From Nitrospirota bacterium (GTDB lineage Bacteria > Nitrospirota > Thermodesulfovibrionia > Thermodesulfovibrionales > SM23-35), in the NCBI GenBank assembly GCA_013388435.1, contig JACAFE010000030.1, positions 65,974 to 129,973 of the forward strand: a stretch of 64,000 nucleotides of DNA. The letters run 5' to 3'. The notes beneath the pieces were generated by a model. It was not told the origin of the DNA. It ran no database searches and saw only the letters and a program-made list of their open reading frames with translations. Both the position numbers and the translations under genes were made by a program. Shown here in pieces: positions 1 through 64,000 of this stretch (positions are counted from its first letter, which is position 1; each line of letters opens with the position of its first letter).

Positions 1-8
1 ACTTATAA

Positions 9-260
9 AGAAAAGAGCCTCACTATGACAACACCACGATTTATCTGAATAAACAAATTAAAATCACTTTAGGGAACGAAGTTATAAGCAGTGATGCAGA
101 AGTTGAGAAAACAGGTATGGAAATAGCAATAAAATATGAGATTAAAAATGGAATAATCCCAGAAGACGGCTCCTTAAAGAATTTAGGGTTAGACAACCGT
201 TTAAAATATAAACATGATAAAGTAAGATATATAAAAGTCAAAGCATACAAAGAAATATGA
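9..260 (+). pseudogene. Truncated remnant resembling the C-terminal restriction-endonuclease-like DUF3883 domain
   Basis: The frame opens right after a TAA at 6-8 and ends with TGA at 258-260. The translation ...EKTGMEIAIKYEIKNGIIPEDGSLKNLGLDNRLKYKHDKVRYIKVKAYKEI follows the pattern E..yE...G..p.....G.D.......RyIeVKa that I associate with DUF3883, but it stops right after the VKA motif. It is not in the supplied ORF track because it is short. Confidence 0.3.
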
Positions 261-478
261 TAAAGAATCCATCTATCCTCAAAAAACTTGAAGATGATTT
301 CAGTAAAAACGAAGGTCCTCTGCCCTACAACAAGTCATTAAAGATTTTAGAGTACATGTTGAAAGAAGCGATTGATCTAAAAGCATGGCTATCCAAAGAC
401 CCTTTGGAAGGAATAGAAGTTGATATAAAGATTGCTAAAATTCTAAACTCATGTTTGAAGAAATCATCTCAAAAATAG
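257..478 (+). CDS. Small hypothetical protein (73 aa), overlapping the downstream nucleotidyltransferase-fold gene
   Basis: ATG at 257 overlaps the stop of the upstream remnant (ATGA). Its 3' end overlaps the next ORF by 28 nt, suggesting a two-gene unit. I recognise no family motif. Confidence 0.4.
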   Translation: MIKNPSILKKLEDDFSKNEGPLPYNKSLKILEYMLKEAIDLKAWLSKDPLEGIEVDIKIAKILNSCLKKSSQK

Positions 479-1008
479 CTTCGAAACTCAAAGACCATAA
501 CATACCTTATATGATAATAGATGGTCAGGCTGTTCTACTTTATGGCGAGCCAAGACTTACGAGGGACATTGATATAACCCTTGGCGTCAATATTGATTCT
601 CTTGAGGAAATCCTTTCTATTGTGAACGAACTTTCACTAAAACCTGTTCCACAGGATGTAAAGTCCTTTGTTAGTCAGACAATGGTATTACCAGTATTAG
701 ACGAACCTTCTGGCATACGCATTGACTTTATCTTCTCATTTACTCCTTATGAGACAGAAGCGATAAAGCGAGCAAGAACTATATCTTTAATGGGGAAAGA
801 AGTAGCTTTTGCTTCTCCTGAAGATGTCATAATACACAAGATATTTGCGGGTAGGCCACGAGACTTAGAAGATGCAAGAACTATTATTCTTAAAAACCCG
901 AATATCGATATCAGATATATAGAGAACTGGTTAAAAGAGTTCGATTCTTCAATTAGCGATAAAGATTTCTTGAAAACATTTCAAGCTGTTTTTAAAAAAG
1001 CACTATAA
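451..1008 (+). CDS. Small nucleotidyltransferase-fold protein (AbiEii / DUF2204-like)
   Basis: 185 aa. The N-terminal IIDGQAVLLYGEPRLTRDIDITL resembles the G-x(9-13)-DxD signature of minimal nucleotidyltransferases, and the size and layout fit that family. Confidence 0.5.
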   Translation: MFEEIISKIASKLKDHNIPYMIIDGQAVLLYGEPRLTRDIDITLGVNIDSLEEILSIVNELSLKPVPQDVKSFVSQTMVLPVLDEPSGIRIDFIFSFTPYETEAIKRARTISLMGKEVAFASPEDVIIHKIFAGRPRDLEDARTIILKNPNIDIRYIENWLKEFDSSISDKDFLKTFQAVFKKAL

Positions 1009-1205
1009 CTAATTTGATGCAGTTAGTCATGCAACCTATAGTGATTATTTAAAAAAGGAAAGCTGAAATTGATAGATTTAGGAGCACTTACCTATTGAGA
1101 AGAAAAATCTTTTGACCAAGAAGTGTAGTAAAGATGATAGAAAGTAACAGTAGATTTTTAAGGAGGTGAGATCAACGAATATTACTGGAGGAATTATAAA
1201 AGAAC

Positions 1206-2417
1206 CTATTTTGGCTTAACTTTCATAAATTTTCTTTTTCCGACTTTGAAAAGATATTCTCCTTTTCTAAGCTTACCCTCAGGGTCGTTATACTTAACTT
1301 CATTTACCGTTACCCCGCCCTGTTTTATTAATCTGAGAGATTCACTTGTGCTTGATGTAAGTCCAGCCAATTTCATAATCTTTGGAACCCACATATTCTC
1401 TTCATCCCACGAAATATAAATTTCGGGTATGTCATCTGGCAACCCTTTTTTTCTGAATATCTGTTCAAATTCCTCTTTTGCCTTTAAAGCTTCTTCCCTG
1501 CCCCAATATCTTTCGACTATTTCCAGTGCAAGAGCTTCCTTTGCTTTTTTCGGATGAATAGTTCCATTCTTAATACCTTCTTTTAAAGCCCTGAATTCAT
1601 CAATAGATATTCTGCTAAGCAATTCATAATATCTGACCATCAGTTCATCAGTAATTGACATGAGCTTTCCATACATATCTTTTGGTGGTTCATCAATGCC
1701 TATATAATTTCCGAGACTCTTTGACATCTTATTTATTCCATCAAGGCCTTCAAGCAAAGGCATAAGCACAACGGTTTGTTCTTCTAATCCCATCTTTCTT
1801 TGCATGGTTCTTCCCATAAGAATATTGAATTTCTGGTCAGTTCCACCAAGCTCAAAATCAGCTTTCAAATATACGGAGTCATATGCCTGAAACAATGGAT
1901 AGTAAAATTCGAGAATACTAATATCCTGATGGTTTTCAAATCTTTTCTTAAAGTCTTCGCGTTCAAGCATTCTTGCCACTGTTTGCATCGAACCAAGTCT
2001 GACAAAATCCATGATATCCATTTTAGAAAACCACTCGCTGTTAAACATTACTCTGGTTTTTTCGGGATCAAGGATTTTAAAAACCTGTCTTTTATAAGTT
2101 TCGGCATTCCTTAAGACATCTTCTCTTGTCAGGGGCTTTCTTGTCTCGGATCTGCCGGTCGGATCTCCTATCATACCTGTAAAATCGCCAATAAGAAAGA
2201 TAACTTCATGTCCCATATCCTGAAATTGCCGCATTTTCTCGAGCAAAACAGTATGACCGAGATGAATATCAGGAGCTGTTGGATCAAAACCTGTTTTTAT
2301 GCGCAAAGGTCTTTTTTCATCATAAGACTTCTGAAGCTTTTTCAGAAGTTCATCTTCAACAATAACTTCTACAGCGCCTCTTTTTATTATTTCAACCTGT
2401 TTTTTGGGTTCGAGCAT
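1206..2417 (-). CDS. tyrS: Tyrosine--tRNA ligase
   Basis: 403 aa. HIGH-type motif (PDIHLGH), KMSKS loop (KMSKSLGN) and a C-terminal S4-like RNA-binding domain. Confidence 0.95.
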
Positions 2418-2515
2418 AGAGTATATCTTAATATTTTATTTTAGTTTCAGTCAATAAATAGAGCAGCATTTATTTGCCATTATTCTGATTACAAGTATCA
2501 GGAGCTATAAAAACA

Positions 2516-4491
<1,976 letters not shown>

Positions 4492-4542
4492 TTAATTATG
4501 CCAGATAAACCAAAAAAATGCTTTTCAGGATTTATCTATTGT

Positions 4543-5298
4543 CTATTTTAAAACCCTCTTTTTCATCAGCCTGAAAGGATATGGAGCAAGAATTATTACT
4601 GCTGCTATAATCCAGAGAATATCCCATAAACAGCAATCAATATTTCCTGCAGCAAATCCACGACATATATTTACGAGATGATATAGTGGTGTAAAAAAGG
4701 CAATCTTCTGAACAATTGAGGGAAGATTTTCGAGAGGGAAAAATATTCCAGAAAAGAGAAACATCGGGGTCATAAAAAGAGTGTAGAAATAATTGAAAGA
4801 GTCTATACCCGGAACAATAGCAACAAAAATTACAGATATCTCAGCAAAGATCACTCCTGTAACAAAAAGAAAAGGTATAACTAAAATTATAAGTGGAGAT
4901 TTTACGAGTCCGAACAATGAAATTACGATTATGATGGTTGTCCCATAAATAATGCTTTTGGTTGCTCCCCACATAAGTTCACCGGCTATAAGGTCATAAA
5001 TAGTTACAGGTGTTGCAAGAATAGCATCGAATGTTTTTTGATAAGTCATTCTGACATATGTTCCATAAGTGCATTCATAAATTGCAGCAAACATAGAAGA
5101 CGATGCAATTATTCCCGGGGCTATAAATTGTATGTACGGCAAACCGTTTATTTCACGAACAAAAGCACCGAGTCCCAAACCCATTGCTGTCAAATACAGA
5201 ACTGGTTCTATAAAATTTAACGCAAAACTTGATTTATAAAGTTTTGTATAAACAGTAAAATTTCTCTGCCAGACTCTTAAAGCACGTCTTAATTTCAT
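4543..5298 (-). CDS. ABC-2 type transporter permease
   Basis: 251 aa with six predicted TM segments. It overlaps the upstream ATPase gene by 4 nt (operon). Confidence 0.8.
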   Translation of the reverse strand: MKLRRALRVWQRNFTVYTKLYKSSFALNFIEPVLYLTAMGLGLGAFVREINGLPYIQFIAPGIIASSSMFAAIYECTYGTYVRMTYQKTFDAILATPVTIYDLIAGELMWGATKSIIYGTTIIIVISLFGLVKSPLIILVIPFLFVTGVIFAEISVIFVAIVPGIDSFNYFYTLFMTPMFLFSGIFFPLENLPSIVQKIAFFTPLYHLVNICRGFAAGNIDCCLWDILWIIAAVIILAPYPFRLMKKRVLK

Positions 5299-6050
5299 AT
5301 TGTTCTCTCAATAAGTGGTTTCCCCGTAAGTTTTAAATAAACATCCTCGAGATGTCCTCCGTGTATTTCCATAAGTTTTACCGGCGTATCAATTGTTATT
5401 ATTCTCCCTGAATCCATAATTGCAACTCTATCGCATAATCTCTCTGCCTCTTCCATATAATGTGTTGTAAGAATTAGTGTTGTATTTTTTGATTTCAGAT
5501 AATTTAGCTTTTCCCATACAGCTCTACGACTGTGCGGATCAAGACCTGTTGTTGGTTCATCGAGAATTAATAGCTCTGGATTATTTATAAGAGACCGGGC
5601 TAATACTAATCTTCTTTTCATCCCGCCGGAAAGATCTGTAATTTTCGTACTTGCTCTGTCTTTCAAATCAACAAAATCAAGGAGTTCCATTGCAACAGGG
5701 AAAGATTTCTTCTTTGGCATATCAAAATATCTTGCATAAACAATAAGATTTTCCAGAACAGAAAGATCAGGATCAAGATTATCTTCCTGTGGCATCACTC
5801 CGGTTCTGGCTTTTATCAAGCTTGAAGATTCTTTAACATCAAGACCAAAAACCCTAACCTCGCCAGAATCCGGTGGCAAAAAACAGTAAATGATTTTCAT
5901 TACCGTGGTCTTCCCTGCCCCATTTGGACCTAAAAAACCAAAACATTCACCTCTATAAATTTCAAAATTTATTGAATTAACAGCTTTGATGCTACCATAA
6001 TTTTTTGTAAGTTCTTTTGCAGTTATAATATTCATAAAATAGTCTGTCAT
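5295..6050 (-). CDS. ABC transporter ATP-binding protein (ABC-2 exporter type)
   Basis: Walker A GPNGAGKT, signature LSGGMKRR, Walker B LILDEPT. The true start may be the internal MNIITAK. Confidence 0.9.
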   Translation of the reverse strand: MTDYFMNIITAKELTKNYGSIKAVNSINFEIYRGECFGFLGPNGAGKTTVMKIIYCFLPPDSGEVRVFGLDVKESSSLIKARTGVMPQEDNLDPDLSVLENLIVYARYFDMPKKKSFPVAMELLDFVDLKDRASTKITDLSGGMKRRLVLARSLINNPELLILDEPTTGLDPHSRRAVWEKLNYLKSKNTTLILTTHYMEEAERLCDRVAIMDSGRIITIDTPVKLMEIHGGHLEDVYLKLTGKPLIERTI

Positions 6051-6153
6051 TTATAAAATAAATATTTCAAGCAATATAAACAAAAATAATGCAACAAACA
6101 ATATCATAATGTGATATTATTGATTTATATAATCAATAAGGAGGGCTGAGAAA

Positions 6154-6717
6154 ATGTTTAAACGTAATTTATTAATAATCTTTTTTATGTTTTTTTGCTC
6201 AACACTTTTATTTTTTCACTTCTCTACAAAATGTCATGCAATAACCAGAGAAGAGATAAATGCAAGTGTAAATGCAGCAATGGATCGTTTCAAACAACAA
6301 ATAAAAGGCGGAACCAATTATTTGAAAGGCGCTAAAGGAGTGCTGGTAATACCAAATATTACAAAAGCAGGGTTTATCATTGGAGGCAAGTATGGTCAGG
6401 GAGCATTATTAATTGGGAACTCACCTGTTGAATATTACAGCATTGCAGAAGGCTCTATTGGCTGGCAAATTGGAGCAGTTAAATATGATATGATTATCCT
6501 TTTTATGACAGAAGATGTCTTAAATAAATTCAGAAAAAGCGAAGGGTGGGAAGCAGGTGTTGACGCTGAAGTCACACTTATTGATGTTGGAACTGAAGTT
6601 TCTGTCGAAACACTTCGAAGCCAACATCCTATTGCCGGATTTATTTTTGATCAGAAGGGTTTGATGGGAGGCGTTTCAATAAAAGGAGCTAAATTTAGCA
6701 GAATTACCCCGGATTAG
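6154..6717 (+). CDS. Secreted SYLF / Ysc84-like (DUF500) domain protein
   Basis: N-terminal signal-like hydrophobic segment. The glycine-rich core (GGKYGQGALL...GSIGWQIGA...GWEAGVDAEV...GLMGGVSIKGAKF) matches my memory of the SYLF lipid-binding domain. Confidence 0.55.
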   Translation: MFKRNLLIIFFMFFCSTLLFFHFSTKCHAITREEINASVNAAMDRFKQQIKGGTNYLKGAKGVLVIPNITKAGFIIGGKYGQGALLIGNSPVEYYSIAEGSIGWQIGAVKYDMIILFMTEDVLNKFRKSEGWEAGVDAEVTLIDVGTEVSVETLRSQHPIAGFIFDQKGLMGGVSIKGAKFSRITPD

Positions 6718-6909
6718 TGAGTAAATCATAATATCTGATTTAATTAGCTTTGTGAAACATATTGAATAATTATGTAAAAAATATAATATAGCCCTCTGCT
6801 ATTTTCTGGGTCTCAACAGGAAATAGGGAAAAAACTTCTAAAGGACAATTTTTTTTGAAATATCTGACATCGAATCTGATAATGTATTTTCAGGGTTAAT
6901 AACCCGGAA

Positions 6910-8808
6910 TTATTTTTCAAACAAAGGAAGATATACTCTAAAAGTTGTTCCTTTACCTAAAATACTATCTACATCTATATATCCTTTATGTTCTTTTATT
7001 ATCCTGTAAACTATTGCGAGACCGAGACCAGTGCCTTTGTTAACTTCTTTTGTTGTGAAAAAAGGCTCAAATATTCTTGATTTTATTTCTTCGTTCATAC
7101 CAATACCTGTATCTGAAACAGAGATTACTACAAATTTACTGGTTTCCGAACATTCAAAACTATTTATAAAACTATTGTCTTTTTCCTCAATATTTAATTC
7201 TATTATTAATCTTCCTCCATCAGGCATTGCATCACGAGCATTTACTGCAAGATTCATCAGAACCTGTTCTAATAAATCAGGATCACCATTTACTATTAAT
7301 TCTTTATATTGGCTCAAAGATGGCCTGAATATAATTTCAAGACTAATTTTAACACCAATAAGTGTTGACAATATATTTTCAGATTTTTTTATTAAGTTAT
7401 AAATATTGATGGGTCTTATATTTAATTCCTGTTTTTTTCCAAATGCAATTAAGTTGCGGGTCAATCCTGCTATTTTTTCCGAAGACAATATAATTTGATT
7501 TACATACTTAAATAGCGGGTTATTTTTGTTTATTTTCATTTTCAATATTTGAGCATATGTTGTCATTGCAGCAAGATAATTATTTATTTCATGTGCGACT
7601 GTACTTGCAAATTGTCCAAGGGCTTCCATTTTTTGAGCATGAAAAAGCTGCTCTTCGAGCTTCTTTTTCTCAGTTCTATCCAGCATAGTTACTATCGCAG
7701 AAACAATGTTTCCTGATATATCTTTTAAAGGATAGTATTTTGTCTCAACATATAATTGATTCTTATTATCTCCATGATAATGACAATCAGCAGCATGGGA
7801 AGTTCCCATATTGAATATATGATTAACCCCGCATAAAATCCCTGTCTCATAACAAGGCAGAGAAAGTTTGTGAAAGACTTCATAACATTTTTTCCCAATC
7901 ACTGTTTCAGAATTCATTCCAAACTGTTTATAAAAAGCTCTGTTTGCAGAAATTATTTTATAATCTCTGTCAATAACAACAAATCCTTCATCAACAGCTT
8001 CAAGTATATTTTTTATAAATTCTTCTGAAACTTTTTTTTCTGTTATATCCTCTATCAATCCGTCATAAGCAAAAAGTTCTCCGTTTGCGTCATGTCTTGG
8101 GATTGGTATATTCCGAACCCATCTCACGGAACCATCCTTACGCACAATTCTGTATTCAAATGGTTCAACTAAATCTCTACATAACATTCTGTTTAAGTTT
8201 TCTATAAATATCTGTTTATCATCTTTATAAATTATTTCGTAGTAAAGTAAAGGATTAGAATAATATTCTTCTAATGAATACCCGGTGACATATATGCATC
8301 CGTATGAATGTTGAATAATAAAAGGATAATTATTTCTTATTTCTAATGTATAAATATAATTCGCTGTATTTTTTAGCGAATTGTTAAATTCTTTATCAAA
8401 TGCAAACGAACCATTTTCTATCTTGTTTGGAATAGTTTTTCTCTGTGAAAGAGCATTTTTTACATTTACTACAAGATCCTTTGCTTTAAATGGTTTAATA
8501 ATAAAAGCAAGCGGGCCTGTTTCTGAAGCTATCTCCAATAGATCATCTTCAGTATTAGCAGTAAGGAAAATTATCGGAACTTCGTAGGATTGTTTAATTT
8601 TTTCCGCAGCTTTTATCCCGTCTATATCGCCTTCGAGTTTTATATCCATTAGTATAAGATCAGGCTTTAAAATCTTTGTTGCAGAAATAGCAGCTTCACC
8701 ACCTGATACAACTATTGGTACATTAAAACCTGTATTTTGAAGGATATTTTTTATAATATTTGCTACTTCCCTGTCATCTTCAACAACAAGAATTTTTGCA
8801 TTTTCCAT
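6910..8808 (-). CDS. Hybrid sensor protein: receiver - PAS - PAS - HisKA - HATPase
   Basis: REC domain (ILVVEDD...LILMDIKL), two PAS-like segments, H-box STVAHEINN, and N/G boxes [23 protein letters not shown] prefer the start at ATG 8808 ([12 protein letters not shown], preceded by AAAGGGG) over the tracked 8889. Confidence 0.85.
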
Positions 8809-9001
8809 AAAAACCCCTTTTACGTTAAACAATGGAAATTTAAATATTCCTTTAAACAAATATATCAAATAATTTTTTTTTGTCAACAAATTTTATGCTA
8901 ATGCTAAATTATTAAAGATATATAATTGTTAGGTCTATATAAATTGCTTCAGAAAATATATCTTTGATTCTACAGATATCCTGAATCAGTATAATAAGTA
9001 T

Positions 9002-10255
9002 ATGGATGATTTCAGGATAAACACTCAGAATCCCAATATTTTGACCGTTATAAAACCTCTCGGCAAGCCAATATCTTTAAAAGCCGGAGAATTAATTAAA
9101 GCTGAGATATTAGATATTCTTGCTTCAGGTGCGATAACATTAAAAATAGAGGGCAGCACACTTACCGCTAAGACCGATATACCGATTAAAAATAATACTG
9201 AAGCTATTTTTAGAGTTCTTGGTGCCAACAAAGAAGGCACTGAATTGAAATTGCAATTTATCGGGTATGAAAAAGAGGAAATACCTTCACAAAAAATAAT
9301 CCCTTTGGACAATCGGGCGTTAAATAGAATTATTCAGGATATTGGAAAATTATCTTACAGGAATAATATTTCTTCCCAAAAATATCTTGAATTACTCGAA
9401 CATTTTATAAAGGAATTGCCCGATAACATGGAGAATCTGCCTTCGGACACAAAATCGCATGTTCAGGAAATACTCAAACAAAGTCTTATTTCAACTGGCA
9501 AGAACATTATCACAAGACTTTCAGAGTTGCTACAGCAATTGCCTGATAATCTTACCTTTAAAGAATCATTTTTAAAAATTTTCGAACTTTACAGAAAAAA
9601 TATGGCTATTAATATTGAAAAATTCGATTACCAAAATCTTAAGAATTCTATACAAAATACAGGCGTAATTCTTGAAGCAAAATTAAAATCAATGATTTCT
9701 ATTTTGAATAAAATCGTACAATCCGAGATTTCAAAACAAAATATTGACCTGTCAGAAATAAAACTTGATCTAAAGACACAATTACTTCAATTGAAAAATT
9801 TACTAATATCTGAGAATAAGGAAGAATCCATAGAGCTTGTAAATAGTCTTATTAAAGATATTGAGACTTACCAGGTTCTGTCCAAAACAACGGACTCTTT
9901 CTACACTTTTATACCAGTTTTTTGGGATAAGCTAATAAAGAGCGATATTAAATTCAAAAAGAACGAAAAAGATGACTCGAAAAATTCTTTTTCCTGCCGG
10001 ATAGATCTTGACCTTGAAGAAAAAGGCATTTTGAACATTTTGGTTTTAATGAATAATAAATCCTTCATTATTTATTTTAGAGCGGAAAATAATTTATTTT
10101 TAAAACAGCTGCGCTCCTATATTAATGAACTCGACAAACGATTTAAAGAAGCGGGCTTAACTCTTAAGAGCACCGTTCTAATTGATAATAAATCCTCTGT
10201 TTCGGAATTAGATAAAATTGGTAATTTTGAGGGAAAAATAAATATAAAGATATGA
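9002..10255 (+). CDS. FliK-like (flagellar hook-length control-like) protein
   Basis: 417 aa. The C-terminal segment (RIDLDLEEKGILNILVLMNN...FRAEN...L...GLTLKS) follows the FliK C-terminal domain pattern. It sits directly upstream of, and overlaps (ATGA), an FlhB-C-like gene, which is a common pairing. Confidence 0.4.
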   Translation: MDDFRINTQNPNILTVIKPLGKPISLKAGELIKAEILDILASGAITLKIEGSTLTAKTDIPIKNNTEAIFRVLGANKEGTELKLQFIGYEKEEIPSQKIIPLDNRALNRIIQDIGKLSYRNNISSQKYLELLEHFIKELPDNMENLPSDTKSHVQEILKQSLISTGKNIITRLSELLQQLPDNLTFKESFLKIFELYRKNMAINIEKFDYQNLKNSIQNTGVILEAKLKSMISILNKIVQSEISKQNIDLSEIKLDLKTQLLQLKNLLISENKEESIELVNSLIKDIETYQVLSKTTDSFYTFIPVFWDKLIKSDIKFKKNEKDDSKNSFSCRIDLDLEEKGILNILVLMNNKSFIIYFRAENNLFLKQLRSYINELDKRFKEAGLTLKSTVLIDNKSSVSELDKIGNFEGKINIKI

Positions 10256-10536
10256 AAAACCGTCGAAAAAAAGCTGCTGCATTAAGTTATGAATACTATA
10301 AAGATTCTGCTCCGAAGATTATCGCAAAAGGAACAGATTCTTTAGCTGAAAAAATAATCCAGATAGCAAGGGAAAACAATATCCCTATCAAGGAAGATGT
10401 AAAACTTGTTGAAGTGCTTTCAACGCTCGAGTTATACCAGGAAATTCCGTCAGAACTATACAGGGCTGTCGCAGAAATTCTTGCTTTTATTTATTGGGTG
10501 ACAGAAGGGAACAAACAGGAATTTATGTTAAAATAA
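10252..10536 (+). CDS. FlhB C-terminal domain-like protein (EscU/YscU/HrcU family switch-domain paralog)
   Basis: 94 aa. KAAALSYEYYKDSAPKIIAKGTDSLAEKIIQIARENNIPIKEDVKLVEVL...EIPSELYRAVAEILAFIY is the typical stand-alone FlhB C-terminal module. Confidence 0.75.
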   Translation: MKNRRKKAAALSYEYYKDSAPKIIAKGTDSLAEKIIQIARENNIPIKEDVKLVEVLSTLELYQEIPSELYRAVAEILAFIYWVTEGNKQEFMLK

Positions 10537-10555
10537 TAACAAAAAGAGGTTATCA

Positions 10556-11287
10556 ATGTTTAATTTAAGAAATTTATTAAAAAACTTTAATTTATTGAAT
10601 ATTATTTTAATAATCGCCTGCTTTTATTTTGCAAATTATATAGTATTGCCGATGCTTTCATTAAAAACCTCTTATACATTGCCGTCAACAAAATATATTG
10701 AAAAAAATGATTCTAACAAGCCTACTGAAAACTTTAAAATCCCTTCAATGTCAGATTATATTTTGATTTCTGAAAATAATGCTTTTCATCCTGAACGCAA
10801 GATACCGGTTGAGAAAAAAGCTGAAGAACAACCCGCACCTCCGCCTAAACCAGAATTAGTACTCTATGGAACACTTATTTCTGATGATGTCAGTTACGCT
10901 TATATTGAAGATCTAAAAGCCATTAAAAATACACCCGGCAGAGGCAGGCGGCAGATAACTTTGAAAAAAGGAGACAGTCTTGGTGGTTTTGTTCTTAAAG
11001 AAATTGAGGCTGATAAAATCACTATGTTAAGAGGGGATGAAAAAATAATAGTTGAGGTAAGAAATACTCAAAGATCAAAAACATCCCAAGCATCTGTTTC
11101 TACAACTTCTGCCAAACAGCAGACAACTTCAACTCCTCCGAGAAGATTGGTGCCGCAAACACCTCCTGCATCTTCTAATGTAAATACTTCACACAACGAG
11201 CCTTCAAGTAAAGCATTTATAAACCCACCAAGAAATGCTGAAGAACAGGCTATTTTTAATTTTTTTGACAAATCAAAAAAGGACTAA
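10556..11287 (+). CDS. Membrane-anchored protein with a GspC/PilP-like core and a Ser/Thr/Pro-rich tail
   Basis: 243 aa with an N-terminal TM anchor. The segment LVLYGTLISDD..YAYIED....ITLKKGDSLGGFVLKEIEADKITMLRGDEKIIV resembles T2SS GspC/PilP N-domains. The C-terminal 70 aa are rich in S/T/P/Q. Confidence 0.45.
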   Translation: MFNLRNLLKNFNLLNIILIIACFYFANYIVLPMLSLKTSYTLPSTKYIEKNDSNKPTENFKIPSMSDYILISENNAFHPERKIPVEKKAEEQPAPPPKPELVLYGTLISDDVSYAYIEDLKAIKNTPGRGRRQITLKKGDSLGGFVLKEIEADKITMLRGDEKIIVEVRNTQRSKTSQASVSTTSAKQQTTSTPPRRLVPQTPPASSNVNTSHNEPSSKAFINPPRNAEEQAIFNFFDKSKKD

Positions 11288-11304
11288 CAATACTTGCAGG
11301 TATT

Positions 11305-13374
11305 ATGAATCTTGATAAAGCATTTCAGATTGCTTACAATTTTTACAAAAATGGTGAAATACAAAAAGCAGAATATGGGTTTCGTAAATTACTTGAAAAG
11401 AAACCAAATCATGCTGAATCACTCCGTTTTCTTGGAATCATATTATTGCAAACAAAAAAATATGAATCTGCAATTGATGTTATTCAAAAAGATATTAAGC
11501 TTAATCCTAAGAATGCTGACAGTTATAATAATCTTGGTTTATCTTTTTTTGGCTTAAAACAATATGATAAGGCTATTGAACTTTTCAATAAAGCAATAAA
11601 ATTAGACCCTTCTCATTTTCATGCTTATTATAATCTTGGAAATTCATTCAAAAGTTTAAACAAATTCGACGATGCAATTGAATGCTATAAAAAATCATTA
11701 AGTATTAATCCTCAGTTCATTGAAGCACATAATAATCTTGGAGATGTATATCAGGAAAAAGAACTTTTTGACGAAGCCATACAGAGTTACAAAAATGCCT
11801 TGAATATTAATTCAAATTTTGGAAATATTTATAATAATCTCGGTCTTGCTCTCTTTAAAAAAGGTCTTTATGATGAAGCACTCGGTTATTTTAAAAAAGC
11901 TCTGGAGTTAAATCCACAACTTGCTGATGCCTATAATAATATAGGAAACTATTTTTTTAATAAAAATGAGATTGACCAGGCAATCAACTATTATTTGAAA
12001 GCATTAAAATTAGAACAGAATTTTGCCACATATAACAATCTTGGTAATGCATTTAAAGAAAAAGGGTTGCTTGAAGAAGCAATAAAATTTTATGAAAAAG
12101 CTTTGAATTTTAATCAAAATGCAGTAAATACAGCAATTGACTTAGGAAATTTAATTCGCAAGAAGGGTAAACTTGACGAAGCGATTTGTTTTTTTCAGAA
12201 TCTAATTGATAAAAATCCTCAAAATCCTGTTGTTTATATTAATATGGCGGTTATATTTCAGGAAAAAGGCTTGCTTGATGAAGCTTTTAAATACTATAAC
12301 AAAGCTCTTGAAATTAATCCAAATGTTGCCGAAGGTTATAATAATCTTGCTTTAGCTTTTATTGAGAAAGGACTTTATGAGGAAGCATTGTCAAATTTAG
12401 AAAAATCACTTCAATTAAAACCATCTTTAGCCAGTGCACATTTTAATTTGGCAATGCTATTACTACTTAAAAATAATTTTTCGAAAGGCTGGGAAGAATA
12501 TGAATGGAGATGGAAGACATCTGATTTCAAATCTATAAAATTTAATTATTCCCAACCACTATGGGATGGCTCTGATAAAAATGGAAGAATAATACTTTTG
12601 CACGCAGAACAGGGATTAGGTGACACAATTCATTTTATGCGATATATAAAACTTGTAATAGAAAAAAACATGGAAGTAATATTTAGATGTCCAAAAGAAT
12701 TAATTTCTCTTGCAAAATATTCCTTCCCTGAAGTAAAAATAATTCCATTTGAAGAATCATTACCTGATTTTGAAGTTCATTGTCCTTTGATGAGTTTACC
12801 TTTAATATTGAAAACAACAATTGATAGCATACCAGCTCAAATACCTTATATTTCAGTTGATAGCTCATTAATTAATTTTTGGACAGAAAAAATTAAAGAT
12901 AATTCTAATCTTAAAATAGGTATTGCTTGGTCGGGTAATCCAAAATATAAGAGAGATAAACAACGTTCTTGCTCACTGAAAAATTTTTTAGAAATATTAA
13001 AAATTAAACCTATTAGTTTCTATAGCCTTCAAAAAGGCTCAGGCTCAGAACAAGTAAAAGAACTTCCTGAAGAAATAAATCTCATTGATTTCACAGAGGA
13101 AATAAAAGATTTTTCAGATACAGCAGCAATAATTCAGAATCTTGACCTTATAATTTCTGTCGATACTGCCGTAGCTCATCTTGCAGGTGCAATGGGAAAA
13201 CCTGTATGGACTATGTTGCCATTTGTGCCTGACTGGAGATGGATGCTTGACAGGGAAGATAGTCCATGGTATCCAACTATGCGTTTGTTCAGACAGCAGT
13301 CTATTGATAATTGGAATTCGGTTATCATAAGAATTAAAAAAGAGCTTGAAGCAATTTTATTCAAATCTTTTTGA
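11305..13374 (+). CDS. TPR-repeat protein fused to a GT9 (heptosyltransferase-fold)-like glycosyltransferase domain, paralog 1
   Basis: 689 aa. About 370 aa of 34-residue TPR units, then WEEYEWRW, AEQGLGDTIHFMRY and DTAAII.NLDLIISVDTAVAHLAGAMGKPVW...PDWRWML.REDSPWYPTMRLFRQ, motifs I recognise from TPR-GT9 fusions. Confidence 0.75.
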   Translation: MNLDKAFQIAYNFYKNGEIQKAEYGFRKLLEKKPNHAESLRFLGIILLQTKKYESAIDVIQKDIKLNPKNADSYNNLGLSFFGLKQYDKAIELFNKAIKLDPSHFHAYYNLGNSFKSLNKFDDAIECYKKSLSINPQFIEAHNNLGDVYQEKELFDEAIQSYKNALNINSNFGNIYNNLGLALFKKGLYDEALGYFKKALELNPQLADAYNNIGNYFFNKNEIDQAINYYLKALKLEQNFATYNNLGNAFKEKGLLEEAIKFYEKALNFNQNAVNTAIDLGNLIRKKGKLDEAICFFQNLIDKNPQNPVVYINMAVIFQEKGLLDEAFKYYNKALEINPNVAEGYNNLALAFIEKGLYEEALSNLEKSLQLKPSLASAHFNLAMLLLLKNNFSKGWEEYEWRWKTSDFKSIKFNYSQPLWDGSDKNGRIILLHAEQGLGDTIHFMRYIKLVIEKNMEVIFRCPKELISLAKYSFPEVKIIPFEESLPDFEVHCPLMSLPLILKTTIDSIPAQIPYISVDSSLINFWTEKIKDNSNLKIGIAWSGNPKYKRDKQRSCSLKNFLEILKIKPISFYSLQKGSGSEQVKELPEEINLIDFTEEIKDFSDTAAIIQNLDLIISVDTAVAHLAGAMGKPVWTMLPFVPDWRWMLDREDSPWYPTMRLFRQQSIDNWNSVIIRIKKELEAILFKSF

Positions 13375-13494
13375 CTTTTATTTTGGAAACTTGTTGTTAT
13401 ATAATAAAAAAAAATAAATAAATCTATTTTCCACCTTAATACAGAAAATGCTTAACTTTTAATAAATATTTTTCCTTTAGAAAGGAGACTTCTA

Positions 13495-15060
13495 ATGCTT
13501 ACAGTTTCTGTTGCGGTCTTTAATCCTAACCTTGAAATATTTGATAACTTTCTTCGTTCTCTAAAATCTTACACACCTGAAATGACCCAGCTTTTAATTT
13601 TTGACAATGGTTCTAATTCAAAAGATTTTGTAGATATCGTTAAAAAATATTTTAATGACTCAGATAATAAAATCAAACTAAAAATAACTCACAGCACTAA
13701 AAATATCGGATTTGGCAAAGCTCATAATCAAAATCTTTCTTTTGCAAATAATAGATTCTTCGCAGTGCTGAATGATGATATAGAATTTTTTGAAAACTGG
13801 TCAACTCCCATGATTAAAATTCTTGAAGAAAATCCAAAAATAGCCCAGGTTTGTCCAAAAAAAAATGTCTTTAATACATTACACGGGGATAAAATCGGTC
13901 AGTGGGAGGACACTGATGAACCGGAGTACTGCGAAGCCGCATGCTTTATTATGCCGACATCGATTGCAAAAAAATATGGACTCTTTGATGAAATTTATCA
14001 GTATGCTTATTTTGAAGATATGGACTTATCATTACGCCTTAGAAAAGATGGCTACATTCTTAGAAATACTGATATTAACTGGCAACATCACCGCGGAACA
14101 ACAACTATAAAAATGATTGCTGAAAACTTTGACCTTCCGGGTTATTACATTTTAAACGAATACAATTTCAAAAAACGCTGGAATGCTTATGTAATGAAAG
14201 CAAGATTTGGCAAGACAATTGTAATAAAAAGAGCAGGTGATCTTGAGGATGTTTTTCTTATAACTCCGGTAATTGAAGCTCTTAAAGAAAAATATTCTGA
14301 TAGCGTGATTTTGCTGATGACTAAAACACCTGAATCAGTCAAAGGCTGTCATGATATAGACGGTTATGTTGGCTATAACAATCCTATACCTTGTGATATT
14401 CTTTTTGATCTTGATTTTTCATATGAAAAAGATTTTCGCAAACACATTGTAGATGTCTTCTCTGAAATTGCAAACGTGAGAACAAAGAAAAAATCGGGAA
14501 CTCTTTATATAGAAAAAAACGATGTAGAATATGTTGATAATCTCTTGAAAGACATCCCTTTCCCTGTTACACTTGACTTTAGTGATTATCCTGATGGAAA
14601 AAGATGGAAAAGACAAAATTATGTTGAATTAGGGAAAAAGATAAAACAAGCAGGATTCAGTATTGTAACTGTTGGAAAATCTTCAGAACAAAGTTCAGAT
14701 TATCTTGATGCAGATTTAAGCTTAATAAATGTTTTATCTTATCAGCAGACTGCACTTACAATAGCAAAAAGTAAAATTTTCATTGGCACCGATGGTCTTC
14801 TTGCACATTTTGCTCAGTCAACTCGTACTCCAAGCATTATTCTTTATGGTTGCACACTCCCTGAATTTGTATCAGACACTTCTTTGCCTTCCCTTTTTCC
14901 AATAATATCACCAGTTGCATGCAAAGGTTGCAGACATAGATATGCGGCAGGAACAATTATCGCATGTCCGAGAAATTTTGCCTGTATGGAAGTAATTAAA
15001 CCAGATGATGTATTTGAAGCTTTCAAAGAGATAACAACAAGGCTGAATATCGCTCCATAA
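13495..15060 (+). CDS. Bifunctional GT2 (N-terminal) / GT9-like (C-terminal) glycosyltransferase
   Basis: 521 aa. The N-terminus is GT-A like (VSVAVFNP...FDNGSN...NDD). The C-terminal half starts TIVIKRAGDLEDVFLITPVIEALKEKY, typical of heptosyltransferase-fold N-domains. Confidence 0.7.
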   Translation: MLTVSVAVFNPNLEIFDNFLRSLKSYTPEMTQLLIFDNGSNSKDFVDIVKKYFNDSDNKIKLKITHSTKNIGFGKAHNQNLSFANNRFFAVLNDDIEFFENWSTPMIKILEENPKIAQVCPKKNVFNTLHGDKIGQWEDTDEPEYCEAACFIMPTSIAKKYGLFDEIYQYAYFEDMDLSLRLRKDGYILRNTDINWQHHRGTTTIKMIAENFDLPGYYILNEYNFKKRWNAYVMKARFGKTIVIKRAGDLEDVFLITPVIEALKEKYSDSVILLMTKTPESVKGCHDIDGYVGYNNPIPCDILFDLDFSYEKDFRKHIVDVFSEIANVRTKKKSGTLYIEKNDVEYVDNLLKDIPFPVTLDFSDYPDGKRWKRQNYVELGKKIKQAGFSIVTVGKSSEQSSDYLDADLSLINVLSYQQTALTIAKSKIFIGTDGLLAHFAQSTRTPSIILYGCTLPEFVSDTSLPSLFPIISPVACKGCRHRYAAGTIIACPRNFACMEVIKPDDVFEAFKEITTRLNIAP

Positions 15061-16589
15061 TGGAAACCGATTCACTTACTATAGTTTTTTCTACAAGAGA
15101 TGAAAATCTATCTTTTATAAAACACCTTAAAGATACATCAGGAATTAATTCTATTGAAATATTGCAATTTGTTAATAAAGGCGAATATTCTCTTACCGAA
15201 ATTTATAACAAAGGACTGAAAGAAGCTAAAAATGACATAGTTGTATTTTCTCATGATGATATTATTCTTGATGATAAAGATATATGGGGCAAAAAAATTT
15301 TACAACATTTTAATAATAGTGATTTCGGAATTATTGGGAAAGCAGGCACAACAAGTCTTACAAAGTCCGGGCGCTGGTGGGACGAGCCGCATTTTATGGT
15401 CGGGGAGGTATGGCATCAACAAACAGACCATGATACAGGAAAAATAAAGAGATGGGAGAATAAATATAGCGGTAATTTTGGCAACAGAATCATAGAAACA
15501 ATAATTATAGACGGCCTGTTTTTTGCGGTTCATAAAAGAAGATTAAAAAAACATTTCGACGAAGACTTTAAAGGTTTCCATTTTTATGATATAGATTTTA
15601 GCTTCGCAAATCATCTCGCCGGAGTCAAAATAGGTGTTGTTTTCAATTTTGGAATTACCCATAAATCAATTGGCATAACAAATCAACAATGGGAAATAAA
15701 TAGAGCAAAATTTGTTTCTAAATGGAATAATTTTCTGCCTTACAGTATAACTCCGGAAATTATCTACGATAACTTTAGGATAGAACTATCCAACCAGCCA
15801 AAGATCGCTATTATAATCAGGGAACATAATTCCCGGTCTTTACTTAGATGTATCAAAAGTATTTCAAAAAAAACATCATATAAAAATTATAAAATATATA
15901 TAGTTGGTAATAATTATAATCATGAAATATCCGAAGCCGATGAAGATATTTTAAAAGAAAACATCAATATCATATTTATTGATTATCGAGATAAAAATAT
16001 AGCTAAAACTCTCAATTATATAGTGCGTAACCATATCGACAAAGATACTGAATTGATTTTATTCTGTGAAGATAAAATTGAATTATTAAATGACTCTTTG
16101 AGCAGATTCGTAGAAATATATAATGACAGAAAACACTTAATAGGAACCATGGGAATCAGACTCCATACAACAGATAATAAAATTTACCATGCTGGTATTT
16201 CATTATATGTCGATAACCAGAATAGATTAAGAATATATTTTTCAGGAAATGGTAGTTATTATTCATATAATCCCGGCATACAATATTACGCAACTGCAAT
16301 AACAGGTTCATTTATGTTAGTAAGTAAAGAAGTATTTTTTCTGCTCGGAGGATTTGCTGAATACTATCAGGAAGCGTTTTATGATATTGAATTTAACTTG
16401 AGAGCAATTGCATACGGAAAAATAAATTGTTTCATAGGAGATGCTGTAGCATATTATTATCCTTATTCGGATAAAGAAAATAATAGTTGCAATAATGAAA
16501 ATCTGAATAACGATTTTCAAAAATTGATCAATTTTATAAATCAAAATTTAAATAATCGAAACATGTTGCAGCATATACATTTTTTCTAA
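15060..16589 (+). CDS. Double GT-A (GT2-like) glycosyltransferase
   Basis: 509 aa. Two GT-A-like halves (LTIVFSTRD...FSHDDI and KIAIIIREHNS...). The start overlaps the previous stop (TAATG). Confidence 0.6.
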   Translation: METDSLTIVFSTRDENLSFIKHLKDTSGINSIEILQFVNKGEYSLTEIYNKGLKEAKNDIVVFSHDDIILDDKDIWGKKILQHFNNSDFGIIGKAGTTSLTKSGRWWDEPHFMVGEVWHQQTDHDTGKIKRWENKYSGNFGNRIIETIIIDGLFFAVHKRRLKKHFDEDFKGFHFYDIDFSFANHLAGVKIGVVFNFGITHKSIGITNQQWEINRAKFVSKWNNFLPYSITPEIIYDNFRIELSNQPKIAIIIREHNSRSLLRCIKSISKKTSYKNYKIYIVGNNYNHEISEADEDILKENINIIFIDYRDKNIAKTLNYIVRNHIDKDTELILFCEDKIELLNDSLSRFVEIYNDRKHLIGTMGIRLHTTDNKIYHAGISLYVDNQNRLRIYFSGNGSYYSYNPGIQYYATAITGSFMLVSKEVFFLLGGFAEYYQEAFYDIEFNLRAIAYGKINCFIGDAVAYYYPYSDKENNSCNNENLNNDFQKLINFINQNLNNRNMLQHIHFF

Positions 16590-16659
16590 CTTCTTATAAT
16601 TGTCTTTTGAATTATTATTACAAAACCCGTTTTAAATAAGTTTTATTCAGAAAATAAAA

Positions 16660-18423
16660 ATGGATATAAACGAAGCTATTGCATTGGCACTAAAAGAACA
16701 AAAATCAGGAAACCTGATAATGGCGGAAAGCATATACAGAAAAATCCTTGAAATTCAACCTGACAATGTTAATGCTTTGCATTTTTTAGGTTTGATTTAT
16801 TTTGTAAACAAAGATTTTGACTCAGCTATAGAATATATCAGTAAATCCTTAAATATAGAGCCGGCTTATCCCGAGGCTTTGTTGAACATGGGCTTAGTTT
16901 TAATGGCTAAAGGACATTTTGATGAAGCTCTTTACTATTTAAGAAAATCATTTCAGTTTAACCCAGAATGTGCTGAAACTTTAAAGAACATAGGGGCAAT
17001 TCTTCAGGTGCAAGGTAATTACGACGAAGCAATAATAAATTATAAAAAGGCATTGGAAATAAATCCTGAATTATCGGATATATATAAAAATGTTGCCTAT
17101 CTTTTCCGAGATAAAGGAATGCTCAATGAAGCAATAATCTTTTTTAAAAAAGCTCTCGAATATTATCCCGGAATTGCCGATATTCATAATAATCTTGGGT
17201 TGGCACTGAATGATATTGGAGAAATCGATGAAGCGATAGGATATTTAAGAAATGCCATAAAAATTAACCCGGGAAATCCAGAATTTTATAATAACCTCGG
17301 AGTCATACTCCGGGGGAAAGGGCTATTTGATGAAGCCATAGGATGTTTCACACAAGCTCTCATGCTTAACAACAGATTTCTGGAAGCTTACAATAATATC
17401 GCTGTATCGCTAAGAGAAAAAGGTCATATCGAAGAGGCAATATATTTTTTAAGAAAAGCTTTGGATATTAATCCTGATTTTGCATCTGCGCATTGGAATC
17501 TTGCACTTATTTTTCTTTTAACAGGAAACTATTCTGAAGGCTGGAAAGAATATAAATGGTTCTGGAAACTTAAAGACACAAATAATTTTAATTTTTCAAA
17601 ACCTCTATGGGATGGTTTCAATATTGACGGTAAAACTTTACTCGTATATGCCGAACAGGGTTATGGAGATACAATACAATTTATAAGATATATACCTTTC
17701 ATTACAGAGGCCGGCGCAGAAGTCATTCTTCTTTGTCAGGAGGAACTAAAAGAATTATTTTCTAATTTAAGAAATCTAAAACAGGTTATAACATTCGGCG
17801 AAAACTTACCTCATTTTGACTTTTATTGTTCTATTTTAATGCTGCCTGCAATATTTCAGACAACTATTGAAAATATACCTGCAAATGTACCATATATTTT
17901 TACCGAACAATCCCTTATTAATGAATGGCGTAAAAGACTTAACAATAATAATTCAACATTTAAGATTGGTTTAGTATGGTCGAGTGGACACAGGAATTCT
18001 ACACTTCAATTCAGGTCCAGCAGTCTCGAATCTTTCTCGATGCTTTCATCAATAAAGGGCGTCGAATTCTATAGCCTCCAGAAAGGCATTTCAAACGAAG
18101 AGGTAATAAATTTTTACCAAAAAATGAAAATTCATGATTTTACAAATAATATATTCAATTTTAATGATACGGCTGCTTTGATAATGAATCTCGATTTAAT
18201 TATTTCTGTTGACACTTCTGTTGCACATCTTGCAGGAGCACTTGGCAAACCTGTCTGGGTGCTGTTACCCTCGGTACCTGACTGGCGCTGGATGCTTAAC
18301 AGGGAAGATAGCCCATGGTATCCTTCAATGAGACTTTTCAGGCAAACAAAACACGGAGATTGGGATACCGTTATAAAAAATGTACGCGATGCAATTTTAG
18401 ATTTTATACAGATTAAATCTTAA
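16660..18423 (+). CDS. TPR-repeat protein fused to a GT9-like domain, paralog 2
   Basis: 587 aa with the same architecture and C-terminal motifs as 11305-13374 (WKEYKWFW, AEQGYGDTIQFIRY, SVDTSVAHLAGALGKPVW...PDWRWMLNREDSPWYPSMRLFRQ). Confidence 0.75.
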   Translation: MDINEAIALALKEQKSGNLIMAESIYRKILEIQPDNVNALHFLGLIYFVNKDFDSAIEYISKSLNIEPAYPEALLNMGLVLMAKGHFDEALYYLRKSFQFNPECAETLKNIGAILQVQGNYDEAIINYKKALEINPELSDIYKNVAYLFRDKGMLNEAIIFFKKALEYYPGIADIHNNLGLALNDIGEIDEAIGYLRNAIKINPGNPEFYNNLGVILRGKGLFDEAIGCFTQALMLNNRFLEAYNNIAVSLREKGHIEEAIYFLRKALDINPDFASAHWNLALIFLLTGNYSEGWKEYKWFWKLKDTNNFNFSKPLWDGFNIDGKTLLVYAEQGYGDTIQFIRYIPFITEAGAEVILLCQEELKELFSNLRNLKQVITFGENLPHFDFYCSILMLPAIFQTTIENIPANVPYIFTEQSLINEWRKRLNNNNSTFKIGLVWSSGHRNSTLQFRSSSLESFSMLSSIKGVEFYSLQKGISNEEVINFYQKMKIHDFTNNIFNFNDTAALIMNLDLIISVDTSVAHLAGALGKPVWVLLPSVPDWRWMLNREDSPWYPSMRLFRQTKHGDWDTVIKNVRDAILDFIQIKS

Positions 18424-18455
18424 CCTAAATAATAAAGAAATTGCTCAAATAACGT

Positions 18456-20537
18456 ATGGATATTAACTTAAAAATAAGGCTTGCATACGATCATCTTCAG
18501 GCTGGAAATATTGAACAATCAATAAAAATATGCGAAAGTATTATTGCAAACGAACCTTTAAATCCATACATCCTCGAGTTTCTTGGGATAATTTACCATA
18601 AAAAAGGTGATTTGCAGTCTGCAATCAAATATATTAAAAAAGCTGCCGAAATCAAGCCTGATAGCATTGAAACTTTGATTAATTTAGGAACTTTACTCGA
18701 GCAACATGGAAAATATCATGAAGCCCTGGAATGTTACAATAAAGTCTTACAAATAAACCCTGAATCGATTATTGCAAAAAATAAATCGGGGTTGATTTTT
18801 CTCAAAACCGGTCAATTCTCCGAAGCTGTTTCTGTTTTTGAAAAACTCTCAGAAATTCATCCAACATACGAAAATTTCTTTAATCTCGGAATATCTTATT
18901 ATAAAAATAATGACATTGATAATTCTCTTGCGAGTTTCAGAAAAGTTATCAAATTAAAACCAGATTTTTTAGATGCATATATTAATATCGAATCTATTCT
19001 GAGAGAAAAAGGATTGCCCGGTGAAGCAGAATACTATCATAATCTGGCTACTAAAATAAAAGATTCACTTAATACACTTAATACATTATACAATTCAAAA
19101 TGCGATGTTTATAGAGATTTAAGTGATAAATGGATAAAATGCATGTCTTCATTTCCGATAATTTATTCAGATGAAGACGAAATATTAAAAGTTAGGGAAA
19201 ATTACATAAATTTACTACAGGATTTATCCAATACAATTCTCAACTCCAGTACAGATGAGATAAAGATACTTTATGATTATATAGGGAAATACAAACCTTT
19301 TTATCTTCCATATCAGGGATTGAATGATAAGGAATTACAGAAAATATACGGAAATGCCGTACATAAAATTGTTTTATCAAGATATCCATTTCTGGAAAAT
19401 AACAGTTTCTATGGTTTTAATATTAAAAAAGATAAAATTCGTATAGGAATTGTGAGCGGCTTTTTTTATTATCATTCTGTCTGGAAAATACCTATTAAAG
19501 GCTGGATAGAAAATCTTGATAAAACCAAATTCACTTTATATGGATATCATACTAATTTAAAAAAAGATAATGAAACTAATTATGCAAGAAAATGTTTTAA
19601 TCAATTTGTAGAAGATATACTTGATTTTGAATTATTGTTTAAAAAAATTATTGATGACTGTATTGATATACTAATTTATCCTGAAATTGGAATGGATTCG
19701 TTATCATTAAAACTTGCTGCTGTTAGACTTGCTCCTGTGCAATGTGCATCATGGGGACATCCTGAAACATCTGGACTTCCAACCATAGATTATTATCTAT
19801 CAGGTGAATTGATAGAACCTCCTGATGCTGATAATCATTATTCTGAAACACTTATCCGCTTGCCAAATCTTTCTGTATTCTATAATCCTCCAGAATTTCA
19901 AAAAATTAATATGACTCGTGAATCATTTGGATTACGAAAAAATTCCATTATTTATCACTGCTGCCAGGCTCTTTATAAATTTCTTCCACAATATGATAAT
20001 ATTTTCCCTCAGATAGCCCGAGAAGTAAGAGATTGTCAATTTGTTTTTTCCTCTTTTCCTTTTATTCCAGATGCATTAGAAAAATTCCGTTTACGTATTT
20101 ATAAAGCTTTTCAAAAATACAAACTTAATGCCGAGAAATTTGTGGTATTTTTACCTCAACTTAATCCATCTCAGTATCATGCTCTTAATCACCTTGCGGA
20201 TATATTTCTCGATTGCATTGGATGGTCAGGTTGCAATTCTGTTCTTGAAGCTTTATCGTGTAATCTTCCAGTTATTACAATGCCCGGGAATCTAATGCGA
20301 AGCCGTGAAGGAACAGCAATTTTAAAATTAATTGACTTAAAAACAACTATAGCAAATTCTATTGAAGAATATATTAATCTCGCTATTAAATTAGGGAATG
20401 ACTCTGACCTGAGGGGAAAAATATCAGATGAAATTGCTAATAAATTTAACATTATTTGTAATGATAAATCTTGTATAAAAGCTCTTGAAGAGTTTTTTAT
20501 TGAATCTGCCAAACATATTGGTAGAAAATCTTTATAA
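18456..20537 (+). CDS. TPR-repeat protein fused to a GT41 (OGT / SPINDLY-type) glycosyltransferase domain
   Basis: 693 aa. After the TPRs: RIGIVSGFFYYHSVWK..., PEIGMDSLSLKLAAVRLAPVQCASWGHPETSGLPTIDYYLSGELIEPPDADNHYSETLIRLPN. This is the pattern I know from SPINDLY/OGT-family C-terminal domains. Confidence 0.7.
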   Translation: MDINLKIRLAYDHLQAGNIEQSIKICESIIANEPLNPYILEFLGIIYHKKGDLQSAIKYIKKAAEIKPDSIETLINLGTLLEQHGKYHEALECYNKVLQINPESIIAKNKSGLIFLKTGQFSEAVSVFEKLSEIHPTYENFFNLGISYYKNNDIDNSLASFRKVIKLKPDFLDAYINIESILREKGLPGEAEYYHNLATKIKDSLNTLNTLYNSKCDVYRDLSDKWIKCMSSFPIIYSDEDEILKVRENYINLLQDLSNTILNSSTDEIKILYDYIGKYKPFYLPYQGLNDKELQKIYGNAVHKIVLSRYPFLENNSFYGFNIKKDKIRIGIVSGFFYYHSVWKIPIKGWIENLDKTKFTLYGYHTNLKKDNETNYARKCFNQFVEDILDFELLFKKIIDDCIDILIYPEIGMDSLSLKLAAVRLAPVQCASWGHPETSGLPTIDYYLSGELIEPPDADNHYSETLIRLPNLSVFYNPPEFQKINMTRESFGLRKNSIIYHCCQALYKFLPQYDNIFPQIAREVRDCQFVFSSFPFIPDALEKFRLRIYKAFQKYKLNAEKFVVFLPQLNPSQYHALNHLADIFLDCIGWSGCNSVLEALSCNLPVITMPGNLMRSREGTAILKLIDLKTTIANSIEEYINLAIKLGNDSDLRGKISDEIANKFNIICNDKSCIKALEEFFIESAKHIGRKSL

Positions 20538-20539
20538 TC

Positions 20540-22084
20540 ATGAACATCTTAGATATCATTAATCAAATATACAATTTTATAAATACTGGTGAATTAATAA
20601 AGGCTGAAAAAGCTTGTCTATCAATGTTAGAAGAATACCCGGATAATCCTGAAATTATGGGCATACTTGGTTTAGTTTATTTTCAGCTTGGGAATGATAA
20701 CCTTGCACAATATTTTTTATCAAAATCATTAATAATTAAACCTGATAATGCCTTCCTGCTACACAATTTGGGAATGACTTTTCTAAAAAAAGGCGATATT
20801 GATAATGCAATTATCTCTTTTCAAAAAGCTTTGCAACTTAACCAGAATCTTGCTTATAGCTGTCACGCTCTCGGCTTATCCTATGACATAAAAGGAGAGT
20901 ATAGTGAAGCTCTAAAGTGGTATGAAAAAGCAATTAAAATTGATTCAAATATAGCGGATGCCCACAATAATATTGGTATTATACTCCAAAAAATGGGTAA
21001 ATATCCTGAAGCAATTTCCAGCTTTAAAAAAGCCCTCGAAATAAACCCTAAATATGCTGAAGTTTACAGCAATATGGGCCTTGCATATAGAGAATATGGT
21101 TTAATTGATAATTCCATAGAATACTATCGAAAAAGTCTTGAGATTAATCCTGAATTAATAGATGTGCACGTTAATTTAGCTCTTTCACTTCTTTTAAATG
21201 GAGATTACCTTACGGGCTGGGAAGAATATGAATGGAGAAAAAAACAACTCCCCAAAATATTTTCTAAACCATTCTGGGAATCTTATGATGATGATGTTTC
21301 TGGCAAAAAAATTCTTATTTACACTGAACAGGGTTTTGGTGATGCTATACAATTTATACGTTATATACCTTTTGTATATGAGCTTGGTGCAAAAATTATT
21401 TTAATTTGTCCAAAGGAATTAAAATCTTTATTTCAAAATATTCAAGGTATATATAATATTTTAACATTTGGCGAAAAAATTCCTGATTTTGATTTGCACT
21501 GTCCCATCCTCTCCCTGCCTTATATTTTTAAAACTACTATTGAAAATATCCCATCCAATATTCCTTATTTATTCCCGGATAAAACAATAATTAATAAATG
21601 GGCAGAAAAGATTCATAGTGATAATAACAATAAACTGAAAATAGGTATAGCATGGTCTGGCAGAAATCATGTACATAATATAAATTTATTTGCACCTTTA
21701 TCTGATATAAATGAAGTAACATTTTTCAGTCTGCAGAAAGGTGAGGCAGCTTCACAGGCTTTAAACCCACCAAACGGCATGAAAATAATTGATTATTCTG
21801 ACCAGATAACCGATTTTTTAGATACTGCCGGAATAATAATGAATCTCGATCTTGTTATCTCAATTGATACTTCTGTTGCTCATTTAGCCGGTGCACTTGG
21901 TAAAAATGTCTGGACATTACTTACTTACGTTCCGGACTGGCGCTGGTTATTAAACAGAAAAGACAGTCCATGGTACCCGACAATGCGTCTTTTCCGTCAA
22001 AAATCTATTGGTAACTGGAATTCTGTTTTTTCCAAAGTTCTGAATGAATTAAATATAATTATCCGAAAAAATTCTTTTGAATAA
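20540..22084 (+). CDS. TPR-repeat protein fused to a GT9-like domain, paralog 3
   Basis: 514 aa. WEEYEWRKK, TEQGFGDAIQFIRY, SIDTSVAHLAGALGKNVW...PDWRWLLNRKDSPWYPTMRLFRQ. It starts 2 nt after the previous stop. Confidence 0.75.
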   Translation: MNILDIINQIYNFINTGELIKAEKACLSMLEEYPDNPEIMGILGLVYFQLGNDNLAQYFLSKSLIIKPDNAFLLHNLGMTFLKKGDIDNAIISFQKALQLNQNLAYSCHALGLSYDIKGEYSEALKWYEKAIKIDSNIADAHNNIGIILQKMGKYPEAISSFKKALEINPKYAEVYSNMGLAYREYGLIDNSIEYYRKSLEINPELIDVHVNLALSLLLNGDYLTGWEEYEWRKKQLPKIFSKPFWESYDDDVSGKKILIYTEQGFGDAIQFIRYIPFVYELGAKIILICPKELKSLFQNIQGIYNILTFGEKIPDFDLHCPILSLPYIFKTTIENIPSNIPYLFPDKTIINKWAEKIHSDNNNKLKIGIAWSGRNHVHNINLFAPLSDINEVTFFSLQKGEAASQALNPPNGMKIIDYSDQITDFLDTAGIIMNLDLVISIDTSVAHLAGALGKNVWTLLTYVPDWRWLLNRKDSPWYPTMRLFRQKSIGNWNSVFSKVLNELNIIIRKNSFE

Positions 22085-22229
22085 TAAAATTATGCAGATA
22101 TCATGAGAAAAATTATTTTTATCCATAATATTAATTATTCATTATCTTTAATCCGTATAAGAATTTCTATGGCCACGGAAAACATAAACAGGATAAGAAC
22201 TTTTTTTCAGAAATATCCACATTACTATC

Positions 22230-23156
22230 TTAAATAGTTGTTACTCCGTCTATTCTTTTAAGCCCTGCTTTTATTGCAAAATCTATTGCTTCTGCATATT
22301 CATTTTTTGTAATTCTTCTGTTTAAAGGAGGATGTTCAAAGGCTTTAAAACAGGGATGGTATTGATCCATAATATTTATATAAGTATTGCGTGAAATCTC
22401 ATTAGCAATAAAATTAACAATATTTTCAGTTCCGGCAATTCTTTCGGGCAATACTAAATGCCTTACAAGTAAACCTCTGAGAGCTATACCATACTTATTT
22501 GTGATTAAATCGCCTACTTGTCTATGCATTTCTTTTAATATTATTTTTGCATTTTCAGGGTAATTTCCTGCCTTAGAATATTTTTTTGCCATTTCAGAAT
22601 CCCAGAATTTAAAATCAGGCATATAAATATCAATAATACCTTCAAGAATTTGAATTGCCTGAAGAGACTCGTATCCTCCGCAATTATAAACAACTGGAAC
22701 TCTAAGTCCATTTTCAGAAGCTATCTTAATTGATTTAAGCAGCATTGGCATCTGATGTGTAGGTGTTACAAGATTGATATTATGACAGCCCTGATTCTGC
22801 AGCTCTATCATAATTTCAGCAACTCTTTCAAAAGTTGTCTCAACGCCCTCACCAAGATGACTGATTGAATAATTCTGACAGAAAATGCAGCCAAGATTAC
22901 AGTTGCCCATAAAAATTGTTCCTGAGCCAAAATTGCCAACAAGAGGTTTTTCTTCACCAAAATGGGCTCCATAGCTTGAGATAAAAGGTTTAACTCCTGT
23001 TTTGCAAAAACCTTTTTCTCCTGATGTTCTGTCAACCCTGCACTCTCTTGGACATAGGCTGCACTCTTTTAAAATTGAAAAAGCCTCTTCAATTTTATCT
23101 AAGAAAATACCAGGTGGCAATTGTAAATATGCAGGAACAAAAAAATCCTTTTCCAT
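22230..23156 (-). CDS. Radical SAM protein, PflX-like (COG1313-type)
   Basis: 308 aa. N-terminal CPRECRVDR...GFC cluster plus the radical SAM CNLGCIFCQN (CxxxCxxC) motif. Confidence 0.75.
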   Translation of the reverse strand: MEKDFFVPAYLQLPPGIFLDKIEEAFSILKECSLCPRECRVDRTSGEKGFCKTGVKPFISSYGAHFGEEKPLVGNFGSGTIFMGNCNLGCIFCQNYSISHLGEGVETTFERVAEIMIELQNQGCHNINLVTPTHQMPMLLKSIKIASENGLRVPVVYNCGGYESLQAIQILEGIIDIYMPDFKFWDSEMAKKYSKAGNYPENAKIILKEMHRQVGDLITNKYGIALRGLLVRHLVLPERIAGTENIVNFIANEISRNTYINIMDQYHPCFKAFEHPPLNRRITKNEYAEAIDFAIKAGLKRIDGVTTI

Positions 23157-23159
23157 ATT

Positions 23160-23425
23160 CTGTATTGTAATTTAGTTTACTGTTTTATCTCTGAGGCTTA
23201 TGCTTCGACTTCAGCCTCATTAAAAAAATACCCGTGATTTTATTTCATAAATTTAGTTATTGCAGACATACAACAGCTGTCCCTTTAATAAAAGGGGCGT
23301 TAAAACCCTCACTCTTTGCCTATAGCTTATAAACCTCTTCATTCCCCTTTGATAAGAGGAAATTTTGGTATCTCCTCTTTTTTAATAAGAATTGCACATT
23401 AAGAAGGTGAATGAAGAGTGTAAAA
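23160..23425. repeat. Possible degenerate, inverted relative of the intergenic repeat family seen at 38.8 and 56.2 kb
   Basis: The gene-free 266 bp contain attgcagacata (reverse complement of the tatgtctgcaat core of the family). They also contain cccctttgataagagg, which resembles ccccctttgtcaagggg, and a tgaggct...agcctca hairpin. The match is only patchy. Confidence 0.3.
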
Positions 23426-25078
23426 TTACAGCATAACTGCGCCGCTTCCTGCAGAGCTAACCAATTTTGCATAACGGGCAAGATAGCCTTTTGTTATTTT
23501 TGGTTTAATTGGTTTCCAGTTCTTCTTTCTTTCGTTTATTTCTTCTTCTGTTAACAATACATCTATTTTTCTGTTTGGTATGTCTATTCTTATCCTGTCA
23601 CCATCTCTTAAAACAGCAATTGTGCCGCCTTCCATTGCCTCGGGTGAAATATGCCCGATGCATGGGCCTCTTGTGCCACCAGAAAATCTTCCATCTGTGA
23701 TTAAAGCAACTGAATCACTCAACCCCATGCCTGCAATAGCTGCTGTTGGTGAGAGCATTTCTCTCATGCCAGGTCCTCCCTTTGGTCCTTCGTATCTTAT
23801 TACAACAACATTACCAGGCTTGATTTCTCCATTCATTATAGCTTTCATGCCCTCTTCTTCTGAATTAAAAACTTTTGCAGTGCCTTCAAATTTCATGGCA
23901 TGCTGACTTACCGCAGTTTGTTTAACCACAGAACCATCAGGAGCAATATTCCCTCTAAGTATAGCAATGCCCCCTTCTTTGTGATAAGGATTTTCTAATG
24001 GCCTGATAACGTTTTCATCAACAACTTCTGCCGAGTCTGCTATTTCATAAATTTTTTTACCGCTTACGGTTATATTATTATGTAAATTCTTTTTTAGTCT
24101 TTTAAGTAAGGCAGGGATTCCGCCAGCCCATTCTAGGTCCTCAAGATAATGAGTTCCTCCCGGAAGCATATTGGCTAAATGCGGTGTTTTCTTGCTTAGA
24201 ATATCAAATGTTTCCAGCGGAAGTTCAACTCCTGCGTCATGCGCAATAGCAGGTATGTGAAGAGCTGTATTTGTTGAACCGCCGAGAGCAAGGTCAGCCA
24301 TAATAGCATTTTCAAAAGATTCACGGGTCATAATTTTTCTTGCTGTTATTTTTTTCTTTATAAGTTCAACAATTTTAATTCCGCTTTCAAAAGCAATTCT
24401 CCTTTTATCTGCAGATATAGCAAGCGCTGTTGCACAATGCGGAAGACTCATACCCAATGATTCTGTTACACATGCCATTGTATTGGCTGTGTACATTCCC
24501 TGACATGAACCTGCACCCGGGCAGGCACACATTTCAAGAGATTCAAGCTCTTTATCTTTAATTAAACCTTTTTTATATTTACCGACAGCCTCAAAAGTAT
24601 CATTTACCAAAGATAGTCTTTTCCCCCTAAGATGACCTGACAACATAGGACCTGCTGTTACAACAATTGCGGGTATATCCAGTCTCCCTGCTGCCATTAA
24701 CATTCCGGGTGTTATCTTGTCGCAATTTGTGAGTAACACAAGTCCGTCAAACTGGTGTGCCTGAGTGATTGATTCCACCATATCTGCTATCAGTTCCCTT
24801 GAAGGAAGCGAATAATGCATTCCTTTATGCCCCATTGCAATACCGTCACAAATTCCTGGAATACCAAAAATAAAAGGATAACCGCCTCCTGTATGAATTC
24901 CTTTCTCAATAAATCTTTCAAGATCACGCATACCTATATGCCCCGGTATAATGTCCGTAAAACTTGAAGCAACACCAATAAATGGTTTTTTCATCTCTGT
25001 TTTGCATATCCCTGTCGCATAAAGTAGTGCTCTATGGGGAACTCTCTCTAAACCTTCTTTTATAGCTTTGCTTCTCAT
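23426..25078 (-). CDS. ilvD: Dihydroxy-acid dehydratase
   Basis: 550 aa with full-length family pattern, including [14 protein letters not shown] and [16 protein letters not shown]. Confidence 0.95.
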
Positions 25079-25110
25079 AATAATTCCTCCTTCAAATTAA
25101 ATAATAATTA

Positions 25111-25151
25111 AAATCCCCTCTTGAACTTTCTAAAAAAGAGCAAGAGGGGAT
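25111..25151 (-). terminator. Rho-independent terminator candidate downstream of the DUF465 gene
   Basis: 12-bp inverted repeat aatcccctcttg (25111-25122) / caagaggggatt (25140-25151), followed on the minus strand by a T/A-rich tract. Confidence 0.55.
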
Positions 25152-25171
25152 TTGATTCAATGCATATGTTT

Positions 25172-25402
25172 TTAATTTATTGAAACTGTTTTTTTGTATT
25201 CCCTTATCATCTCTGCCATACGGTCTTTTCTTAAAAGTTTTAATTTTTGTATCCGCTTTCTTTCCAGTTCTTCTTCAGGTGTAAGATAACGTTTACTGTC
25301 AATTTCTGCAAGCAGGCTGTCAAGATTTCTGTGTTCTTCACTAAGTCTTCTGAATTCCTCATTTTCTTTTTTTAAGGTTTCGGCAATTTCTTGTTCTTTC
25401 AA
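25172..25402 (-). CDS. DUF465 (YdcH-like) coiled-coil protein
   Basis: 76 aa. The pattern L..EH..LD..I...........EL...K..KL.LKD..... is typical of DUF465. Confidence 0.6.
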   Translation of the reverse strand: MKEQEIAETLKKENEEFRRLSEEHRNLDSLLAEIDSKRYLTPEEELERKRIQKLKLLRKDRMAEMIREYKKTVSIN

Positions 25403-25465
25403 TCTGGCCTCCTTTTAATATAAATTTAAAATATATATAAATTTAATTCTGCTCGTTTTTTAAAA

Positions 25466-26824
25466 TTATATATCCTTAATAATCCTTTCTGCAAGGTTTG
25501 AAGAATTCTCGATGCAATCATTTACTCCAATTCCCCTGAAGGCATTACCTGTTATATAGAAACCTTTGTAATTATTTAAAATGTCATCTATTTTTTTCAA
25601 TTTAAGGTCATGATTAATAAAATATTGTGGTATTCCTTTTCTATGAATATAAACTTTTGCAAAATCAGGCTCTGAATTAATACCCATTATTTTTCTTAAT
25701 TCATCCACTACTATATTAATTTGCTTTTCTTCATCCTGCTCTGCGAGTTCGGACATGCGCGCACCTCCGAGCATGGTTCTAAGCAAAACTTTGCCTTCAG
25801 GCGCTCTGTTTGGAAAAACACTTGAATCCCATAATGTGCCAAGAATTTTTCTGCCTTCTCTGTATGGAATAAGAAAACCGAAACCATCAAGAGGGTGAAT
25901 TATTTTTTCTCTTCTATATCCAAGACAAACAACAGAAATTGAAGGATAATAAATATCACGCAACAGAAGAGACAAACTTTTATCAAGATTATTTGTAAGC
26001 TCAGCCAATGCAAAAGCAGGAATTGCGCTGATAACAATTTTTGACTCAATTTTGGAGCCATCTGATAATAATATCGTATAAATGTCTTTATTTTTATCAA
26101 TTGAGACAGCCTGTGAACCTGTGCATAATCTTGAGCCTAAAAAATTTGTAAGTGAATTTATAATTGTTTCCATTCCATCCTGAAAAGAAGTCAAAACACC
26201 TCCTGGACCTGCACCTACTTTTTTACCTGTTTTTTTTGCTTCTTTCTGAAGTTTTATCATACCCCGAATAAGACTGCCATAATTTTGTTCCAGATTATAA
26301 ACTTTAGGAAAACAACTTTTTAGACTCATCTTTTCAGGATCTCCGGCAAAAATGCCTGAAGCCATTGGATCAATCAATTTTTCATAAGCTTCTTTGCCAA
26401 GCCTTCTTTTTGCGAAATCCGCGAGTGTCTCATCTTTACCAGTGCCTTTAGGTACGAATAATTCCCCGACAATTCTTAATCTGCCATATACACTTAAAAG
26501 GTCTGATTTAAAAAAAGATAAAGGTGATTCAGGCAACATTTTAAGTTTGCCATCTGAAAAAATAAAACGCTTTCTTGAATTATCATTGCTTCTTAAAGGA
26601 GCGAGCCCGAGCTTTTTAGAAAGCTCAAGAGTTTTAGGCCTGTTGTCAAGAAAACCATTCACCCCGCCTTCGCAGAGGAATCCATTAGTTTTATCTGTCC
26701 ATATTTTCCCACCAGCTTTTTTCTCTGACTCTATTACTGTAAGGTCAAGTGAAGGATTTTTCTCAAGAAGAAAGTACGCAAGTGAGAGTCCTGATATGCC
26801 AGCTCCAATAATAACAATTTTCAT
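25466..26824 (-). CDS. hemY: Protoporphyrinogen / coproporphyrinogen III oxidase (HemY family, FAD-dependent)
   Basis: 452 aa. N-terminal dinucleotide fold IVIIGAGISGLSLAY and a full-length HemY-like pattern ending GNAFRGIGVNDCI. Confidence 0.85.
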   Translation of the reverse strand: MKIVIIGAGISGLSLAYFLLEKNPSLDLTVIESEKKAGGKIWTDKTNGFLCEGGVNGFLDNRPKTLELSKKLGLAPLRSNDNSRKRFIFSDGKLKMLPESPLSFFKSDLLSVYGRLRIVGELFVPKGTGKDETLADFAKRRLGKEAYEKLIDPMASGIFAGDPEKMSLKSCFPKVYNLEQNYGSLIRGMIKLQKEAKKTGKKVGAGPGGVLTSFQDGMETIINSLTNFLGSRLCTGSQAVSIDKNKDIYTILLSDGSKIESKIVISAIPAFALAELTNNLDKSLSLLLRDIYYPSISVVCLGYRREKIIHPLDGFGFLIPYREGRKILGTLWDSSVFPNRAPEGKVLLRTMLGGARMSELAEQDEEKQINIVVDELRKIMGINSEPDFAKVYIHRKGIPQYFINHDLKLKKIDDILNNYKGFYITGNAFRGIGVNDCIENSSNLAERIIKDI

Positions 26825-26917
26825 ATATTATAAATTTTACCATAATTAGCGCATAACATGACAGAAAAACTAATCAGATGCTGAAGGCTTTTTTAATTTT
26901 ACAACTTCTGCATTGCT

Positions 26918-26940
26918 TCAATTGCATTTTTTGAGTTAAC
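26918..26940 (+). repeat. Short repeat motif TCAATTGCATTTTTTGAGTTAAC (copy 1 of 3)
   Basis: Shares the AATTGCATT-T-rich-G(G)TTAA core with 27146-27168 and 32181-32204. Confidence 0.35.
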
Positions 26941-27145
26941 TAAGTGGTAGGGAATATATATGGAATAGTTATAGGTAGCAGAATATAGAGTATAGTAAAT
27001 TTTGACGAGATAAAATATTAATCATATGCTAAATAATTCTTGACTTTCAGTCTTTAATTTATTATCTTAAAAATATTAGTATCAAATAGTTATATAATTT
27101 TATGGCAGTTAATTATTTAATCAAAAGATTATATTATTTTGGATT

Positions 27146-27168
27146 TTAATTGCATTTTTGGGTTAATT
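27146..27168 (+). repeat. Short repeat motif TTAATTGCATTTTTGGGTTAATT (copy 2 of 3)
   Basis: Preceded by TTTTGGAT. The copy at 32181 is preceded by TTTTGGGG and reads TTAATTGCATTATTTTGGTAAACT. Both are in direct orientation. Confidence 0.4.
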
Positions 27169-27279
27169 ATTTTATTCTGCTGTTATCACTCATCAGCAAG
27201 AAGGAGGTGGAAGCAAAGCATTGTTAGCATAGACGAAAGGGTGTCAGTTAAAATCTAAACATTTTAAAAAGGAGGCAGA

Positions 27280-27648
27280 ATGTTTAAAAAAACCAAAATA
27301 AAATACATCATAATGCTTACGATGGTTCTTCTAATTTCTTTATCAATAGCTCATGCAGAAGATAAAACAATGGTTGGAACTTTATCAGCAACAATGGATG
27401 AACAGAATAATACAGTAACAGCTATGTTTGTAGGCTATTGTGAAGGCGAACCTGTTATAATAGGTCCAACCACATGGTCAAGCTCTGTTCAAGAGTTTTC
27501 TAACGCAAGTGTGGAAGATATTGGCAATAAACTTTGCGGCAGCAGCAAATCAGTTAAGAAAATTACAAAATCAACCAAAACAAATAAGGATGTTGTTGCA
27601 GAAATCGTGGTTACTGCTCCAACTTCAGCTATTATAGTAGGCAGATAA
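27280..27648 (+). CDS. Small secreted hypothetical protein
   Basis: 122 aa. Strong RBS (AAGGAGG) 5 nt upstream and a signal peptide ending SIAHA-ED. I recognise no family. Confidence 0.55.
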   Translation: MFKKTKIKYIIMLTMVLLISLSIAHAEDKTMVGTLSATMDEQNNTVTAMFVGYCEGEPVIIGPTTWSSSVQEFSNASVEDIGNKLCGSSKSVKKITKSTKTNKDVVAEIVVTAPTSAIIVGR

Positions 27649-27716
27649 AAACTTTTTTTTAATACCTCTAATTTTAAAATATCAGAAGAAATTCTGTAAG
27701 GAGGATTTTTATTATT

Positions 27717-28001
27717 ATGTTCAATAAAAACCTGCGCAGTCATGAAAGAACGCCTTTTGTAGATTCCTTAGAATATTCTGTTGCTATAATGGATTTTAAC
27801 AGGTTAAAAGCTGTTGAAGATGTTGCAGTTGTAATTGATATGAGTAAAAAAGGTATGGGTATTTTAACAAACCAGCCGCTTAATGTTGGTAATGTGCTAA
27901 ATTTTAAAAAGAATAATAAAATACCATCTCATACCGCTGTTGTAAAATGGGCTAAAATGATAGACGAGACAACCTGCAGAGCAGGCATAAAATTTACTTA
28001 A
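27717..28001 (+). CDS. PilZ domain protein (c-di-GMP receptor type)
   Basis: 94 aa with RSHER (RxxxR) near the N-terminus and DMSKKGMG (D/NxSxxG) downstream, the two PilZ signature motifs. Confidence 0.7.
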   Translation: MFNKNLRSHERTPFVDSLEYSVAIMDFNRLKAVEDVAVVIDMSKKGMGILTNQPLNVGNVLNFKKNNKIPSHTAVVKWAKMIDETTCRAGIKFT

Positions 28002-28026
28002 CAAATTCAGGTATTCAAACTTTTAG

Positions 28027-29121
28027 TTAAACGAAAATCAAAGGACTTACAGAAATCTCAAGCGGTAATTTATATTTGCCAGGTTTTATGTTATCAGACA
28101 GAATAATTTTATATTTTAATTTCACCATTAAAGGGTCTCTTCCATGATATGGCTGAGAAGTCATGGCTCCTTCTGCGGTAACTTTAACTTCTTGATCTAA
28201 TCCTTCAATTAGTATTTCTCTGAAAGGTTCGGAGAGACCTTTAAAAACAACTATATATCCCGAAAGATTGTAATTTTGTATTTCTAATTGCGCTGCTGAA
28301 GGAAGCTCTATATAGCCGCGATTTATATCTTCAGAGCTTATTTCAATTTCAGTTGTATGGTAAATTATCTTTAAAGCGGTATGTGATTCAGTTGAACCTG
28401 AAACTGCAATATCAGTTTTATCTGCTGCCTGTGCTGTTATGAAAGGCGCAAAAATTAAAATTATTGTAAGCAAAGCACTAATGAGTTTATTCTGTAAATT
28501 AAGCGCCTTCGAAAGAGCTGTATTAGAAAGATAACCTTTTTGAACAAGAATATCTCCAATTTTTGCGGACGAATATTTCTGTTCCTCAAGAGCGTCTTCA
28601 AGTTGTTGTTCAGATATAAGTTCTGTTGTAACTAAAAGTTTCCCGAGTCTTAAGTTATTGATTTTATAAGGCTTCTCAGACTGGTTTTTCTGGAATAATA
28701 ATAAAGCCTCGAGCTGATTTTCAGTAATATATCCCAGTTTCACCAGAATACTGCCAAGTTTTTCGCCAGTGTTTTTTTGTATATTTAACGCAGTTTCAAG
28801 CTGTTGTTGGGTTATGTTACCTGCTTGAATTAACAGGCTTCCAAGTTGTTTTTTGATCCCCGCAGCAAGAGTTAATGCATCTTGAATACTTTTAATATTT
28901 TTGTTAATTTCTAAAACAGCCTTAAGTTCTAAAGGGTCAATCACACCCATACTGATGAGGATTTCACCAAGCATTTGGTTTGTTTTTATATGGGTTTGGA
29001 GTGCTTTTTCTAAGGATTCTTTTGAAATGATATTCCCGGACAAAAGAAACTGTCCAAGTTTAATTCCTTTAAAATCTTTCGTTTTTTTGACTGACATATC
29101 TATCCTTTCAGAGCCATCCAT
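28027..29121 (-). CDS. Single-pass membrane protein with three tandem MshEN/T2SSE_N-like modules and a C-terminal extracytoplasmic domain
   Basis: 364 aa. Six copies of a 24-residue motif ([KRQM][LI]Gxx[LI][LIV]xxGx[IL]xxxxLxxxLxxQ), arranged in three pairs. Each pair is separated by exactly 5 residues (IKTNQ, KNTGE, KYSSA). A TM helix (LISALLTIILIFAPFITAQA) and about 130 further residues follow. Confidence 0.65.
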   Translation of the reverse strand: MDGSERIDMSVKKTKDFKGIKLGQFLLSGNIISKESLEKALQTHIKTNQMLGEILISMGVIDPLELKAVLEINKNIKSIQDALTLAAGIKKQLGSLLIQAGNITQQQLETALNIQKNTGEKLGSILVKLGYITENQLEALLLFQKNQSEKPYKINNLRLGKLLVTTELISEQQLEDALEEQKYSSAKIGDILVQKGYLSNTALSKALNLQNKLISALLTIILIFAPFITAQAADKTDIAVSGSTESHTALKIIYHTTEIEISSEDINRGYIELPSAAQLEIQNYNLSGYIVVFKGLSEPFREILIEGLDQEVKVTAEGAMTSQPYHGRDPLMVKLKYKIILSDNIKPGKYKLPLEISVSPLIFV

Positions 29122-29279
29122 TTTTCCATCTCTAAATATTTTGCAAAAGTTTCATCATATTATATAATTTAATATAACCTAAACGTATGGCAAAATAAAT
29201 TTATTTTTTATCAGGTTTTTGGTTAAGTATTTTTTCTTAAAAAGTATAGAAAGTGTTAACCCTTAAATAAGGAGGCAAA

Positions 29280-32120
29280 ATGTTTTGGAGAAAAATAATC
29301 ATAGCTTTGGTAACATTTTTATTTCTCATTCCTGTGACAGCCTCTGGCTCATATACTGTTTTTGAATATCCATCTATACCTTTGTTTGATGAGAACAACG
29401 CAAATGGAAGTTTTAATGTTTTTATAGAGAGAAACGGCATCTGGGAAAATATAGGGAAGATGAGTTTTGATAAATATTACAGGCACAAAGAGCTGGATAT
29501 AACAGATTACGCTAACGAAAGCAAGATAAGGGTAAAACTCCGGAAACAGGGTGGAGGGATGGCACATATAGATTCAATTCTTTTAAATAATAAACAACCC
29601 TCTAAAGTTATTAATGCGGATATTTTAAAAAAGTTGATAAAAGATGACTTTGACGTAATAGATGCATCTGACAAAGAGATAGAAGTTGAATTTAATGTTC
29701 AACAAAAAGAAAAGGTAAGGCTTGGATTAACTGCAAGGATTGAGGGGAAGATAATAAGCGAGATACCCTTCCAATATCCTGTTTCAAACCTTTATAAGAA
29801 GATTGACAACGGAGCGGCCTTTTACAAATATAATCTAAATTCCAATGCAAATAGTGACAGGTTCTTTTTTAAGGAATACTCAGTAACAGGCTCAGGGCAT
29901 CCATCAGGCTATACATATGGTTGGTTAAGCAACGATGATAAGAACCTTTATGTAAAGATAGACTTTACACCTGACAATACAATGGATGGTGAAAAAGATT
30001 ATGCAAAGGTATATATAAAAACAGGTGAAGGGATAAAGGAATTCAAGGTATCAGAGAGAAACACAGATTGGGGCAAATCTGGATTTACATACACGGATAA
30101 GGTTGCCTATCAGCATAAGGTTTATGAGTTTAAAATACCATTAAAAGAACTGAACATAAATGATACTAAAGAGGCGACTACTTTAGAGCTCGCTTTTTCA
30201 GCTTATGGAACAGCAGCGCCTCCAGGCGGAGACTTTGACACAAATCTCAGGAAATATCTAATAGCATACAGTAAAAATTATGACATATATGGGCAATTTG
30301 TTTCTGAAAATGGTGCTGCTATTGGCTCTGAATTTGTTATATGTGATGCTACCGGACACCAACAAAGCGCGTCTGTTGCATACAACAGCAACACAAATCA
30401 ATATTTAGTGGTATGGACTGATTACAGAAATGGAAGTAACTACGATATTTATGGTCAGATAGTAAATGCAAACGGCACGTTATCTGGCTCTAATTTTACT
30501 ATTTCTAATAACATAGATAATCAATCTGAACCAAATATAACATATAACAGTACTACTAACCAATATCTTGTCGTGTGGACAGATTACACAAGTGGTTTTT
30601 CATTGGAGGTATCTGAACAGATTACGCTTGTTAATCCAAATATATATGGACAGATAGTAAACGCAGACGGCAGTCTTTATGGTTCAAATTTCGCTATCTG
30701 TAATAATGCAAAATCGCAGAAACATCCTTCAGTGGCATACAACAGCAACACAAATCAATATTTAGTGGCATGGACTGACTACAGAAATGGAAGTAAAACC
30801 GATATCTATGGTCAGATAGTAAATGCAAACAGTAGTCTTTATGGCTCTAATTTTGTTATTTCTAATAACCCAGAGAGTCAGTATGCTCCGGGAATAGCGT
30901 ATAACAGTAATACCAACCAATATCTTGTTGCATGGCATGATGATAGAAATACCGTTGACGTTGACATTTATGGACAACTAATTAATCCAAATGGAAGCCT
31001 TAGTGGAACTGAGTTTATTATTAGTAATGCGACAGGTAATCAATTTGATACCTCAGTAACTTATAGTGAAAATTTGGATAAATATTTTGTTGCATGGGTG
31101 GATTGTAGAAGTGAAAAATATTTTATTTATGGTCAATTTATTAATCCAGATGGAAGTTTATCAGGAAGTAATCTATTTATAGTCAATGTTGAGGTATTGT
31201 CTCCGCCACATGTTATATCAAATCCTTATTGTCCAAATTTTCTTGTAGGATTTTATGAGATAGAAAATGAAAAATATAACTGGTTATTATACGGCGATCC
31301 TTGTAAACATAATCTTTCAGTTACTAAAGATGGTACTGGCACAGGCTCAGTAGAAGCTTCAGGATGTTCACTTTCATGGTCCGGAAATACTGGTACGTGT
31401 TCAGCTGATAATAATAAATTAATAACTCTTTCTTCTACAGCAGATACAGGTTCAACATTTGATGGCTGGTCTGGTGGCACAGGTTCAGCAGGAAGTTGCA
31501 CAGGCACAGGGACTTGCACTTTTAATTTAAATTCTGATTCTTCTGTAACTGCAATATTTAACAGAATAGCTCCAATCTGTACATATACAATTAATCCCGT
31601 CAGTTCATCTGCCGGATATAAAGGTAAAAAAATAAGTGTAAAAGTAACAGCTACAGGAGAAAATTGCTCTGCGCCTTCTATAAGTTCTGCTGAGTCATGG
31701 TTAACAGGACAGGTTAAATCATTTGCGAAAAATAGAGGAATAGTTATTATAACAGTAATGGCAAATGGGAGTAGTACTTCAAGGACAGGGACTGTAAACA
31801 TAGGCGGACAAACATTTACAGTTACCCAATCAGGTGCACCTTGCAGAATCGCAAAGATAGTACCAACAAGCGCATTTTTCTTTAACACTGGAGGTGAAGG
31901 CAGTATATCTGTTACAGCTCCGGATAACTGCAAATGGATTGCAGGAACTGATTCTAAAACAACATGGGTAACAGTAAACACTGGAACTTCAGGCATTGGA
32001 GCTGGAACAATTACTTATACTGTAGCACCAAATTCAGGCGGCAAAAATAGAGCAGGGAAAATAATAGTAACATCTATTGAAAACAGCCGAAAAACGCATG
32101 TAATAAAGCAGATGAAATAA
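29280..32120 (+). CDS. Large secreted repeat protein: N-terminal unknown domain, about 6 blade-like repeats, InlB-B-repeat-like and two BACON/Ig-like C-terminal domains
   Basis: 946 aa. Signal/anchor sequence (IIIALVTFLFLIPVTASG). About 48-aa repeats [YLVxWTDYRNGSxxDIYGQIVNANGxLxGSNFxISNNxxxQxxPxVAYNSNTNQ]. C-terminal modules of the form C.Y.I.P...........V.V.A..C.W......W..........G.G.V.Y.V..N....R.G.I...G..F.V.Q. Confidence 0.7.
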   Translation: MFWRKIIIALVTFLFLIPVTASGSYTVFEYPSIPLFDENNANGSFNVFIERNGIWENIGKMSFDKYYRHKELDITDYANESKIRVKLRKQGGGMAHIDSILLNNKQPSKVINADILKKLIKDDFDVIDASDKEIEVEFNVQQKEKVRLGLTARIEGKIISEIPFQYPVSNLYKKIDNGAAFYKYNLNSNANSDRFFFKEYSVTGSGHPSGYTYGWLSNDDKNLYVKIDFTPDNTMDGEKDYAKVYIKTGEGIKEFKVSERNTDWGKSGFTYTDKVAYQHKVYEFKIPLKELNINDTKEATTLELAFSAYGTAAPPGGDFDTNLRKYLIAYSKNYDIYGQFVSENGAAIGSEFVICDATGHQQSASVAYNSNTNQYLVVWTDYRNGSNYDIYGQIVNANGTLSGSNFTISNNIDNQSEPNITYNSTTNQYLVVWTDYTSGFSLEVSEQITLVNPNIYGQIVNADGSLYGSNFAICNNAKSQKHPSVAYNSNTNQYLVAWTDYRNGSKTDIYGQIVNANSSLYGSNFVISNNPESQYAPGIAYNSNTNQYLVAWHDDRNTVDVDIYGQLINPNGSLSGTEFIISNATGNQFDTSVTYSENLDKYFVAWVDCRSEKYFIYGQFINPDGSLSGSNLFIVNVEVLSPPHVISNPYCPNFLVGFYEIENEKYNWLLYGDPCKHNLSVTKDGTGTGSVEASGCSLSWSGNTGTCSADNNKLITLSSTADTGSTFDGWSGGTGSAGSCTGTGTCTFNLNSDSSVTAIFNRIAPICTYTINPVSSSAGYKGKKISVKVTATGENCSAPSISSAESWLTGQVKSFAKNRGIVIITVMANGSSTSRTGTVNIGGQTFTVTQSGAPCRIAKIVPTSAFFFNTGGEGSISVTAPDNCKWIAGTDSKTTWVTVNTGTSGIGAGTITYTVAPNSGGKNRAGKIIVTSIENSRKTHVIKQMK
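30250..31200 (+). repeat. Intragenic tandem repeats (about 144-180 nt units) inside the 946-aa gene
   Basis: Two units, 30378-30480 and 30735-30835, are nearly identical at the nucleotide level (gcatacaacagcaacacaaatcaatatttagtgg[t/c]atggactga[t/c]tacagaaatggaagtaa...). Other units are more diverged. Confidence 0.8.
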
Positions 32121-32180
32121 TACTGATGCCTGATCTTCTATCTTCATAAAATAAATTTGTTTTTATTTGCTTTTTGGGGT

Positions 32181-32204
32181 TTAATTGCATTATTTTGGTA
32201 AACT
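32181..32204 (+). repeat. Short repeat motif TTAATTGCATTATTTTGGTAAACT (copy 3 of 3)
   Basis: See 27146-27168. It lies in the convergent intergenic gap after the 946-aa gene. Confidence 0.4.
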
Positions 32205-32237
32205 AAAATTATCATTTTAAAAAATTATCAGGTAACC

Positions 32238-33494
32238 TTAAGTTGCTATGTTCTCTAAACGGTTGTAATTGACGCCTTTATCAGCGCCATCAATTCTGAA
32301 TATGGGGTCAAATTCAACAATCTGTGAAAGTTGCTCTAAATTAATATGATTATAGAAGACAGGCTTAATCAGGTTCTCATCATTTGAATAATAAATAAGA
32401 TATTTATGAAGGTTCTTATCTGATATAATCTGTTTTGAAATACGGGTGTTTTTATACAATCTAATGTAAGTATTTATATTTATACTCTCTGGCAACGGTC
32501 TTCTTATATTCTCAAGATGCTGTTTTATTTCCTGTTCTTTTTCATAAGGAAATCCGGTCAATAAATCTACTGCTACTTTAATTCCTGTTGACTTTGCGCT
32601 AAAAAGAAAACGCTCAATATCAGACCAGTACATATCGCATTTTTTATAAGTATCAACAGTCAAAGTAATAAGATACGCACCTGTTTCTTTCATAAGTTGA
32701 AAAAGCTTTTTATTAAAATTATCAGGTTTCATATAGGCTGTCCACTTTATATTTAAATTTTCCTGTTTCAATGCATTACAAAAATCAAGACAGTATTCAA
32801 GACTTTCATTAAACTCAGAATCGCATAAATGAAAATGAGAGCAGCCAATATTTATGAGTTCTTTAATCTCATTGATTACATCAGAAATTTCTTTAAAAAA
32901 AACCTTTGTATTTGCTTCAATACAGTAACAACATGAAGAACTACACCCTTTATGTGTCTCAAAACCAGCAATCCCACCTTTTTCAAGGTATTTATTATAG
33001 TTTATTCCTGAAATAATGCGATTAATTTTCAGGCCACTGGTGCATGTCCCATAAAAAATTTTATTGTTTGTATTGGAATTTATTTGTTCAAGAACATAAT
33101 TAATTGATCCCTCTGCAGGTCCAGAAATAATAAAATCTGAATCAAGGTATTCAAGTATATCCTTTGGGCAGGAAATTGTACCTGCTCCTCCGATTATTAC
33201 TTTCAAACCACAATTTTCTTTGATATGTTTAACAATATCCCTTATTTCATTAAGAAAAAATTCATTATTTAGAAAAAGAGCTGAATCAATATTTCTTACA
33301 GTTATACCAGTGATATCAGGCTTGAATAAGTCTATTGCATTATCTATTTCCTTGAAAATATTTTCTGAAAAACATAAATCAAGTATCTCTGCTTTATTCC
33401 CTGCTGAAATTAAAGCGCCTGCAATATATTCAAGTCCTATAGGAGGAACAGGTGGAAACATGTATCTATTTGGATTGATAAGCAGAACTTTCAC
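32238..33494 (-). CDS. B12-binding-domain radical SAM protein
   Basis: 418 aa. N-terminal cobalamin-binding-like Rossmann segment (VLLINPN...PPIGLEYIAGAL) and the radical SAM motif GCSSSCCYC (CxxxCxxC). Confidence 0.7.
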   Translation of the reverse strand: MKVLLINPNRYMFPPVPPIGLEYIAGALISAGNKAEILDLCFSENIFKEIDNAIDLFKPDITGITVRNIDSALFLNNEFFLNEIRDIVKHIKENCGLKVIIGGAGTISCPKDILEYLDSDFIISGPAEGSINYVLEQINSNTNNKIFYGTCTSGLKINRIISGINYNKYLEKGGIAGFETHKGCSSSCCYCIEANTKVFFKEISDVINEIKELINIGCSHFHLCDSEFNESLEYCLDFCNALKQENLNIKWTAYMKPDNFNKKLFQLMKETGAYLITLTVDTYKKCDMYWSDIERFLFSAKSTGIKVAVDLLTGFPYEKEQEIKQHLENIRRPLPESININTYIRLYKNTRISKQIISDKNLHKYLIYYSNDENLIKPVFYNHINLEQLSQIVEFDPIFRIDGADKGVNYNRLENIAT

Positions 33495-33497
33495 TTT

Positions 33498-35393
33498 TTA
33501 ATATCTGTCTTCAGTCCACATTTCAGGGGTAAATCTTACAACTTTGTTTCTTCCAGTTTCTTTTGCTTTATATAGTGCTACATCAGCAAATTTTATAGCT
33601 TCCCAGAAACTTTGAGTATCTTTTGGAATTTCGCTTACACCAATACTTATTGTTTTTGTAATTGTTGCTCCAGCTATAGAAATTTTGGTATTTTCCATAT
33701 TTGATTTTATTTTTTTTGCAATTTCAATAGATTTTTCAGGTTGAATATCTATAAGAAGAACCAGAAATTCTTCACCTCCAAATCTTATTACCAGGTCAGA
33801 ACTTCTTACGCTCTTTTTTATAATATCAGCTGTAATTTTGAGAACCTTATCTCCATTATCATGCCCGTATTTGTCATTTACTTCTTTAAAGAAATCAAGA
33901 TCGCACATTAAGAAGCCAAGTGTTGTGTTTCTTCTTTGAATCCCTGCAACTAAATTTTCAGAGGTTTCTTCAAGGAATCTTCTGTTGTATATATCTGTTA
34001 AACCATCCTTGATTGAAGTTTCTCTAAATGCTCTCATTACCCTTTTTGCTTCTAAAACGGGCTGAGCTTCACTTATATATTGCCTTGCTTTTAAAATTCT
34101 CTGTTTAACTTCGCTTGTAACAGCTTCGGATTTGTCTATAACTATTTGTACAACACCTCCAACCTTGCCTGAAATAAATATAGGATGACATAAATATATC
34201 TCATCTGGCTTTACATTTGCATATTTACAAATATCAGATTTTTCTTCAGATGATATTATATGACCTGTCCTCTTTGCTCTGCACAAATCACAGTTAAGCA
34301 CAATATCAACTTTACAATTTAATTCTGAAATATCTATATTTTCAGGGAAGACAGTTTTGAGTTTATTTTTGTATGTTGAAATTTCATGTATTATACATTT
34401 TGAAAATCCAAAATTAAGGGTTATTATTTCGCCCAGTCTTTTATAGACGTCTTCAACAGTTTCATCTTCTTCAATGAGTTTTTTAAAATTAGTCAAACCT
34501 TCAAGTTCTTCAATAAATTTATTATATTCTTGAGCAAGAATTCCAAGCTCATCACCTGATTTTATCGTAATTTCTTTTGCAAAATCCATTTTTGTGGTAA
34601 ATGCTCTAAAATTTGCTGCTATTGAGTTTATAGGCCTGACTAAGTTTATTGAAATAAGTATCCCAAAAACTATTGAAAGGATTGTTCCAATAAACATAGT
34701 CAGGATTATAAGAAAATAAGAAATTCTAACTCCTTTATTAATTGCATTTGAATTTAAGTTTCCTTCACGGGATAAATCAATGATATAGGCATCAAGCATT
34801 TGCAGGGATTTCTGAGTTAATGCATCATATTCAGAAATTTTCGATTTTAATAATGACGAATTTTTTAAATCACTATTTTTAGCGTTTGCAATATCTAAAA
34901 AAATTATTTTAAGTTTTTTTAAATTATTAATAATATCGTCTATTAGTTTTTTCTTTTCAGAGTCAGTTACTGGTTTTACATAAAATTCGTAAATTAAATT
35001 ATTTTCTTCTTCTGAGTATTCTTTGATAAATCCGCCTTTTTTTAATATGCTCAAATTTGTATAACATTCTTCAAGCAGATTTTTCCCTGTGTCAAAATTT
35101 ATGTGAATATCTTCGTGTTTATTTGAGAGAAGTAATTTATGCGCAGATATATTGGCGCGGGAAATTTTCCTTATAGAACTATTTAATAGTTTTTGATAAG
35201 GTTCGATATAATTTACCAATTCACCTGATTGTAAATTCAAATATAATAAAGAAATAAGTCCAATTACAGATGCAGCAACAATCCAGAAAAGCGTGCCCGC
35301 AGAAAAAAGTATAAACTTTTTCCTGATTGGAAGATTGGTGAAAGTAAGTACCTGCATTAAATTGTTAAAAAATAACTTAAATTTTTGTATCAT
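33498..35393 (-). CDS. Membrane sensor diguanylate cyclase (periplasmic sensor - HAMP - Cys-rich GAF-like - GGDEF)
   Basis: 631 aa. Two TM segments, a HAMP-like LVRPINSIAANF, GGDEF active site RFGGEEF and an RSSD I-site 5 residues upstream. Confidence 0.85.
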   Translation of the reverse strand: MIQKFKLFFNNLMQVLTFTNLPIRKKFILFSAGTLFWIVAASVIGLISLLYLNLQSGELVNYIEPYQKLLNSSIRKISRANISAHKLLLSNKHEDIHINFDTGKNLLEECYTNLSILKKGGFIKEYSEEENNLIYEFYVKPVTDSEKKKLIDDIINNLKKLKIIFLDIANAKNSDLKNSSLLKSKISEYDALTQKSLQMLDAYIIDLSREGNLNSNAINKGVRISYFLIILTMFIGTILSIVFGILISINLVRPINSIAANFRAFTTKMDFAKEITIKSGDELGILAQEYNKFIEELEGLTNFKKLIEEDETVEDVYKRLGEIITLNFGFSKCIIHEISTYKNKLKTVFPENIDISELNCKVDIVLNCDLCRAKRTGHIISSEEKSDICKYANVKPDEIYLCHPIFISGKVGGVVQIVIDKSEAVTSEVKQRILKARQYISEAQPVLEAKRVMRAFRETSIKDGLTDIYNRRFLEETSENLVAGIQRRNTTLGFLMCDLDFFKEVNDKYGHDNGDKVLKITADIIKKSVRSSDLVIRFGGEEFLVLLIDIQPEKSIEIAKKIKSNMENTKISIAGATITKTISIGVSEIPKDTQSFWEAIKFADVALYKAKETGRNKVVRFTPEMWTEDRY

Positions 35394-35518
35394 TATTTTT
35401 TATATTCAAAAACTAAATGTTTATATTATAAAGACTTTAATATAATTAATAAAATATCATGCTAAAATACCTGCTTTCTTCAGCCTGTTAACGACGGGGC
35501 AAATAAATTTTACAACAA

Positions 35519-37513
35519 TCAGAATTTGTTTCTTATTCCCGTTTCAATTATCCTGTTTTTAATTGTCTTTATCCTGTCTCTTATTTCAGCGGCACGCTCA
35601 AAATCAAGATTTTTGGCAGCTTTTTTCATCTCTGATTCAAGCTTTTTTATATCCTTTTCATCATAGCTGTAACCTTCAATTTCCTCTGCAATTTTTGGAA
35701 CCGTCCAATAATCAGATTCATATATTGAACTGAGAATATCTTTAATATTTGATTTAACAGTCTCTGGTGTAATTCCCATTTTTTTGTTGTATTCTTCCTG
35801 AATTTTTCTTCTCCTTTTTGTTTCATCAAGAGCGCGTTGCATTGAACCTGTTATTGTATCCGCATATAAAATTACCTCTCCATTAATATTTCGGGCTGCA
35901 CGTCCGGCTGTCTGGATTAAAGAGCGTTCAGATCTGAGAAAACCTTCCTTATCAGCATCGAGTATAGCAACGAGTGAGACTTCCGGTAGATCAAGTCCTT
36001 CACGTAAAAGATTAACACCAATAAGAACATCAAAAACTCCGAGCCTCAAATCTCTTATTATTTCTACCCGTTCAAGCGTGTCTATATCAGAATGAAGATA
36101 ACGCGCTTTAATATTTAGATTAGAATAATAATCTGTAAGGTCTTCAGCCATTTTCTTAGTTAATGTTGTAACCAGTGTTCTTTCATTTCTAAGTGCCCGC
36201 TTTTTTATTTCAGCGAGCAGATCATCAACCTGTCCGGCTACAGGTCTTACAAAAAGTTTGGGATCAAGAAGACCTGTGGGTCTGATAATTTGTTCAATAA
36301 CTCGTCCTTGTGATTTTTTAATTTCATAGTCTCCAGGTGTTGCAGATACATATATTACCTGTTTCACCCTATCTTCAAACTCTTCAAATTTAAGAGGCCT
36401 ATTATCAAGAGCAGAAGGAAGTCTAAAACCAAAATCAATAAGATTTTGTTTTCTTGACTTATCACCTTCATACATTCCTCCTAATTGAGGAATTGTTGCA
36501 TGTGATTCATCTATTATTATTAAAAAATCTTCGGGAAAGTAATCTATCAAAGTATAAGGAGGTTGTCCGGGCATCCTTCCGCTTAAATGCCTTGAATAAT
36601 TCTCTATCCCATGACAGAAATTAAATTCTTTTAGCATTTCAAGATCATAAAGGGTTCTCTGTTCAATCCTTTGAGCCTCTATTTTTTTACCTTCCTTCAA
36701 AAAATATTCAATACGTTCTTTCAACTCTTCCTCAATTTTTTTCAAGGCAACTTCAAGACGTTCTTTTGGTGTAATCCAGTGGCTGTTGGGAAATATCGCT
36801 ACTTTATTTTTTCTTTGAATTTTCTTTCCGGTAAGAGGATCGAACTCAACTATTGAATCAATATAGTCTCCAAAAAAATCGACTCTTACGGCTTTTTCAT
36901 TCGATAAAGATGGAACTATTTCAACAATATCCCCGCGAACCCTGAAGATACCCCTTTTAAATTCGCTTTCAGAACGCATATATTGTATTTCAACGAGTCT
37001 GTGAAGTATGTCATCTCTTTTGACTTTCATTCCTTCTTCAAGAACAAGGTGCATATTCATATAATCCTGCGGAGAACCTATGCCATATATGCAGGACACT
37101 GAAGCAATAACAACTGTATCTCTTCTTTCCAAAACCGAGGTTGTTGCAGAATGTCTCATCCTGTCAATATCATCATTTATCAGAGCATCCTTTTCTATAT
37201 ATGTATCTGTTGAAGGTATATAGGCTTCAGGCTGGTAATAATCATAATAACTCACGAAAAATTCTACAGCATTATCAGGGAAAAGCTCTTTGAATTCTCC
37301 ATAGAGCTGTGCAGCAAGAGTTTTGTTGTGAGCTATAATTAAAGCAGGCTTATTTACATTTGCAATCACATTTGCGATTGTAAATGTTTTGCCTGAACCA
37401 GTTACACCAAGTAATGTCTGGTGTTTGATTCCTTTTTCAATGCCTTTTGAAAGCTCGTTGATAGCTTTTGGCTGGTCACCTTTTGGTTTGAAATAAGTTG
37501 CAAGTCTGAAAAT
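35519..37513 (-). CDS. uvrB: Excinuclease ABC subunit B
   Basis: Tracked ORF (35519-37369) plus an in-frame upstream extension encoding [49 protein letters not shown] (the conserved UvrB N-terminus with Walker A). The only plausible start is ATT at 37513-37511, 7 nt after GGAGG. The C-terminal UVR domain is present. Confidence 0.9.
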
Positions 37514-37515
37514 AT

Positions 37516-38319
37516 TTACACCTCCTCGTCAGAAAAAATATCTCTTAATTTTTCATATCTATTTCCAAATTTGTTCTGCAATTGATTATCAAATCTCCTG
37601 ATGATCTTCATCATATAAATATCATGTTTGATAAATTCTTCTGCTATCAAAATAAATCCTCTATTTTTACTCCATGTTCCCTCAACATTCCCGAATTTTA
37701 AAATAGTACCTGTAATAGCTTCTCTGGAATCAGAAACAACAGTCAAAAATCTATTCTTTTTTTCTTTATGTAATGAATCATCAACAGGATGCGGGTAAAT
37801 TTTACCTATTTTCGGACCTGTGTTGCCAAAATGCAATATAGCAATTCTTACACCTCTTTTTTCAGCTCCTCTAATTGAATCTTCAAGACTGAGAAATTCC
37901 TCTTTCCAGATCGATATAAGCAGGGTATGAGTCGCCTTGTCAATCAAAGTTTTTGCTTTTTCTATTAAAAGATCATAGTCAATAATACTCCACGTTGTAA
38001 TATCTTCAGACCCATGAAGAAAATCAGATAGACTTTTTTCAATATTCTTTAAAGATGTCTCAAGCCTGTCTTTCTGTTTGTTTATAAAGTCATTTAATCC
38101 TATTGGAATATATCTTTGTTTATTTTTATCTGCTATAACATTAACAAGCCCGTTTAAAATTAATTTTTTTACAACTTCATATATTTTTGATGTTGGAATT
38201 CCTGAAGCTTTTGCAAGCTCATAGGCAGTACAGGGATAATCCTTAAGAAGCGCAAGATATGCCCTTGCCTCATATTCTGAAAGTCCCAGTGAAACAAATT
38301 GAGAAACTGTATTTTTCAT
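37516..38319 (-). CDS. TrmB family transcriptional regulator
   Basis: 267 aa. N-terminal w[46 protein letters not shown] plus a TrmB-type C-terminal domain. Confidence 0.8.
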
Positions 38320-38489
38320 ATATAACTACCAGAGTAGTTAATAATATATTAAAATTTAATAACTGTCAACCCATTTAAAATAGCCTTTTTACCTTGAAAT
38401 TAGTAATTTCATTTATTAAGGGTGCTTTATCAAGCATTGAAAATTAAGTAAAAAATCATTTATGTACTACTGGTAAAAATCATAATCCG

Positions 38490-38769
38490 TTAATTTTTTA
38501 CCTCTACCAGTTTCCCACTTACAAATTTATGAATTATGCTGGAAACATAAGTCTGATAAGGCAATCCCTTGCTTATTGCCTTTTTCTGCAATTCAGTCAG
38601 GTCTCTTTCGGAAATTCTTAAGTTTAGTCTTCTGTCTTTCTTTAACGCATTTCTTGCATACCTCATAAGTTCAGACTTTTCTTTTTGAAAGGTTTTTAAC
38701 AGAAACCCATTCACCTTTTTCAAAACTGTTCAATATTTCTTGTTCTTATTTAGTTAATTTAGCTTTCAT
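38490..38769 (-). pseudogene. Decayed CopG/BrnA-like antitoxin gene (in-frame TAA plus a frameshift)
   Basis: ATG at 38769 gives MKAKLTK, then TAA (38748-38746). The frame continues EQEILNSFEKGEWVSVKN and must shift by one nt near 38690-38700 (A-runs) to join ...QKEKSELMRYARNALKKDRRLNLRISERDLTELQKKAISKGLPYQTYVSSIIHKFVSGKL. That is the conserved body of this antitoxin family. Confidence 0.6.
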
Positions 38770-38843
38770 TTTTCTCCTCCTGAATAAATTTTTGTTGTCT
38801 TTCTTCCTAAATAATGGTTTTTAGGAATATTTCTTCCATACAA

Positions 38844-39170
38844 ACGGGGTTAGGAGGTTGTTATTTGCCTTTGTTGTTGCGCCATGCTTTTTGCGCCATA
38901 CGCTCTCTAATTCCACTATTGAAAGGGGTGGCACGAAGTGACGGGGTGTGCCCCCTCTTGAGAATGCTGCAGGATGTGTAAGCCCTGTCATTTGCGCCGT
39001 TGCCGTTTGCCGTTATCTTTTTCTCCTTTTTTGATAAACGCAATAACGCTATAAACTTTACAAGGGGGCTTAAGGGGTTGTATGTATATTCCTTTGTCAT
39101 GTTGTTGTTTTTCTTATACTTCAATCTTCAGCCTTTTTATGAGATATGTCTGCATTATCTTTGGTTAAAT
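38844..39170 (+). repeat. Intergenic repeat element, copy A (MITE-like, non-coding)
   Basis: Shares with 56155-56366: ggag[g/a]ttgttatttgcctttgttgtt (26 nt, 1 mismatch), aacgcaataa(a)cgctataaac, cttcagccttttt(t)atgag[a/t]tatg, tctgcatta and ttgg(g)ttaa. The order and orientation are the same in both copies. Confidence 0.7.
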
Positions 39171-39243
39171 CTTAAAAAAAACTTTTGTATATATACTATT
39201 TAAGTTATATAAACAAATGTTTTATAATTTACAAAGGTAAACA

Positions 39244-39921
39244 ATGATTCCATATAAAGATGATAACCCTACTTCAATTACGCCATACGTAACGATAGGA
39301 ATTATTATCATTAATATCTGTGTTTTTATATTGCAGGTTTTTTCTCAATCAGGAATGAGAGATATAACATTTTCATATGGCGCTATCCCGCATTCACTTT
39401 TAACATTCGAAAAAATTCAGCCCATTCATCCTGTTATGACAGTTTTCACATCAATGTTTATGCATGGAGGCTTGTTTCATCTTGCTGGTAATATGCTTTA
39501 TCTATGGATATTTGGTAATAATATAGAAGATCAACTTGGTCACTATCGTTTTATTGTTTTTTATCTTTTTTGCGGCATTGTAGCTGCATATTCATATGCA
39601 TTTACAAATTCTAATTCTGTTATTCCTATGGTTGGAGCAAGCGGTGCTATATCAGGCGTTCTCGGAGCGTACATGCTACTTTTCCCAAGAGCAAACATTC
39701 ATACATTCATTTTTTTTGGATTTTTTGTCACCACTGTAAAAATTCCAGCCTTGATAGTTATTGGATTTTGGGCTATTATACAATTCATTAATGGTATGAT
39801 AAGTTCTAACATTGAAGGAGCATCTGGCGGGGTTGCCTGGTTTGCGCATATTGGAGGGTTTCTTATTGGACTTTTAACTATAAAATTCTGGATTCCAAGG
39901 AGGAAAAGGCTGTGGTTGTAA
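39244..39921 (+). CDS. Rhomboid family intramembrane serine protease
   Basis: 225 aa with six TM segments. Catalytic GASGAISG (Ser) and HIGGFLIG (His) motifs, plus the HGG..HL..N motif. Confidence 0.9.
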   Translation: MIPYKDDNPTSITPYVTIGIIIINICVFILQVFSQSGMRDITFSYGAIPHSLLTFEKIQPIHPVMTVFTSMFMHGGLFHLAGNMLYLWIFGNNIEDQLGHYRFIVFYLFCGIVAAYSYAFTNSNSVIPMVGASGAISGVLGAYMLLFPRANIHTFIFFGFFVTTVKIPALIVIGFWAIIQFINGMISSNIEGASGGVAWFAHIGGFLIGLLTIKFWIPRRKRLWL

Positions 39922-40796
39922 TATGTCCAAAATGTAAAATAAAATTAAAGATTGAAGATTCTAAACTAACAGAAAAAGGAACAAGATTTAAATGTCCTAA
40001 ATGCAGTACAACTCTTCTGGTAAAAAAACCAATTACACAAGCGGCTAAGCCTGTTGATAATCTAAAAATTCTGGTTGCTCATTCGAATCAATCAATAATT
40101 AGCATTATTGAATCAATTCTAAAAGCCGAAGGATACAGGATAATAACTGCTAATGACGGAATAGAAGCTATGGTAAAAGCAGTTAAAGAAATGCCTTTTC
40201 TTCTTATACTTGAAGTCAGTCTGCCAAAAATATTTGGATTTGAAGTTTGTAAAAGATTAAGATTAAGACCTGAAACTAAAAATATGAAATATATCCTTGT
40301 AAGTTCAGTTCATGATGATAAAAGATATAGGAGACAACCTGAATCTCTCTATGAAGCTGATGATTATATAGAAGAACATAACTTACAGGAACTCCTTCTT
40401 GATTCAGTAAAAAAACTAAGAGGCTACGTAAAAGAACCCGGGAAAAAGGAAACTATAACTGAAAAACCCGCTAACATACCTGCAGAAGAAAAAATTAAAG
40501 TAGAGCATAAACCTGAAACAATTTTAGAGCAGAAACAAGTTCAGCCTCAGCTATCAGAAATGGCTGAGAGAGCAAAAAGACTTGCAAGAGCAATTGTTTC
40601 GGACATTTATCTTTATAATACTCCAAAAGCTGAAGAGGCTATAAAAAATAATACATTTTTCTCTGTTTTTGCAGCTGAGTTACGCGAAGGACAAAAGCTC
40701 TATGATAATCGTATCCCGCAGGAAGTAAGGATTCAAAAAGACTTTTTTAAAGAAACAATCGAGGAATTTATCGAAAATAAAAAGAAAAACTTATAA
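39912..40796 (+). CDS. MJ0042-type zinc-ribbon protein with a degenerate receiver (pseudo-REC) domain
   Basis: 294 aa. CPKC-x17-CPKC zinc ribbon. The REC-like fold has the phospho-acceptor position as Glu (LLILEVSLP) and the acidic pocket replaced (VAHSN). Conserved C-terminal RLARAIVSDIYLYN... helix region. GTG start overlaps the rhomboid gene. Confidence 0.6.
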   Translation: MVVICPKCKIKLKIEDSKLTEKGTRFKCPKCSTTLLVKKPITQAAKPVDNLKILVAHSNQSIISIIESILKAEGYRIITANDGIEAMVKAVKEMPFLLILEVSLPKIFGFEVCKRLRLRPETKNMKYILVSSVHDDKRYRRQPESLYEADDYIEEHNLQELLLDSVKKLRGYVKEPGKKETITEKPANIPAEEKIKVEHKPETILEQKQVQPQLSEMAERAKRLARAIVSDIYLYNTPKAEEAIKNNTFFSVFAAELREGQKLYDNRIPQEVRIQKDFFKETIEEFIENKKKNL

Positions 40797-40911
40797 TTTC
40801 TTAAAATATTCAGAAAATAAAAGAAATTATTAGAAAAATAGAAATATTCTTTAATATTATTCGTTATTACCTTTTATAACGCCTTGCCTTAATAACCCTT
40901 TTCTTATTATA

Positions 40912-40938
40912 TTAGCACTCATCAAGAGTGAGTGCTAA
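40912..40938 (+). promoter_or_regulatory. CIRCE operator (HrcA binding site) upstream of groES
   Basis: Perfect TTAGCACTC-N9-GAGTGCTAA inverted repeat, 46 nt upstream of the groES start. Confidence 0.9.
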
Positions 40939-40983
40939 TAAAACAAACCAAATTCTTAAATAAAATGAAAGGAGAAGAGTCAT

Positions 40984-41271
40984 ATGAAGTTCAAACCATT
41001 AAGAGACAGAGTTTTTGTAAAATTCTCAAATGAGGAGGAAAGAACCGCAGGAGGTATTTACATACCTGATTCTGCAAAAGAGAAACCTCAAAAAGGCGTT
41101 GTAATCGCAGTTGGACCTGGCAGAGTAACAGATGATGGAAAACGCCAGGCAATGGAAGTAAAAGTAGGTGACACAGTTCTGTTTGATAAATATTCTGGCT
41201 CAAAAATCAAAATGGATGACGAAGAATATCTAATCATAAGAGAAGAAGACATACTCGGCATTGTTGAATAA
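40984..41271 (+). CDS. groES: Co-chaperonin GroES
   Basis: 95 aa with the full-length Cpn10 pattern (KPLRDRV...[19 protein letters not shown]). Confidence 0.95.
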
Positions 41272-41303
41272 GAAATTTAAAAAAATTAAAGGAGGATACA
41301 TTA

Positions 41304-42932
41304 ATGGCTAAGCAGTTAATTTTTGATGAAGCAGCAAGAAGCGCTATACTAAGAGGCGTTGCAATGCTTACTGACGCAGTAAAGGCTACATTAGGTCCAA
41401 AGGGAAGGAATGCAATACTTGATAAAAAATATGGAGCACCTACAATTACTAAAGATGGTGTTACTGTTGCAAAAGAAATAGAATTAAAGGACCCATGGGA
41501 AAATATGGGTGCTCAGCTTGTTAGAGAAGTTGCATCGAAAACATCCGATACAGCAGGAGATGGCACTACCACTGCAACAGTACTTGCACATGCGATATAC
41601 AGAGAAGGCATCAAAAATGTTGTAGCAGGCGCAAATCCCATGGATATTAAAAGAGGAATCGAAAAAGCTGTTGAGGTTGTAATCGAAGAACTTAAGAAAA
41701 TGAGCAAACCTGTTCAGGATAAAAAAGAAATTGCTCAGGTAGGTACAATATCAGCCAATAATGATTCATCAATTGGCGAACTAATAGCAGAAGCTATGGA
41801 CAAAGTTGGCAAAGACGGCGTAATCACAGTAGAAGAAGCAAAAAGCATGGCAACCACTCTCGATGTTGTTGAAGGTATGCAATTTGACAGAGGTTACATT
41901 TCTCCTTACTTTATAACCGACCCTGAAAGAATGGAATGTGTTCTTGAAGACGCATATATTCTTCTTCATGAGAAGAAAATATCAAGCATGAAAGATCTTC
42001 TCCCGATACTTGAACAGACCGCAAAAATGGGAAAACCTCTCATGATAATCTCTGAAGAAGTTGAAGGCGAAGCACTTGCAACATTAGTAGTAAATAAATT
42101 ACGCGGAACAATTCAAGTTTGTGCGGTAAAAGCTCCTGGATTTGGTGACAGAAGGAAAGCAATGCTTGAAGATATAGCTGTTTTAACCGGAGGCACAGTA
42201 ATTTCCGAGGATCTTGGAATTAAACTTGAAAATGTCAAACTAACTGATCTTGGAAGAGCAAAGAAAATTAATGTTGACAAAGAAAACACAACTATTGTTG
42301 AAGGAGCCGGCGATCCCGCAAAGATTCAGGGAAGAGTAAAACAGATAAAAACCCAGATTGAAGAGACAACTTCTGACTATGACAGAGAAAAGCTTCAGGA
42401 AAGACTTGCAAAACTCGTTGGTGGAGTAGCTGTAATCAATGTTGGAGCTGCGACTGAAACCGAGATGAAAGAAAAGAAAGCAAGAGTTGAAGATGCTCTC
42501 AATGCAACAAGAGCGGCTGTAGAAGAAGGTATAATACCTGGTGGTGGTGTTGCATTGCTAAGGTGTCTCCCGGCACTTAAAGGGCTCAAACTTGAAGGAG
42601 ACAAACAGATTGGTGTTGAAATCATAAGAAGAGCACTTGAAGAACCGATAAGACAGATTGTAAATAATGCCGGCCTTGAAGGTTCTGTAGTAGTTGAAAA
42701 AGTTAAGCACGCAAAAGAGCCGAATTTTGGATTTGATGCAGACAGCGAGGAATATGTGGATATGCTCAAAGCTGGAATTATTGACCCAACAAAGGTTACT
42801 CGCTATGCTCTTCAAAATGCAGCTTCAGTTGCTGCATTAATGCTTACAACTTCTGTAATGATTACTGATATTCCTGAGGAAAAACCCGAAGCGCCAATGC
42901 CTCCGGGCGGCGGAATGGGCGGAATGTACTAA
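41304..42932 (+). CDS. groEL: Chaperonin GroEL
   Basis: 542 aa with [11 protein letters not shown] and a C-terminal GGGMGGMY tail. Confidence 0.97.
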
Positions 42933-42959
42933 AAGAGAACCGATAGATTAAACAAGCAT

Positions 42960-42997
42960 ACAGGGGCAATCTGTTTGATTGCCCCTGTATATTTTTG
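42960..42997 (+). terminator. Rho-independent terminator after groEL
   Basis: 12-bp stem acaggggcaatc (42960-42971) / gattgcccctgt (42977-42988), 5-nt loop, followed by atatttttgt. Confidence 0.8.
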
Positions 42998-43019
42998 TAC
43001 AATAGGATACGGAGATAGT

Positions 43020-44513
43020 ATGGAACGTCTGGATGTTAAAAGCTTATCAAGAATAATAGCTACAGGCACAAAATTGATTTATATAAAGATACTAAGCGAA
43101 AAGCGCATTGAAAGAACTGTAAATCAAGCAATCAAACTAATTAAAGGTGCCGATAGTCTTTATATCTGGACATGTACAAAAGGCTTCAGCCGCGAAGGAA
43201 ATTTGATACCTGATACAGCCGACCCTTCAAAAGCGCTCGAAATAGCCATAAATGAACCTGAACCTGCTGTTTTTTTATTCAAAGACCTTTCATGGTTCTG
43301 GAAAGATAATCCATTCATAATCCGCAGGCTGAAAGATTTCGCTGTTCATGCCAGCCGTAAGGCTATTATTATTACAGGCCAGGATGAAAAAGTTCCAGAC
43401 CCCTTGCAGGAAGATATCTTTATGTTTTATCAAAGTCTTCCGACAATGGAAGAAATCACCAATTATTTATTCCATTTACAAAAAAACGATCCTTTTCTCT
43501 CTGCTGCAACAGAGCAAGATCCTGAATTAATTGGCAAACTTGCAGTAGTTGCAAGGGGACTTGATTTAACAGATATTGATTACGGGATACGCACCATGCG
43601 AGTCGCGGGTGATAAGAAAGGCGATTCAATTTTGCAGACTCTTTTCAGAACAAAACAGAAAATAATAAATGCAAGCGGAATCATGGAATTTGTTGAAAAT
43701 GATGTTAAGCCTGATCAACTCGGAGGCATGGAAAATCTTAAATACTGGATGGAACGAAGAGAAAAAGCTTTTGGCATCAAAAATATTTCTTCAGGTAAAA
43801 ATTTGCCAAAGGGTATTTTGATTATGGGGATTTCAGGATGTGGCAAGTCACTCTTTGTAAAAGTTCTGGCTGCAAGATGGCAATTACCTCTCATCCGCCT
43901 TGATATGTCTTCGGTCTATTCCGGAATTTACGGTTCTCCTGAATCAACTCTGAACAAAGCATTCAATACAGTTGAGGTAGTGGCACCGTGTATCTTATGG
44001 ATCGATGAGATTGAAGCTGGAATCAGTTCTCAGGGTTTCAAAGAAGAAGGAGGTGTTGCATCAAGAATTCTTGGTTCATTTCTTATCTGGATGCAGGAAA
44101 AAAAATCTCCGGTATTTGTTGCTGCAACTGCAAATGCGATAGAGATGTTACCCGCTGAAGTCATCCGCAAAGGACGTTTTGACGAAATCTTTTTTGTATC
44201 TCTTCCTGACAGGAAAGCCCGTGAAGAGATTTTCCGAATTCACTTATCAAAACTAAACGTTGAATTTAACGATAACGATATATCATTATTTGCAGAAGTT
44301 ACAGAAGGTTATTCAGGCGCAGAGATTGAACAGGCGGTTAAGACCGCTGCATTCGAGGCTCTTGCAGAGAACCGTAAAATCGTACAACATGATTTGATGA
44401 TCGCTTTCAGCCGCACAGTCCCTCTTTCAACAACAATGGCAGAGCAGATTAAAAAGATAGAAGCGTGGGCTTATAAACGCGCTGTACCGGCATCCGGGAA
44501 ATATAAGAAATAA
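43020..44513 (+). CDS. AAA+ family ATPase with an uncharacterised N-terminal domain
   Basis: Walker A GISGCGKS, Walker B ILWIDEIE, and an arginine region IRKGRFDE. I prefer ATG 43020 (GGAG 8 nt upstream) because the tracked start 42975 lies inside the groEL terminator. Confidence 0.8.
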   Translation: MERLDVKSLSRIIATGTKLIYIKILSEKRIERTVNQAIKLIKGADSLYIWTCTKGFSREGNLIPDTADPSKALEIAINEPEPAVFLFKDLSWFWKDNPFIIRRLKDFAVHASRKAIIITGQDEKVPDPLQEDIFMFYQSLPTMEEITNYLFHLQKNDPFLSAATEQDPELIGKLAVVARGLDLTDIDYGIRTMRVAGDKKGDSILQTLFRTKQKIINASGIMEFVENDVKPDQLGGMENLKYWMERREKAFGIKNISSGKNLPKGILIMGISGCGKSLFVKVLAARWQLPLIRLDMSSVYSGIYGSPESTLNKAFNTVEVVAPCILWIDEIEAGISSQGFKEEGGVASRILGSFLIWMQEKKSPVFVAATANAIEMLPAEVIRKGRFDEIFFVSLPDRKAREEIFRIHLSKLNVEFNDNDISLFAEVTEGYSGAEIEQAVKTAAFEALAENRKIVQHDLMIAFSRTVPLSTTMAEQIKKIEAWAYKRAVPASGKYKK

Positions 44514-44590
44514 TTTCAGGACATATTTTAGCATGATGCAGGCACTGAACAAATTTGACTATATATTTATAATTCTGTCATTCTAAGCTT

Positions 44591-45619
44591 ATGATAAAAA
44601 AAATAATTTATATAATCACAGGATTAATACTGTTAAGCTGTTCTTATATTATTTTTCAGCTTTTCGCTCCATTGCCTATTGGAAGTAAGAATATTGAAAT
44701 ACAAATACCAAAAGGCTCTACTTTCAGGCAGGCTGCTGATATTTTTGCTAAAGAGAAAATACTGCGTGACAAAAATCTTTTCCTATTTCTTGGCAGGATA
44801 ACAGGAATTGATAGAAAAATAAGAGCTGGATATTATTCCATTTATAGCTCAATGGATCTTTTTGATTTATTGAAAGTGTTAAGACGCGGTCAGATTATTG
44901 AGTATGAGATAACAGTAGTTGAAGGTGATTCCTTATCCGAGATTGCCAGTAAGCTCGAAGAAAAAAATATTATAAGCAAAGAAGATTTTAAAAAATTATC
45001 GACTGATAAAAATTTACTTGCTTACTTTAAAATTGATGCTCCCTCATTTGAAGGTTATCTTTTCCCCGAGACTTATAAAATCCCGAAAGGAATGGAGCCA
45101 ACTGAAGTGATTGGCATGATGGTTAGTAAAATGCGAGAAAAATTTTCTGAATCATTCAAACAAAGGGCGGATGAAATAGGTCTTTCTGAAAGAGAAATTC
45201 TGACACTCGCTTCAATAATTGAGAAAGAAGCTGCTGTTGATGAAGAAAGGCCTTTAATTTCAGCCGTATATCACAATCGTTTAAAAAAGAAAATGCCTTT
45301 ACAGGCAGACCCTACATCAATTTACGGGATAAAAAGCATGAAAGAGAAAATAACCTATGATGATCTCAAAAGACGAACCCCATATAATACATATATTATT
45401 AGAGGACTGCCACCAGGCCCGATTGCATCTCCGGGACTGAAATCAATAAAGGCTGCCTTATATCCAGCAAAAGTTGATTATTTATATTTTGTCTCGAATA
45501 ACGATAGAACTCATATTTTTTCAAAAAATATTGATGATCATCTAAAGGCAGTTAAAGAATATCGTAATAAGAAAAAATTGGAAAAAGAAGATAATGAATA
45601 TATTGAGAGCGCTGGTTAA
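44591..45619 (+). CDS. mltG: Endolytic murein transglycosylase MltG (YceG-like)
   Basis: 342 aa. N-terminal TM, a YceG pattern including LASIIEKEA (catalytic Glu region) and PGPI.SPG. Confidence 0.9.
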   Translation: MIKKIIYIITGLILLSCSYIIFQLFAPLPIGSKNIEIQIPKGSTFRQAADIFAKEKILRDKNLFLFLGRITGIDRKIRAGYYSIYSSMDLFDLLKVLRRGQIIEYEITVVEGDSLSEIASKLEEKNIISKEDFKKLSTDKNLLAYFKIDAPSFEGYLFPETYKIPKGMEPTEVIGMMVSKMREKFSESFKQRADEIGLSEREILTLASIIEKEAAVDEERPLISAVYHNRLKKKMPLQADPTSIYGIKSMKEKITYDDLKRRTPYNTYIIRGLPPGPIASPGLKSIKAALYPAKVDYLYFVSNNDRTHIFSKNIDDHLKAVKEYRNKKKLEKEDNEYIESAG

Positions 45620-45620
45620 C

Positions 45621-46673
45621 ATGAAAAAAAGAAAGAAAACTAAAATAATCAATGTCGGTGGTGTAAAAATTGGTGGGAACAATCCAATAGCTGTTCAGTC
45701 CATGACAAAGACAGATACTGCTGATGTTAAATCAACTATAAGACAAATACATTCACTTGAAAAATCTGGATGTGAAATTATCAGAGTTGCAGTGCCTGAC
45801 ATGAAAGCTGCCGAAGCTCTGGGAAGTATCAAGAAGAGAATTAATATTCCATTAATTGCAGATATTCATTTTGACTGGAGACTTGCACTCGAGGCTGTTA
45901 AACAGGGAGTTGATGGCCTCAGAATTAATCCAGGGAACATTGGAGCAAAATGGAAGATTAAAGAAGTGGTATCTGCTGCAAAGGACAACGGACTTCCTAT
46001 CCGGGTTGGAGTAAATGCAGGTTCTCTCGAAAAAGATATATTAAATAAATATAAACACCCTGTGCCTGAAGCTCTTGTGGAAAGCGCAGGCAGAAATATA
46101 GATATACTTGAAAACATAGGATTCAAATCTATCAAAGTATCCTTAAAAGCATCAGATGTTTCAACAACAGTCGATGCATACAGATTATTTTCAAAGAAAT
46201 ACAGGTATCCTTTACATATTGGGATATCAGAAGCAGGACCGCCTTCACAGGGAATAATAAAAAGTTCTGTGGGTCTTGGCATATTGCTCGATGAAGGTAT
46301 TGGAGATACAATAAGAGTTTCTTTGACCTCAGAACCCGAGGAAGAAGTCAGGGTAGCCTATACAATACTTGGCTCATTGGGATTAAGACAGAGAGGAATT
46401 AATATCATTTCCTGCCCAACATGCGGAAGAACAAAAATAAATCTTAAAGAACTTGTAAAAAAAGTTGAACAACATATAAAAAATATTAACAAGCCAATCA
46501 CAGTTGCTGTAATGGGTTGTGTAGTTAATGGTCCCGGAGAAGCAAGGGAAGCAGATATAGGGATCGCCGGTGGAAAAGGCAGAGGCATTATATTCAGAAA
46601 AGGTGAAATAATTAAAAGCGTAAAAGAAGAAGAACTCCTCGATTGTCTTATCGAAGAATTGTGTAAAATTTAG
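45621..46673 (+). CDS. ispG: 4-hydroxy-3-methylbut-2-en-1-yl diphosphate synthase (IspG/GcpE)
   Basis: RINPGNIG, and Fe-S ligand regions ISCPTCGR and MGCVVNGPGE. The start is probably ATG 45621 (MKKRKKTKIINVGG), just after the mltG stop. The tracked start is 45594. Confidence 0.93.
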   Translation: MKKRKKTKIINVGGVKIGGNNPIAVQSMTKTDTADVKSTIRQIHSLEKSGCEIIRVAVPDMKAAEALGSIKKRINIPLIADIHFDWRLALEAVKQGVDGLRINPGNIGAKWKIKEVVSAAKDNGLPIRVGVNAGSLEKDILNKYKHPVPEALVESAGRNIDILENIGFKSIKVSLKASDVSTTVDAYRLFSKKYRYPLHIGISEAGPPSQGIIKSSVGLGILLDEGIGDTIRVSLTSEPEEEVRVAYTILGSLGLRQRGINIISCPTCGRTKINLKELVKKVEQHIKNINKPITVAVMGCVVNGPGEAREADIGIAGGKGRGIIFRKGEIIKSVKEEELLDCLIEELCKI

Positions 46674-48287
46674 TCTTCTGCTTTTTCAAGTTCTTTAAGA
46701 AAAGCATCGTTACACATTAAATCAAGCACAACCTTTGACACACTTTTAATAACATCAGGCAGAAGTTCTCCTTTTTCCATCTTTGCAAGATCATTGTAAA
46801 TCACGAGAGAATTTAGAAAAATTGCTGACTGCCAAGATTTTTTAATAAACTCCTGTTTTTTCTTTGTCAGATGTTGCCTGTTTAAAAAATCGTGAAAAAC
46901 ATCGGCATCCATATTTATGAATATATCAACACCTTTACTGTCGCCGCTCGGGACAACTTTTGCGATATCTTCACCACACCAGGAAGAACCATCATCTTTT
47001 TTAATCTCAGCCCATGTTCTGCAACCTTCTTTTTTTTCTTTGTAAACAAGAACCGGTTGCGGAAGTTGATACTTTTTGATTTTTGCCAAAGAAGGCAAAT
47101 AAGGAAGCTTTATTTTACTGCCTGAATCTTTGGGCTCAACATACTTAATTCTAAATTCAACCACCAGTGGCTCAAAGTTGTGTCTCGTCAGCATAGCAAT
47201 AACATCTTTAATATCGCCAACCTTTGCTTTTCTGGAAGGAAAAAGTTTTGCGGTTATTCTGCCATTCCATATATGATAGGATTTCATCAGATCCGGATAT
47301 ATAATGAATGAGCCCTTTTCGCTCTCCCTGCTGAAATAATCATTAGGGGCATCGGTCTCAAATGTAATTCTTGCATATGAATTTATAGCAATTTGTTTAA
47401 TTTGTTGTCCTCTGACTTTCAAATAGGTTGGCATCCATTTGCCTGCATATTCCTTAGCAACTAAATCCCCAATATCAGAATCATCCTTTATATTTCCATC
47501 AGTTCCGAGATAACCAAGAATAGAACGATTCTTTTTAATTAACTTTGAAATAATTCCCTCTAAAAATCTGGTGTCTTCAGGATTCCTGGATATTTGTTCT
47601 TCCCTTCTTTTTTTATTGAGTTGTCTCAAGCCTTCATGTCTTCCTAATTCTTCGGCAAGCACAGCTTCAATTTCTTTTGATACCTCATTTTCACGCATTC
47701 TGTCTCTGGAAGGCATAAAAGTCTTTTCTCTTAAATTTGTTTCAACATCAGTGCAATCAATATGCACCAAAAGGGAATCCGCAAGATAATGAAGATTAGC
47801 CTTTGTCTTTAAAAATGACCTGCCTATAGTCGCATGTGTCTGACCATTAATAGTAAAGAAAATAGCATCATTAGGAGTGGAAAACTCTTCTCTGCCAGTG
47901 TCCTCTTTGAAAACAGAGACCTCGATAGTTCTTTTGCCAAATTTGCCTAACTCGGCTATTATAGGAAAAATCTCCACTCTTTATCCCAAAAAATACTTCA
48001 ACAGCTTCTTTCATTGTTCTTGGTGCATTTTTTGAATCAAGATTTCTTATTTTACATTCTTTCAAAAGAAGAGCATCTATAGAATTGATTGGTTTTTCAG
48101 CCAATGCAGCGATAGAATTTTTTGCCTGGTTATTTATTGTATTAAAATTGCCTTCATATCCGCCGTAAGGTCTCCAGTTAGATAAATCTATAAGGAATGG
48201 CTCAGAATCAATAATATCTTTTACTTCATATTCTGACTTTGCAGATATTAATTTAAATAACAATTCTTTTGAATATTCTTCATCCAT
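46670..48287 (-). pseudogene. Split gene: N-terminal piece with a GHKL N-box-like motif (PINSIDA) plus a large C-terminal piece. The frames rejoin across a homopolymer.
   Basis: ORFs 47871-48287 and 46670-47977 overlap in different frames. Removing one base from the A5 run at 47966-47970 (+ strand) gives a continuous ...EAVEVFFGIKSGDFPIIAELGKFGKRTIEV... reading of about 538 aa. The N-box-like ALAEKPINSIDALL is not followed by recognisable G1/G2 ATP-binding boxes. Confidence 0.45.
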
Positions 48288-48435
48288 GCTGATTTTAAAT
48301 ATTTATTTTTCAGTTTCTGCTCCAATTATTATAGAGCAATCTTCCTGATTTTGTTAACAGGTAGAATATTAGGTATTATTTATACATATTACGCTAAAAT
48401 AGAAATGTCCGCGTCATTTTAGGTAATATATATCT

Positions 48436-51400
48436 ATGACTTATAGAACAAATAAAAAAATACCCATCCTCCAAAATCAAATAATGCTTTCTATAGTTCT
48501 CCAGGGACGAAATGATGATTACATGGGGAATTTTGTATGGCGTCTTTCCACAAATATAAATAAACAGGCTAAAGATATTTTTAGTCTTGGCTATGAGAAT
48601 CAAGCTGAAATTATATTGACCGATTGGGGGAGTAAAGTGCCTCTTAAAAATGTATTAATGCTTAATAATGAAGCAAAGTCTCTTCTTCGGATAATAGAGG
48701 TTTTACCTGAAATAGCGAATAAATACAATCTTGATTCTCCTTATTCCTGTGTACATGCAATTAACACAGGAATAAGAAGATCTCTGGGGGAATATATTCT
48801 TTTCTGCGATGGAGACACTTATATTCCTACTGATTCAATGGAAAAGATTTTTAATCTTTTGAATAAAGGAAATTTAAATGGAACTCCTCTTGATAAACTT
48901 CTACTACTTGCATCACGTTATCACATACCTAAAACTTTTCAACAAAAAGAACCTGAAATCGAAGAGATAGATGATTATATCGAAAAAAATAAAAATATTC
49001 TTGCTCATGACAAAATTAATTTAGATAATTTCATGGGTACTGCCACAGCTTACTTAATGTCAAGGAATTTGTGGTTTGAATGCAGAGGCTTTGATGAAAA
49101 TCTCATTTATTGGGGTTGGTTTGATATAGATATTTTTTACCGCATAATTACTAAATATCCTGTTTTTGATTTTGAAGATTTTAAAATTCCATTTTTTCAT
49201 CTTGAACATTATAGTGATTCAAAAAACCGTTCACTTGAAAAAGAGAATCCGAGAAAAGCAAATCCAATGATTTATCCTTCATCATTTTTTAGTAATTCTG
49301 AGAAATGGGGGTTATTTTCTGAGAAATTGTCTGAAGCTTATTTATTTCCGATTATTTTTATACACAAAGGTGATAGTGATTATCTTACATACACCCTTCG
49401 CTGTGCAAAATTGTTTAATCCACAGGCAGAAATAATTTTGCTCGGTGATGAAACAAACGAACATTTCAAATCTCATGGCATTAAACACTATTATTATTCT
49501 GAATATGAAGGTGAAGAATCACATTTATTTGATTCTATATTTAAATATATTGCAGGCAAAGATCATCCTGGCAAACCATGGTGGGTGCATTTTGTTTTTA
49601 AACGCTGGTTTCACATTTATTATTTCACTAAAAAGCACAATATCAGCAGATTCTGGACTTTTGATTCAGACACAATGATTCTAACAGATTTAAGCAAGCA
49701 GGCTTTTAAATTCATTAAATTCGATTGTACCGAGCAATGTAATGGTTCATGCATGAATGGCTTAATAGGAAATTCAGTTATAGTTAAAGGGTATATTGAT
49801 CAAATAATTAATTTATTTCAGGATGAAGAATTTCTATTAAAGCAACAAAAAGAATTTGAGATAAAGACAAAATATGCTTTTACTGAGATGAGAGCATATG
49901 AAATATTTAGACAAAAAGAGGGTATTCAAACAATCAGGCTTAACTCAATAATCAATGATGAAACCTTTGATGATTGTATCTGTCAACAGCATGAAATGGA
50001 AATAGAAGGAGGGGTTAAGAAACTTTATTTCATAAATAATGGAATTTACCTCAAACACATTCCAACACAGAAATTAATTAAAGCTAATAGCCTTAATATG
50101 AGCTGGGTGCCTGTTTCATTTATAAAACAGGTTTATGATATTGTAAGCGAGAAGAAACAAATCCCCTCACAACAATCTTCAGAAAAAATATTTACCCAAA
50201 AATATAATGATTTACCGATACATTTTTTTACAATAGTACTTAATGGAGAACCATTCATCAGGCATCATATAGAAGTATTCAAACAACTGCCTTTTAAATG
50301 GCACTGGCATATTATTGAAGGGGTAGCGGATTTAAAATATGACACAGCATGGAGTTTGAAATACGGTGCAAGAATTACTGATGAAATTCATAAAAATGGT
50401 TTAAGCAATGATGGAACAACAGAATATCTTGATACTCTTATAAGAGAATATTCTGAAAATATAACTATTTACCGTAAAGAAGGCGGTAATTTCTGGGATG
50501 GGAAACTCGAGATGGTGAATGCTCCACTGAAAAACATTAACGAAGAATGTTTACTCTGGCAAATTGATGCTGATGAATTATGGACTGTAGAACAGATATG
50601 CACTGCCCGCACATTATTTATAAATAATCCGGAAAAAACAGCTGCTTATTACTACTGTCATTATTTTGTTGGTGAAAAACTTGTGATTGCTTCACGAAAT
50701 ACTTATGGCAATCATACTGATTATGAATGGTTACGAACATGGCGTTATATTCCAGGCGATTGCTGGATGGCGCATGAACCTCCAAAATTATATAGAAAAA
50801 TTCATAATGAACAATGGATTGATATAGCCTCAATCAATATATTTAAACATAATGAAACAGAGGAACATGGACTGGTTTTCCAGCATTATTCATATGCTAT
50901 AGAAGAGCAGTTATTTTTCAAAGAGAGATATTTCGGTTATTCAGGAGCAGTAAATAAATGGAAACTTCTTCAGTTGCAGACTCACTTTCCAACATTATTA
51001 AGACATTTTTTTAACTGGGTTGAAGACAACGCTCTTGTAGATACAGTTGAAGCATTAAATATAAAACCACTGGCATTAAAAGAAGTTGACGGAAAATGGC
51101 ATTTCAGACAGCATGAACTGACTGAACAAAAAACTGCTTCTGACAAAACAAGGTTGCAAATCCAGAAAACAGAAAAAAAACGATTTAAATCCGGACAAAA
51201 CATCCTCTGGATACGTACAGATGCAATTGGCGATGCTGTCTTATCAGCCTCAATGTTGCCTTTTATTAGGGAGAAGTATCCCGAAGCAAACATAACAGTT
51301 GTTTGCCAGAAGCATCTTGCAGAAATTTACGAGCCTTCTCCTTTTATTGATAGAACAATAGTTTTTGATAAAAAGCTTCTTTTTGATGATAAAAATTATC

Positions 51401-54400
51401 TTAAAGCTATACTCAGAGAGATTCAGGATATTAATGCTGATATCGCCTTTAATTCGGTTTATTCTCCTGAGCCTGTAACAGATATTCTTACTATCGGAAG
51501 TGTAGCAAAAGAAAAGATAGGACTTGAGGGTGATTTGTCAAACATTCCGGCTGATTTTAGGGAAAAAAGCATAAAACAATACACAAAACTTATTAAAAGT
51601 GAAGGAATATTTAAAAATGAACTTGAAAGGCACCGGGATTTTCTTAAAGGTATTGATATTAATTCAACAGATCTAAAACCGGTTATATGGTTAACAGAAG
51701 AAGATGAAAAATATGCTGACAATTTTTTTAAAATACGCAATATCGTTCCTGAAAAAACAATTATTCTTTCCAGTTGTGCTCAGTTTATCATAAAGTACTA
51801 TCAACATTATGGAATTGCTTTATCAAAGATATGCAAAGAAAACGATTTCACTGTAGTCGCAGTAGGTGCTGATCATGAAAGAGAGAGAAATCAATACAAT
51901 CTTAATATGATAGGAGCACGCACAATTAATCTCTGCGGCCAGACTACTATCGGACAGACTGCTGCTCTGGTCAAGAGAAGCCGATTAAGTGTCGGTGCGG
52001 ATTCAGCTATTAATCATATCGCCTGTGCTGTTGGTACTCCTAATGTTGTTGTTCTTGGAGGAGGACATTTTGGCAGATTCTTTCCTTATTCTCCTCTAAC
52101 TACTGTAATTTGTCGTCCAATGCAGTGCTACCAATGCAACTGGTCTTGCAAGTTTCCAAGACCTTATTGCATCCAGAATATTTCTTCAATGAGTTTATCT
52201 GAAGCGATAAGGGAAACATTAAATGGAATTTCAGACAGACCAAGAATATTTTTTGAAACTGAAGCAATAAAAGATATATTTCAAGGAAAGGATTATTGGA
52301 AATGGTTTGGAGAGTATATTAAATTCATGTCAGCAGATTTAATACCTATTGAAAAAAGTTCTGAATCAATGGAAAAAACAACTGCTGCTTCTGGAAAAAT
52401 TGAAACAGGAATCAGTTCAAAAATAAATGAAAATGCAATCCTAAATGGAGGATTTATTGCAACAACATTTAAAGCCGGATTATGCAATAGAATATTTGAA
52501 TGGACAATTATGCGTGAAATAAGCGAAAAATACTGCATGACCATTCTTGTTGATTGGGAAGAAGTAAAGGATGGTTCAATAATATTGCCTGATACAAAAT
52601 ATTTTGATCTGTCAACTGCATCTTCAGACATTGCAAATACATTTATTCCTATAAGAACTGACCTGCCTTATATAAACTCACTTGATGATCTCAAAATTGA
52701 AAAAAACAAAAATTATATTCTTGTATGCGATTGGAATTATAAGAGAAGTCTTACAGATGAAAAGAAACGAATAAATGAAATTCAAATCAGTAAAAAATAT
52801 TCTGAAAAAATTAATGATTTTTTAAAAAAATATGGAGAACAAATTATTATTGGTATTCATGTCCGTAAAGGTGATTATATTCCTTCAGACAAATTTCTCT
52901 TGTCAGACGATGGGAAATTATATCGACTACCTGATTGGTGGTATATCCATATTTCAAAACAGATTTTAAATCAAATGCCAGATGCAAAGTTCTTTCTTGC
53001 TACAGATGCCACTGAAGAAGAGAAAGAAATATTCAAAAAGAATCTTCCAATAATATCAATTTCTGCCGACAAAGATACCCCTCGTCTTGATATACTTGAA
53101 CTTTTTACTCTTTCAAGACTCCCTGCAATTATATGTTCTATCTCAACTTTCAGCATATTTGCCAGAGATTATGGCAGAGAAAAAGTTTCAATCTGGCCTG
53201 AAAAATCTGTTCAGGATATTAGCAATGAGATCGAAAAGCTAAAGAGCATATCTCCGCTTCTTCCTTTTGAAACAAGTTGCACAATATCTTTACCCAGATT
53301 TTCTGTAGTTACACCTTCATATAATCAGGGACAGTATATTGAGAAGACAATTCTTAGTGTTCTCGAGCAGGAGTATCCTGATTTCGAGCACATAATAATT
53401 GACGGAGGCTCTACTGACAATACACTGGATATTCTTAAAAAATATCCTCATTTGAAATGGTTATCAGAAAAAGATGAAGGACAATCGGATGCATTAAATA
53501 AAGGATTCCGAATGGCTGACGGCGACATAATAGCGTGGATTAATTCAGATGATTGGTATGAGCCCGAAGCCTTCGTTTCAGTTGCAGAATGGTTCAGCAA
53601 AAACCCGGATAAAAACATTGTCATGGGTGACTGCAATCTAATAGACCAGAATGGGAAAATATTCTATACTGCTGAAAATTATGAGCGCGGGTTTGAAGAG
53701 ATGAGCCGTTTCTGGATAACAGGCTCTATCCCAACACAGCCGGCAATTTTCTTCAGAAGAAAATTACTTGACGAATATGGCTATCTTGATAAATCACTCA
53801 AATATGCTATGGATTATGACCTCTGGATTAGATTCTCTAAGAATAACCGTTTTTATCATATTGAAAAAATTGTTGCTAATTACCTTTTTCATGAGAATTC
53901 AAAAGGCGGAATCCGTCAGGATTGGAACAAATTCCTTCCAGATTGTAAGAAAGTATTCAAAAAACACGTGCTTTCTCAAAGACCACCAGAAGTGTCTGTT
54001 GTAATAGCCTGTTATAATCAGGCTGTTTTTTTACCAGAAGCAGTTGAAAGCGTTATAAACCAGATATATCAAGATTTCGAAATAATTATCGTAAACGATG
54101 GAAGCACTGATGATACCCAACAAACTGCTGAAATGCTTGCTAAAAAATATCCTGATAATATCATAAAAATAATAAACCAAAAAAATATGGGTGTTTCCTC
54201 AGCAAGAAATGCTGGAATTAAAGCTTCGATGGGGAAATATATTCTGCCTCTGGATGCCGATGATATGCTTCATCCTGATATGCTATTAAGAACAACCGGC
54301 CTCCTGGATACACACCCTGAAATAGGAATAGCATATACCGATGTTCAAAAATTCGGAAAACTGGAAGAATACTGGCAGTCATGGGACTGGGATCTAAACA

Positions 54401-56037
54401 GACTTTACTTTCAGAATATATTGCCATATTGCTCATTGTATCGTAGAGAAGTATGGGAAGCTGCTGGTGGATATAAAGAAAGAATTATTTTTGGTTATGA
54501 AGACTGGGATTTCTGGATAAGTTGTGCAGAAAAAGGCATATATGGCAAACGCATTCCAGAAAATCTATTGATATATAGAACAAAAGAAACAAGCAGAGAT
54601 ACAGAAGCGATTAAAAGTCACGATAAATTATTTGCCCATATTGTTTTAAACCATCCCTCATTATATAAATCAGATACAATTGCATGGGCAAAAGCCTTAA
54701 CAGGCTTCCCGGAAGATTCAAGCCTATTAAAATATGAAAAAGCTACTTCAACTACTATAGGGGAATATATTAAGCCAATGAATATTCTTCTCTGCGTTCA
54801 TAGTTTTCCTACACAAAGAATGGCTGGCACTGAACTCTACGTTTATCATCTGGCAAGGGAACTGATAAATAAAGGACATAAAATCAAGGTGCTTTATCCT
54901 GTATATGAAAATAATTCAGAATACATAAATATAAAAGAAGATAGTTTTGAAGATATTACTCTTGCGCAGATGTATTTGAAGCCTTGTTCAAATATAATCG
55001 AGCATTTCAAAAATGAAAAGGCAAGTAATGCTTTCAATAATTATATATCTTCAGACCCGCCTGATATAGTTCACTTTCATCATTTTCTGGGAATTTCTGT
55101 TTCCCCGCTTAAAGTATGTTATGAACTAAATATCCCTTCAGTCGTTACTTTGCATGATGAATGGATTTTATGCGAACAGCTTCATTATCTTTTACCTGAT
55201 GGCACTTTCTGTAGCGGTCCGGAAACAATTCAGAAATGTATTGAATGCTTTATTGTCCGTCATCCTGAATTTAGATTAACTGATATTAAAGAAAATATAT
55301 TCGAGGCTTTTGCTTTAAGACGCTTGTATTTTATTGACGCTATGAAATGGATTAATACTTTAATTGTCCCTTCGTTATTCTTGAAAAATGAGTTAATAAA
55401 ACATGAATTCCTGCATCCAAATATATTGCATATGCCTCTGGGACTTCATACTTTTACTCCTGTTACTCATAAGCCATCATCTAATTCCATAAGATTGACT
55501 TATCTCGGAAATATAAATTTTACTAAGGGATTTGATGTTCTGATCAAAGCATTTAATTTAATTAATTCAGATAAAGCTGAATTGAATGTTTATGGGAAGG
55601 TGCAGGATGAAATATTCTTCCATGAGGTAATGTCCTTGAATATGAAACCTTTTCATATAAAGATTTATGGACAATATAATCCTTCTGAATTACCTGAAAT
55701 TCTATCGAAAACAGATTTAGCTGTTATTCCTTCACGTTCCGAAAACTACCCTTTTGTTGTGAGAGAATGCCTCCATGCCGGAGTTCCTGTAATTGCATCA
55801 AATGTAGGTGGTATTCCAGAAATTATTAAAAACGGTGAAAATGGCTTATTATTCGAATCAGGTAATTTTCATGACCTTGCGGCAAAACTTACTCTTGTAA
55901 TCATGAATCCAAAGATGCTGATGAATTTCAGAAAAAATATTAAACCCGTAAAAAGCATTGCAGAAGATGTTATAGAATTGGAAAAATTATATAGAGAAAT
56001 TCTTGAGAATAAAAAATTGAAAAATAAGAAAACTTAA
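48436..56037 (+). CDS. Giant multi-module glycosyltransferase (2,533 aa, about 8 GT-type modules)
   Basis: One uninterrupted frame. Approximate module positions: GT2-like 48480-49250 (FCDGDTY); unknown 49340-50150; GT-A-like 50220-51000; GT9-like 51200-52250 (ILWIRTDAIGDAV); fucosyltransferase-like 52440-53230 (IGIHVRKGDY, FLATD); GT2 53298-53990 (VVTPSYNQ...IIIDGGSTD); GT2 53990-54700 (VVIACYNQ...IVNDGSTDD); GT4/GT-B 54778-56037 (PSRSENYPFVVRECLHAGVPVIASNVGGIPE). Confidence 0.85.
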   Translation: MTYRTNKKIPILQNQIMLSIVLQGRNDDYMGNFVWRLSTNINKQAKDIFSLGYENQAEIILTDWGSKVPLKNVLMLNNEAKSLLRIIEVLPEIANKYNLDSPYSCVHAINTGIRRSLGEYILFCDGDTYIPTDSMEKIFNLLNKGNLNGTPLDKLLLLASRYHIPKTFQQKEPEIEEIDDYIEKNKNILAHDKINLDNFMGTATAYLMSRNLWFECRGFDENLIYWGWFDIDIFYRIITKYPVFDFEDFKIPFFHLEHYSDSKNRSLEKENPRKANPMIYPSSFFSNSEKWGLFSEKLSEAYLFPIIFIHKGDSDYLTYTLRCAKLFNPQAEIILLGDETNEHFKSHGIKHYYYSEYEGEESHLFDSIFKYIAGKDHPGKPWWVHFVFKRWFHIYYFTKKHNISRFWTFDSDTMILTDLSKQAFKFIKFDCTEQCNGSCMNGLIGNSVIVKGYIDQIINLFQDEEFLLKQQKEFEIKTKYAFTEMRAYEIFRQKEGIQTIRLNSIINDETFDDCICQQHEMEIEGGVKKLYFINNGIYLKHIPTQKLIKANSLNMSWVPVSFIKQVYDIVSEKKQIPSQQSSEKIFTQKYNDLPIHFFTIVLNGEPFIRHHIEVFKQLPFKWHWHIIEGVADLKYDTAWSLKYGARITDEIHKNGLSNDGTTEYLDTLIREYSENITIYRKEGGNFWDGKLEMVNAPLKNINEECLLWQIDADELWTVEQICTARTLFINNPEKTAAYYYCHYFVGEKLVIASRNTYGNHTDYEWLRTWRYIPGDCWMAHEPPKLYRKIHNEQWIDIASINIFKHNETEEHGLVFQHYSYAIEEQLFFKERYFGYSGAVNKWKLLQLQTHFPTLLRHFFNWVEDNALVDTVEALNIKPLALKEVDGKWHFRQHELTEQKTASDKTRLQIQKTEKKRFKSGQNILWIRTDAIGDAVLSASMLPFIREKYPEANITVVCQKHLAEIYEPSPFIDRTIVFDKKLLFDDKNYLKAILREIQDINADIAFNSVYSPEPVTDILTIGSVAKEKIGLEGDLSNIPADFREKSIKQYTKLIKSEGIFKNELERHRDFLKGIDINSTDLKPVIWLTEEDEKYADNFFKIRNIVPEKTIILSSCAQFIIKYYQHYGIALSKICKENDFTVVAVGADHERERNQYNLNMIGARTINLCGQTTIGQTAALVKRSRLSVGADSAINHIACAVGTPNVVVLGGGHFGRFFPYSPLTTVICRPMQCYQCNWSCKFPRPYCIQNISSMSLSEAIRETLNGISDRPRIFFETEAIKDIFQGKDYWKWFGEYIKFMSADLIPIEKSSESMEKTTAASGKIETGISSKINENAILNGGFIATTFKAGLCNRIFEWTIMREISEKYCMTILVDWEEVKDGSIILPDTKYFDLSTASSDIANTFIPIRTDLPYINSLDDLKIEKNKNYILVCDWNYKRSLTDEKKRINEIQISKKYSEKINDFLKKYGEQIIIGIHVRKGDYIPSDKFLLSDDGKLYRLPDWWYIHISKQILNQMPDAKFFLATDATEEEKEIFKKNLPIISISADKDTPRLDILELFTLSRLPAIICSISTFSIFARDYGREKVSIWPEKSVQDISNEIEKLKSISPLLPFETSCTISLPRFSVVTPSYNQGQYIEKTILSVLEQEYPDFEHIIIDGGSTDNTLDILKKYPHLKWLSEKDEGQSDALNKGFRMADGDIIAWINSDDWYEPEAFVSVAEWFSKNPDKNIVMGDCNLIDQNGKIFYTAENYERGFEEMSRFWITGSIPTQPAIFFRRKLLDEYGYLDKSLKYAMDYDLWIRFSKNNRFYHIEKIVANYLFHENSKGGIRQDWNKFLPDCKKVFKKHVLSQRPPEVSVVIACYNQAVFLPEAVESVINQIYQDFEIIIVNDGSTDDTQQTAEMLAKKYPDNIIKIINQKNMGVSSARNAGIKASMGKYILPLDADDMLHPDMLLRTTGLLDTHPEIGIAYTDVQKFGKLEEYWQSWDWDLNRLYFQNILPYCSLYRREVWEAAGGYKERIIFGYEDWDFWISCAEKGIYGKRIPENLLIYRTKETSRDTEAIKSHDKLFAHIVLNHPSLYKSDTIAWAKALTGFPEDSSLLKYEKATSTTIGEYIKPMNILLCVHSFPTQRMAGTELYVYHLARELINKGHKIKVLYPVYENNSEYINIKEDSFEDITLAQMYLKPCSNIIEHFKNEKASNAFNNYISSDPPDIVHFHHFLGISVSPLKVCYELNIPSVVTLHDEWILCEQLHYLLPDGTFCSGPETIQKCIECFIVRHPEFRLTDIKENIFEAFALRRLYFIDAMKWINTLIVPSLFLKNELIKHEFLHPNILHMPLGLHTFTPVTHKPSSNSIRLTYLGNINFTKGFDVLIKAFNLINSDKAELNVYGKVQDEIFFHEVMSLNMKPFHIKIYGQYNPSELPEILSKTDLAVIPSRSENYPFVVRECLHAGVPVIASNVGGIPEIIKNGENGLLFESGNFHDLAAKLTLVIMNPKMLMNFRKNIKPVKSIAEDVIELEKLYREILENKKLKNKKT

Positions 56038-56154
56038 AAAAATAGTTCATGGATTGGGATTTGAACTATCTAAGCAAGTCTTTAATATATAACCTACTTA
56101 ACCCAAAAAATGCATTTGAAATAATGCAGATGTTACGAAAAAATTTAATTTTAT

Positions 56155-56366
56155 ACAATCTCCTTAATCCCCCTTTGTCAAGGGGGATTAAGGAGATTGT
56201 TATTTGCCTTTGTTGTTTACGCTTTGCGCCGTTCGGTTTTAATAGAACGCAATAAACGCTACAACGCAATGAACGCAATGAACGCTATAAACGCTATTTG
56301 CCTTCAGCCTGAAGCCTTCAGCCTTTTTTATGAGTTATGAGCAATGTCTGCATTAGTTGGGTTAAT
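56155..56366 (+). repeat. Intergenic repeat element, copy B, with a 20-bp perfect hairpin and a short tandem array
   Basis: 20-bp perfect stem 56155-56174 / 56181-56200 with loop ttgtca. About six 8-9-nt units AACGC[AT]A[TC][AG] at 56247-56298. Palindromic ccttcagcctgaagg-like segment at 56301-56323. The terminal blocks match copy A. Confidence 0.75.
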
Positions 56367-56642
56367 TCATAAATTTAATGCTCATAGTATTTTTTGTCTT
56401 TTTTGGTTGATGCAAGGCATTTGTCTGCTTGCCTTACAAACAATAATCCAAGGTAATTTTCTTTTCCTCAAAATCTATAGTTACTTTCTTTTTCTATATG
56501 AATGAAAAAGTGAGCTGTTTTGTAATACATGCTGACATAAAGCCAACAATCCTTTTTTTTGATATTTTTTTGCGGACTCAATAATACCAAAGTTCTCAGG
56601 ATTGCTGGCAATCTTTTTAGCAAATTTTATGAATTATCAGGG

Positions 56643-57251
56643 TTAGTCAAAAGCCATCTTTGTCTTCCAGACTTTCCAGACATTACCGACAAGATCCGGA
56701 CCAGGCTTTAATGTCATCTTACCAGGCTTCCACCCTGAAGGAGTTGCTTCTGTCCCTTTGCTTTTCCTCACAAGCTGAAATGCCTGTATCTGCCTGAGAG
56801 ATTCACTGACATTTCTTCCAACCGGCGGGGTTAATACCTCAAATCCCTGAATAATTCCATCAGGGTCAATAATAAACCTTCCCCTTGTTTCTACTCCTGA
56901 ATTATCATCATATACGCCATAGACTGTTCCCACCTTTCCGCCAGTATCTGACAGCATAGGGAAAGGCACTCCACCTTTTACCATTTTTGACAGCTCATGG
57001 TCATTCCACATTTTGTGAACGAATACGCTGTCAATGCTCATAGAAAAAATTTCAACGCCGAGTTTCTTGAACTCCGGATACTTTTCAGCAACTGCTGAAA
57101 GCTCAGTGGCTCAGACAAAGGTAAAATCCCCTGGATAGAAACATAAAAGAATCCATTTTCCAAAATATTCTGATAATTGCAGATTAACGAATTTTCCCTG
57201 ATAATATGCCGGTGCTGTAAAATCCGGCGCTTTTCTTCCAATAAGTATCAT
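56643..57251 (-). CDS. Peroxiredoxin (AhpC/Prx1-type) with in-frame TGA at the peroxidatic position; predicted selenocysteine enzyme
   Basis: Tracked ORFs 57111-57365 and 56643-57041 are in the same frame, separated only by TGA (57113-57111). The joined reading is ...LLCFYPGDFTFV-U-ATELSAVAEKYPEFKKLGVEIFSMSIDSVFVHKMW..., and canonical enzymes have FVCPTE here. The likely start is ATG 57251 (MILIGRKAPDF), preceded by AAGGAGG. The product is 202 aa with U at residue 47. Confidence 0.8.
57081..57101 (-). promoter_or_regulatory. Candidate bacterial SECIS hairpin
   Basis: The mRNA reads UGA-GCCACUGAG-CUUUCAGC-AGUU-GCUGAAA(A)G. The stem is 8-9 bp and starts 9 nt after UGA. The 4-nt apical loop has G at its second position. 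Confidence 0.6.
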
Positions 57252-57375
57252 CTTCTTTTCCTCCTTCTTTATAAATTCTTCATCCTGTTTTGCCTTTTCT
57301 TTTCCCTTTTCTTCAACAACTCCTCCGGTCGGCCGTGCACAGCCGGGTTTAAACTCTTTTGGCATACAATACTCC

Positions 57376-57420
57376 TTTCATGTTATTTTTTCGAAGAGTT
57401 ATATTGTTTCATGTTATTTT
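57376..57420. repeat. 14-nt perfect direct repeat TTTCATGTTATTTT x2 between cydB and the peroxiredoxin gene
   Basis: Copies at 57376-57389 and 57407-57420 (31 nt start to start), in the 5' region of the peroxiredoxin gene. Confidence 0.5.
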
Positions 57421-57439
57421 ATCAATCTTCCTGATATGT

Positions 57440-58468
57440 TTAATAGTTTTCCGTATCTTTCACTATATCAGAAGTCGATAATTTATGTCTGAATATTCTA
57501 TATATCCAGATTTGATACGCAATAACTATTGGAACGAAAATCATTGCAACAATAGTCATAATTTTAAGCGTATATGGGCTGGACGATGAATTGAAGATAG
57601 TCAGGCTGTATTGAGCATCAATATTCGAAGGAATAAGATTCGGATATAAACCAACAATGCCTGTGAATGTGACCATAACAATTAAAATACAAGATGAATA
57701 AAACGCGGCGACAAACCATTTTTTACCTGCAAATATCTTTATGCTCAATAGAGATGTAACTGCAAGAATTGGTATTATGAACCATAATGGCATAATGATG
57801 AAATTATTGTAAAGGTCAGTCGCAAAAGATGTATAAATTAGGAAACAAACAGCAACAATTGCAAGAACATACCACATCTTGCCTGCTAACTGTTCGGAAC
57901 GAGTCTTAACATCTCCTTTAGTTTTAATGCTCAGCCATAAAGAACCATGCACAAGAAATAGCAGCACAAAAAAAATGCCGGTCAGCAAGCCGTATGGGTT
58001 GAGTAACGTGAATAAGGTGCCATGATACTCTTGCGCATCCATTGGCAGTCCCTTGAAGATATTCCCAAAAGCAACGCCAAATAGTAAAGAAGGAATAAAA
58101 CTCCCTCCAAATATTGCGAGATCCCATACTTTTTTCCATACGGCAGACTCTCCTTTTCCTCTGAATTCAATGGCAACCCCTCTCAAAATGAGTGCAAACA
58201 GAATAATAAGGAGAGCTGAATATAGATAGCTAAACATTAAAGCATATGTCGTAGGGAAAGCAGCAAAGGTTGCCCCACCAGCAGTAATGAGCCATACCTC
58301 ATTGCCATCCCAGACAGGCCCTATTGTTTTTATAGCTAAGCTTTTTTCTGCTTCATTTTTTCCAATAAAACCATGAAGCATACCAACACCGAAATCAAAA
58401 CCATCAAGCATGAAATAAACAGCCCAAAGAACGCCCCACAATATAAACCAAATTATCTGGAATTCCAT
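57440..58468 (-). CDS. cydB: Cytochrome bd oxidase subunit II
   Basis: N-terminal ...WAVYFMLDGFDFGVG motif and a multi-TM pattern. The likely start is ATG 58468 (MEFQIIW), with AGGAGG 8 nt upstream and 1 nt after the cydA stop. Confidence 0.9.
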   Translation of the reverse strand: MEFQIIWFILWGVLWAVYFMLDGFDFGVGMLHGFIGKNEAEKSLAIKTIGPVWDGNEVWLITAGGATFAAFPTTYALMFSYLYSALLIILFALILRGVAIEFRGKGESAVWKKVWDLAIFGGSFIPSLLFGVAFGNIFKGLPMDAQEYHGTLFTLLNPYGLLTGIFFVLLFLVHGSLWLSIKTKGDVKTRSEQLAGKMWYVLAIVAVCFLIYTSFATDLYNNFIIMPLWFIIPILAVTSLLSIKIFAGKKWFVAAFYSSCILIVMVTFTGIVGLYPNLIPSNIDAQYSLTIFNSSSSPYTLKIMTIVAMIFVPIVIAYQIWIYRIFRHKLSTSDIVKDTENY

Positions 58469-58469
58469 T

Positions 58470-59822
58470 TTATACCTCCTGCGCAACTGAAGATGATTTC
58501 ATCTCAGAAATTATTTCCTCAGGCCCTTTCTTTGCATATTTTGTTAAAAGATAGACATCAATCAATGCAAGAAAACCGTATAAAAGAGTAAATCCCACAA
58601 ATGATATCAGCACCTGTGTTGTATTGATTGATTTTGAAACTGCATCAGCAGTTTTTAGAAGACTATAGACGATCCAGGGTTGTCTTCCGACTTCTGCAAC
58701 TATCCAACCGATCTGGACAGCAATATATGGCAGGATGAGAGAGAATAACATTATATTAAGAAAGAAAGGCTTTGATTCCATGTTTCCCTTTCTCGATAAA
58801 ACAACAGATAGAAATGATAGAAAAATAAAGAGAAAGCCGAGTCCCACCATCAGCCGAAAACTTAAGAAGGTTAGCGTCACAGGCGGTCGATCTTCTTTGG
58901 GATATGCCTTAAGCCCTTTCACTTCAGCATTACTGTCATGGAATGCCAAATAGCTCAGCATTTTTGGCACTTTAAATGCTTCCATAGCATTACGCTCATT
59001 TTCCGGGTCTGGCACAACAATTAATGGATATGAAGCAGCTTGTTATGTCTCCCATACCGATTCCATAGCAGCAAATTTCGTTGGCTGTGCTTTTGCAACC
59101 TCAACCCCGTGAAAATCACCTGTCATCAACACAAATATTGCACTGACAAGAGCAAACCGTGATGCAATTTTAAATGACGTATTAAAAAATTGAAGGTTAT
59201 TCTTCTTGAGGAGATGATATGCTGAAACTCCCATAACAAAAAAGGCTGCAAGGACATAACTGGACACGATCGTATGGAAAAATTTTGTCCATCCATAAGG
59301 GTTAGTCACTAAAGCCATAAAATCAACCATCTCTGCCCTATTGTTCCTCAGTACATAACCAACTGGTTTCTGCATCCAGCCATTTGCAAGCAGTATCCAT
59401 AATGCCGATAGATTTGTTGCAAAAGCTACAATCCAGATCGAAAGCGCATGCAATTTCTTGGAGACTTTATTCCAGCCGAATATCCAGAGACCGATGAAAG
59501 ATGATTCAAGAAAAAATGCAACTGTGGCTTCTATGGCAAGAGGCGCTCCAAATATATCGCCAACATATTTAGAATACTCTGCCCAGTTCATGCCAAACTG
59601 AAATTCCAATGTGATGCCGGTCACGACTCCGAGCGCAAAATTTATAAGGAACAACTTTCCCCAGAACTTTGTCATCTTCAGGTACATTTCATTATCAGTA
59701 AGAACATACCGTGTTTCCATATAAGCCACAAGAAGTGAAAGGCCGAGTGTGAGCGGAACAAAAATAAAATGAAAGGCAGCTGTTGAAGCGAACTGCAATC
59801 TGCTTAATGTCAAAACATCCAT
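58470..59822 (-). pseudogene. cydA: Cytochrome bd oxidase subunit I, interrupted by a single in-frame TAA in the Q-loop region
   Basis: Tracked ORFs 59043-59822 and 58470-59015 are in the same frame. The continuous reading is ...KFAAMESVWET-TAA(59045-59043)-QAASYPLIVVPDPENERNAMEAFKVPKMLSYL.... The total of 449 sense codons is a normal CydA length. CydA motifs are present on both sides (FHFIFVPLTLG; GWIVAEVGRQPW). Confidence 0.85.
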
Positions 59823-59893
59823 GTTAACCTCCTCTTATAGCAAATCTGAAAATACTTCATGGATTAAACATACAACCATTAAATCGTTTCCTT

Positions 59894-60295
59894 TTATTTC
59901 AATTTTATAAGCTTCTGAAAAGTCACTTTTTTGAGATGCTGCTCAACCTTTTGTCTCAATTCTACCCATACGGGATGAACCGTACAGGTCTTGCTAAATC
60001 TACAAATGTCTTTGTTTATTGCACATCTGTTCATACCTGCAGGCCCCTGTATAGCCTCAATAATGTCAAGAAGACTTATCTGTCTCGGATTTTTTGCAAG
60101 CTGAAAACCTCCCTTAATCCCTCTGGAAGATTTCACGATACCTGCTTTTGTAAGACGCTGAAGGATTTTGGCAAGAAAACTCTTTGGTATGTCCATTATA
60201 ACTGCAATATCATCGACCACGACAACACGCTCCCTCATTCTTGATAGGTATAGAACACATCTTATTGCGTAATCTGTCTGTCTTGTAATCTGCAT
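59894..60295 (-). CDS. Rrf2 family transcriptional regulator (Fe-S cluster type)
   Basis: 133 aa. N-terminal wHTH (TDYAIRCVLYL...) and three clustered Cys (C-x6-C-x5-C: CAINKDICRFSKTC). It lies directly upstream of cydA on the same strand. Confidence 0.85.
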   Translation of the reverse strand: MQITRQTDYAIRCVLYLSRMRERVVVVDDIAVIMDIPKSFLAKILQRLTKAGIVKSSRGIKGGFQLAKNPRQISLLDIIEAIQGPAGMNRCAINKDICRFSKTCTVHPVWVELRQKVEQHLKKVTFQKLIKLK

Positions 60296-60824
60296 AAACA
60301 GGACTTAATTTGTCTTTATTTAATTAAGACAATTATTATCCTATTTTATATCTTTTGTCAAGTGGTTTTTGTAGTCAGGGGTCACACTTTGATAAAAACA
60401 AAGTGGGCTTGTATAATCTCTTTCACCCAAAGACACAAAAATGAAGATATAGCAAGGTGTTTGCGAATAGAATATAAAGGTGATTTTTATCATATAACAG
60501 CATAAGGTAATAATCGAAAAGCTATATTTTCAACCTATTCGTTTCTCGGACTTATGTGGATGATATGATGGCTCCGCTATCAGAAACACTGCGAACCATC
60601 CCTATAATTTTACCAAATTTCATTCATCAGTCAAAACAAAGAAACTTAAAGAAATAACAGCATACTTGCAGGCTCGGACAATTTCATCGTCCTCGCACTG
60701 CTCCCTTTACTTCCTGCCACACTTTCAGCGTGGCAGTTTCCCTCTGCCAATTTCATCGCCAGAGTTTATTTTATTTACTCCCACCCACCACCCTATAAGG
60801 ATTTTATTTTTATAAAAATTCCTC

Positions 60825-60853
60825 TTGACAATCATTGTATTTTTTTGTATATT
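60825..60853 (+). promoter_or_regulatory. Sigma70-type promoter candidate for the HTH / R-M operon
   Basis: TTGACA (60825-60830), 17-nt spacer, TATATT (60848-60853). Confidence 0.5.
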
Positions 60854-60862
60854 ATAGTCAAA

Positions 60863-61020
60863 TTTTATGAAAGATTATGTTTTAATAAAAGGATTGCCTT
60901 TATGGAAGAAAAAGAAATAATGACTGTTAAGCAAGTTGCAGAATATTTACAGATGGATGAACACACCATCTATAAACTTGCTCGTTCAGGACTTATCCCT
61001 TCCCTAAAAATCGCTGGTCA
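60863..61020 (+). repeat. Left arm of the inverted repeat bracketing the R-M block
   Basis: 158 nt aligned by hand to the reverse complement of 63843-64000 with 9 mismatches. It covers the 5' UTR and codons 1-40 of the HTH gene. Confidence 0.9.
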
Positions 61021-61129
61021 GTGGCGGTTTAAAAAAGATGTGATTGATAAATGGATAAGTGAGGAATCGTTAGAAAGGAGCGCAAAATTCTTTTCAATAC
61101 AACAGAAAGGAAAGAAAAAAATAAGATGA
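60902..61129 (+). CDS. Excisionase-family (MerR-like) helix-turn-helix DNA-binding protein
   Basis: MTVKQVAEYLQMDEHTIYKLARSGLIPSLKIAGQWRFKKDVIDKWI is the classic excisionase-type HTH. I prefer ATG 60902 because the tracked start 60845 lies inside the promoter. The stop overlaps the next start (ATGA). Confidence 0.8.
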   Translation: MEEKEIMTVKQVAEYLQMDEHTIYKLARSGLIPSLKIAGQWRFKKDVIDKWISEESLERSAKFFSIQQKGKKKIR

Positions 61130-61986
61130 GAAATATCTATAAACATTTTGAAACATTAATTTGTGCAGAAGAATCAACGACCTATGGTGAAGAAAGAATA
61201 GAACCTTTTTTCTATGACCCATTCAAGAAAATAAAGCTGTATAATGGAGATGCTCTCGAACTATTAAAAAAAATACCTGATAAATGTATTGACCTTATAT
61301 TTGCAGACCCTCCTTACTTTGGAAATCAATCTGGTTTGATTATAAAAAGGAATGATGGACATGCCAATACCTTTGATACTCAAAAAGCAAAATGGGCTTA
61401 CTCAAAATCACTATCTTATCAATTTGAATTTCATTATGCTTGGCTAAAAGAAGCTCAAAGAATACTTAAAGACGGTTCAACTATATGGGTTACTGGTACA
61501 TATCACAGTATTGGAGTTATTAATGTCGTGCTTCAGGATTTAGGTTTTAAAATCCTTAATGATATAATTTTGCATAAAAGGAATGCTCCACCTAATTTTA
61601 AAGGTTCATGTTTTAGAGCTGTAACAGAAACAATGTTATGGGCAAAGAAGAATAATTATGGTAAAACTAAATTTAATTATTGGCAGATGAAGAGGCTTAA
61701 TGGTAATACCCAGATGAAGAATTTATGGGAATATTGGGCAGAAAAAAATCCATTTAGACACCCAGCGACAAAGCAACAAATAATTTTAGAGTATGTGATC
61801 TTAGCCGGGAGTAACGAAGGTGATTTAATACTTGACCCTTTTGCTGGTTCTGGAACGACAGGGTTTGTTGCACAAGGCCTCGGTAGAAAATGTATTATGA
61901 TAGAAATAGACCCAAATTATTGCCAGCTAATTAAAGACAGAATAGAAGGGAAATATGGTGAATTCAGAAGAAAGACAAAAACTTAA
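61126..61986 (+). CDS. DNA methyltransferase, beta-class (DPPY before FxGxG), probably N6-adenine
   Basis: 286 aa. Motif IV IFADPPY near the N-terminus and motif I DPFAGSGTTG near the C-terminus. Confidence 0.85.
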   Translation: MRNIYKHFETLICAEESTTYGEERIEPFFYDPFKKIKLYNGDALELLKKIPDKCIDLIFADPPYFGNQSGLIIKRNDGHANTFDTQKAKWAYSKSLSYQFEFHYAWLKEAQRILKDGSTIWVTGTYHSIGVINVVLQDLGFKILNDIILHKRNAPPNFKGSCFRAVTETMLWAKKNNYGKTKFNYWQMKRLNGNTQMKNLWEYWAEKNPFRHPATKQQIILEYVILAGSNEGDLILDPFAGSGTTGFVAQGLGRKCIMIEIDPNYCQLIKDRIEGKYGEFRRKTKT

Positions 61987-62764
61987 AGAGAAATTTAGAA
62001 GCCAGCTTCTAAAGTATGTTGATCAATTTAATGCCGCCGTTTCAACTGAAGATGGCGATTGGATTGTAAAAGGGTTTATAGATATTGCAAAAAATATCTA
62101 TACAATTTCAGTTGATACGAAGGTAGTATCAAAAATTATGGAACTACTTTTGTTCCCTAAAATATGTCAATTTGCAGAGGAAAATAAGTATAAGATGGTT
62201 TTATGTAAAGAACAAAATTTTTATCCTGATATTACATTTGTTGATAGCATGAATAACAAATTTGCTGTAGATGTAAAAAGCACATATAGAAAGAATGGAA
62301 AAGAAGTAAATGGAATGACATTAGGAGCATTCACAGGATATTTTAGAGATAGAAAAAGCAAGAAAAATATAACATTCCCCTATGATGAATATATAGGTCA
62401 CTTCGTATTGGGTATTATCTATTCGAGAACTGACAAACACCTTGATGAAAGAAAAGTATACCGCCTTGAAGATCTTAAAAACATCACCTCTGTAGTAAAA
62501 GATTTTGTCTTTTTTGTTCAGGAAAAATATAAAATTGCTACCGACAGGCCGGGGAGTGGAAATACAAAAAATATCGGTTCTGTAGTAAAGATAGATGAAC
62601 TAATAAATGGCAAAGGGCCATTTGCTAAACTTGGGGAAGATGTTTTTGATGATTACTGGATGTTTTACCTTACCAAAGATATGGCAAAAGCAGTGGAACT
62701 TAAAGATTCACCTTATAGAAATCTCAGAGAATATATGCAATACAAAAAAATGAGGATGAAATAA
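61955..62764 (+). CDS. Type II restriction endonuclease, EcoRV-like
   Basis: 269 aa. Collinear resemblance to my recollection of R.EcoRV: DTKVVSKIMELL (EcoRV DTKVLSTIFELF), NFYPDITF (HYPDFTL), FAVDVKSTY (IAIDIKTTY), FPYDEYIGH (YPFDQYIAH), GSGNTKNIGS (GSGNTTNIGS), GKGPF...DDYW (GKGIF...LDYW). Confidence 0.8.
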   Translation: MVNSEERQKLKEKFRSQLLKYVDQFNAAVSTEDGDWIVKGFIDIAKNIYTISVDTKVVSKIMELLLFPKICQFAEENKYKMVLCKEQNFYPDITFVDSMNNKFAVDVKSTYRKNGKEVNGMTLGAFTGYFRDRKSKKNITFPYDEYIGHFVLGIIYSRTDKHLDERKVYRLEDLKNITSVVKDFVFFVQEKYKIATDRPGSGNTKNIGSVVKIDELINGKGPFAKLGEDVFDDYWMFYLTKDMAKAVELKDSPYRNLREYMQYKKMRMK

Positions 62765-63832
62765 ATGTCACAAATTTTTAAAAAACAATTAACTTTACTT
62801 GAAAATCCCCCTGTATTCCCTTCAACACGATTCCAGGGAAGTAAGCTCAAAATAGTGGATTGGATATGGGATGAAATAAAAGATTTGAAATTCCATACTG
62901 CTCTTGACGCTTTCGGAGGGACTGGAAGTGTTGCTTATATGCTTAAGGAAAAAGGTAAGAAAGTAACATATAACGACATATTGAAATTTAACTACTATAT
63001 AGGGCTTGCATTGATAGAGAACAATGAAATGACACTGACGGATGAAGATGTAGAGTTTCTTCTTACGAGACATAATGGTATTGCCTATCCTACATTTATT
63101 GCTGACACCTTTAAGGAAATCTATTACACGGATGACGAAAATAGATGGATTGATATGGTAGTAACAAACATCAAATTAATGAGTGATAAATATAAACAAG
63201 CAATGGCATTTTTTTCACTCTTTCAAGCATGTATTATCAAACGACCCTTTAACCTATTTCACAGAAAGAACCTATATTTAAGATTTGCCGATGTAAAAAG
63301 AGATTTTGGGAATAAAGCAACTTGGGATACTTCTTTTGAGACACATTTTAGAAAATTTGTTGATGAGGCTAATAATGCAGTTTTCTCTAATGGTCAAAAG
63401 AATAATGCATTAAATCTTGATGTTTTTGATATAGAGGGGGAATTTGATCTTGTTTACATTGACACGCCTTATATTTCAAAAAAAGGAGTGGGAGTAGATT
63501 ATCTTAGCTTTTATCATTTCCTTGAGGGGCTTGTTAATTATGACGAGTGGGCTGATATGATCGATTACAGAACTAAAAATCGGAAGTTGAAATCAAAACC
63601 ATCTGTATGGATTGACAGAAATAAAATATACTCTGCTTTTGATAGATTATTTAAGAAATTTCAAGATAGCATTCTTGTTGTTTCATATCGTTCGGATGGT
63701 ATTCCTTCTATAGATGAACTTGTGGATGTACTTAGAAAATATAAACAAACTATTCACCAGATAAAAAGAAAAGACTATAAGTACGCGTTAAGTACAAATG
63801 AGTTAGAGGAAGTAATTTTAATAGGGGAATAA
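62765..63832 (+). CDS. DNA adenine methyltransferase, alpha-class (Dam/D12 family)
   Basis: 355 aa. N-terminal FQGSKLKIVDWI (Dam Y.GgK-type), motif I DAFGGTGSV and motif IV VYIDTPY. Confidence 0.85.
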   Translation: MSQIFKKQLTLLENPPVFPSTRFQGSKLKIVDWIWDEIKDLKFHTALDAFGGTGSVAYMLKEKGKKVTYNDILKFNYYIGLALIENNEMTLTDEDVEFLLTRHNGIAYPTFIADTFKEIYYTDDENRWIDMVVTNIKLMSDKYKQAMAFFSLFQACIIKRPFNLFHRKNLYLRFADVKRDFGNKATWDTSFETHFRKFVDEANNAVFSNGQKNNALNLDVFDIEGEFDLVYIDTPYISKKGVGVDYLSFYHFLEGLVNYDEWADMIDYRTKNRKLKSKPSVWIDRNKIYSAFDRLFKKFQDSILVVSYRSDGIPSIDELVDVLRKYKQTIHQIKRKDYKYALSTNELEEVILIGE

Positions 63833-63838
63833 CATTAG

Positions 63839-64000
63839 CTATTGACCAGCGATTTTTAGGGAAGGGATAAGTCCTGTGCGGGCAAGTTTATAAATGGTAT
63901 GTTCGTCCATCTGTAAATATTCTGCCACTTGCTTAACAGTCATTATTTCTTTTTCTTCCATAAAGGCAATCCTTTTCTTAAAACATAATTTTTCATAAAA
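63839..64000 (-). repeat. Right arm of the inverted repeat; contains a truncated second copy of the HTH gene (40 codons then TAG)
   Basis: The minus strand reads ATG (63961-63959) MEEKEIMTVKQVAEYLQMDEHTIYKLARTGLIPSLKIAGQ, then TAG (63841-63839). Similarity to the left copy ends exactly after ...GCTGGTCA. The repeat runs to the window edge, so its full length is unknown. Confidence 0.85.

Follow-up and report, generated by a model that had tools for sequence, protein, structure and literature searches.

A six-gene cluster of TPR-glycosyltransferase fusions in a Nitrospirota bacterium, with three distant FlmG homologues and a proposed role in protein O-glycosylation

Six co-directional genes (G1 to G6) of a Nitrospirota bacterium encode soluble glycosyltransferases, and the catalytic domains of three of them (G1, G4 and G6) are, judged by sequence comparison, true but distant homologues of FlmG, the flagellin O-glycosyltransferase of Caulobacter. 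With moderate confidence, the six genes are read as a module of several enzymes for protein O-glycosylation in the cytoplasm, one that a Thermodesulfovibrionales-like lineage has conserved. Positions are those of the window, i.e. the whole stretch of 64,000 nucleotides that was analysed.

Organisation of the cluster

A first-pass annotation had described an island of six TPR and glycosyltransferase genes on one strand at 11305-22084. ORF and Pfam analyses found all six (6/6) on the + strand at exactly the positions given there, with the same domain layout (Table 1). The intergenic gaps from G1 to G6 are, in order, 120, -1, 70, 32 and 2 nt, the start of G3 overlapping the stop codon of G2 by 1 nt. 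Directly 5' of the cluster and also on the + strand lie fliK, flhB' and X243, with spacings up to G1 of -4 (fliK overlaps flhB' by 4 nt), 19 and 17 nt; the first-pass annotation had overlooked the fliK and flhB' neighbours. No convincing + strand terminator was found between 9002 and 22084, and this, with the tight spacing, was counted as support for a probable co-transcription of the cluster. The convergent radical SAM gene that bounds the cluster at its 3' end keeps this position in a related locus (L019). Transmembrane segments and signal peptides were found in none of the G1-G6 proteins (0/6), and the products are soluble and cytoplasmic. Elsewhere in the window, a 2,533-aa multi-glycosyltransferase protein is encoded, and an ABC-2 transporter pair lies at 4543-6050 on the opposite strand; the pair is not retained beside the cluster in L019.

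Table 1. Features of the cluster and its flanks (window positions)
Feature	Position	Strand	Basis
fliK, flagellar hook-length control protein	9002..10255	+	Pfam Flg_hook, 38.1 bits
flhB', small FlhB C-terminal-domain protein, 94 aa	10252..10536	+	Pfam Bac_export_2, 75.9 bits
X243, 243 aa, bitopic membrane protein, GspC-like core	10556..11287	+	NCBIfam GspC_delta, 26.9 bits (cutoff 150)
G1, 689 aa, ~11.5 TPRs + FlmG-class GT9-fold catalytic domain	11305..13374	+	FlmG match
G1 catalytic domain	approximately 12475-13374	+	
G2, 521 aa, N-terminal GT2 + C-terminal GT9-like, no TPRs	13495..15060	+	Pfam
G3, 509 aa, Glyco_tranf_2_5 + GT2, no TPRs	15060..16589	+	Pfam
G4, 587 aa, 9 TPRs + FlmG-class GT9-fold domain	16660..18423	+	AlphaFold2 model, FlmG alignment
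G5, 693 aa, ~5-6 TPRs + GT41, OGT/SPINDLY type	18456..20537	+	Pfam, PDB matches
G6, 514 aa, ~6.6 TPRs + FlmG-class GT9-fold catalytic domain	20540..22084	+	FlmG match
Radical SAM gene, convergent, 3' boundary of cluster	22230..23156	-	

The TPR and GT9-fold paralogues

G1, G4 and G6 are paralogues, 45% identical overall, with the common motif SVDT.VAHLAGA.GK.VW..PDWRW.L.R.DSPWYP.MRLFRQ. Their catalytic domains are 50-55% identical and their TPR parts 34-40%, and the three differ in the number of TPRs, with ~11.5, 8.5 and 6.6 repeats counted for G1, G4 and G6. The GT9-like call of the first-pass annotation held for the predicted fold, and at the level of sequence the GT9 label proved marginal: when the catalytic domains alone were scored against PF01075 (GT9, cutoff 22 bits), G1 reached 26.6, G4 26.7 and G6, below the cutoff, 18.6 bits, with ~33 residues matched. 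In the AlphaFold2 model of G4 (pLDDT 92.9), 18 TPR helices (9 TPRs, residues 1-305) are followed by a GT-B domain with two Rossmann-like lobes (residues ~326-586). The catalytic domain of G4 was also modelled by itself with AlphaFold2 (pLDDT 88); in a Foldseek comparison with the PDB its best neighbours were GT9 enzymes, with 3tov as top match (E = 7e-10, TM 0.65-0.67), followed by WaaF (1psw) and WaaC (2h1h), then by TibC. A heptosyltransferase fold of the G1, G4 and G6 catalytic domains is supported by these predictions. Among 45 homologues there is little or no variation at the catalytic Asp and the DT..H motif, both of which can be aligned with WaaC and WaaF of E. coli.

The GT9 LPS heptosyltransferases (WaaC, WaaF) are the best structural neighbours of the G4 catalytic domain (TM 0.5-0.67), and their catalytic Asp and SVDT..H(L) motif are conserved in the cluster paralogues, but identity to PDB GT9 enzymes is only 10-14%, and G1, G4 and G6 differ in being fused to long TPR arrays and in lying outside any waa/LPS-core context. 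The BAHT enzymes (TibC, Aah), which modify proteins in the cytoplasm, also have a GT9-type fold; their structural similarity is lower than that of the LPS GT9 enzymes (TM ~0.45-0.53), and they have no TPRs. Membership of the BAHT family was rejected, as TIGR04414 was matched by G2 only (21.9 bits, cutoff 200). No autotransporter gene was found near the cluster.

Homology to FlmG

The FlmG sequence was retrieved via published primers and was compared with the paralogues by BLASTP. The G1 catalytic domain matched FlmG of C. vibrioides OR37 over the whole domain (E = 2e-25, 25% identity), G4 gave a full-length alignment (E = 7e-46) and G6 matched with E = 4e-27. FlmG, cited as a parallel by the first-pass annotation, is by this end-to-end match a real homologue and more than an analogue. 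The likeness extends to the architecture (TPRs followed by GT-B), to length (596-598 aa for FlmG, 587 aa for G4), to solubility and to the motifs GWE.YE (linker), W.G..L.GK, EQG.GD and PWYP.

The differences are as follows: FlmG is only ~25% identical to the cluster paralogues; it has no Pfam GT9 match; and it has lost the donor motif SVDT..H, which is kept in G1, G4 and G6, and has GFSNATIN (GFSN..N) instead. FlmG uses CMP-pseudaminic or CMP-legionaminic acid, and the difference in motif hints at another donor in the cluster enzymes. FlmG is moreover encoded singly, next to genes for flagellin and pseudaminic acid (flagellin adjoins flmG in the Caulobacter locus L004), whereas here three paralogues are accompanied by GT41 and GT2 enzymes. 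It is known from Caulobacter crescentus and Brevundimonas subvibrioides, and has been described in the literature as restricted to Caulobacterales. Experiments on FlmG have established that its TPR domain, through which six flagellin paralogues are glycosylated, binds flagellin, and that its GT-B domain selects the donor.

The family to which G1, G4 and G6 belong is huge (42,309 representatives of 50%-identity clusters), and tandem arrays and multi-module giant proteins are frequent in it. Sampled members, including those of other phyla, stand mostly in non-flagellar contexts. FlmG alone has been characterised among them; this, its low identity, its deviating donor motif and the non-flagellar contexts of the family count against the protein-glycosylation reading.

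G2, G3 and G5

The calls of a GT2/GT9 fusion for G2 and of a double GT2 for G3 agree with the Pfam scores: G2 scored 53.5 bits for GT2 and 40.3 bits for GT9 (its C-terminal domain alone scored 42.6 bits against PF01075, clearly above the cutoff), and G3 scored 95.2 bits for Glyco_tranf_2_5 and 30.7 bits for GT2.

G5 matched GT41 (PF13844) with 84.4 bits (cutoff 25), and its TPRs lie in residues ~5-200. Its PDB matches were SPINDLY (E = 1.4e-28), the bacterial TPR protein 5djs (2e-22) and human OGT (~5e-19), while HMW1C-like enzymes reached only ~1e-10. By these comparisons G5 is a GT41 enzyme of the OGT/SPINDLY type, as the first reading had it, and not of the HMW1C/NGT type. Its N-terminal TPRs and GT41 domain recur in plant SPINDLY (a protein O-fucosyltransferase), OGT and the bacterial OGT homologues; G5 has fewer TPRs. 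Assignment of G5 to the HMW1C/NGT type was also tried with NF049992 (NGTferase) and was rejected (53.6 bits, cutoff 1000); no HMW-type adhesin gene adjoins the cluster. The BAHT and HMW1C parallels that had initially been drawn are therefore poor matches.

Conservation of the module

The module is hosted by Nitrospirota of a Thermodesulfovibrionales-like lineage, with identities of 72-88% in L019 and 47-69% in a second locus, L022. Orthologues in L019 are 72% (G1), 88% (G2), 83% (G3) and 86% (G4) identical, and no G6 orthologue was found in that cluster; those in L022 are 69% (G2) and 55% (G3) identical, and a G2 orthologue in L040 is 78% identical.

Proposed function

A protein-glycosylation system is still the likeliest reading, as first proposed, and we infer it from the domains, the soluble products and the homology to FlmG. 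The enzymes would act as follows. An acceptor protein would be docked by the N-terminal TPR superhelix of G1, G4 or G6, and a sugar would be transferred from a nucleotide sugar to Ser/Thr by the C-terminal GT9-fold (GT-B) domain, with the conserved EQG.GD-loop Asp, which corresponds to Asp13 of WaaC, as putative base. G1, G4 and G6, which differ chiefly in TPR number and sequence, most likely serve separate acceptors or sites with a similar donor. G5 (TPR-GT41) may add a second kind of sugar, and G2 and G3, double enzymes that lack TPRs, may extend the glycan. What the analysis shows directly is the domains, the FlmG homology, the fold, the catalytic motifs, the solubility and the synteny; the protein acceptor, the division of labour, the donor and the co-transcription are inferred from these. 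No sugar-nucleotide biosynthesis genes were found near the cluster, which counts against the reading. The 946-aa protein first suggested as a candidate substrate was set aside, as it has no demonstrated linkage to the cluster.

We consider it unlikely, though worth weighing, that the product of the cluster is instead a glycoconjugate without protein, for example a polysaccharide assembled in the cytoplasm, a polymer resembling teichoic acid or a decoration of a glycolipid or the LPS core, with TPRs used for oligomerisation or for scaffolding of a multi-enzyme complex. The nearest solved folds are LPS heptosyltransferases (WaaC, WaaF and a Veillonella GT9 enzyme), and the ADP-heptose-type SVDT..H motif is kept in G1, G4 and G6. 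The GT2-GT9, GT2-GT2 and 2,533-aa multi-glycosyltransferase proteins resemble polymer builders, and the Glyco_tranf_2_5 family of G3 has been reported from lipooligosaccharide outer-core loci of Acinetobacter. In L018, a related cluster, Polysacc_synt_2 and Glycos_transf_4 genes are close by. Moreover, the first-pass annotation was wrong in its premise that all functionally known TPR-glycosyltransferase fusions have proteins as their targets, since capsule polymerases also carry TPRs (PDB 8qoy; PMC5974469, PMC11666461). The group 2 capsule polymerase of Actinobacillus pleuropneumoniae serotype 3 (8qoy) is, like the cluster enzymes, a multi-domain multienzyme with TPRs and GT-B, but its catalytic family is TagF-like, and in structure it is only weakly similar (TM 0.23), the TPRs accounting for the match.

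Capsule polymerases also sit in kps-type capsule loci, of which there is none here. No initiating phosphoglycosyltransferase, flippase, polymerase, O-antigen ligase or kps-type exporter was found in the window, L019, L022 or L107, no lipid-carrier or export genes are linked to the cluster in the window or the orthologous clusters, and Kdo-transferase, waa and lpx genes are absent from both. The ABC-2 pair also counts against a non-protein product, given its strand and its absence beside the L019 cluster. FlmG, the sole characterised relative with the exact architecture and catalytic family, acts on protein, and proteins are the targets of the GT41 enzymes of known function. The claim that this is not an LPS-core or capsule locus thus stands for the window, L019, L022 and L107. 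The first-pass annotation had named domains foreign to GT9/GT41, or orthologous clusters within LPS or capsule loci, as evidence against itself; the domains match GT9/GT41, for the three paralogues marginally in sequence and by fold, and the clusters lie outside such loci.

The upstream fliK-flhB' pair

In this genome the proposed protein O-glycosylation module stands behind fliK-flhB' in an operon-like string, which makes flagellin the best single named acceptor candidate, albeit a tentative one. The flhB' product, the usual partner of FliK, covers positions 262-335 of the 335 of the Bac_export_2 profile, and fliK has orthologues at 99%, 96%, 78% and 74% identity. A dedicated FlmG-like flagellin glycosylation island, whose TPR readers serve several flagellins or sites and whose genes share a flagellar middle-gene transcript with fliK-flhB', would suit the homology of G1, G4 and G6 to FlmG, the ability of FlmG to modify six flagellins via its TPR domain, and the tight fliK/flhB'/X243/G1 spacing. 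The junction, moreover, is repeated on three independent contigs (L023, 95-100% identity; L024, 67-85%; L107, 99-100%).

These contigs and the window belong to one clade, to which the junction is confined. It is missing in the related GCA_020725385.1, where G1-G5 are kept at 72-88% identity and fliK-flhB' lies on a different contig beside che genes. The pair was found 5' of X243 in only 2/47 informative metagenome loci, and is otherwise free-standing in the order (beside serS in L105 and L106, and alone in Dissulfurispiraceae). Flagellin, Maf and nonulosonic-acid genes are absent from the window, no flagellin was found within 8 kb of family members in other phyla, and the donor motif is unlike that of FlmG. 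A dedicated flagellin island is accordingly considered doubtful; the linkage of fliK-flhB' to the cluster, the sole flagellar one, is a clade-specific rearrangement.

X243 and the type II secretion neighbourhood

X243 spans the membrane once, with a helix at ~residues 7-36; its GspC-like core is conserved, while its S/T/P-rich tail (residues 165-243, 37% S+T+P) varies. Its family is confined to Nitrospirota/Thermodesulfovibrionales, and its homologues usually lie directly 3' of gspK-gspL-gspM: the 88 ORFs 5' of them included T2SSM_b (20), PilN (16) and T2SSK (10). Cluster genes occur more often 3' of X243 (11/31, 9/22 and 6/12 loci) than 5' (3/38, 2/22 and 1/12), and TPR, GT2 and GT41 are the commonest families 3' of it.

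In BAHT and HMW1C systems, proteins glycosylated in the cytoplasm can still be exported by Sec afterwards. A module tied to a type II secretion-type system, glycosylating the X243 tail, another component or a cargo in the cytoplasm before export, would fit this precedent, the neighbourhood and the composition of the tail, but is improbable: about half of the X243 loci have no glycosyltransferase genes nearby (including the 20-kb loci L037 and L069), the tail is conserved in neither sequence nor length and is linker-like, a GspC-like topology would place it in the periplasm, a common position in one bacterial order may reflect inherited synteny with no functional link, and the GspC assignment is itself weak (far under the cutoff, Table 1, and with no PDB match for X243). 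Across relatives, X243, the weakly assigned GspC-like gene that closes a type II secretion operon, is the conserved partner of the cluster, and this linkage is deeper than that to fliK-flhB'.

Domain content of the six-gene cluster

The six plus-strand ORFs of the cluster (G1-G6) were recovered with exactly the coordinates assigned in the first-pass annotation, with intergenic gaps of 120, -1, 70, 32 and 2 nt from G1 to G6. Its domain picture was confirmed with Pfam: TPR arrays in G1, G4, G5 and G6, a GT41 domain in G5, and GT2 plus GT9 domains in G2. The paralogues G1, G4 and G6 were ~45% identical to each other and had in common the C-terminal motif that the annotation had quoted. The window's gene order from position ~451 to within G4 recurs at 99-100% identity in L107, an independent metagenome contig of 23.7 kb; an assembly artefact is thereby ruled out. 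No transmembrane segment or signal peptide was found in any of the six proteins, which argues that all are soluble and cytoplasmic.

Coordinates and domain content of the cluster genes and of other features of the window
Feature	Position	Strand	Content
X243	10556-11287	+	243-aa product, directly upstream of G1
G1	11305-13374	+	TPR array (Pfam for TPRs), GT9-fold domain
G2	13495-15060	+	Pfam GT2 (53.5 bits), GT9 (40.3 bits)
G3	15060-16589	+	Pfam Glyco_tranf_2_5 (95.2 bits), GT2 (30.7 bits)
G4	16660-18423	+	TPR array (Pfam for TPRs), GT9-fold domain
G5	18456-20537	+	TPR array, Pfam GT41 (84.4 bits)
G6	20540-22084	+	TPR array (Pfam for TPRs), GT9-fold domain
ABC-2 pair	4543-6050	-	Membrane protein and ATPase
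946-aa protein	29280-32120	+	N-terminal signal-like hydrophobic segment, InlB B-repeat-like domain (Flg_new_2), C-terminal BACON
2,533-aa protein	48436-56037	+	Soluble; three GT2, clear GT9 (75 bits), GT4/GT1 module
Cytochrome bd oxidase subunit I	58470-59822	-	Two ORFs: 259 aa (profile 1-254), 181 aa (profile 266-418)
Restriction-modification cassette	60845-63832	+	HTH_17, N6/N4 DNA methylase, EcoRV-family endonuclease (366 bits), D12-class adenine methylase

G2 and G3, which carry no TPRs, are probably chain-extending enzymes; their family matches (rhamnosyltransferase, EPS glycosyltransferases, LPS heptosyltransferases) were all far under the curated cutoffs. The catalytic region of G5 matched SPINDLY (E = 1.4e-28), the bacterial TPR protein 5djs (E = 2e-22) and human OGT (~5e-19) well ahead of HMW1C-like enzymes (only ~1e-10), and G5 was therefore assigned to the OGT/SPINDLY type. 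HMW1C membership was rejected: the NGT family model scored 53.6 bits where 1000 is the cutoff.

Fold and catalytic motifs of G1, G4 and G6

When the catalytic domains were searched alone, Pfam GT9 scored 26.6 (G1), 26.7 (G4) and 18.6 bits (G6) against a cutoff of 22, over a matched stretch of only 33 residues. The G1 catalytic domain gave no PDB match at E ≤ 1 by sequence search. The predicted structure of full-length G4 (pLDDT 92.9) showed a GT-B domain preceded by nine TPRs; because the fold search with the full-length model was swamped by the TPRs and uninformative on the catalytic fold, the catalytic domain alone (pLDDT 88) was used. Its best PDB neighbours were GT9 enzymes (3tov, TM 0.65-0.67, then WaaF and WaaC), and structure prediction thus supports a GT9-type fold. 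The autotransporter heptosyltransferase TibC (BAHT family) was the next neighbour (TM ~0.5); BAHT membership was rejected at the family threshold.

In the alignment with E. coli WaaC and WaaF, the loop with the catalytic base of GT9 enzymes (WaaC Asp13) corresponds to EQG.GD in G1, G4 and G6. The donor motif, SVDTGLSHL in the aligned E. coli WaaC/WaaF, is SVDT.VAHL in the cluster paralogues; among 45 homologues both motifs were invariant or nearly so. The TPR parts of the three paralogues (~11.5, 8.5 and 6.6 repeats) were 34-40% identical and the catalytic domains 50-55%; the stronger divergence of the arrays fits different acceptors or sites and a similar donor.

Relationship to the flagellin glycosyltransferase FlmG

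The gene for FlmG, the TPR plus GT-B flagellin O-glycosyltransferase of Caulobacter, was partly rebuilt from cloning primers published with an eLife 2020 paper, and genomes were scanned with a pattern degenerate at codon third positions. The exact primers gave no match in the genome scan; the degenerate pattern led to the Caulobacter vibrioides OR37 orthologue of FlmG (L004:1796-3592, minus strand, 598 aa), which is adjoined by flagellin genes. The G1 catalytic domain aligned with that of FlmG end to end (25% identity, E = 2e-25), G4 aligned over its full length (E = 7e-46) and G6 gave E = 4e-27, which places all three in FlmG's TPR + GT-B family. FlmG had been cited in the first-pass annotation as an analogy only; these alignments make it a homologue.

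Published experiments on FlmG showed that the TPR domain binds flagellin, that the GT-B domain picks the pseudaminic or legionaminic acid donor, and that domain swaps between orthologues are functional. FlmG no longer carries the heptosyltransferase donor motif (GFSNATINL stands in its place) and has no Pfam GT9 match, whereas G1, G4 and G6 keep SVDT.VAHL; their donor is therefore probably different. A further difference is the flagellin genes adjacent to flmG: the 64-kb window contains no flagellin gene, and no Maf, nonulosonic-acid or heptose-pathway gene was found in it.

In a MAG labelled Bradyrhizobium sp. (DATLXF010000058.1), the FlmG and flagellin proteins were 100% identical to those of OR37, which suggests a mis-binned or contaminating contig.

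Size and spread of the family

A word-indexed search returned at least 7,916 matches among 8,000 scored candidates, the best only ~60% identical. When the search was made exhaustive, 42,309 representatives of clusters at 50% identity passed E ≤ 1e-3, and 20,285 passed E ≤ 1e-30. The NCBI name for members in Thermodesulfovibrionales and Nitrospira is 'tetratricopeptide repeat-containing glycosyltransferase family protein'. In many relatives of G4's catalytic domain, a single polypeptide of 1,300-3,100 aa contains 3-6 copies of the domain, so TPR-glycosyltransferase modules are often concatenated as well as arrayed as adjacent genes.

The chance matches of the degenerate pattern (Betaproteobacteria, Casimicrobiaceae, Tardiphaga) were all family members, 30-49% identical to the catalytic domains of the window, nearer to them than FlmG and often in tandem; no flagellin was found within 8 kb of them. 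The FlmG class has been described as narrowly confined to Caulobacterales; since members occur beyond that order, the statement holds only for close FlmG orthologues. Similar clusters mixing genes for FlmG-class enzymes with TPR-GT41 genes were seen in two Nitrospirota loci (L018, 902-11020; L015, 10001-21446), one with a sulfotransferase, so the pairing of the two classes recurs outside the window's lineage.

FlmG, the sole characterised member of the TPR + GT9-fold class, is hereby placed through its catalytic domain in a very large cross-phylum family, where tandem arrays and multi-module giants are common, as are non-flagellar contexts. G1-G6 add new members, arranged as a multi-enzyme set in a new way, to a class that is known but has hardly been characterised.

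X243 and its neighbourhood

The X243 family was confined to Nitrospirota and Thermodesulfovibrionales. In GCA_020725385.1, X243 and G1-G5 are kept at 72-88% identity, with histidine-biosynthesis genes upstream and G6 absent. In a more distant locus (L022, X243 47% identical), a divergently transcribed TPR-glycosyltransferase gene is followed by X243, GT2-GT9, GT2-GT2 and TPR-GT41. X243 neighbourhoods were surveyed in 80 metagenome loci, counting those with at least 2, 4 or 8 kb of flank: cluster genes lay downstream in 11/31, 9/22 and 6/12 loci, respectively, and upstream in only 3/38, 2/22 and 1/12. The 88 pooled upstream ORFs contained T2SSM_b (20), PilN (16), PilM_2 (13) and T2SSK (10), and the 76 downstream ORFs TPR (12), GT2 (9), GNAT acetyltransferase (8) and GT41 (5). 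The upstream families point to X243 as a GspC-like gene that closes a type II secretion-type operon, in agreement with a weak GspC_delta match and with locus L020; against the PDB, the family profile gave only insignificant TolR matches.

The fliK-flhB' junction

Three same-strand genes lie upstream of G1: fliK (Flg_hook), a 94-aa flhB C-terminal-domain gene (flhB') and X243; fliK and flhB' had been overlooked in the first-pass annotation. The spacings from fliK through flhB' and X243 to G1 are -4, 19 and 17 nt. Between 9002 and 22084, no convincing plus-strand terminator was found. The fliK-flhB' pair lies upstream of X243 in only 2 of 47 informative metagenome loci, the closest relatives L023 and L024. 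Searches from FliK located it in GCA_020725385.1 on another contig than the cluster, beside chemotaxis genes and a fliA-like sigma factor, and in Dissulfurispiraceae and Nitrospirota genomes alone beside serS. Synteny from both directions thus indicates a recent rearrangement in the window's clade, not a conserved association, and after the survey and the reverse FliK test the adjacency was dropped as conserved evidence for a flagellin target.

In L105 (3847-5378), L106 (10001-11683) and L104 (10001-11505), fliK-flhB' forms a unit of its own, apart from other flagellar structural genes; within the window's bacterial order, the unit's neighbour is serS in two genomes, whereas a third has che genes there.

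Functional interpretation

The best-supported reading, to which we give about an even chance, is that the cluster forms a module for TPR-addressed O-glycosylation of proteins in the cytoplasm. It is favoured by the homology to FlmG and OGT/SPINDLY, by soluble enzymes with intact catalytic motifs, by the greater divergence of the paralogues in their TPR arrays than in their catalytic domains, and by gene content: no lipid-carrier or export genes were found in three orthologous clusters. The protein-glycosylation proposal of the earlier annotation is supported in part; its BAHT and HMW1C parallels fell below family thresholds. Flagellin is the single best-named acceptor, a tentative and rather unlikely candidate based on the FlmG precedent and the clade-specific fliK-flhB' adjacency.

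Synthesis of a non-protein product is likewise rather unlikely. In its favour, TPR-bearing capsule polymerases exist, the fold and donor motif of the catalytic domains are heptosyltransferase-like, and the N-terminal family of G3 (Glyco_tranf_2_5) also occurs in lipooligosaccharide loci, the only mentions of it returned by a literature search, which decide nothing. If the cluster builds a polysaccharide, a widespread assumption on TPR-glycosyltransferase fusions would be corrected.

A broader form of the O-glycosylation reading, which we consider improbable, is that the cluster forms the core of a general, previously undescribed cytoplasmic pathway in Nitrospirota. Several FlmG/GT9-fold TPR readers, with a heptose-like or other non-nonulosonic donor, and the GT41 enzyme would together assemble hetero-oligosaccharides on proteins that are not flagellar and are probably exported, and the pathway would be tied to a type II secretion-type system. 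If so, the 42,309-cluster family would amount to a vast unexplored field of bacterial protein glycosylation addressed by TPRs. Taken separately, a functional link of the cluster with the secretion system, or with X243 itself, is weak and very unlikely, as about half of the X243 loci have no glycosyltransferase genes and the S/T/P tail of X243 is poorly conserved and linker-like.

Nothing in the cluster contradicts current understanding, and it offers good experimental access to a very large family: compact and conserved, with three TPR readers, a GT41 and two probable chain-extending enzymes, it would be a tractable case for testing whether such enzymes act on non-flagellin proteins, with which sugars, and whether TPR-addressed cytoplasmic glycosylation is a general bacterial strategy.

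Other features of the window

The 946-aa protein had been put forward as a candidate substrate; no linkage to the cluster was found. The broad ABC-2 family includes exporters of polysaccharides, such as Wzm/Wzt, and an ABC-2 pair lies ~5 kb upstream of the cluster; it was rejected as the cluster's exporter, being on the opposite strand, separated by unrelated genes and not beside the cluster in GCA_020725385.1. The 2,533-aa protein is a second, unlinked multi-glycosyltransferase, and its residues 1049-1269 aligned weakly with the GT9-like part of G2 (22% identity, E = 6e-9). The split of cytochrome bd subunit I could reflect a frameshift, a pseudogene or an error in sequencing. The restriction-modification genes form a compact cassette.

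What the first reader, a model, noticed from the sequence alone, without database searches (positions are those of the whole stretch)
48436..56037. One 2,533-codon ORF concatenating about eight glycosyltransferase-type modules
The frame is open for 7,602 nt. Reading the translation in order, I recognise:
1. A GT2-like module with a DxD-type FCDGDTY motif.
2. An unassigned module of about 270 aa (PIIFIHKGDSDYL...).
3. A second GT-A-like module (IHFFTIVLNGEPF...WHWHIIEGVAD).
4. A GT9/heptosyltransferase-fold module (ILWIRTDAIGDAVLSASMLPFIREKYP).
5. A module with IGIHVRKGDY and FLATD, recalling the HxRRGDY motif of GT11-type alpha-1,2-fucosyltransferases.
6. and 7. Two textbook GT2 modules (VVTPSYNQ...DGGSTD; VVIACYNQ...NDGSTDD).
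8. A GT-B/GT4 module at the C-terminus.

Bacterial glycan pathways normally encode these activities as separate genes. Two-domain fusions are common, but an eight-module string in one polypeptide is far beyond anything I can name.

I see no signal peptide or obvious TM segment, so it would act as a soluble or peripheral cytoplasmic glycan assembly line. It is flanked by a broken gene on the left and a MITE-like repeat on the right, which suggests accessory DNA.
Basis: partly seen in the sequence, partly recalled or inferred. Interest (0 to 1): 0.85.

Follow-up and report, generated by a model that had tools for sequence, protein, structure and literature searches.

The report
Eight-module giant glycosyltransferase gene
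This is a real, intact 7.6-kb bacterial gene that fuses eight sugar-adding enzyme modules into one 295-kDa protein; it belongs to a widespread but unstudied family of giant enzymes that probably build complex sugar chains on flagellar or other surface-filament proteins.

Summary
The ORF at 48436-56037 (+) is real: 2,533 codons, about 295 kDa, no transmembrane segment.

**It is not an assembly artefact.** Three diverged orthologues (82, 78 and 68% identity) from independent assemblies keep the same length and module order. dN/dS is 0.05-0.30 in every module.

**All eight segments are glycosyltransferase (GT) modules.**
- Five pass Pfam's curated cut-offs: GT2-like, GT9, GT2, GT2 and GT4.
- The "GT11-like" module belongs to the GT11/GT23/GT65/GT68 fucosyltransferase superfamily. 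An extended family profile hits FUT8 at 8.8e-9.
- The two unassigned modules model as tandem GT-A folds. They have no Pfam or NCBIfam family, and no sequence match in PDB.
- Signature motifs are conserved in all eight modules.

**It is not unique.** Its signature module M3 occurs in 347 species genomes. In the 80 loci examined it always lies inside a large protein (835-3,671 aa), with modules shuffled.

**Probable role.** Five of six related giants looked up lie directly upstream of flagellin, fliS or fliD genes. Cyanobacterial relatives sit beside TPR-GT41 (OGT-like) and pilin-like genes. In one orthologue the giant abuts orthologues of this window's TPR-GT cluster at 9-22 kb. I infer cytoplasmic, stepwise protein O-glycan assembly.

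**Rival.** A lipid-linked, ABC-transporter-dependent polysaccharide polymerase remains possible.

**Verdict.** An extreme variant of a known kind; the acceptor and product are untested.

The parts
48436..56037 (+). Giant glycosyltransferase gene, 2,533 codons plus stop; product 294.8 kDa with no transmembrane segment
   Evidence: identical to NWF98010.1; full-length orthologues in L001, L002 and L003
48475..49332 (+). M1 (aa 14-299): GT-A, GT2-like module; DxD-type motif FCDGDTY
   Evidence: Pfam PF10111 E=8e-15, above the curated cut-off; motif identical in 4/4 orthologues; recurs at 51-60% identity in other giants
49333..50187 (+). M2 (aa 300-584): GT-A-fold module of a family with no annotation; invariant FDSDT motif
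   Evidence: No Pfam, NCBIfam or PDB sequence hit. The AF2 model of M2+M3 has pLDDT 79.4, and Foldseek top hits are tandem GT-A enzymes aligned over 480-700 columns. There are 462 homologues, mostly standalone proteins of about 320 aa. One of these lies inside a glycan operon with about 13 GT genes in Flavobacterium faecale.
50188..51180 (+). M3 (aa 585-915): divergent GT2-like GT-A module and signature of the giant family; motifs HFFTIVLNG, WHWHIIEG, SNDGTT, IDADELW
   Evidence: AF2/Foldseek; hhalign against the GT2 modules M6/M7 gives probability 79%, E=1.6e-5 over the NDG...DxD region; present in 347 species genomes and always inside an 835-3,671 aa ORF in the 80 loci examined
51181..52335 (+). 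M4 (aa 916-1300): GT-B, GT9 (heptosyltransferase-family) module; motif GADSAINHIACAVGTP
   Evidence: Pfam PF01075 E=1.5e-20; TIGR02195 alignment spans aa 923-1260; an adjacent M3-M4 pair is conserved across non-cyanobacterial phyla
52336..53280 (+). M5 (aa 1301-1615): GT11/GT23/GT65/GT68-type fucosyltransferase-superfamily module; motifs GLCNRI, HVRKGDY, FLATD, SISTFS
   Evidence: Pfam GT11 is weak in 4/4 orthologues (best E 1.6e-4, below cut-off) and FUT8_N_cat in 2/4. A 23-sequence family profile against PDB gives FUT8 8.8e-9, NodZ 2e-7 and POFUT2 1e-6. The Foldseek top 44 hits are all FUT8, POFUT1, POFUT2 or NodZ, although the model is weak at pLDDT 51.6. The His and Arg of the HVRKGDY motif (H1475, R1477) are invariant across the extended family.
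53281..53970 (+). M6 (aa 1616-1845): GT2 module; motifs DGGSTD and NSDD
   Evidence: Pfam PF00535 E=2.7e-33; motifs identical in 4/4 orthologues; dN/dS 0.05
53971..54750 (+). M7 (aa 1846-2105): GT2 module; motifs NDGSTD and LDADD
   Evidence: Pfam PF00535 E=2.1e-35
54751..56034 (+). M8 (aa 2106-2533): GT-B, GT4 module; E-x7-E motif ENYPFVVRE
   Evidence: Pfam PF13439 E=3e-14 plus PF00534 E=1.8e-30; motif conserved
46670..48287 (-). Left neighbour: pseudogene of a 768-aa protein of unknown function (internal deletion of about 225 aa plus a frame change). Not part of the system.
56098..56365 (.). Right flank: 17-nt inverted repeats enclosing a perfect 21-nt hairpin (56155-56200) and 9-nt tandem repeats (56245-56299). 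Possibly a small element or a terminator; copy number unknown.
11305..22084 (+). Probable partner cluster: TPR+GT9-like (11305-13374), GT2+GT9 (13495-15060), GT2_5+GT2 (15060-16589), TPR+GT9 (16660-18423), TPR+GT41 OGT-like (18456-20537), TPR+GT9-like (20540-22084). It follows a FliK-like gene (9002-10255) and a 243-aa membrane-anchored ORF (10556-11287).
   Evidence: Pfam. Orthologues of the last two genes (67% and 69% identity) directly abut the giant in L002. The TPR-GT41 family neighbours M3 proteins in 50 of 82 loci. The TPR/GT9-like paralogues match genes lying between the giant and flagellin in L085 and L088. The GT41 domain matches SPINDLY, OGT and NGT in PDB.

Best explanation
The ORF is a genuine gene for a soluble cytoplasmic enzyme of about 295 kDa. 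It consists of eight catalytically intact glycosyltransferase modules joined by short variable linkers. Five are GT-A: M1, M2, M3, M6 and M7. Three are GT-B: M4 (GT9), M5 (fucosyltransferase-like) and M8 (GT4). It belongs to a widespread, uncharacterised family of giant GTs in which a small set of modules (M1, M2, M3, GT9, GT2, GT4, with or without TPR, methyltransferase, pyruvyltransferase or radical-SAM modules) is shuffled between lineages. Inferred mechanism: each module uses a nucleotide sugar to add one residue or linkage, so the polypeptide assembles a complex heteroglycan stepwise in the cytoplasm without a membrane step of its own. The most likely acceptor is a secreted filament protein, flagellin in flagellated lineages. 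It would be primed or recruited by the separately encoded TPR-GT41 (OGT-like) and TPR-GT9 enzymes of the 9-22 kb cluster, as in flagellin glycosylation islands. Shown here: gene integrity, eight GT modules, conserved motifs, purifying selection, family distribution and gene neighbourhoods. Inferred: activity of each module, one linkage per module, the protein acceptor and the partnership with the TPR-GT genes.
For: Integrity: the orthologues have 2,529, 2,533 and 2,536 aa at 82, 78 and 68% identity, with only 22 gapped columns. dN/dS is 0.05-0.30 in each of the eight modules. The gene stays intact although flanking genes are decayed. Modules. Catalytic and nucleotide-binding motifs are conserved 4/4 in all modules. 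There is no transmembrane segment. Family: modules recur in different orders in 1,600-3,145-aa proteins. M3 is found in 347 species genomes and always in large ORFs. Comparators of 3,671 and 3,614 aa carry at least 7-8 GT modules. Acceptor: five of six related giants looked up (P0006, P0009, P0011, P0014, P0015) lie on the same strand directly upstream of flagellar filament genes (fliS and fliD, with flagellin itself in three of the five loci). In three of these loci TPR-methyltransferase, TPR-GT or GT2 genes lie in between. L027 also has flagellin nearby. TPR-GT41 genes neighbour M3 proteins in 50 of 82 loci, and pilin-like genes do so in 39. In L002 the giant abuts orthologues of the window's TPR-GT41 and TPR-GT9-like genes. 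The window's cluster follows a FliK-like gene and resembles island genes of L085 and L088. Precedents: cytoplasmic flagellin O-glycosylation by the modular enzyme FlmG (PMC7591256), and cytoplasmic pilin glycosylation requiring a TPR-GT41 Ogt (PMC9306852).
Against: No flagellin, fliS, fliD or pilin gene lies in this 64-kb window. The giant is 26 kb from the TPR-GT cluster. The giant itself has no TPR or other recognisable protein-binding domain. Of the 80 genome loci only L027 shows flagellin within 10 kb. The GT41 association is dominated by one phylum, the non-flagellated cyanobacteria. The 'FliK-like' call rests on one C-terminal domain hit (E=1.4e-9). A standalone M2 homologue sits in an ABC-transporter-type polysaccharide operon, and characterised multi-GT enzymes make lipid-linked polymers. 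No donor, acceptor or product has been measured.
Confidence: 0.55

Rival explanations
1. The giant is a polymerase or assembly enzyme for a lipid-linked polysaccharide (O-antigen, capsule, EPS or S-layer glycan) in an ABC-transporter-dependent pathway. The eight modules would build a complex repeat unit, adaptor and cap on undecaprenyl-diphosphate at the inner face of the membrane, as WbdA, WbbB and WbbM do with 2-3 modules.
For: Characterised multi-GT polypeptides are of this kind, with one module per linkage (PMC11231755). A standalone M2 homologue lies in a Flavobacterium faecale operon with an ABC-2 permease and ATPase, FkbM, DegT, PglD, eight GT2, a weak GT8, two GT4 and a GT10 gene. That operon is effectively the unfused version of this module set. 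Relatives carry FkbM methyltransferase or pyruvyltransferase modules, which are typical chain-modifying or capping activities. The window has an ABC-2 permease/ATPase pair at 4543-6050. GT9 is classically an LPS-core family.
Against: No ABC transporter, phosphoglycosyltransferase, flippase, ligase or oligosaccharyltransferase lies next to the giant or its orthologues. The window's ABC-2 pair is 42 kb away and its permease has no PDB relative. No coiled-coil or terminator domain or membrane anchor was seen. The recurrent neighbours of related giants are flagellin/FliS/FliD, TPR-GT41 and pilin-like genes.
Confidence: 0.3
2. Only a subset of the modules is catalytic; the rest are degenerate GT folds that serve as scaffolds or as acceptor- or carbohydrate-binding domains.
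For: M2 and M3 have no family assignment and no characterised homologue. M5 scores below Pfam's GT11 cut-off. Inactive GT-like domains are known in other multidomain enzymes (general knowledge, not tested here).
Against: The DxD, NDG, HxRxGD, DSxxxH and E-x7-E motifs are conserved in 4/4 orthologues for every module and in the wider M2, M3 and M5 families. dN/dS is uniformly low.
Confidence: 0.1
3. The long ORF is an assembly chimera, or it hides frameshifts, and it really represents several ordinary single-domain genes.
For: The source is a metagenome-assembled genome. Neighbouring genes do show frameshifts and deletions.
Against: Independent assemblies (NCBI MAGs, Logan, JGI, ENA) give the same uninterrupted architecture at 68-100% identity, in genomes of 32-44% GC. 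Chance probability of the open frame is about 1e-85. Linkers are short and in frame.
Confidence: 0.02

Closest known systems
Multi-module O-antigen polymerases of ABC-transporter-dependent pathways (WbdA, WbbB, WbbM, WbbY; Klebsiella and E. coli)
   Same: Several GT modules in one soluble or peripheral polypeptide, with one module per linkage type. GT2 and GT4 modules are used. Methyltransferase modules are fused in some relatives.
   Different: Those enzymes carry 2-3 GT modules (PMC11231755); this one carries eight, from at least six different families. No wzm/wzt genes, coiled-coil ruler or terminator lie beside it. Sequence relatedness beyond shared Pfam families was not tested.
Flagellin glycosylation islands and cytoplasmic flagellin O-glycosyltransferases (for example FlmG of Caulobacter, TPR + GT)
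   Same: Soluble cytoplasmic GTs. TPR-containing partner proteins are present. Related giants sit directly upstream of flagellin, fliS or fliD genes.
   Different: FlmG is a single-GT enzyme with its own flagellin-binding domain (PMC7591256). Here eight GT modules are fused, there is no TPR in the polypeptide, and no flagellin gene lies in the window.
Cyanobacterial Ogt (TPR-GT41), required for cytoplasmic PilA glycosylation
   Same: The same TPR-GT41 family is the commonest neighbour of M3-bearing large GTs (50 of 82 loci), together with pilin-like genes (39 loci). A TPR-GT41 gene lies in this window and abuts the giant in L002.
   Different: Ogt is the partner enzyme, not a homologue of the giant. 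Published work (PMC9306852) does not mention the adjacent FkbM-M3-GT4 protein. The link is by neighbourhood only.
Two-domain GT-A polymerases and bifunctional GTs (LARGE1, chondroitin polymerase K4CP, heparosan synthase PmHS2, LH3)
   Same: They are the best structural matches for the M2+M3 tandem (Foldseek E from 2e-10 to 1e-6, aligned over both domains).
   Different: Sequence identity is only 9-12% and TM-scores are low because domain orientation differs. There is no sequence-level relationship.
Unfused counterpart: glycan operon of Flavobacterium faecale (CP020918.1, locus L084)
   Same: It contains an M2 homologue plus eight GT2, two GT4, a fucosyltransferase (GT10) and a methyltransferase, as separate same-strand genes.
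   Different: The activities are on separate polypeptides, and they sit with an ABC-2 transporter and sugar-modifying enzymes that are absent next to the giant.

Membership tests
GT2 (Pfam PF00535) - modules M6 and M7 | Profile score above Pfam's curated cut-off, plus D(G)STD nucleotide-binding and DxD motifs | tested here: met
   115.7 and 122.6 bits against a cut-off of 23.3; motifs DGGSTD/NSDD and NDGSTD/LDADD conserved
GT2-like (Pfam PF10111) - module M1 | Profile score above the curated cut-off, plus a DxD motif | tested here: met
   55.4 bits against a cut-off of 27.3; DGD conserved
GT9 heptosyltransferase family (PF01075) - module M4 | Profile score above the curated cut-off; GT-B with a D(S/T)G..H motif | tested here: met
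   74.1 bits against a cut-off of 22. The equivalog models for heptosyltransferase I and II score far below their cut-offs, so M4 is a family member only, and the donor is unknown.
GT4 (PF13439 + PF00534) - module M8 | Both half-domain profiles above cut-off, plus an E-x7-E motif | tested here: met
   53.8 and 106.1 bits; ENYPFVVRE conserved
GT11 alpha-1,2-fucosyltransferase (PF01531) - module M5 | Profile score above the curated cut-off (23.9 bits) | tested here: not met
   17.1-17.3 bits; best E among the four orthologues is 1.6e-4. M5 is not filed as GT11.
Fucosyltransferase-type GT-B superfamily (GT11/GT23/GT37/GT65/GT68) - module M5 | Homology to solved members, including the HxRRGD-type arginine motif and the C-terminal Rossmann domain | tested here: met
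   Family profile against PDB: FUT8 8.8e-9, NodZ 2e-7, POFUT2 1e-6, aligned across HVRRGD. Foldseek top 44 hits all belong to this superfamily, from a weak model. The motif's His and Arg are invariant.
GT-A fold glycosyltransferase - module M3 | Rossmann-like GT-A fold with a DxD motif, and a detectable relationship to GT2 | tested here: met
   AF2 pLDDT is mostly 80-94 across M3. Foldseek hits include SpsA, TarP, SunS and tandem GT-A enzymes. hhalign against GT2 modules gives E=1.6e-5, probability 79%. There is no Pfam or NCBIfam family.
GT-A fold glycosyltransferase - module M2 | GT-A fold with a DxD motif | tested here: inconclusive
   The fold is supported only through the two-domain model. 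Hits to two-domain GT-A enzymes span 480-700 columns, and GT8-type hits appear (glycogenin, GlyE). The DSD motif is invariant and the operon context is a glycan pathway. However, there is no profile-level link to GT2, and M2 was not searched alone.
Multi-module polymerase of an ABC-transporter-dependent glycan pathway (WbdA/WbbB type) | Encoded in a locus with wzm/wzt and chain-terminating or ruler components | tested here: not met
   No such genes lie next to the giant or its orthologues. An ABC-2 pair lies 42 kb away.
Flagellin glycosylation island enzyme | Gene located beside flagellin, fliS or fliD | tested here: not met
   Not met for this gene: there is no flagellin in the window. It is met for five of six related giants. 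A FliK-like gene lies beside the partner cluster.
Flagellin glycosylation island enzyme | Flagellin carries a glycan that depends on the enzyme | not testable with these tools
   This needs glycoproteomics or genetics in a host organism.

The most novel reading that the evidence does not exclude
The polypeptide is a true glycan assembly line. Eight active sites are held on one chain and pass a growing, defined hetero-oligosaccharide from module to module, with the module set, and perhaps the module order, specifying the glycan. This would be a carbohydrate counterpart of NRPS/PKS logic, evolving by module shuffling across phyla, and it would include two GT-A families (M2, M3) that no curated library describes.
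Probability: 0.15. Interest if true: 0.85.

Novelty: new variant of a known kind. Interest (0 to 1): 0.55.

Why it matters
Characterised multi-module glycosyltransferases carry two or three catalytic modules. This protein carries eight, drawn from at least six families, all apparently active and all under selection.

It is the GT-only extreme of a family of giants present in hundreds of genomes, from Nitrospirota to cyanobacteria, that nobody has studied.

If the neighbourhood inference holds, these enzymes make unusually elaborate O-glycans on flagellins or pilins in the cytoplasm.

They also offer a natural, compact scaffold for one-protein synthesis of defined oligosaccharides.

Modules M2 and M3 are candidates for new GT families. 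M3 is 58-66% identical across phyla, which implies a very constrained reaction or frequent transfer.

Tried and rejected
- **M5 protein search.** A word-indexed search with M5 alone returned nothing, not even the protein itself. The exhaustive representative search replaced it.
- **Single-sequence and small-profile PDB searches.** Searches for M2, M3 and M5 gave only noise. Only the 23-sequence M5 profile worked.
- **AF2 model of M5.** Built from four sequences, it was poor (pLDDT 51.6). I use its Foldseek result only as corroboration.
- **hhalign of M2 against GT2 modules.** No signal.
- **Names of M5 relatives.** None of the sources names them.
- **ABC ATPase cluster.** It is shared with 13 cyanobacterial loci. 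I dismissed it as generic, Mla-type ABC similarity with no bearing on function.
- **ABC-2 permease against PDB.** No hit.
- **Type IV pilin N-terminal motif.** None was found in the window or in non-cyanobacterial loci.
- **Metagenome scan for more orthologues.** It found one 4.2-kb fragment with no useful context.
- **Walking beyond the window's right edge.** Failed.
- **Compositional test for foreign origin.** Negative.
- **Literature searches for giant or multi-module GTs.** Nothing was found beyond 2-3-module enzymes.
- **Rfam and tRNA scans.** Nothing in the window.
Full report
**Observation**

The ORF at 48436-56037 (+) is present exactly as described: ATG start, 2,533 codons. It is by far the longest ORF in the window; the next longest is 946 aa.

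At the window's composition (33.5% GC) 7.4% of random codons are stops. An open frame of this length therefore has a chance probability of about 1e-85.

The product is 294.8 kDa, and its most hydrophobic 19-residue window scores 1.51, so it has no transmembrane helix. The identical protein is deposited as NWF98010.1, "MAG: glycosyltransferase [Nitrospirae bacterium]".

**Is it one real gene?**

The first homologue search returned three diverged full-length orthologues of 2,529, 2,533 and 2,536 aa, at 82, 78 and 68% identity. I fetched their DNA:
- L001 is an NCBI MAG.
- L002 and L003 are Logan assemblies of two different runs; L003 comes from a genome region of 44% GC.

The four proteins align with only 22 gapped columns, and conservation is even along the whole length.

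Nei-Gojobori dN/dS against the two closer orthologues (L001, L002), computed module by module, is 0.05-0.30 in all eight modules. Synonymous sites are saturated against the 68% orthologue L003.

The 90%-identity cluster of the window's protein holds three further full-length copies from JGI and ENA contigs of 100-256 kb.

The modules are joined by short, poorly conserved, in-frame linkers of about 15-40 residues. A chimera or hidden frameshift is effectively excluded.

The gene stays intact in a neighbourhood with decayed genes:
- The left neighbour has lost about 225 internal codons relative to L001.
- Cytochrome bd subunit I is split in two.
- A peroxiredoxin lacks its N-terminus.

**What are the eight segments?**

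*Modules that pass curated Pfam cut-offs*

| Module | Family | Residues |
|---|---|---|
| M1 | GT2-like (PF10111) | 14-299 |
| M4 | GT9 (PF01075) | 916-1300 |
| M6 | GT2 (PF00535) | 1616-1845 |
| M7 | GT2 (PF00535) | 1846-2105 |
| M8 | GT4 (PF13439 + PF00534) | 2106-2533 |

*M5 (aa 1301-1615)*
- It scores only 17 bits on Pfam GT11, below the cut-off. However, all four orthologues hit GT11 weakly and two hit FUT8_N_cat.
- An exhaustive profile search of 1.84 billion representatives found 300 relatives (E ≤ 0.001). These include two other giants and many standalone proteins of 250-320 aa.
- A 23-sequence profile of this family hits solved structures: FUT8 at 8.8e-9, NodZ at 2e-7 and POFUT2 at 1e-6. 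The alignment runs through the HVRRGD motif.
- The His and Arg of the HVRKGDY motif (H1475, R1477 in the giant) and the two Ser of the S.S(T/S)FS motif are invariant.
- The AF2 model of M5 was weak (pLDDT 51.6). Even so, its top 44 Foldseek hits are exclusively FUT8, POFUT1, POFUT2 and NodZ.
- M5 is therefore a member of the fucosyltransferase-type GT-B superfamily, but not a demonstrated GT11.

*M2 (aa 300-584) and M3 (aa 585-915)*
- Neither has a Pfam or NCBIfam hit, or a sequence match in PDB.
- A joint AF2 model built from a 15-sequence alignment is good (pLDDT 79.4).
- Its best Foldseek matches are two-domain GT-A enzymes aligned over both domains: LARGE1 (2.4e-10), LH3, chondroitin polymerase K4CP, heparosan synthase PmHS2 and CHSY3. 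Single GT-A enzymes follow: GlyE, glycogenin, SunS, SpsA and TarP.
- M3 also aligns profile-to-profile with the protein's own GT2 modules across the NDG...DxD region (hhalign E=1.6e-5). M2 does not, so its assignment rests on the fold match, an invariant DSD motif and context.
- M2 has 462 detectable homologues, mostly standalone "hypothetical" proteins of about 320 aa.
- In Flavobacterium faecale one of these sits in the middle of an operon with eight GT2, a weak GT8, two GT4 and a GT10 gene, together with FkbM, DegT, PglD and an ABC-2 transporter.

*Motifs.* Every module's signature motif is conserved in all four orthologues: DxD in the five GT-A modules, DSxxxH in GT9, HxRxGD in M5 and E-x7-E in GT4.

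It is firm for seven modules and at fold level for M2.

**It is one of a family of giants**

BLAST and phmmer show that M1, M2, M3 and M4 recur at 42-60% identity, in different orders and combinations, in proteins of 1,600-3,145 aa. Those proteins also carry TPR and methyltransferase domains.

A scan of one genome per species found M3 in 347 species. In the 80 best loci M3 is always inside a large ORF of 835-3,671 aa. The phyla represented are:
- Nitrospirota
- Planctomycetota, including Brocadia
- Desulfobacterota
- Ignavibacteriota
- Verrucomicrobiota
- many filamentous cyanobacteria, including Trichodesmium erythraeum IMS101

Outside cyanobacteria an adjacent M3-GT9 pair is the conserved core. 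Cyanobacteria have a protein of about 1,270 aa with the architecture FkbM-M3-GT4.

Two comparators carry as many or more GT modules:
- A 3,671-aa Ignavibacteriaceae protein: pyruvyltransferase + M3 + GT9 + TPR + four GT2 + two further GT-B-type modules (a GT4 and a Glyco_trans_1_2 hit).
- A 3,614-aa Desulfobacterales protein: radical SAM + GT2 + GT4 + M3 + GT9 + TPR + further GT2.

The exact M1-M8 string, with no TPR or methyltransferase, is confined to the four Nitrospirota orthologues. In the papers searched I found nothing on enzymes with more than three GT modules. The best-studied multi-module enzymes have two or three (PMC11231755).

**What does it act on?**

The giant's immediate neighbours in the window are housekeeping or decayed genes. 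Three lines connect it to protein glycosylation.

1. *Flagellar filament genes.* Five of six related giants whose contigs I could read lie on the same strand directly upstream of flagellar filament genes: fliS and fliD in all five, with flagellin itself in three (L085, L086, L088). In those three loci TPR-methyltransferase, TPR-GT4 or GT2 genes lie in between. This is the layout of a flagellin glycosylation island. L027 also has flagellin nearby.

2. *TPR-GT41 neighbours.* Clustering the flanking ORFs of 82 loci shows that the commonest neighbour of M3 proteins is a TPR-GT41 (OGT-like) protein, found in 50 loci. Pilin-like genes occur in 39 cyanobacterial loci. A cyanobacterial TPR-GT41 Ogt is required for cytoplasmic PilA glycosylation (PMC9306852).

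3. *A matching cluster in this window.*
   - At 11305-22084 it encodes TPR+GT9-like, GT2+GT9, GT2+GT2, TPR+GT9, TPR+GT41 and TPR+GT9-like proteins. These follow a FliK-like gene and a 243-aa membrane-anchored ORF.
   - In orthologue locus L002, the orthologues of the last two genes (67 and 69% identity) directly abut the giant.
   - In L003 another GT2+GT4+TPR protein precedes the giant.
   - The TPR/GT9-like paralogues match genes that lie between the giant and flagellin in L085 and L088.
   - The GT41 domain matches SPINDLY, OGT and NGT structures.

Cytoplasmic, lipid-independent, stepwise O-glycosylation of flagellin by soluble GTs is an established mechanism; FlmG is an example (PMC7591256). 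It fits a soluble enzyme with no neighbouring flippase or transporter.

**Why the acceptor is uncertain**
- No flagellin or pilin gene lies in this window.
- The giant has no TPR of its own.
- The GT41 association is dominated by one phylum.
- The F. faecale operon and all characterised multi-GT enzymes point to ABC-transporter-dependent, lipid-linked polysaccharides.

I put the protein-glycan reading at roughly one in two and the lipid-linked polymerase reading at about 0.3.

**Other points in the finding**

The "accessory DNA" idea is not supported:
- GC and GC3 equal those of groEL and ispG.
- The locus is syntenic with L001 from rhomboid through ispG.
- In the more distant L002 and L003 the gene sits elsewhere.

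The right-flank element is real as a hairpin plus tandem repeats bounded by 17-nt inverted repeats. It is single-copy in the window.

**Verdict**

The finding is an extreme variant (eight fused, apparently active GT modules) of a known principle, the multi-module GT. It belongs to a large, uncharacterised and phylogenetically wide family, and two of its modules lack any curated family.

It is already in databases, generically annotated. Its acceptor, product and mechanism are untested.

Noticed in passing
window 9002-22084 (+): A second glycosylation cluster follows a FliK-like gene and a 243-aa membrane-anchored ORF with a Ser/Thr/Pro-rich tail. It encodes three paralogous TPR+GT9-like proteins, GT2+GT9, GT2+GT2 and a TPR+GT41 OGT-like protein. 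The 135-nt repeat family at 13075, 18124 and 21779 is the shared 3' end of the three paralogues.
   Followed up: partly
window 58470-59822 (-): Cytochrome bd oxidase subunit I is split into two ORFs (259 aa and 181 aa, covering profile positions 1-254 and 266-418). This is a probable frameshift or stop pseudogene, or an assembly error. Subunit II (57440-58486) is intact.
   Followed up: no
window 56643-57041 (-): A peroxiredoxin (AhpC/TSA plus 1-Cys C-terminal domain) lacks about the first 65 profile positions, so it is an N-terminally truncated remnant. Several decayed genes cluster around the intact giant gene.
   Followed up: no
window 46670-48287 (-); L001 7480-9786: The broken left neighbour derives from a 768-aa protein with no Pfam family that is intact in L001. 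Its function is unknown.
   Followed up: partly
window 61126-63832 (+): An EcoRV-type restriction-modification locus: N6_N4 methylase, EcoRV-family endonuclease (E=1e-109) and a second, D12-class adenine methyltransferase.
   Followed up: no
window 29280-32120 (+): A 946-aa protein with BACON and InlB-B-repeat-like domains and three internal repeats of about 220 nt (30372-31110). It is a possible surface protein.
   Followed up: no
window 50188-51180 and loci L005-L083: Module M3 is 58-66% identical between Nitrospirota, cyanobacteria, Planctomycetota, Desulfobacterota, Ignavibacteriota and Verrucomicrobiota. That is far more than the GT9 module beside it (35-48%). This suggests an unusually constrained reaction or repeated horizontal transfer.
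   Followed up: partly
loci L013-L083 (filamentous cyanobacteria): A conserved cyanobacterial locus contains an unknown 137-aa protein (48 loci), the FkbM-M3-GT4 protein of about 1,270 aa, one or two TPR-GT41 genes and a Pilin_GH/N_methyl pseudopilin (39 loci). Heterocystous taxa often add an FHA-kinase and a PP2C phosphatase. It may be a pilin or hormogonium glycosylation locus.
   Followed up: partly
L004 / L001 (DYFC01000066.1): The record holding the 82% orthologue is titled 'Nitrospira japonica isolate Tomsk_35_41', but the locus has 35.6% GC. From memory, cultured Nitrospira are much more GC-rich, so the species label looks doubtful.
   Followed up: no
window 4543-6050 (-): An ABC-2 permease plus ABC ATPase pair (251 aa each) lies 3 kb from the FliK/TPR-GT cluster. 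It could be a glycan exporter. The permease has no PDB relative, and no family-level test was possible.
   Followed up: partly

Follow-up and report, generated by a model that had tools for sequence, protein, structure and literature searches.

On the minus strand of the 64-kb stretch of DNA analysed here (the window), a peroxiredoxin gene carries a TGA triplet at the codon where the peroxidatic cysteine is expected. The question is whether this TGA ends a broken gene, specifies a standard amino acid or is read as selenocysteine (Sec).

The reading frame, its family and its neighbours

We translated positions 57251-56643 of the minus strand and obtained a single frame, in which the lone internal stop is the TGA at 57113-57111, set between FYPGDFTFV and ATELSAVAEK. 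The list of open reading frames cuts prxU into 57365-57111 (84 aa) and 57041-56643 (132 aa); as a preliminary description of the locus had stated, both pieces lie in the same frame and the TGA is their sole interruption. That description began the gene at 57251, which is an internal start, and the conserved reading frame begins at 57365, 38 codons further 5′. By tblastn, residues 1-240 are covered in most of the best 80 related loci, and a motif resembling a Shine-Dalgarno (SD) sequence stands ahead of the first start in 75 of 81 loci. The gene is identical or nearly identical in four public assemblies (L081-L084). The features of the frame are the following.

56643-57365, minus strand: prxU long reading frame, 240 codons including the predicted Sec85, with stop codon TAA at 56645-56643
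57372-57376, minus strand: Shine-Dalgarno sequence AGGAG, 6 nt 5′ of the first ATG (57365-57363)
57111-57134, minus strand: active-site motif P78-G-D-F-T82-F-V-U85 (PxxxTxxU), with the putative Sec codon TGA at 57113-57111
57141-57143, minus strand: Cys75 codon TGT in LLCFYPGD, the second invariant Cys, 10 residues ahead of the Sec position

We scored the protein, with Cys put in place of Sec in the query, against NF040737, the curated NCBI equivalog model for PrxU. The long form reaches 421.9 bits over profile positions 2-233 of 233 and a 202-residue short form, described below, reaches 397.6 bits (cut-off 270), while the next family, AhpC TIGR03137, gives 189 bits and falls below its cut-off of 272. 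The Pfam AhpC-TSA domain matches at 1.5e-36, a C-terminal region similar to 1-cysPrx_C is present, and Prx1/AhpC chains in the PDB match at up to 1.3e-49. An AF2 model of the Cys homologue P0051 (pLDDT 88) groups in Foldseek with AhpC and Prx2 at target-normalised TM scores of 0.92-0.95.

The protein shares the AhpC/Prx1 fold with typical 2-Cys peroxiredoxins such as Salmonella AhpC (1n8j/4ma9) and human Prx2 (7kiz), at about 36-42% identity, together with the PxxxTxx(C/U) pocket and the conserved Arg; across the 99 long forms that were aligned, P78, T82, R161 and Cys75 never vary. It differs from them in its predicted Sec at the peroxidatic position, where theirs is Cys, in the extra invariant Cys75 ahead of the active-site loop and in an N-terminal Cys extension that has no counterpart in the solved structures, with which about 190 of the 240 residues align.

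The PrxU of Eubacterium acidaminophilum reportedly has its Sec at U47, and the purified enzyme is said to be 203 aa long, about the size of the 202-residue short form here. Both proteins have a TxxU peroxidatic site and are missing the C-terminal resolving Cys, and the present gene differs by the 38 residues added at its N-terminus, which include an invariant Cys. The hosts differ as well: the E. acidaminophilum enzyme belongs to a clostridial amino-acid fermenter, whereas the host here is uncultured, with a Nitrospirota metagenome-assembled genome (MAG) as its top match (90% identity). The Sec-peroxiredoxin of E. acidaminophilum is a characterised one (Sohling et al. 2001, cited in PMC13188914). 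Sec-peroxiredoxins belong to the more frequent selenoprotein families of bacteria (PMC1088965, PMC1794560), and the earlier remark that they are rare does not hold.

Upstream of prxU on the same strand lies a run of genes in the order rrf2-cydA-cydB-prxU.

57440-58486, minus strand: cydB, cytochrome bd subunit II, directly upstream and 74 nt from the prxU start
58470-59822, minus strand: cydA, cytochrome bd subunit I, broken in the window by a TAA at 59045-59043
59894-60295, minus strand: Rrf2-family regulator (Pfam Rrf2, 1.2e-37), at the head of the run

The matching cydB gene in L081-L084 carries the Pfam domain Cyt_bd_oxida_II. In the same four assemblies the cydA codon at 59045-59043 is CAA and a 450-aa product is called, so that the TAA is found in the window only; if this nonsense codon is real and the transcript is shared, it could reduce prxU expression. 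A site resembling a sigma-70 promoter at 60361-60332 has 11 of 12 consensus matches. The scan for promoters and terminators gave counts that were not above those of shuffled controls, and a promoter upstream of rrf2 is therefore a weak hint only. From this arrangement, prxU would share a transcript with rrf2-cydAB, and the genes would together serve in defence against oxygen and peroxide. Across 75 loci, the upstream neighbours are heterogeneous and include Fur (L001), KatG (twice), catalase, rubrerythrin (twice) and, in 4 of the 75, a pyridine-nucleotide disulfide oxidoreductase with rhodanese. Judged by these upstream neighbours, prxU has no fixed operon partner.

The TGA codon and the hairpin downstream of it

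The codon in question is TGA in all of the 80 best relatives, each from a different species, and these include members of Nitrospirota, Spirochaetota, Desulfobacterota, Syntrophales, Fibrobacterota, Caldithrix and others. Four independent assemblies that are 99.3-99.9% identical to the window (L081-L084) keep the TGA, and three of the four show other SNPs inside prxU; L085 also has TGA at this codon. Among the matches listed, 98 clusters of database homologues have W (90), C (7) or G (1) in the same column. Seven true Cys forms entered the alignment, and the five that were checked in DNA have TGC or TGT. The alignment with Cys orthologues, which the preliminary description had proposed, thereby confirms the Cys/Sec column, and its placement of the TGA exactly at the peroxidatic Cys position agrees with the 80 of 80 relatives with TGA and the minority with TGC or TGT.

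Nine nucleotides past the TGA, the sequence GCCACUGAG reads C-UUUCAGC-AGUU-GCUGAAA-AG and can form a hairpin.

57083-57100, minus strand: candidate SECIS hairpin, with 5′ arm UUUCAGC (57100-57094), loop AGUU (57093-57090) and 3′ arm GCUGAAA (57089-57083)

We compared this hairpin across 81 sequences. In the 7-bp stem, 99.1% of cells are paired, as against 88.6% in shuffled alignments and 43-69% with slid partners, and not one of 500 shuffles equalled the real alignment in pairing or in covariation score. Since the 81 sequences share ancestry, the cell counts overstate the number of independent events. Pair 27-42 occurs as UA (50), CG (24), AU (4) and UG (1), and pair 30-39 as GC (46), AU (23), UA (8) and CG (2), both with zero broken cells. 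The loop ends 33-36 (N1-N2) are never unpaired, AU occurring 42 times, GC 36 times and GU once, and the loop bases G34 and U35 are invariant. The covariation of two stem pairs and of the loop-closing pair falls at third codon positions, where the changes are synonymous. In L026 and L029, Ala is changed to Ser and to Gly, respectively, yet pairing is preserved. RNAalifold predicts the inner six of the seven pairs (27-32 with 37-42).

As a single sequence, the hairpin is not significantly stable (z = -0.61), and the structural case consequently rests on the comparison across sequences. A search of Rfam, over the whole window at gathering thresholds and over 56950-57200 in E-value mode, returned no relevant family and one chance scaRNA match. 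A lower helix in the minimum free energy (MFE) fold, in which the UGA pairs with a GUUCA lying 38 nt downstream, was rejected because only 73.9% of its cells are paired and it has zero double changes.

As quoted in PMC13188914, the bSECIS model specifies an apical loop of 3-9 nt, an upper stem of 4-16 bp and an MFE of at most -7.5 kcal/mol, with a G in loop position 1 or 2, usually followed by G or U, and flanking bases N1 and N2 that are able to pair. The prxU hairpin lies within all the bSECIS constraints, with its 4-nt loop, 7-bp stem, A-G-U-U loop sequence, 17-nt spacing from UGA to loop (alignment columns 16-32; window positions 57110-57094) and, over 23 nt, an MFE of -8.2 kcal/mol. An energy of -7.5 kcal/mol or lower is found in 79 of the 81 Sec forms. 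The corresponding energies in five Cys forms are -3.4, -12.2, -6.1, -6.8 and -0.2 kcal/mol; the hairpin is degraded in four of these five genes, and the remaining one (L087) retains a perfect stem. By this comparison, the hairpin is a SECIS element maintained by covariation at synonymous sites and a predicted recruiter of SelB. Covariation and the model constraints thus uphold the SECIS-like hairpin that had been noticed nine nt past the TGA, with a G in a 4-nt loop. Its stem had been given as 8-9 bp, of which 7 bp are supported; the eighth and ninth pairs (C57101-G57081, with a bulged A) occur in the window only and are not conserved.

The hairpin resembles known bSECIS elements in lying inside the coding sequence right after the UGA, in its short upper stem and small loop, and in the G followed by U between complementary bases of that loop. 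Many relatives read GGUC, which is the loop of the SECIS element of E. coli fdhF. The GU dinucleotide is at nucleotides 23-24 of fdhF, counted from the U of UGA, and at 22-23 here. As points of difference, the prxU stem has no bulged U, and covariation lends no support to a lower helix containing the UGA. The sequence of the prxU hairpin is set largely by the codons of (I/L/V)-S-A-V-A-E-K, and no Rfam family covers it.

Taken with the family assignment, these results make it very probable that 57365-56643 encodes PrxU, with Sec at the peroxidatic residue and a UGA that is decoded by way of the downstream SECIS hairpin. The identification of a Sec-peroxiredoxin with PrxU as its precedent is borne out by NF040737, by the conservation of the TGA, by the Cys homologues and by the covarying hairpin.

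There is a small chance that the gene is a relic, in which the UGA and hairpin are intact while working Sec machinery has been lost or is absent, and the gene is not productively expressed. Within the 64-kb window, a tRNA search found no tRNA of any kind, tRNA-Sec included, and Pfam scans of 38 ORFs found no SelA, SelB or SelD domain, as a relic would allow. Against this stand clear purifying selection in the species group, with the TGA and the frame kept both in the four assemblies and in the closest other species (the Nitrospirota MAG at 90% identity), and the entry of Nitrospirae among the Sec-using lineages in PMC13188914. We infer that the host genome has selA, selB, selC and selD and that the organism decodes Sec.

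Less probable still is a true stop, whether by nonsense mutation, in a pseudogene or through an error of sequencing, that would leave a dead peroxiredoxin or fragments of 84 and 132 residues. Gene callers do split prxU in two, here and in the four public assemblies, and the nonsense codon in the adjoining cydA shows that this sequence is not free of such damage. That TAA is confined to the window, whereas the prxU TGA sits exactly at the catalytic codon in 80 of 80 related loci and in the four independent assemblies, a covarying hairpin follows it, and the frame beyond it is open and strongly conserved (48 invariant columns in alignment A1).

We give equally little weight to a UGA read as a standard amino acid, be it Trp or Gly under code 4 or 25 or Cys or Trp by near-cognate read-through. 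The W in 90 and G in 1 of the 98 database clusters, and the low G+C content of the window (about 33%), speak for such decoding, but the W and G letters are artefacts of gene callers (P0007 has W in its database translation and TGA in its DNA), the relatives come from phyla with the standard code, and at a peroxidatic residue, where the true homologues have Cys, only Cys or Sec is functional. A genome using code 4 or 25 would show many in-frame TGAs, and it is unlikely here because the 64 kb show one. In a six-frame scan of the window, prxU was the sole credible gene split by TGA; three other stop-flanked TGA frames, at 41515, 47123 and 58023, were set aside because they lie within or opposite annotated genes. 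TGA also terminates 4 of the 41 ORFs in the window. One of the two ordinary stops cited in the preliminary description, at 10253-10255, is among these four, and the other, at 61127-61129, is merely the TGA in an ATGA that opens a methylase gene.

In the favoured reading, that of a Sec codon, the UGA at codon 85 would be decoded as Sec because of the downstream mRNA hairpin: the 7-bp stem and its apical N-G-U-N′ loop would bring SelB, loaded with Sec-tRNA(Sec), to the ribosome.

The N-terminal extension and the resolving thiol

The residues added by the upstream start contain a conserved motif and precede a second start with its own ribosome binding site.

57309-57344, minus strand: N-terminal motif G8-C9-A-R-P-T-G-G-V-V-E-E, with Cys9 codon TGT at 57341-57339
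57260-57266, minus strand: internal Shine-Dalgarno sequence AAGGAGG, 8 nt 5′ of the internal ATG
57249-57251, minus strand: internal start codon ATG (Met39), which opens the 202-residue short form

The GCARPTGG motif is present in 81 of 81 loci, and Cys9 is invariant in the 99 long forms. The extension of 38 residues with its invariant Cys is found in the window, in all of the best 80 relatives and in 98 of 120 database clusters among the matches listed; short homologues without it also exist. Within the motif, the first two codon positions hardly vary, third positions have an entropy of 1.6-1.96 bits at four- and six-fold-degenerate residues and about 1.0-1.1 bits at the two-fold-degenerate Cys and Glu, and Arg is encoded by both AGR and CGN codons. 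This variable third position, together with the mixed Arg codons, indicates that selection acts on the protein.

The internal start is ATG in 77, GTG in 3 and ATT in 1 of the 81 loci, and AGGAG or GGAGG lies 5-11 nt (mostly 8) before it in 79 of the 81, as the full AAGGAGG in 48. The Glu codons in the stretch that contains the internal SD sequence are GAG 100 times and GAA 22 times, compared to 412 and 572 times in the rest of the gene. The pattern suggests two isoforms, of 240 and 202 residues, made from two conserved in-frame starts that each have an SD sequence of their own.

The usual partner of the peroxidatic residue is missing. Where solved 2-Cys peroxiredoxins have EVCPAGW, the window has EATPSGW, in keeping with the ATPSGW that had been reported for the resolving-Cys motif, and among 99 sequences the column of the resolving Cys, which normally belongs to a VCP motif, holds T 86 times, A 11 times and C twice. 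We therefore do not file this PrxU as a typical 2-Cys peroxiredoxin. The enzyme had been called a one-selenol type. It does lack a canonical C-terminal resolving Cys, but with Cys9 and Cys75 both invariant the type is not established. From its conservation, either the tethered Cys9 or Cys75 may resolve in place of the missing C-terminal Cys.

In the proposed catalytic cycle, a selenolate in the PxxxTxxU...R pocket would attack the peroxide and become a selenenic acid, which a thiol would then reduce; the enzyme is proposed to be thioredoxin-dependent. We infer both the activity of PrxU here and its reductant. A more specific scheme is tentative, and we consider it rather unlikely as a whole: a large PrxU clade would make two isoforms, and a GCARPTGGPVGE Cys on a flexible tether of constant length, about 30 residues, would resolve Sec85 as a selenenylsulfide. 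If it is true, an N-terminal resolving residue would be a placement not known for peroxiredoxins of the AhpC/Prx1 type, and combining both kinds of subunit could serve to tune the enzyme.

Significance

The gene is a genuine selenoprotein gene of the already known PrxU family, a correct but ordinary case. In itself it adds little, given that Sec-peroxiredoxins were already recognised in 2001, are frequent in anaerobes and can be annotated with a curated model. In the searchable literature, PrxU appears only in citations of the 2001 paper and in genome notes, and we found there no description of the extension and internal start. The N-terminal Cys extension and the second start are the sole parts that may be new for peroxiredoxin mechanism.

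The locus also flags an annotation problem, with prxU split into two ORFs in the window and in four public assemblies, and with the Sec codon mistranslated as Trp or Gly in 91 of 98 related database clusters among the matches listed. The comparison of 81 sequences provides a clean test case of a SECIS element that is upheld by synonymous covariation and mostly lost when Sec is replaced by Cys (4 of 5). As for the host, probably a Nitrospirota relative, the presence of prxU makes selenium use likely, and the adjoining cytochrome bd oxidase is in keeping with a unit for defence against oxygen and peroxide in an anaerobic or microaerophilic organism.

Reading frame and family of prxU

The minus strand of the window from 57251 to 56643 translates in a single frame, whose lone internal stop is a TGA (57113-57111) preceded by FYPGDFTFV and followed by ATELSAVAEK. 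In the mechanical ORF list the gene appears as two entries, 57365-57111 (84 aa) and 57041-56643 (132 aa), which share this frame. In alignments to solved Prx1/AhpC-type peroxiredoxins, the TGA occupies the column of the peroxidatic Cys (FTFVCPTE), and the resolving-Cys motif EVCPAGW reads EATPSGW. Translation and alignments therefore bear out the preliminary description on the reading frame, the catalytic position of the TGA and the altered resolving motif (ATPSGW), and its identification of a Sec peroxiredoxin gene is well supported.

For protein matching, the stop was replaced by Cys. The resulting protein matched Pfam AhpC-TSA (1.5e-36) and 1-cysPrx_C, as well as solved Prx1/AhpC-type peroxiredoxins (up to 1.3e-49). 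The NCBI curated PrxU equivalog model, NF040737 (cut-off 270 bits), scored the 202-residue form at 397.6 bits, covering profile positions 35-233 only, and the protein read from an upstream in-frame ATG (57365) at 421.9 bits, covering positions 2-233; the model for AhpC proper gave 189 bits, short of its 272-bit cut-off. Peroxiredoxins with Sec are established as a selenoprotein family; the first member to be characterised was that of Eubacterium acidaminophilum (Sohling et al. 2001, as cited in PMC13188914), and a 2006 genome survey counted 12 genes (PMC1794560). The window gene is a member of this known, curated family.

TGA terminates 4 of the 41 ORFs in the window and no further credible in-frame TGA occurs in its whole 64 kb, indicating that recoding is specific to the prxU context, as first proposed.

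Conservation of the TGA and its downstream hairpin

Scanning one genome per GTDB species yielded at least 596 loci encoding relatives. We used the 80 best, which come from Nitrospirota, Spirochaetota, Desulfobacterota, Syntrophales, Fibrobacterota, Caldithrix and others, the top one being from Nitrospirota (90% identity). The same codon is TGA in all 80. Four further public metagenome assemblies hold the prxU locus at 99.3-99.9% identity; TGA is present in all four, three of which carry other SNPs inside prxU, so that the concern that the codon might be TGC or TGT is answered at the assembly level. The genes selA, selB, selD and that for tRNA-Sec were not found within the 64-kb window. Nitrospirae are listed among Sec-using lineages in PMC13188914, and this listing, together with the conservation pattern, suggests that the host would decode Sec.

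We aligned 81 sequences (window and 80 relatives), gap-free, over a span that begins 12 nt 5' of the TGA and ends 57 nt 3' of it, with the stem defined as columns 26-32 paired with 37-43. Standard pairs occupy 99.1% of stem cells, compared to 88.6% in shuffles and 43-69% when partners were slid (the sequences are related, and these counts are cells, not independent events); 0 of 500 shuffles attained the observed pairing or covariation score. Pair 30-39, formed by third positions of Ser and Ala codons, is GC in 46 sequences, AU in 23, UA in 8 and CG in 2, and pair 27-42 is UA in 50, CG in 24, AU in 4 and UG in 1, with neither ever broken. Four pair types at one position require several independent double changes, despite the kinship of the sequences. 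Two relatives change the residue (L026 and L029; Ala to Ser, Ala to Gly), yet keep the pairing intact. RNAalifold predicts the inner six of the seven pairs (27-32 with 37-42). The apex is N-G-U-N', in which G and U are invariant and the loop ends (33-36) are AU in 42, GC in 36 and GU in 1.

The bSECIS model, as given in PMC13188914, specifies a loop of 3-9 nt, a stem of 4-16 bp, a G in the first two loop positions, a spacing of 16-37 nt and an MFE of at most -7.5 kcal/mol. The window hairpin lies within all of these limits (4 nt loop A-G-U-U, 7 bp, 17 nt spacing, -8.2 kcal/mol), which, with the pairing across the alignment, upholds its earlier description as SECIS-like; 79 of the 81 Sec forms reach -7.5 kcal/mol or better. 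Folded as a single sequence, the window hairpin was not significantly stable, and no Rfam family matched it. A lower helix including the UGA was unsupported.

As a control, five Cys-form genes form 4, 7, 5, 6 and 3 of the 7 pairs, with MFEs, in the same order, of -3.4, -12.2, -6.1, -6.8 and -0.2 kcal/mol. The hairpin structure is kept where the UGA is kept. One Cys form (L087, protein cluster P0032, codon TGC) has the full 7-bp stem at -12.2 kcal/mol with the loop GAUC, not N-G-U-N'; its stem may reflect a recent Sec-to-Cys change.

N-terminal extension and probable second start

The start initially assigned, 57251, is too short: from the upstream ATG, a conserved motif, G-C-A-R-P-T-G-G-P-V-G-E, is encoded about 8 codons into the gene in 81 of 81 loci. 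Its codon positions 1 and 2 are almost invariant; entropy at position 3 is 1.6-1.96 bits for residues with four- or six-fold degenerate codons and about 1.0-1.1 bits for the two-fold Cys and Glu; and Arg is encoded by AGR as well as CGN codons. Together, these features indicate selection on the protein. Cys9 of the motif is invariant in 99 long forms, as is Cys75 in LLCFYPGD. Between Cys9 and Met39 lies a linker of variable sequence and constant length, spanning 29-31 residues in 74 of the 81 loci. In the AF2 model of a Cys homologue (P0051; pLDDT 88), residues 11-16 form a strand (pLDDT about 80) and the linker is disordered; Foldseek aligns only the ~190-residue Prx domain to solved structures. 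Either the tethered Cys9 or Cys75 could serve as the resolving thiol, and the proposed one-selenol enzyme is therefore unproven.

The internal start codon is ATG in 77 loci, GTG in 3 and ATT in 1, and AGGAG or GGAGG lies 5-11 nt (mostly 8) upstream of it in 79 of 81, with the full AAGGAGG in 48. In the window (57249-57266, minus strand, covering both elements), a canonical AAGGAGG stands 8 nt 5' of the in-frame ATG within the prxU ORF, and an SD-like motif is also found in the five Cys forms. Glu codons in this stretch are GAG 100 : GAA 22, against 412 : 572 in the remainder of the gene, and the residue following Lys-Glu is V, E, G, A or D, all with codons beginning with G; thus, selection acts on the nucleotides at the internal SD. 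An SD also precedes the first start in 75 of the 81 loci. The conserved internal AAGGAGG and ATG point to a second translation start, which would yield a 202-residue isoform beside the 240-residue one. Genuine short forms without the extension are present in the PrxU family.

Gene neighbourhood and public annotation of PrxU

Features near prxU in the window
59894-60295, minus strand: rrf2, heading the order rrf2, cydA, cydB, prxU
58470-59822, minus strand: cydA
61126-61986: N4/N6 DNA methylase
61955-62764: EcoRV-family endonuclease
62765-63832: D12/Dam-class methylase

The cydB-prxU gap is 74 nt, and the four genes are probably co-transcribed; the order is consistent with a unit for defence against oxygen and peroxide. 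The nearest other species (L001, a Nitrospirota MAG with a 90% identical PrxU) has a Fur-family gene (3419-3862), possibly PerR-type, directly upstream of prxU in place of rrf2-cydAB. The upstream neighbour is not conserved over 75 loci.

The window's cydA contains an in-frame TAA (59043-59045, between VWET and QAAS), located 5' of cydB and prxU, which share its strand. The codon is CAA (Gln) in the four near-identical assemblies, where an intact 450-aa CydA is called, and the TAA reflects a nonsense mutation particular to this strain or else an error of assembly. Window 60576-64000, which holds the two methylases and the endonuclease listed above, does not align to these assemblies, in which rrf2 is followed by secG and tpiA; it looks like a strain-variable restriction-modification island. 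Glycosylation genes occupy 48436-56037 and 11305-22084; one product is a 2533-residue protein with many glycosyltransferase domains (GT2, GT9, others), and TPR-repeat and glycosyltransferase genes, one GT41-like, form a cluster of their own. For a single 64-kb window, this is an unusually large set of glycosylation genes.

Among the protein-database matches listed, the Sec column of 98 long-form homologues holds W in 90, C in 7 and G in 1, and the five Cys forms checked in DNA have TGC or TGT, in agreement with the anticipated Cys/Sec column. One cluster with W in the database (P0007) has TGA in its DNA. The W and G are artefacts of gene calling under genetic codes 4 and 25. Other assemblies have the gene cut in two. 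Such Trp and Gly calls and split genes amount to a systematic mis-annotation of the PrxU selenoprotein in the public protein collection.
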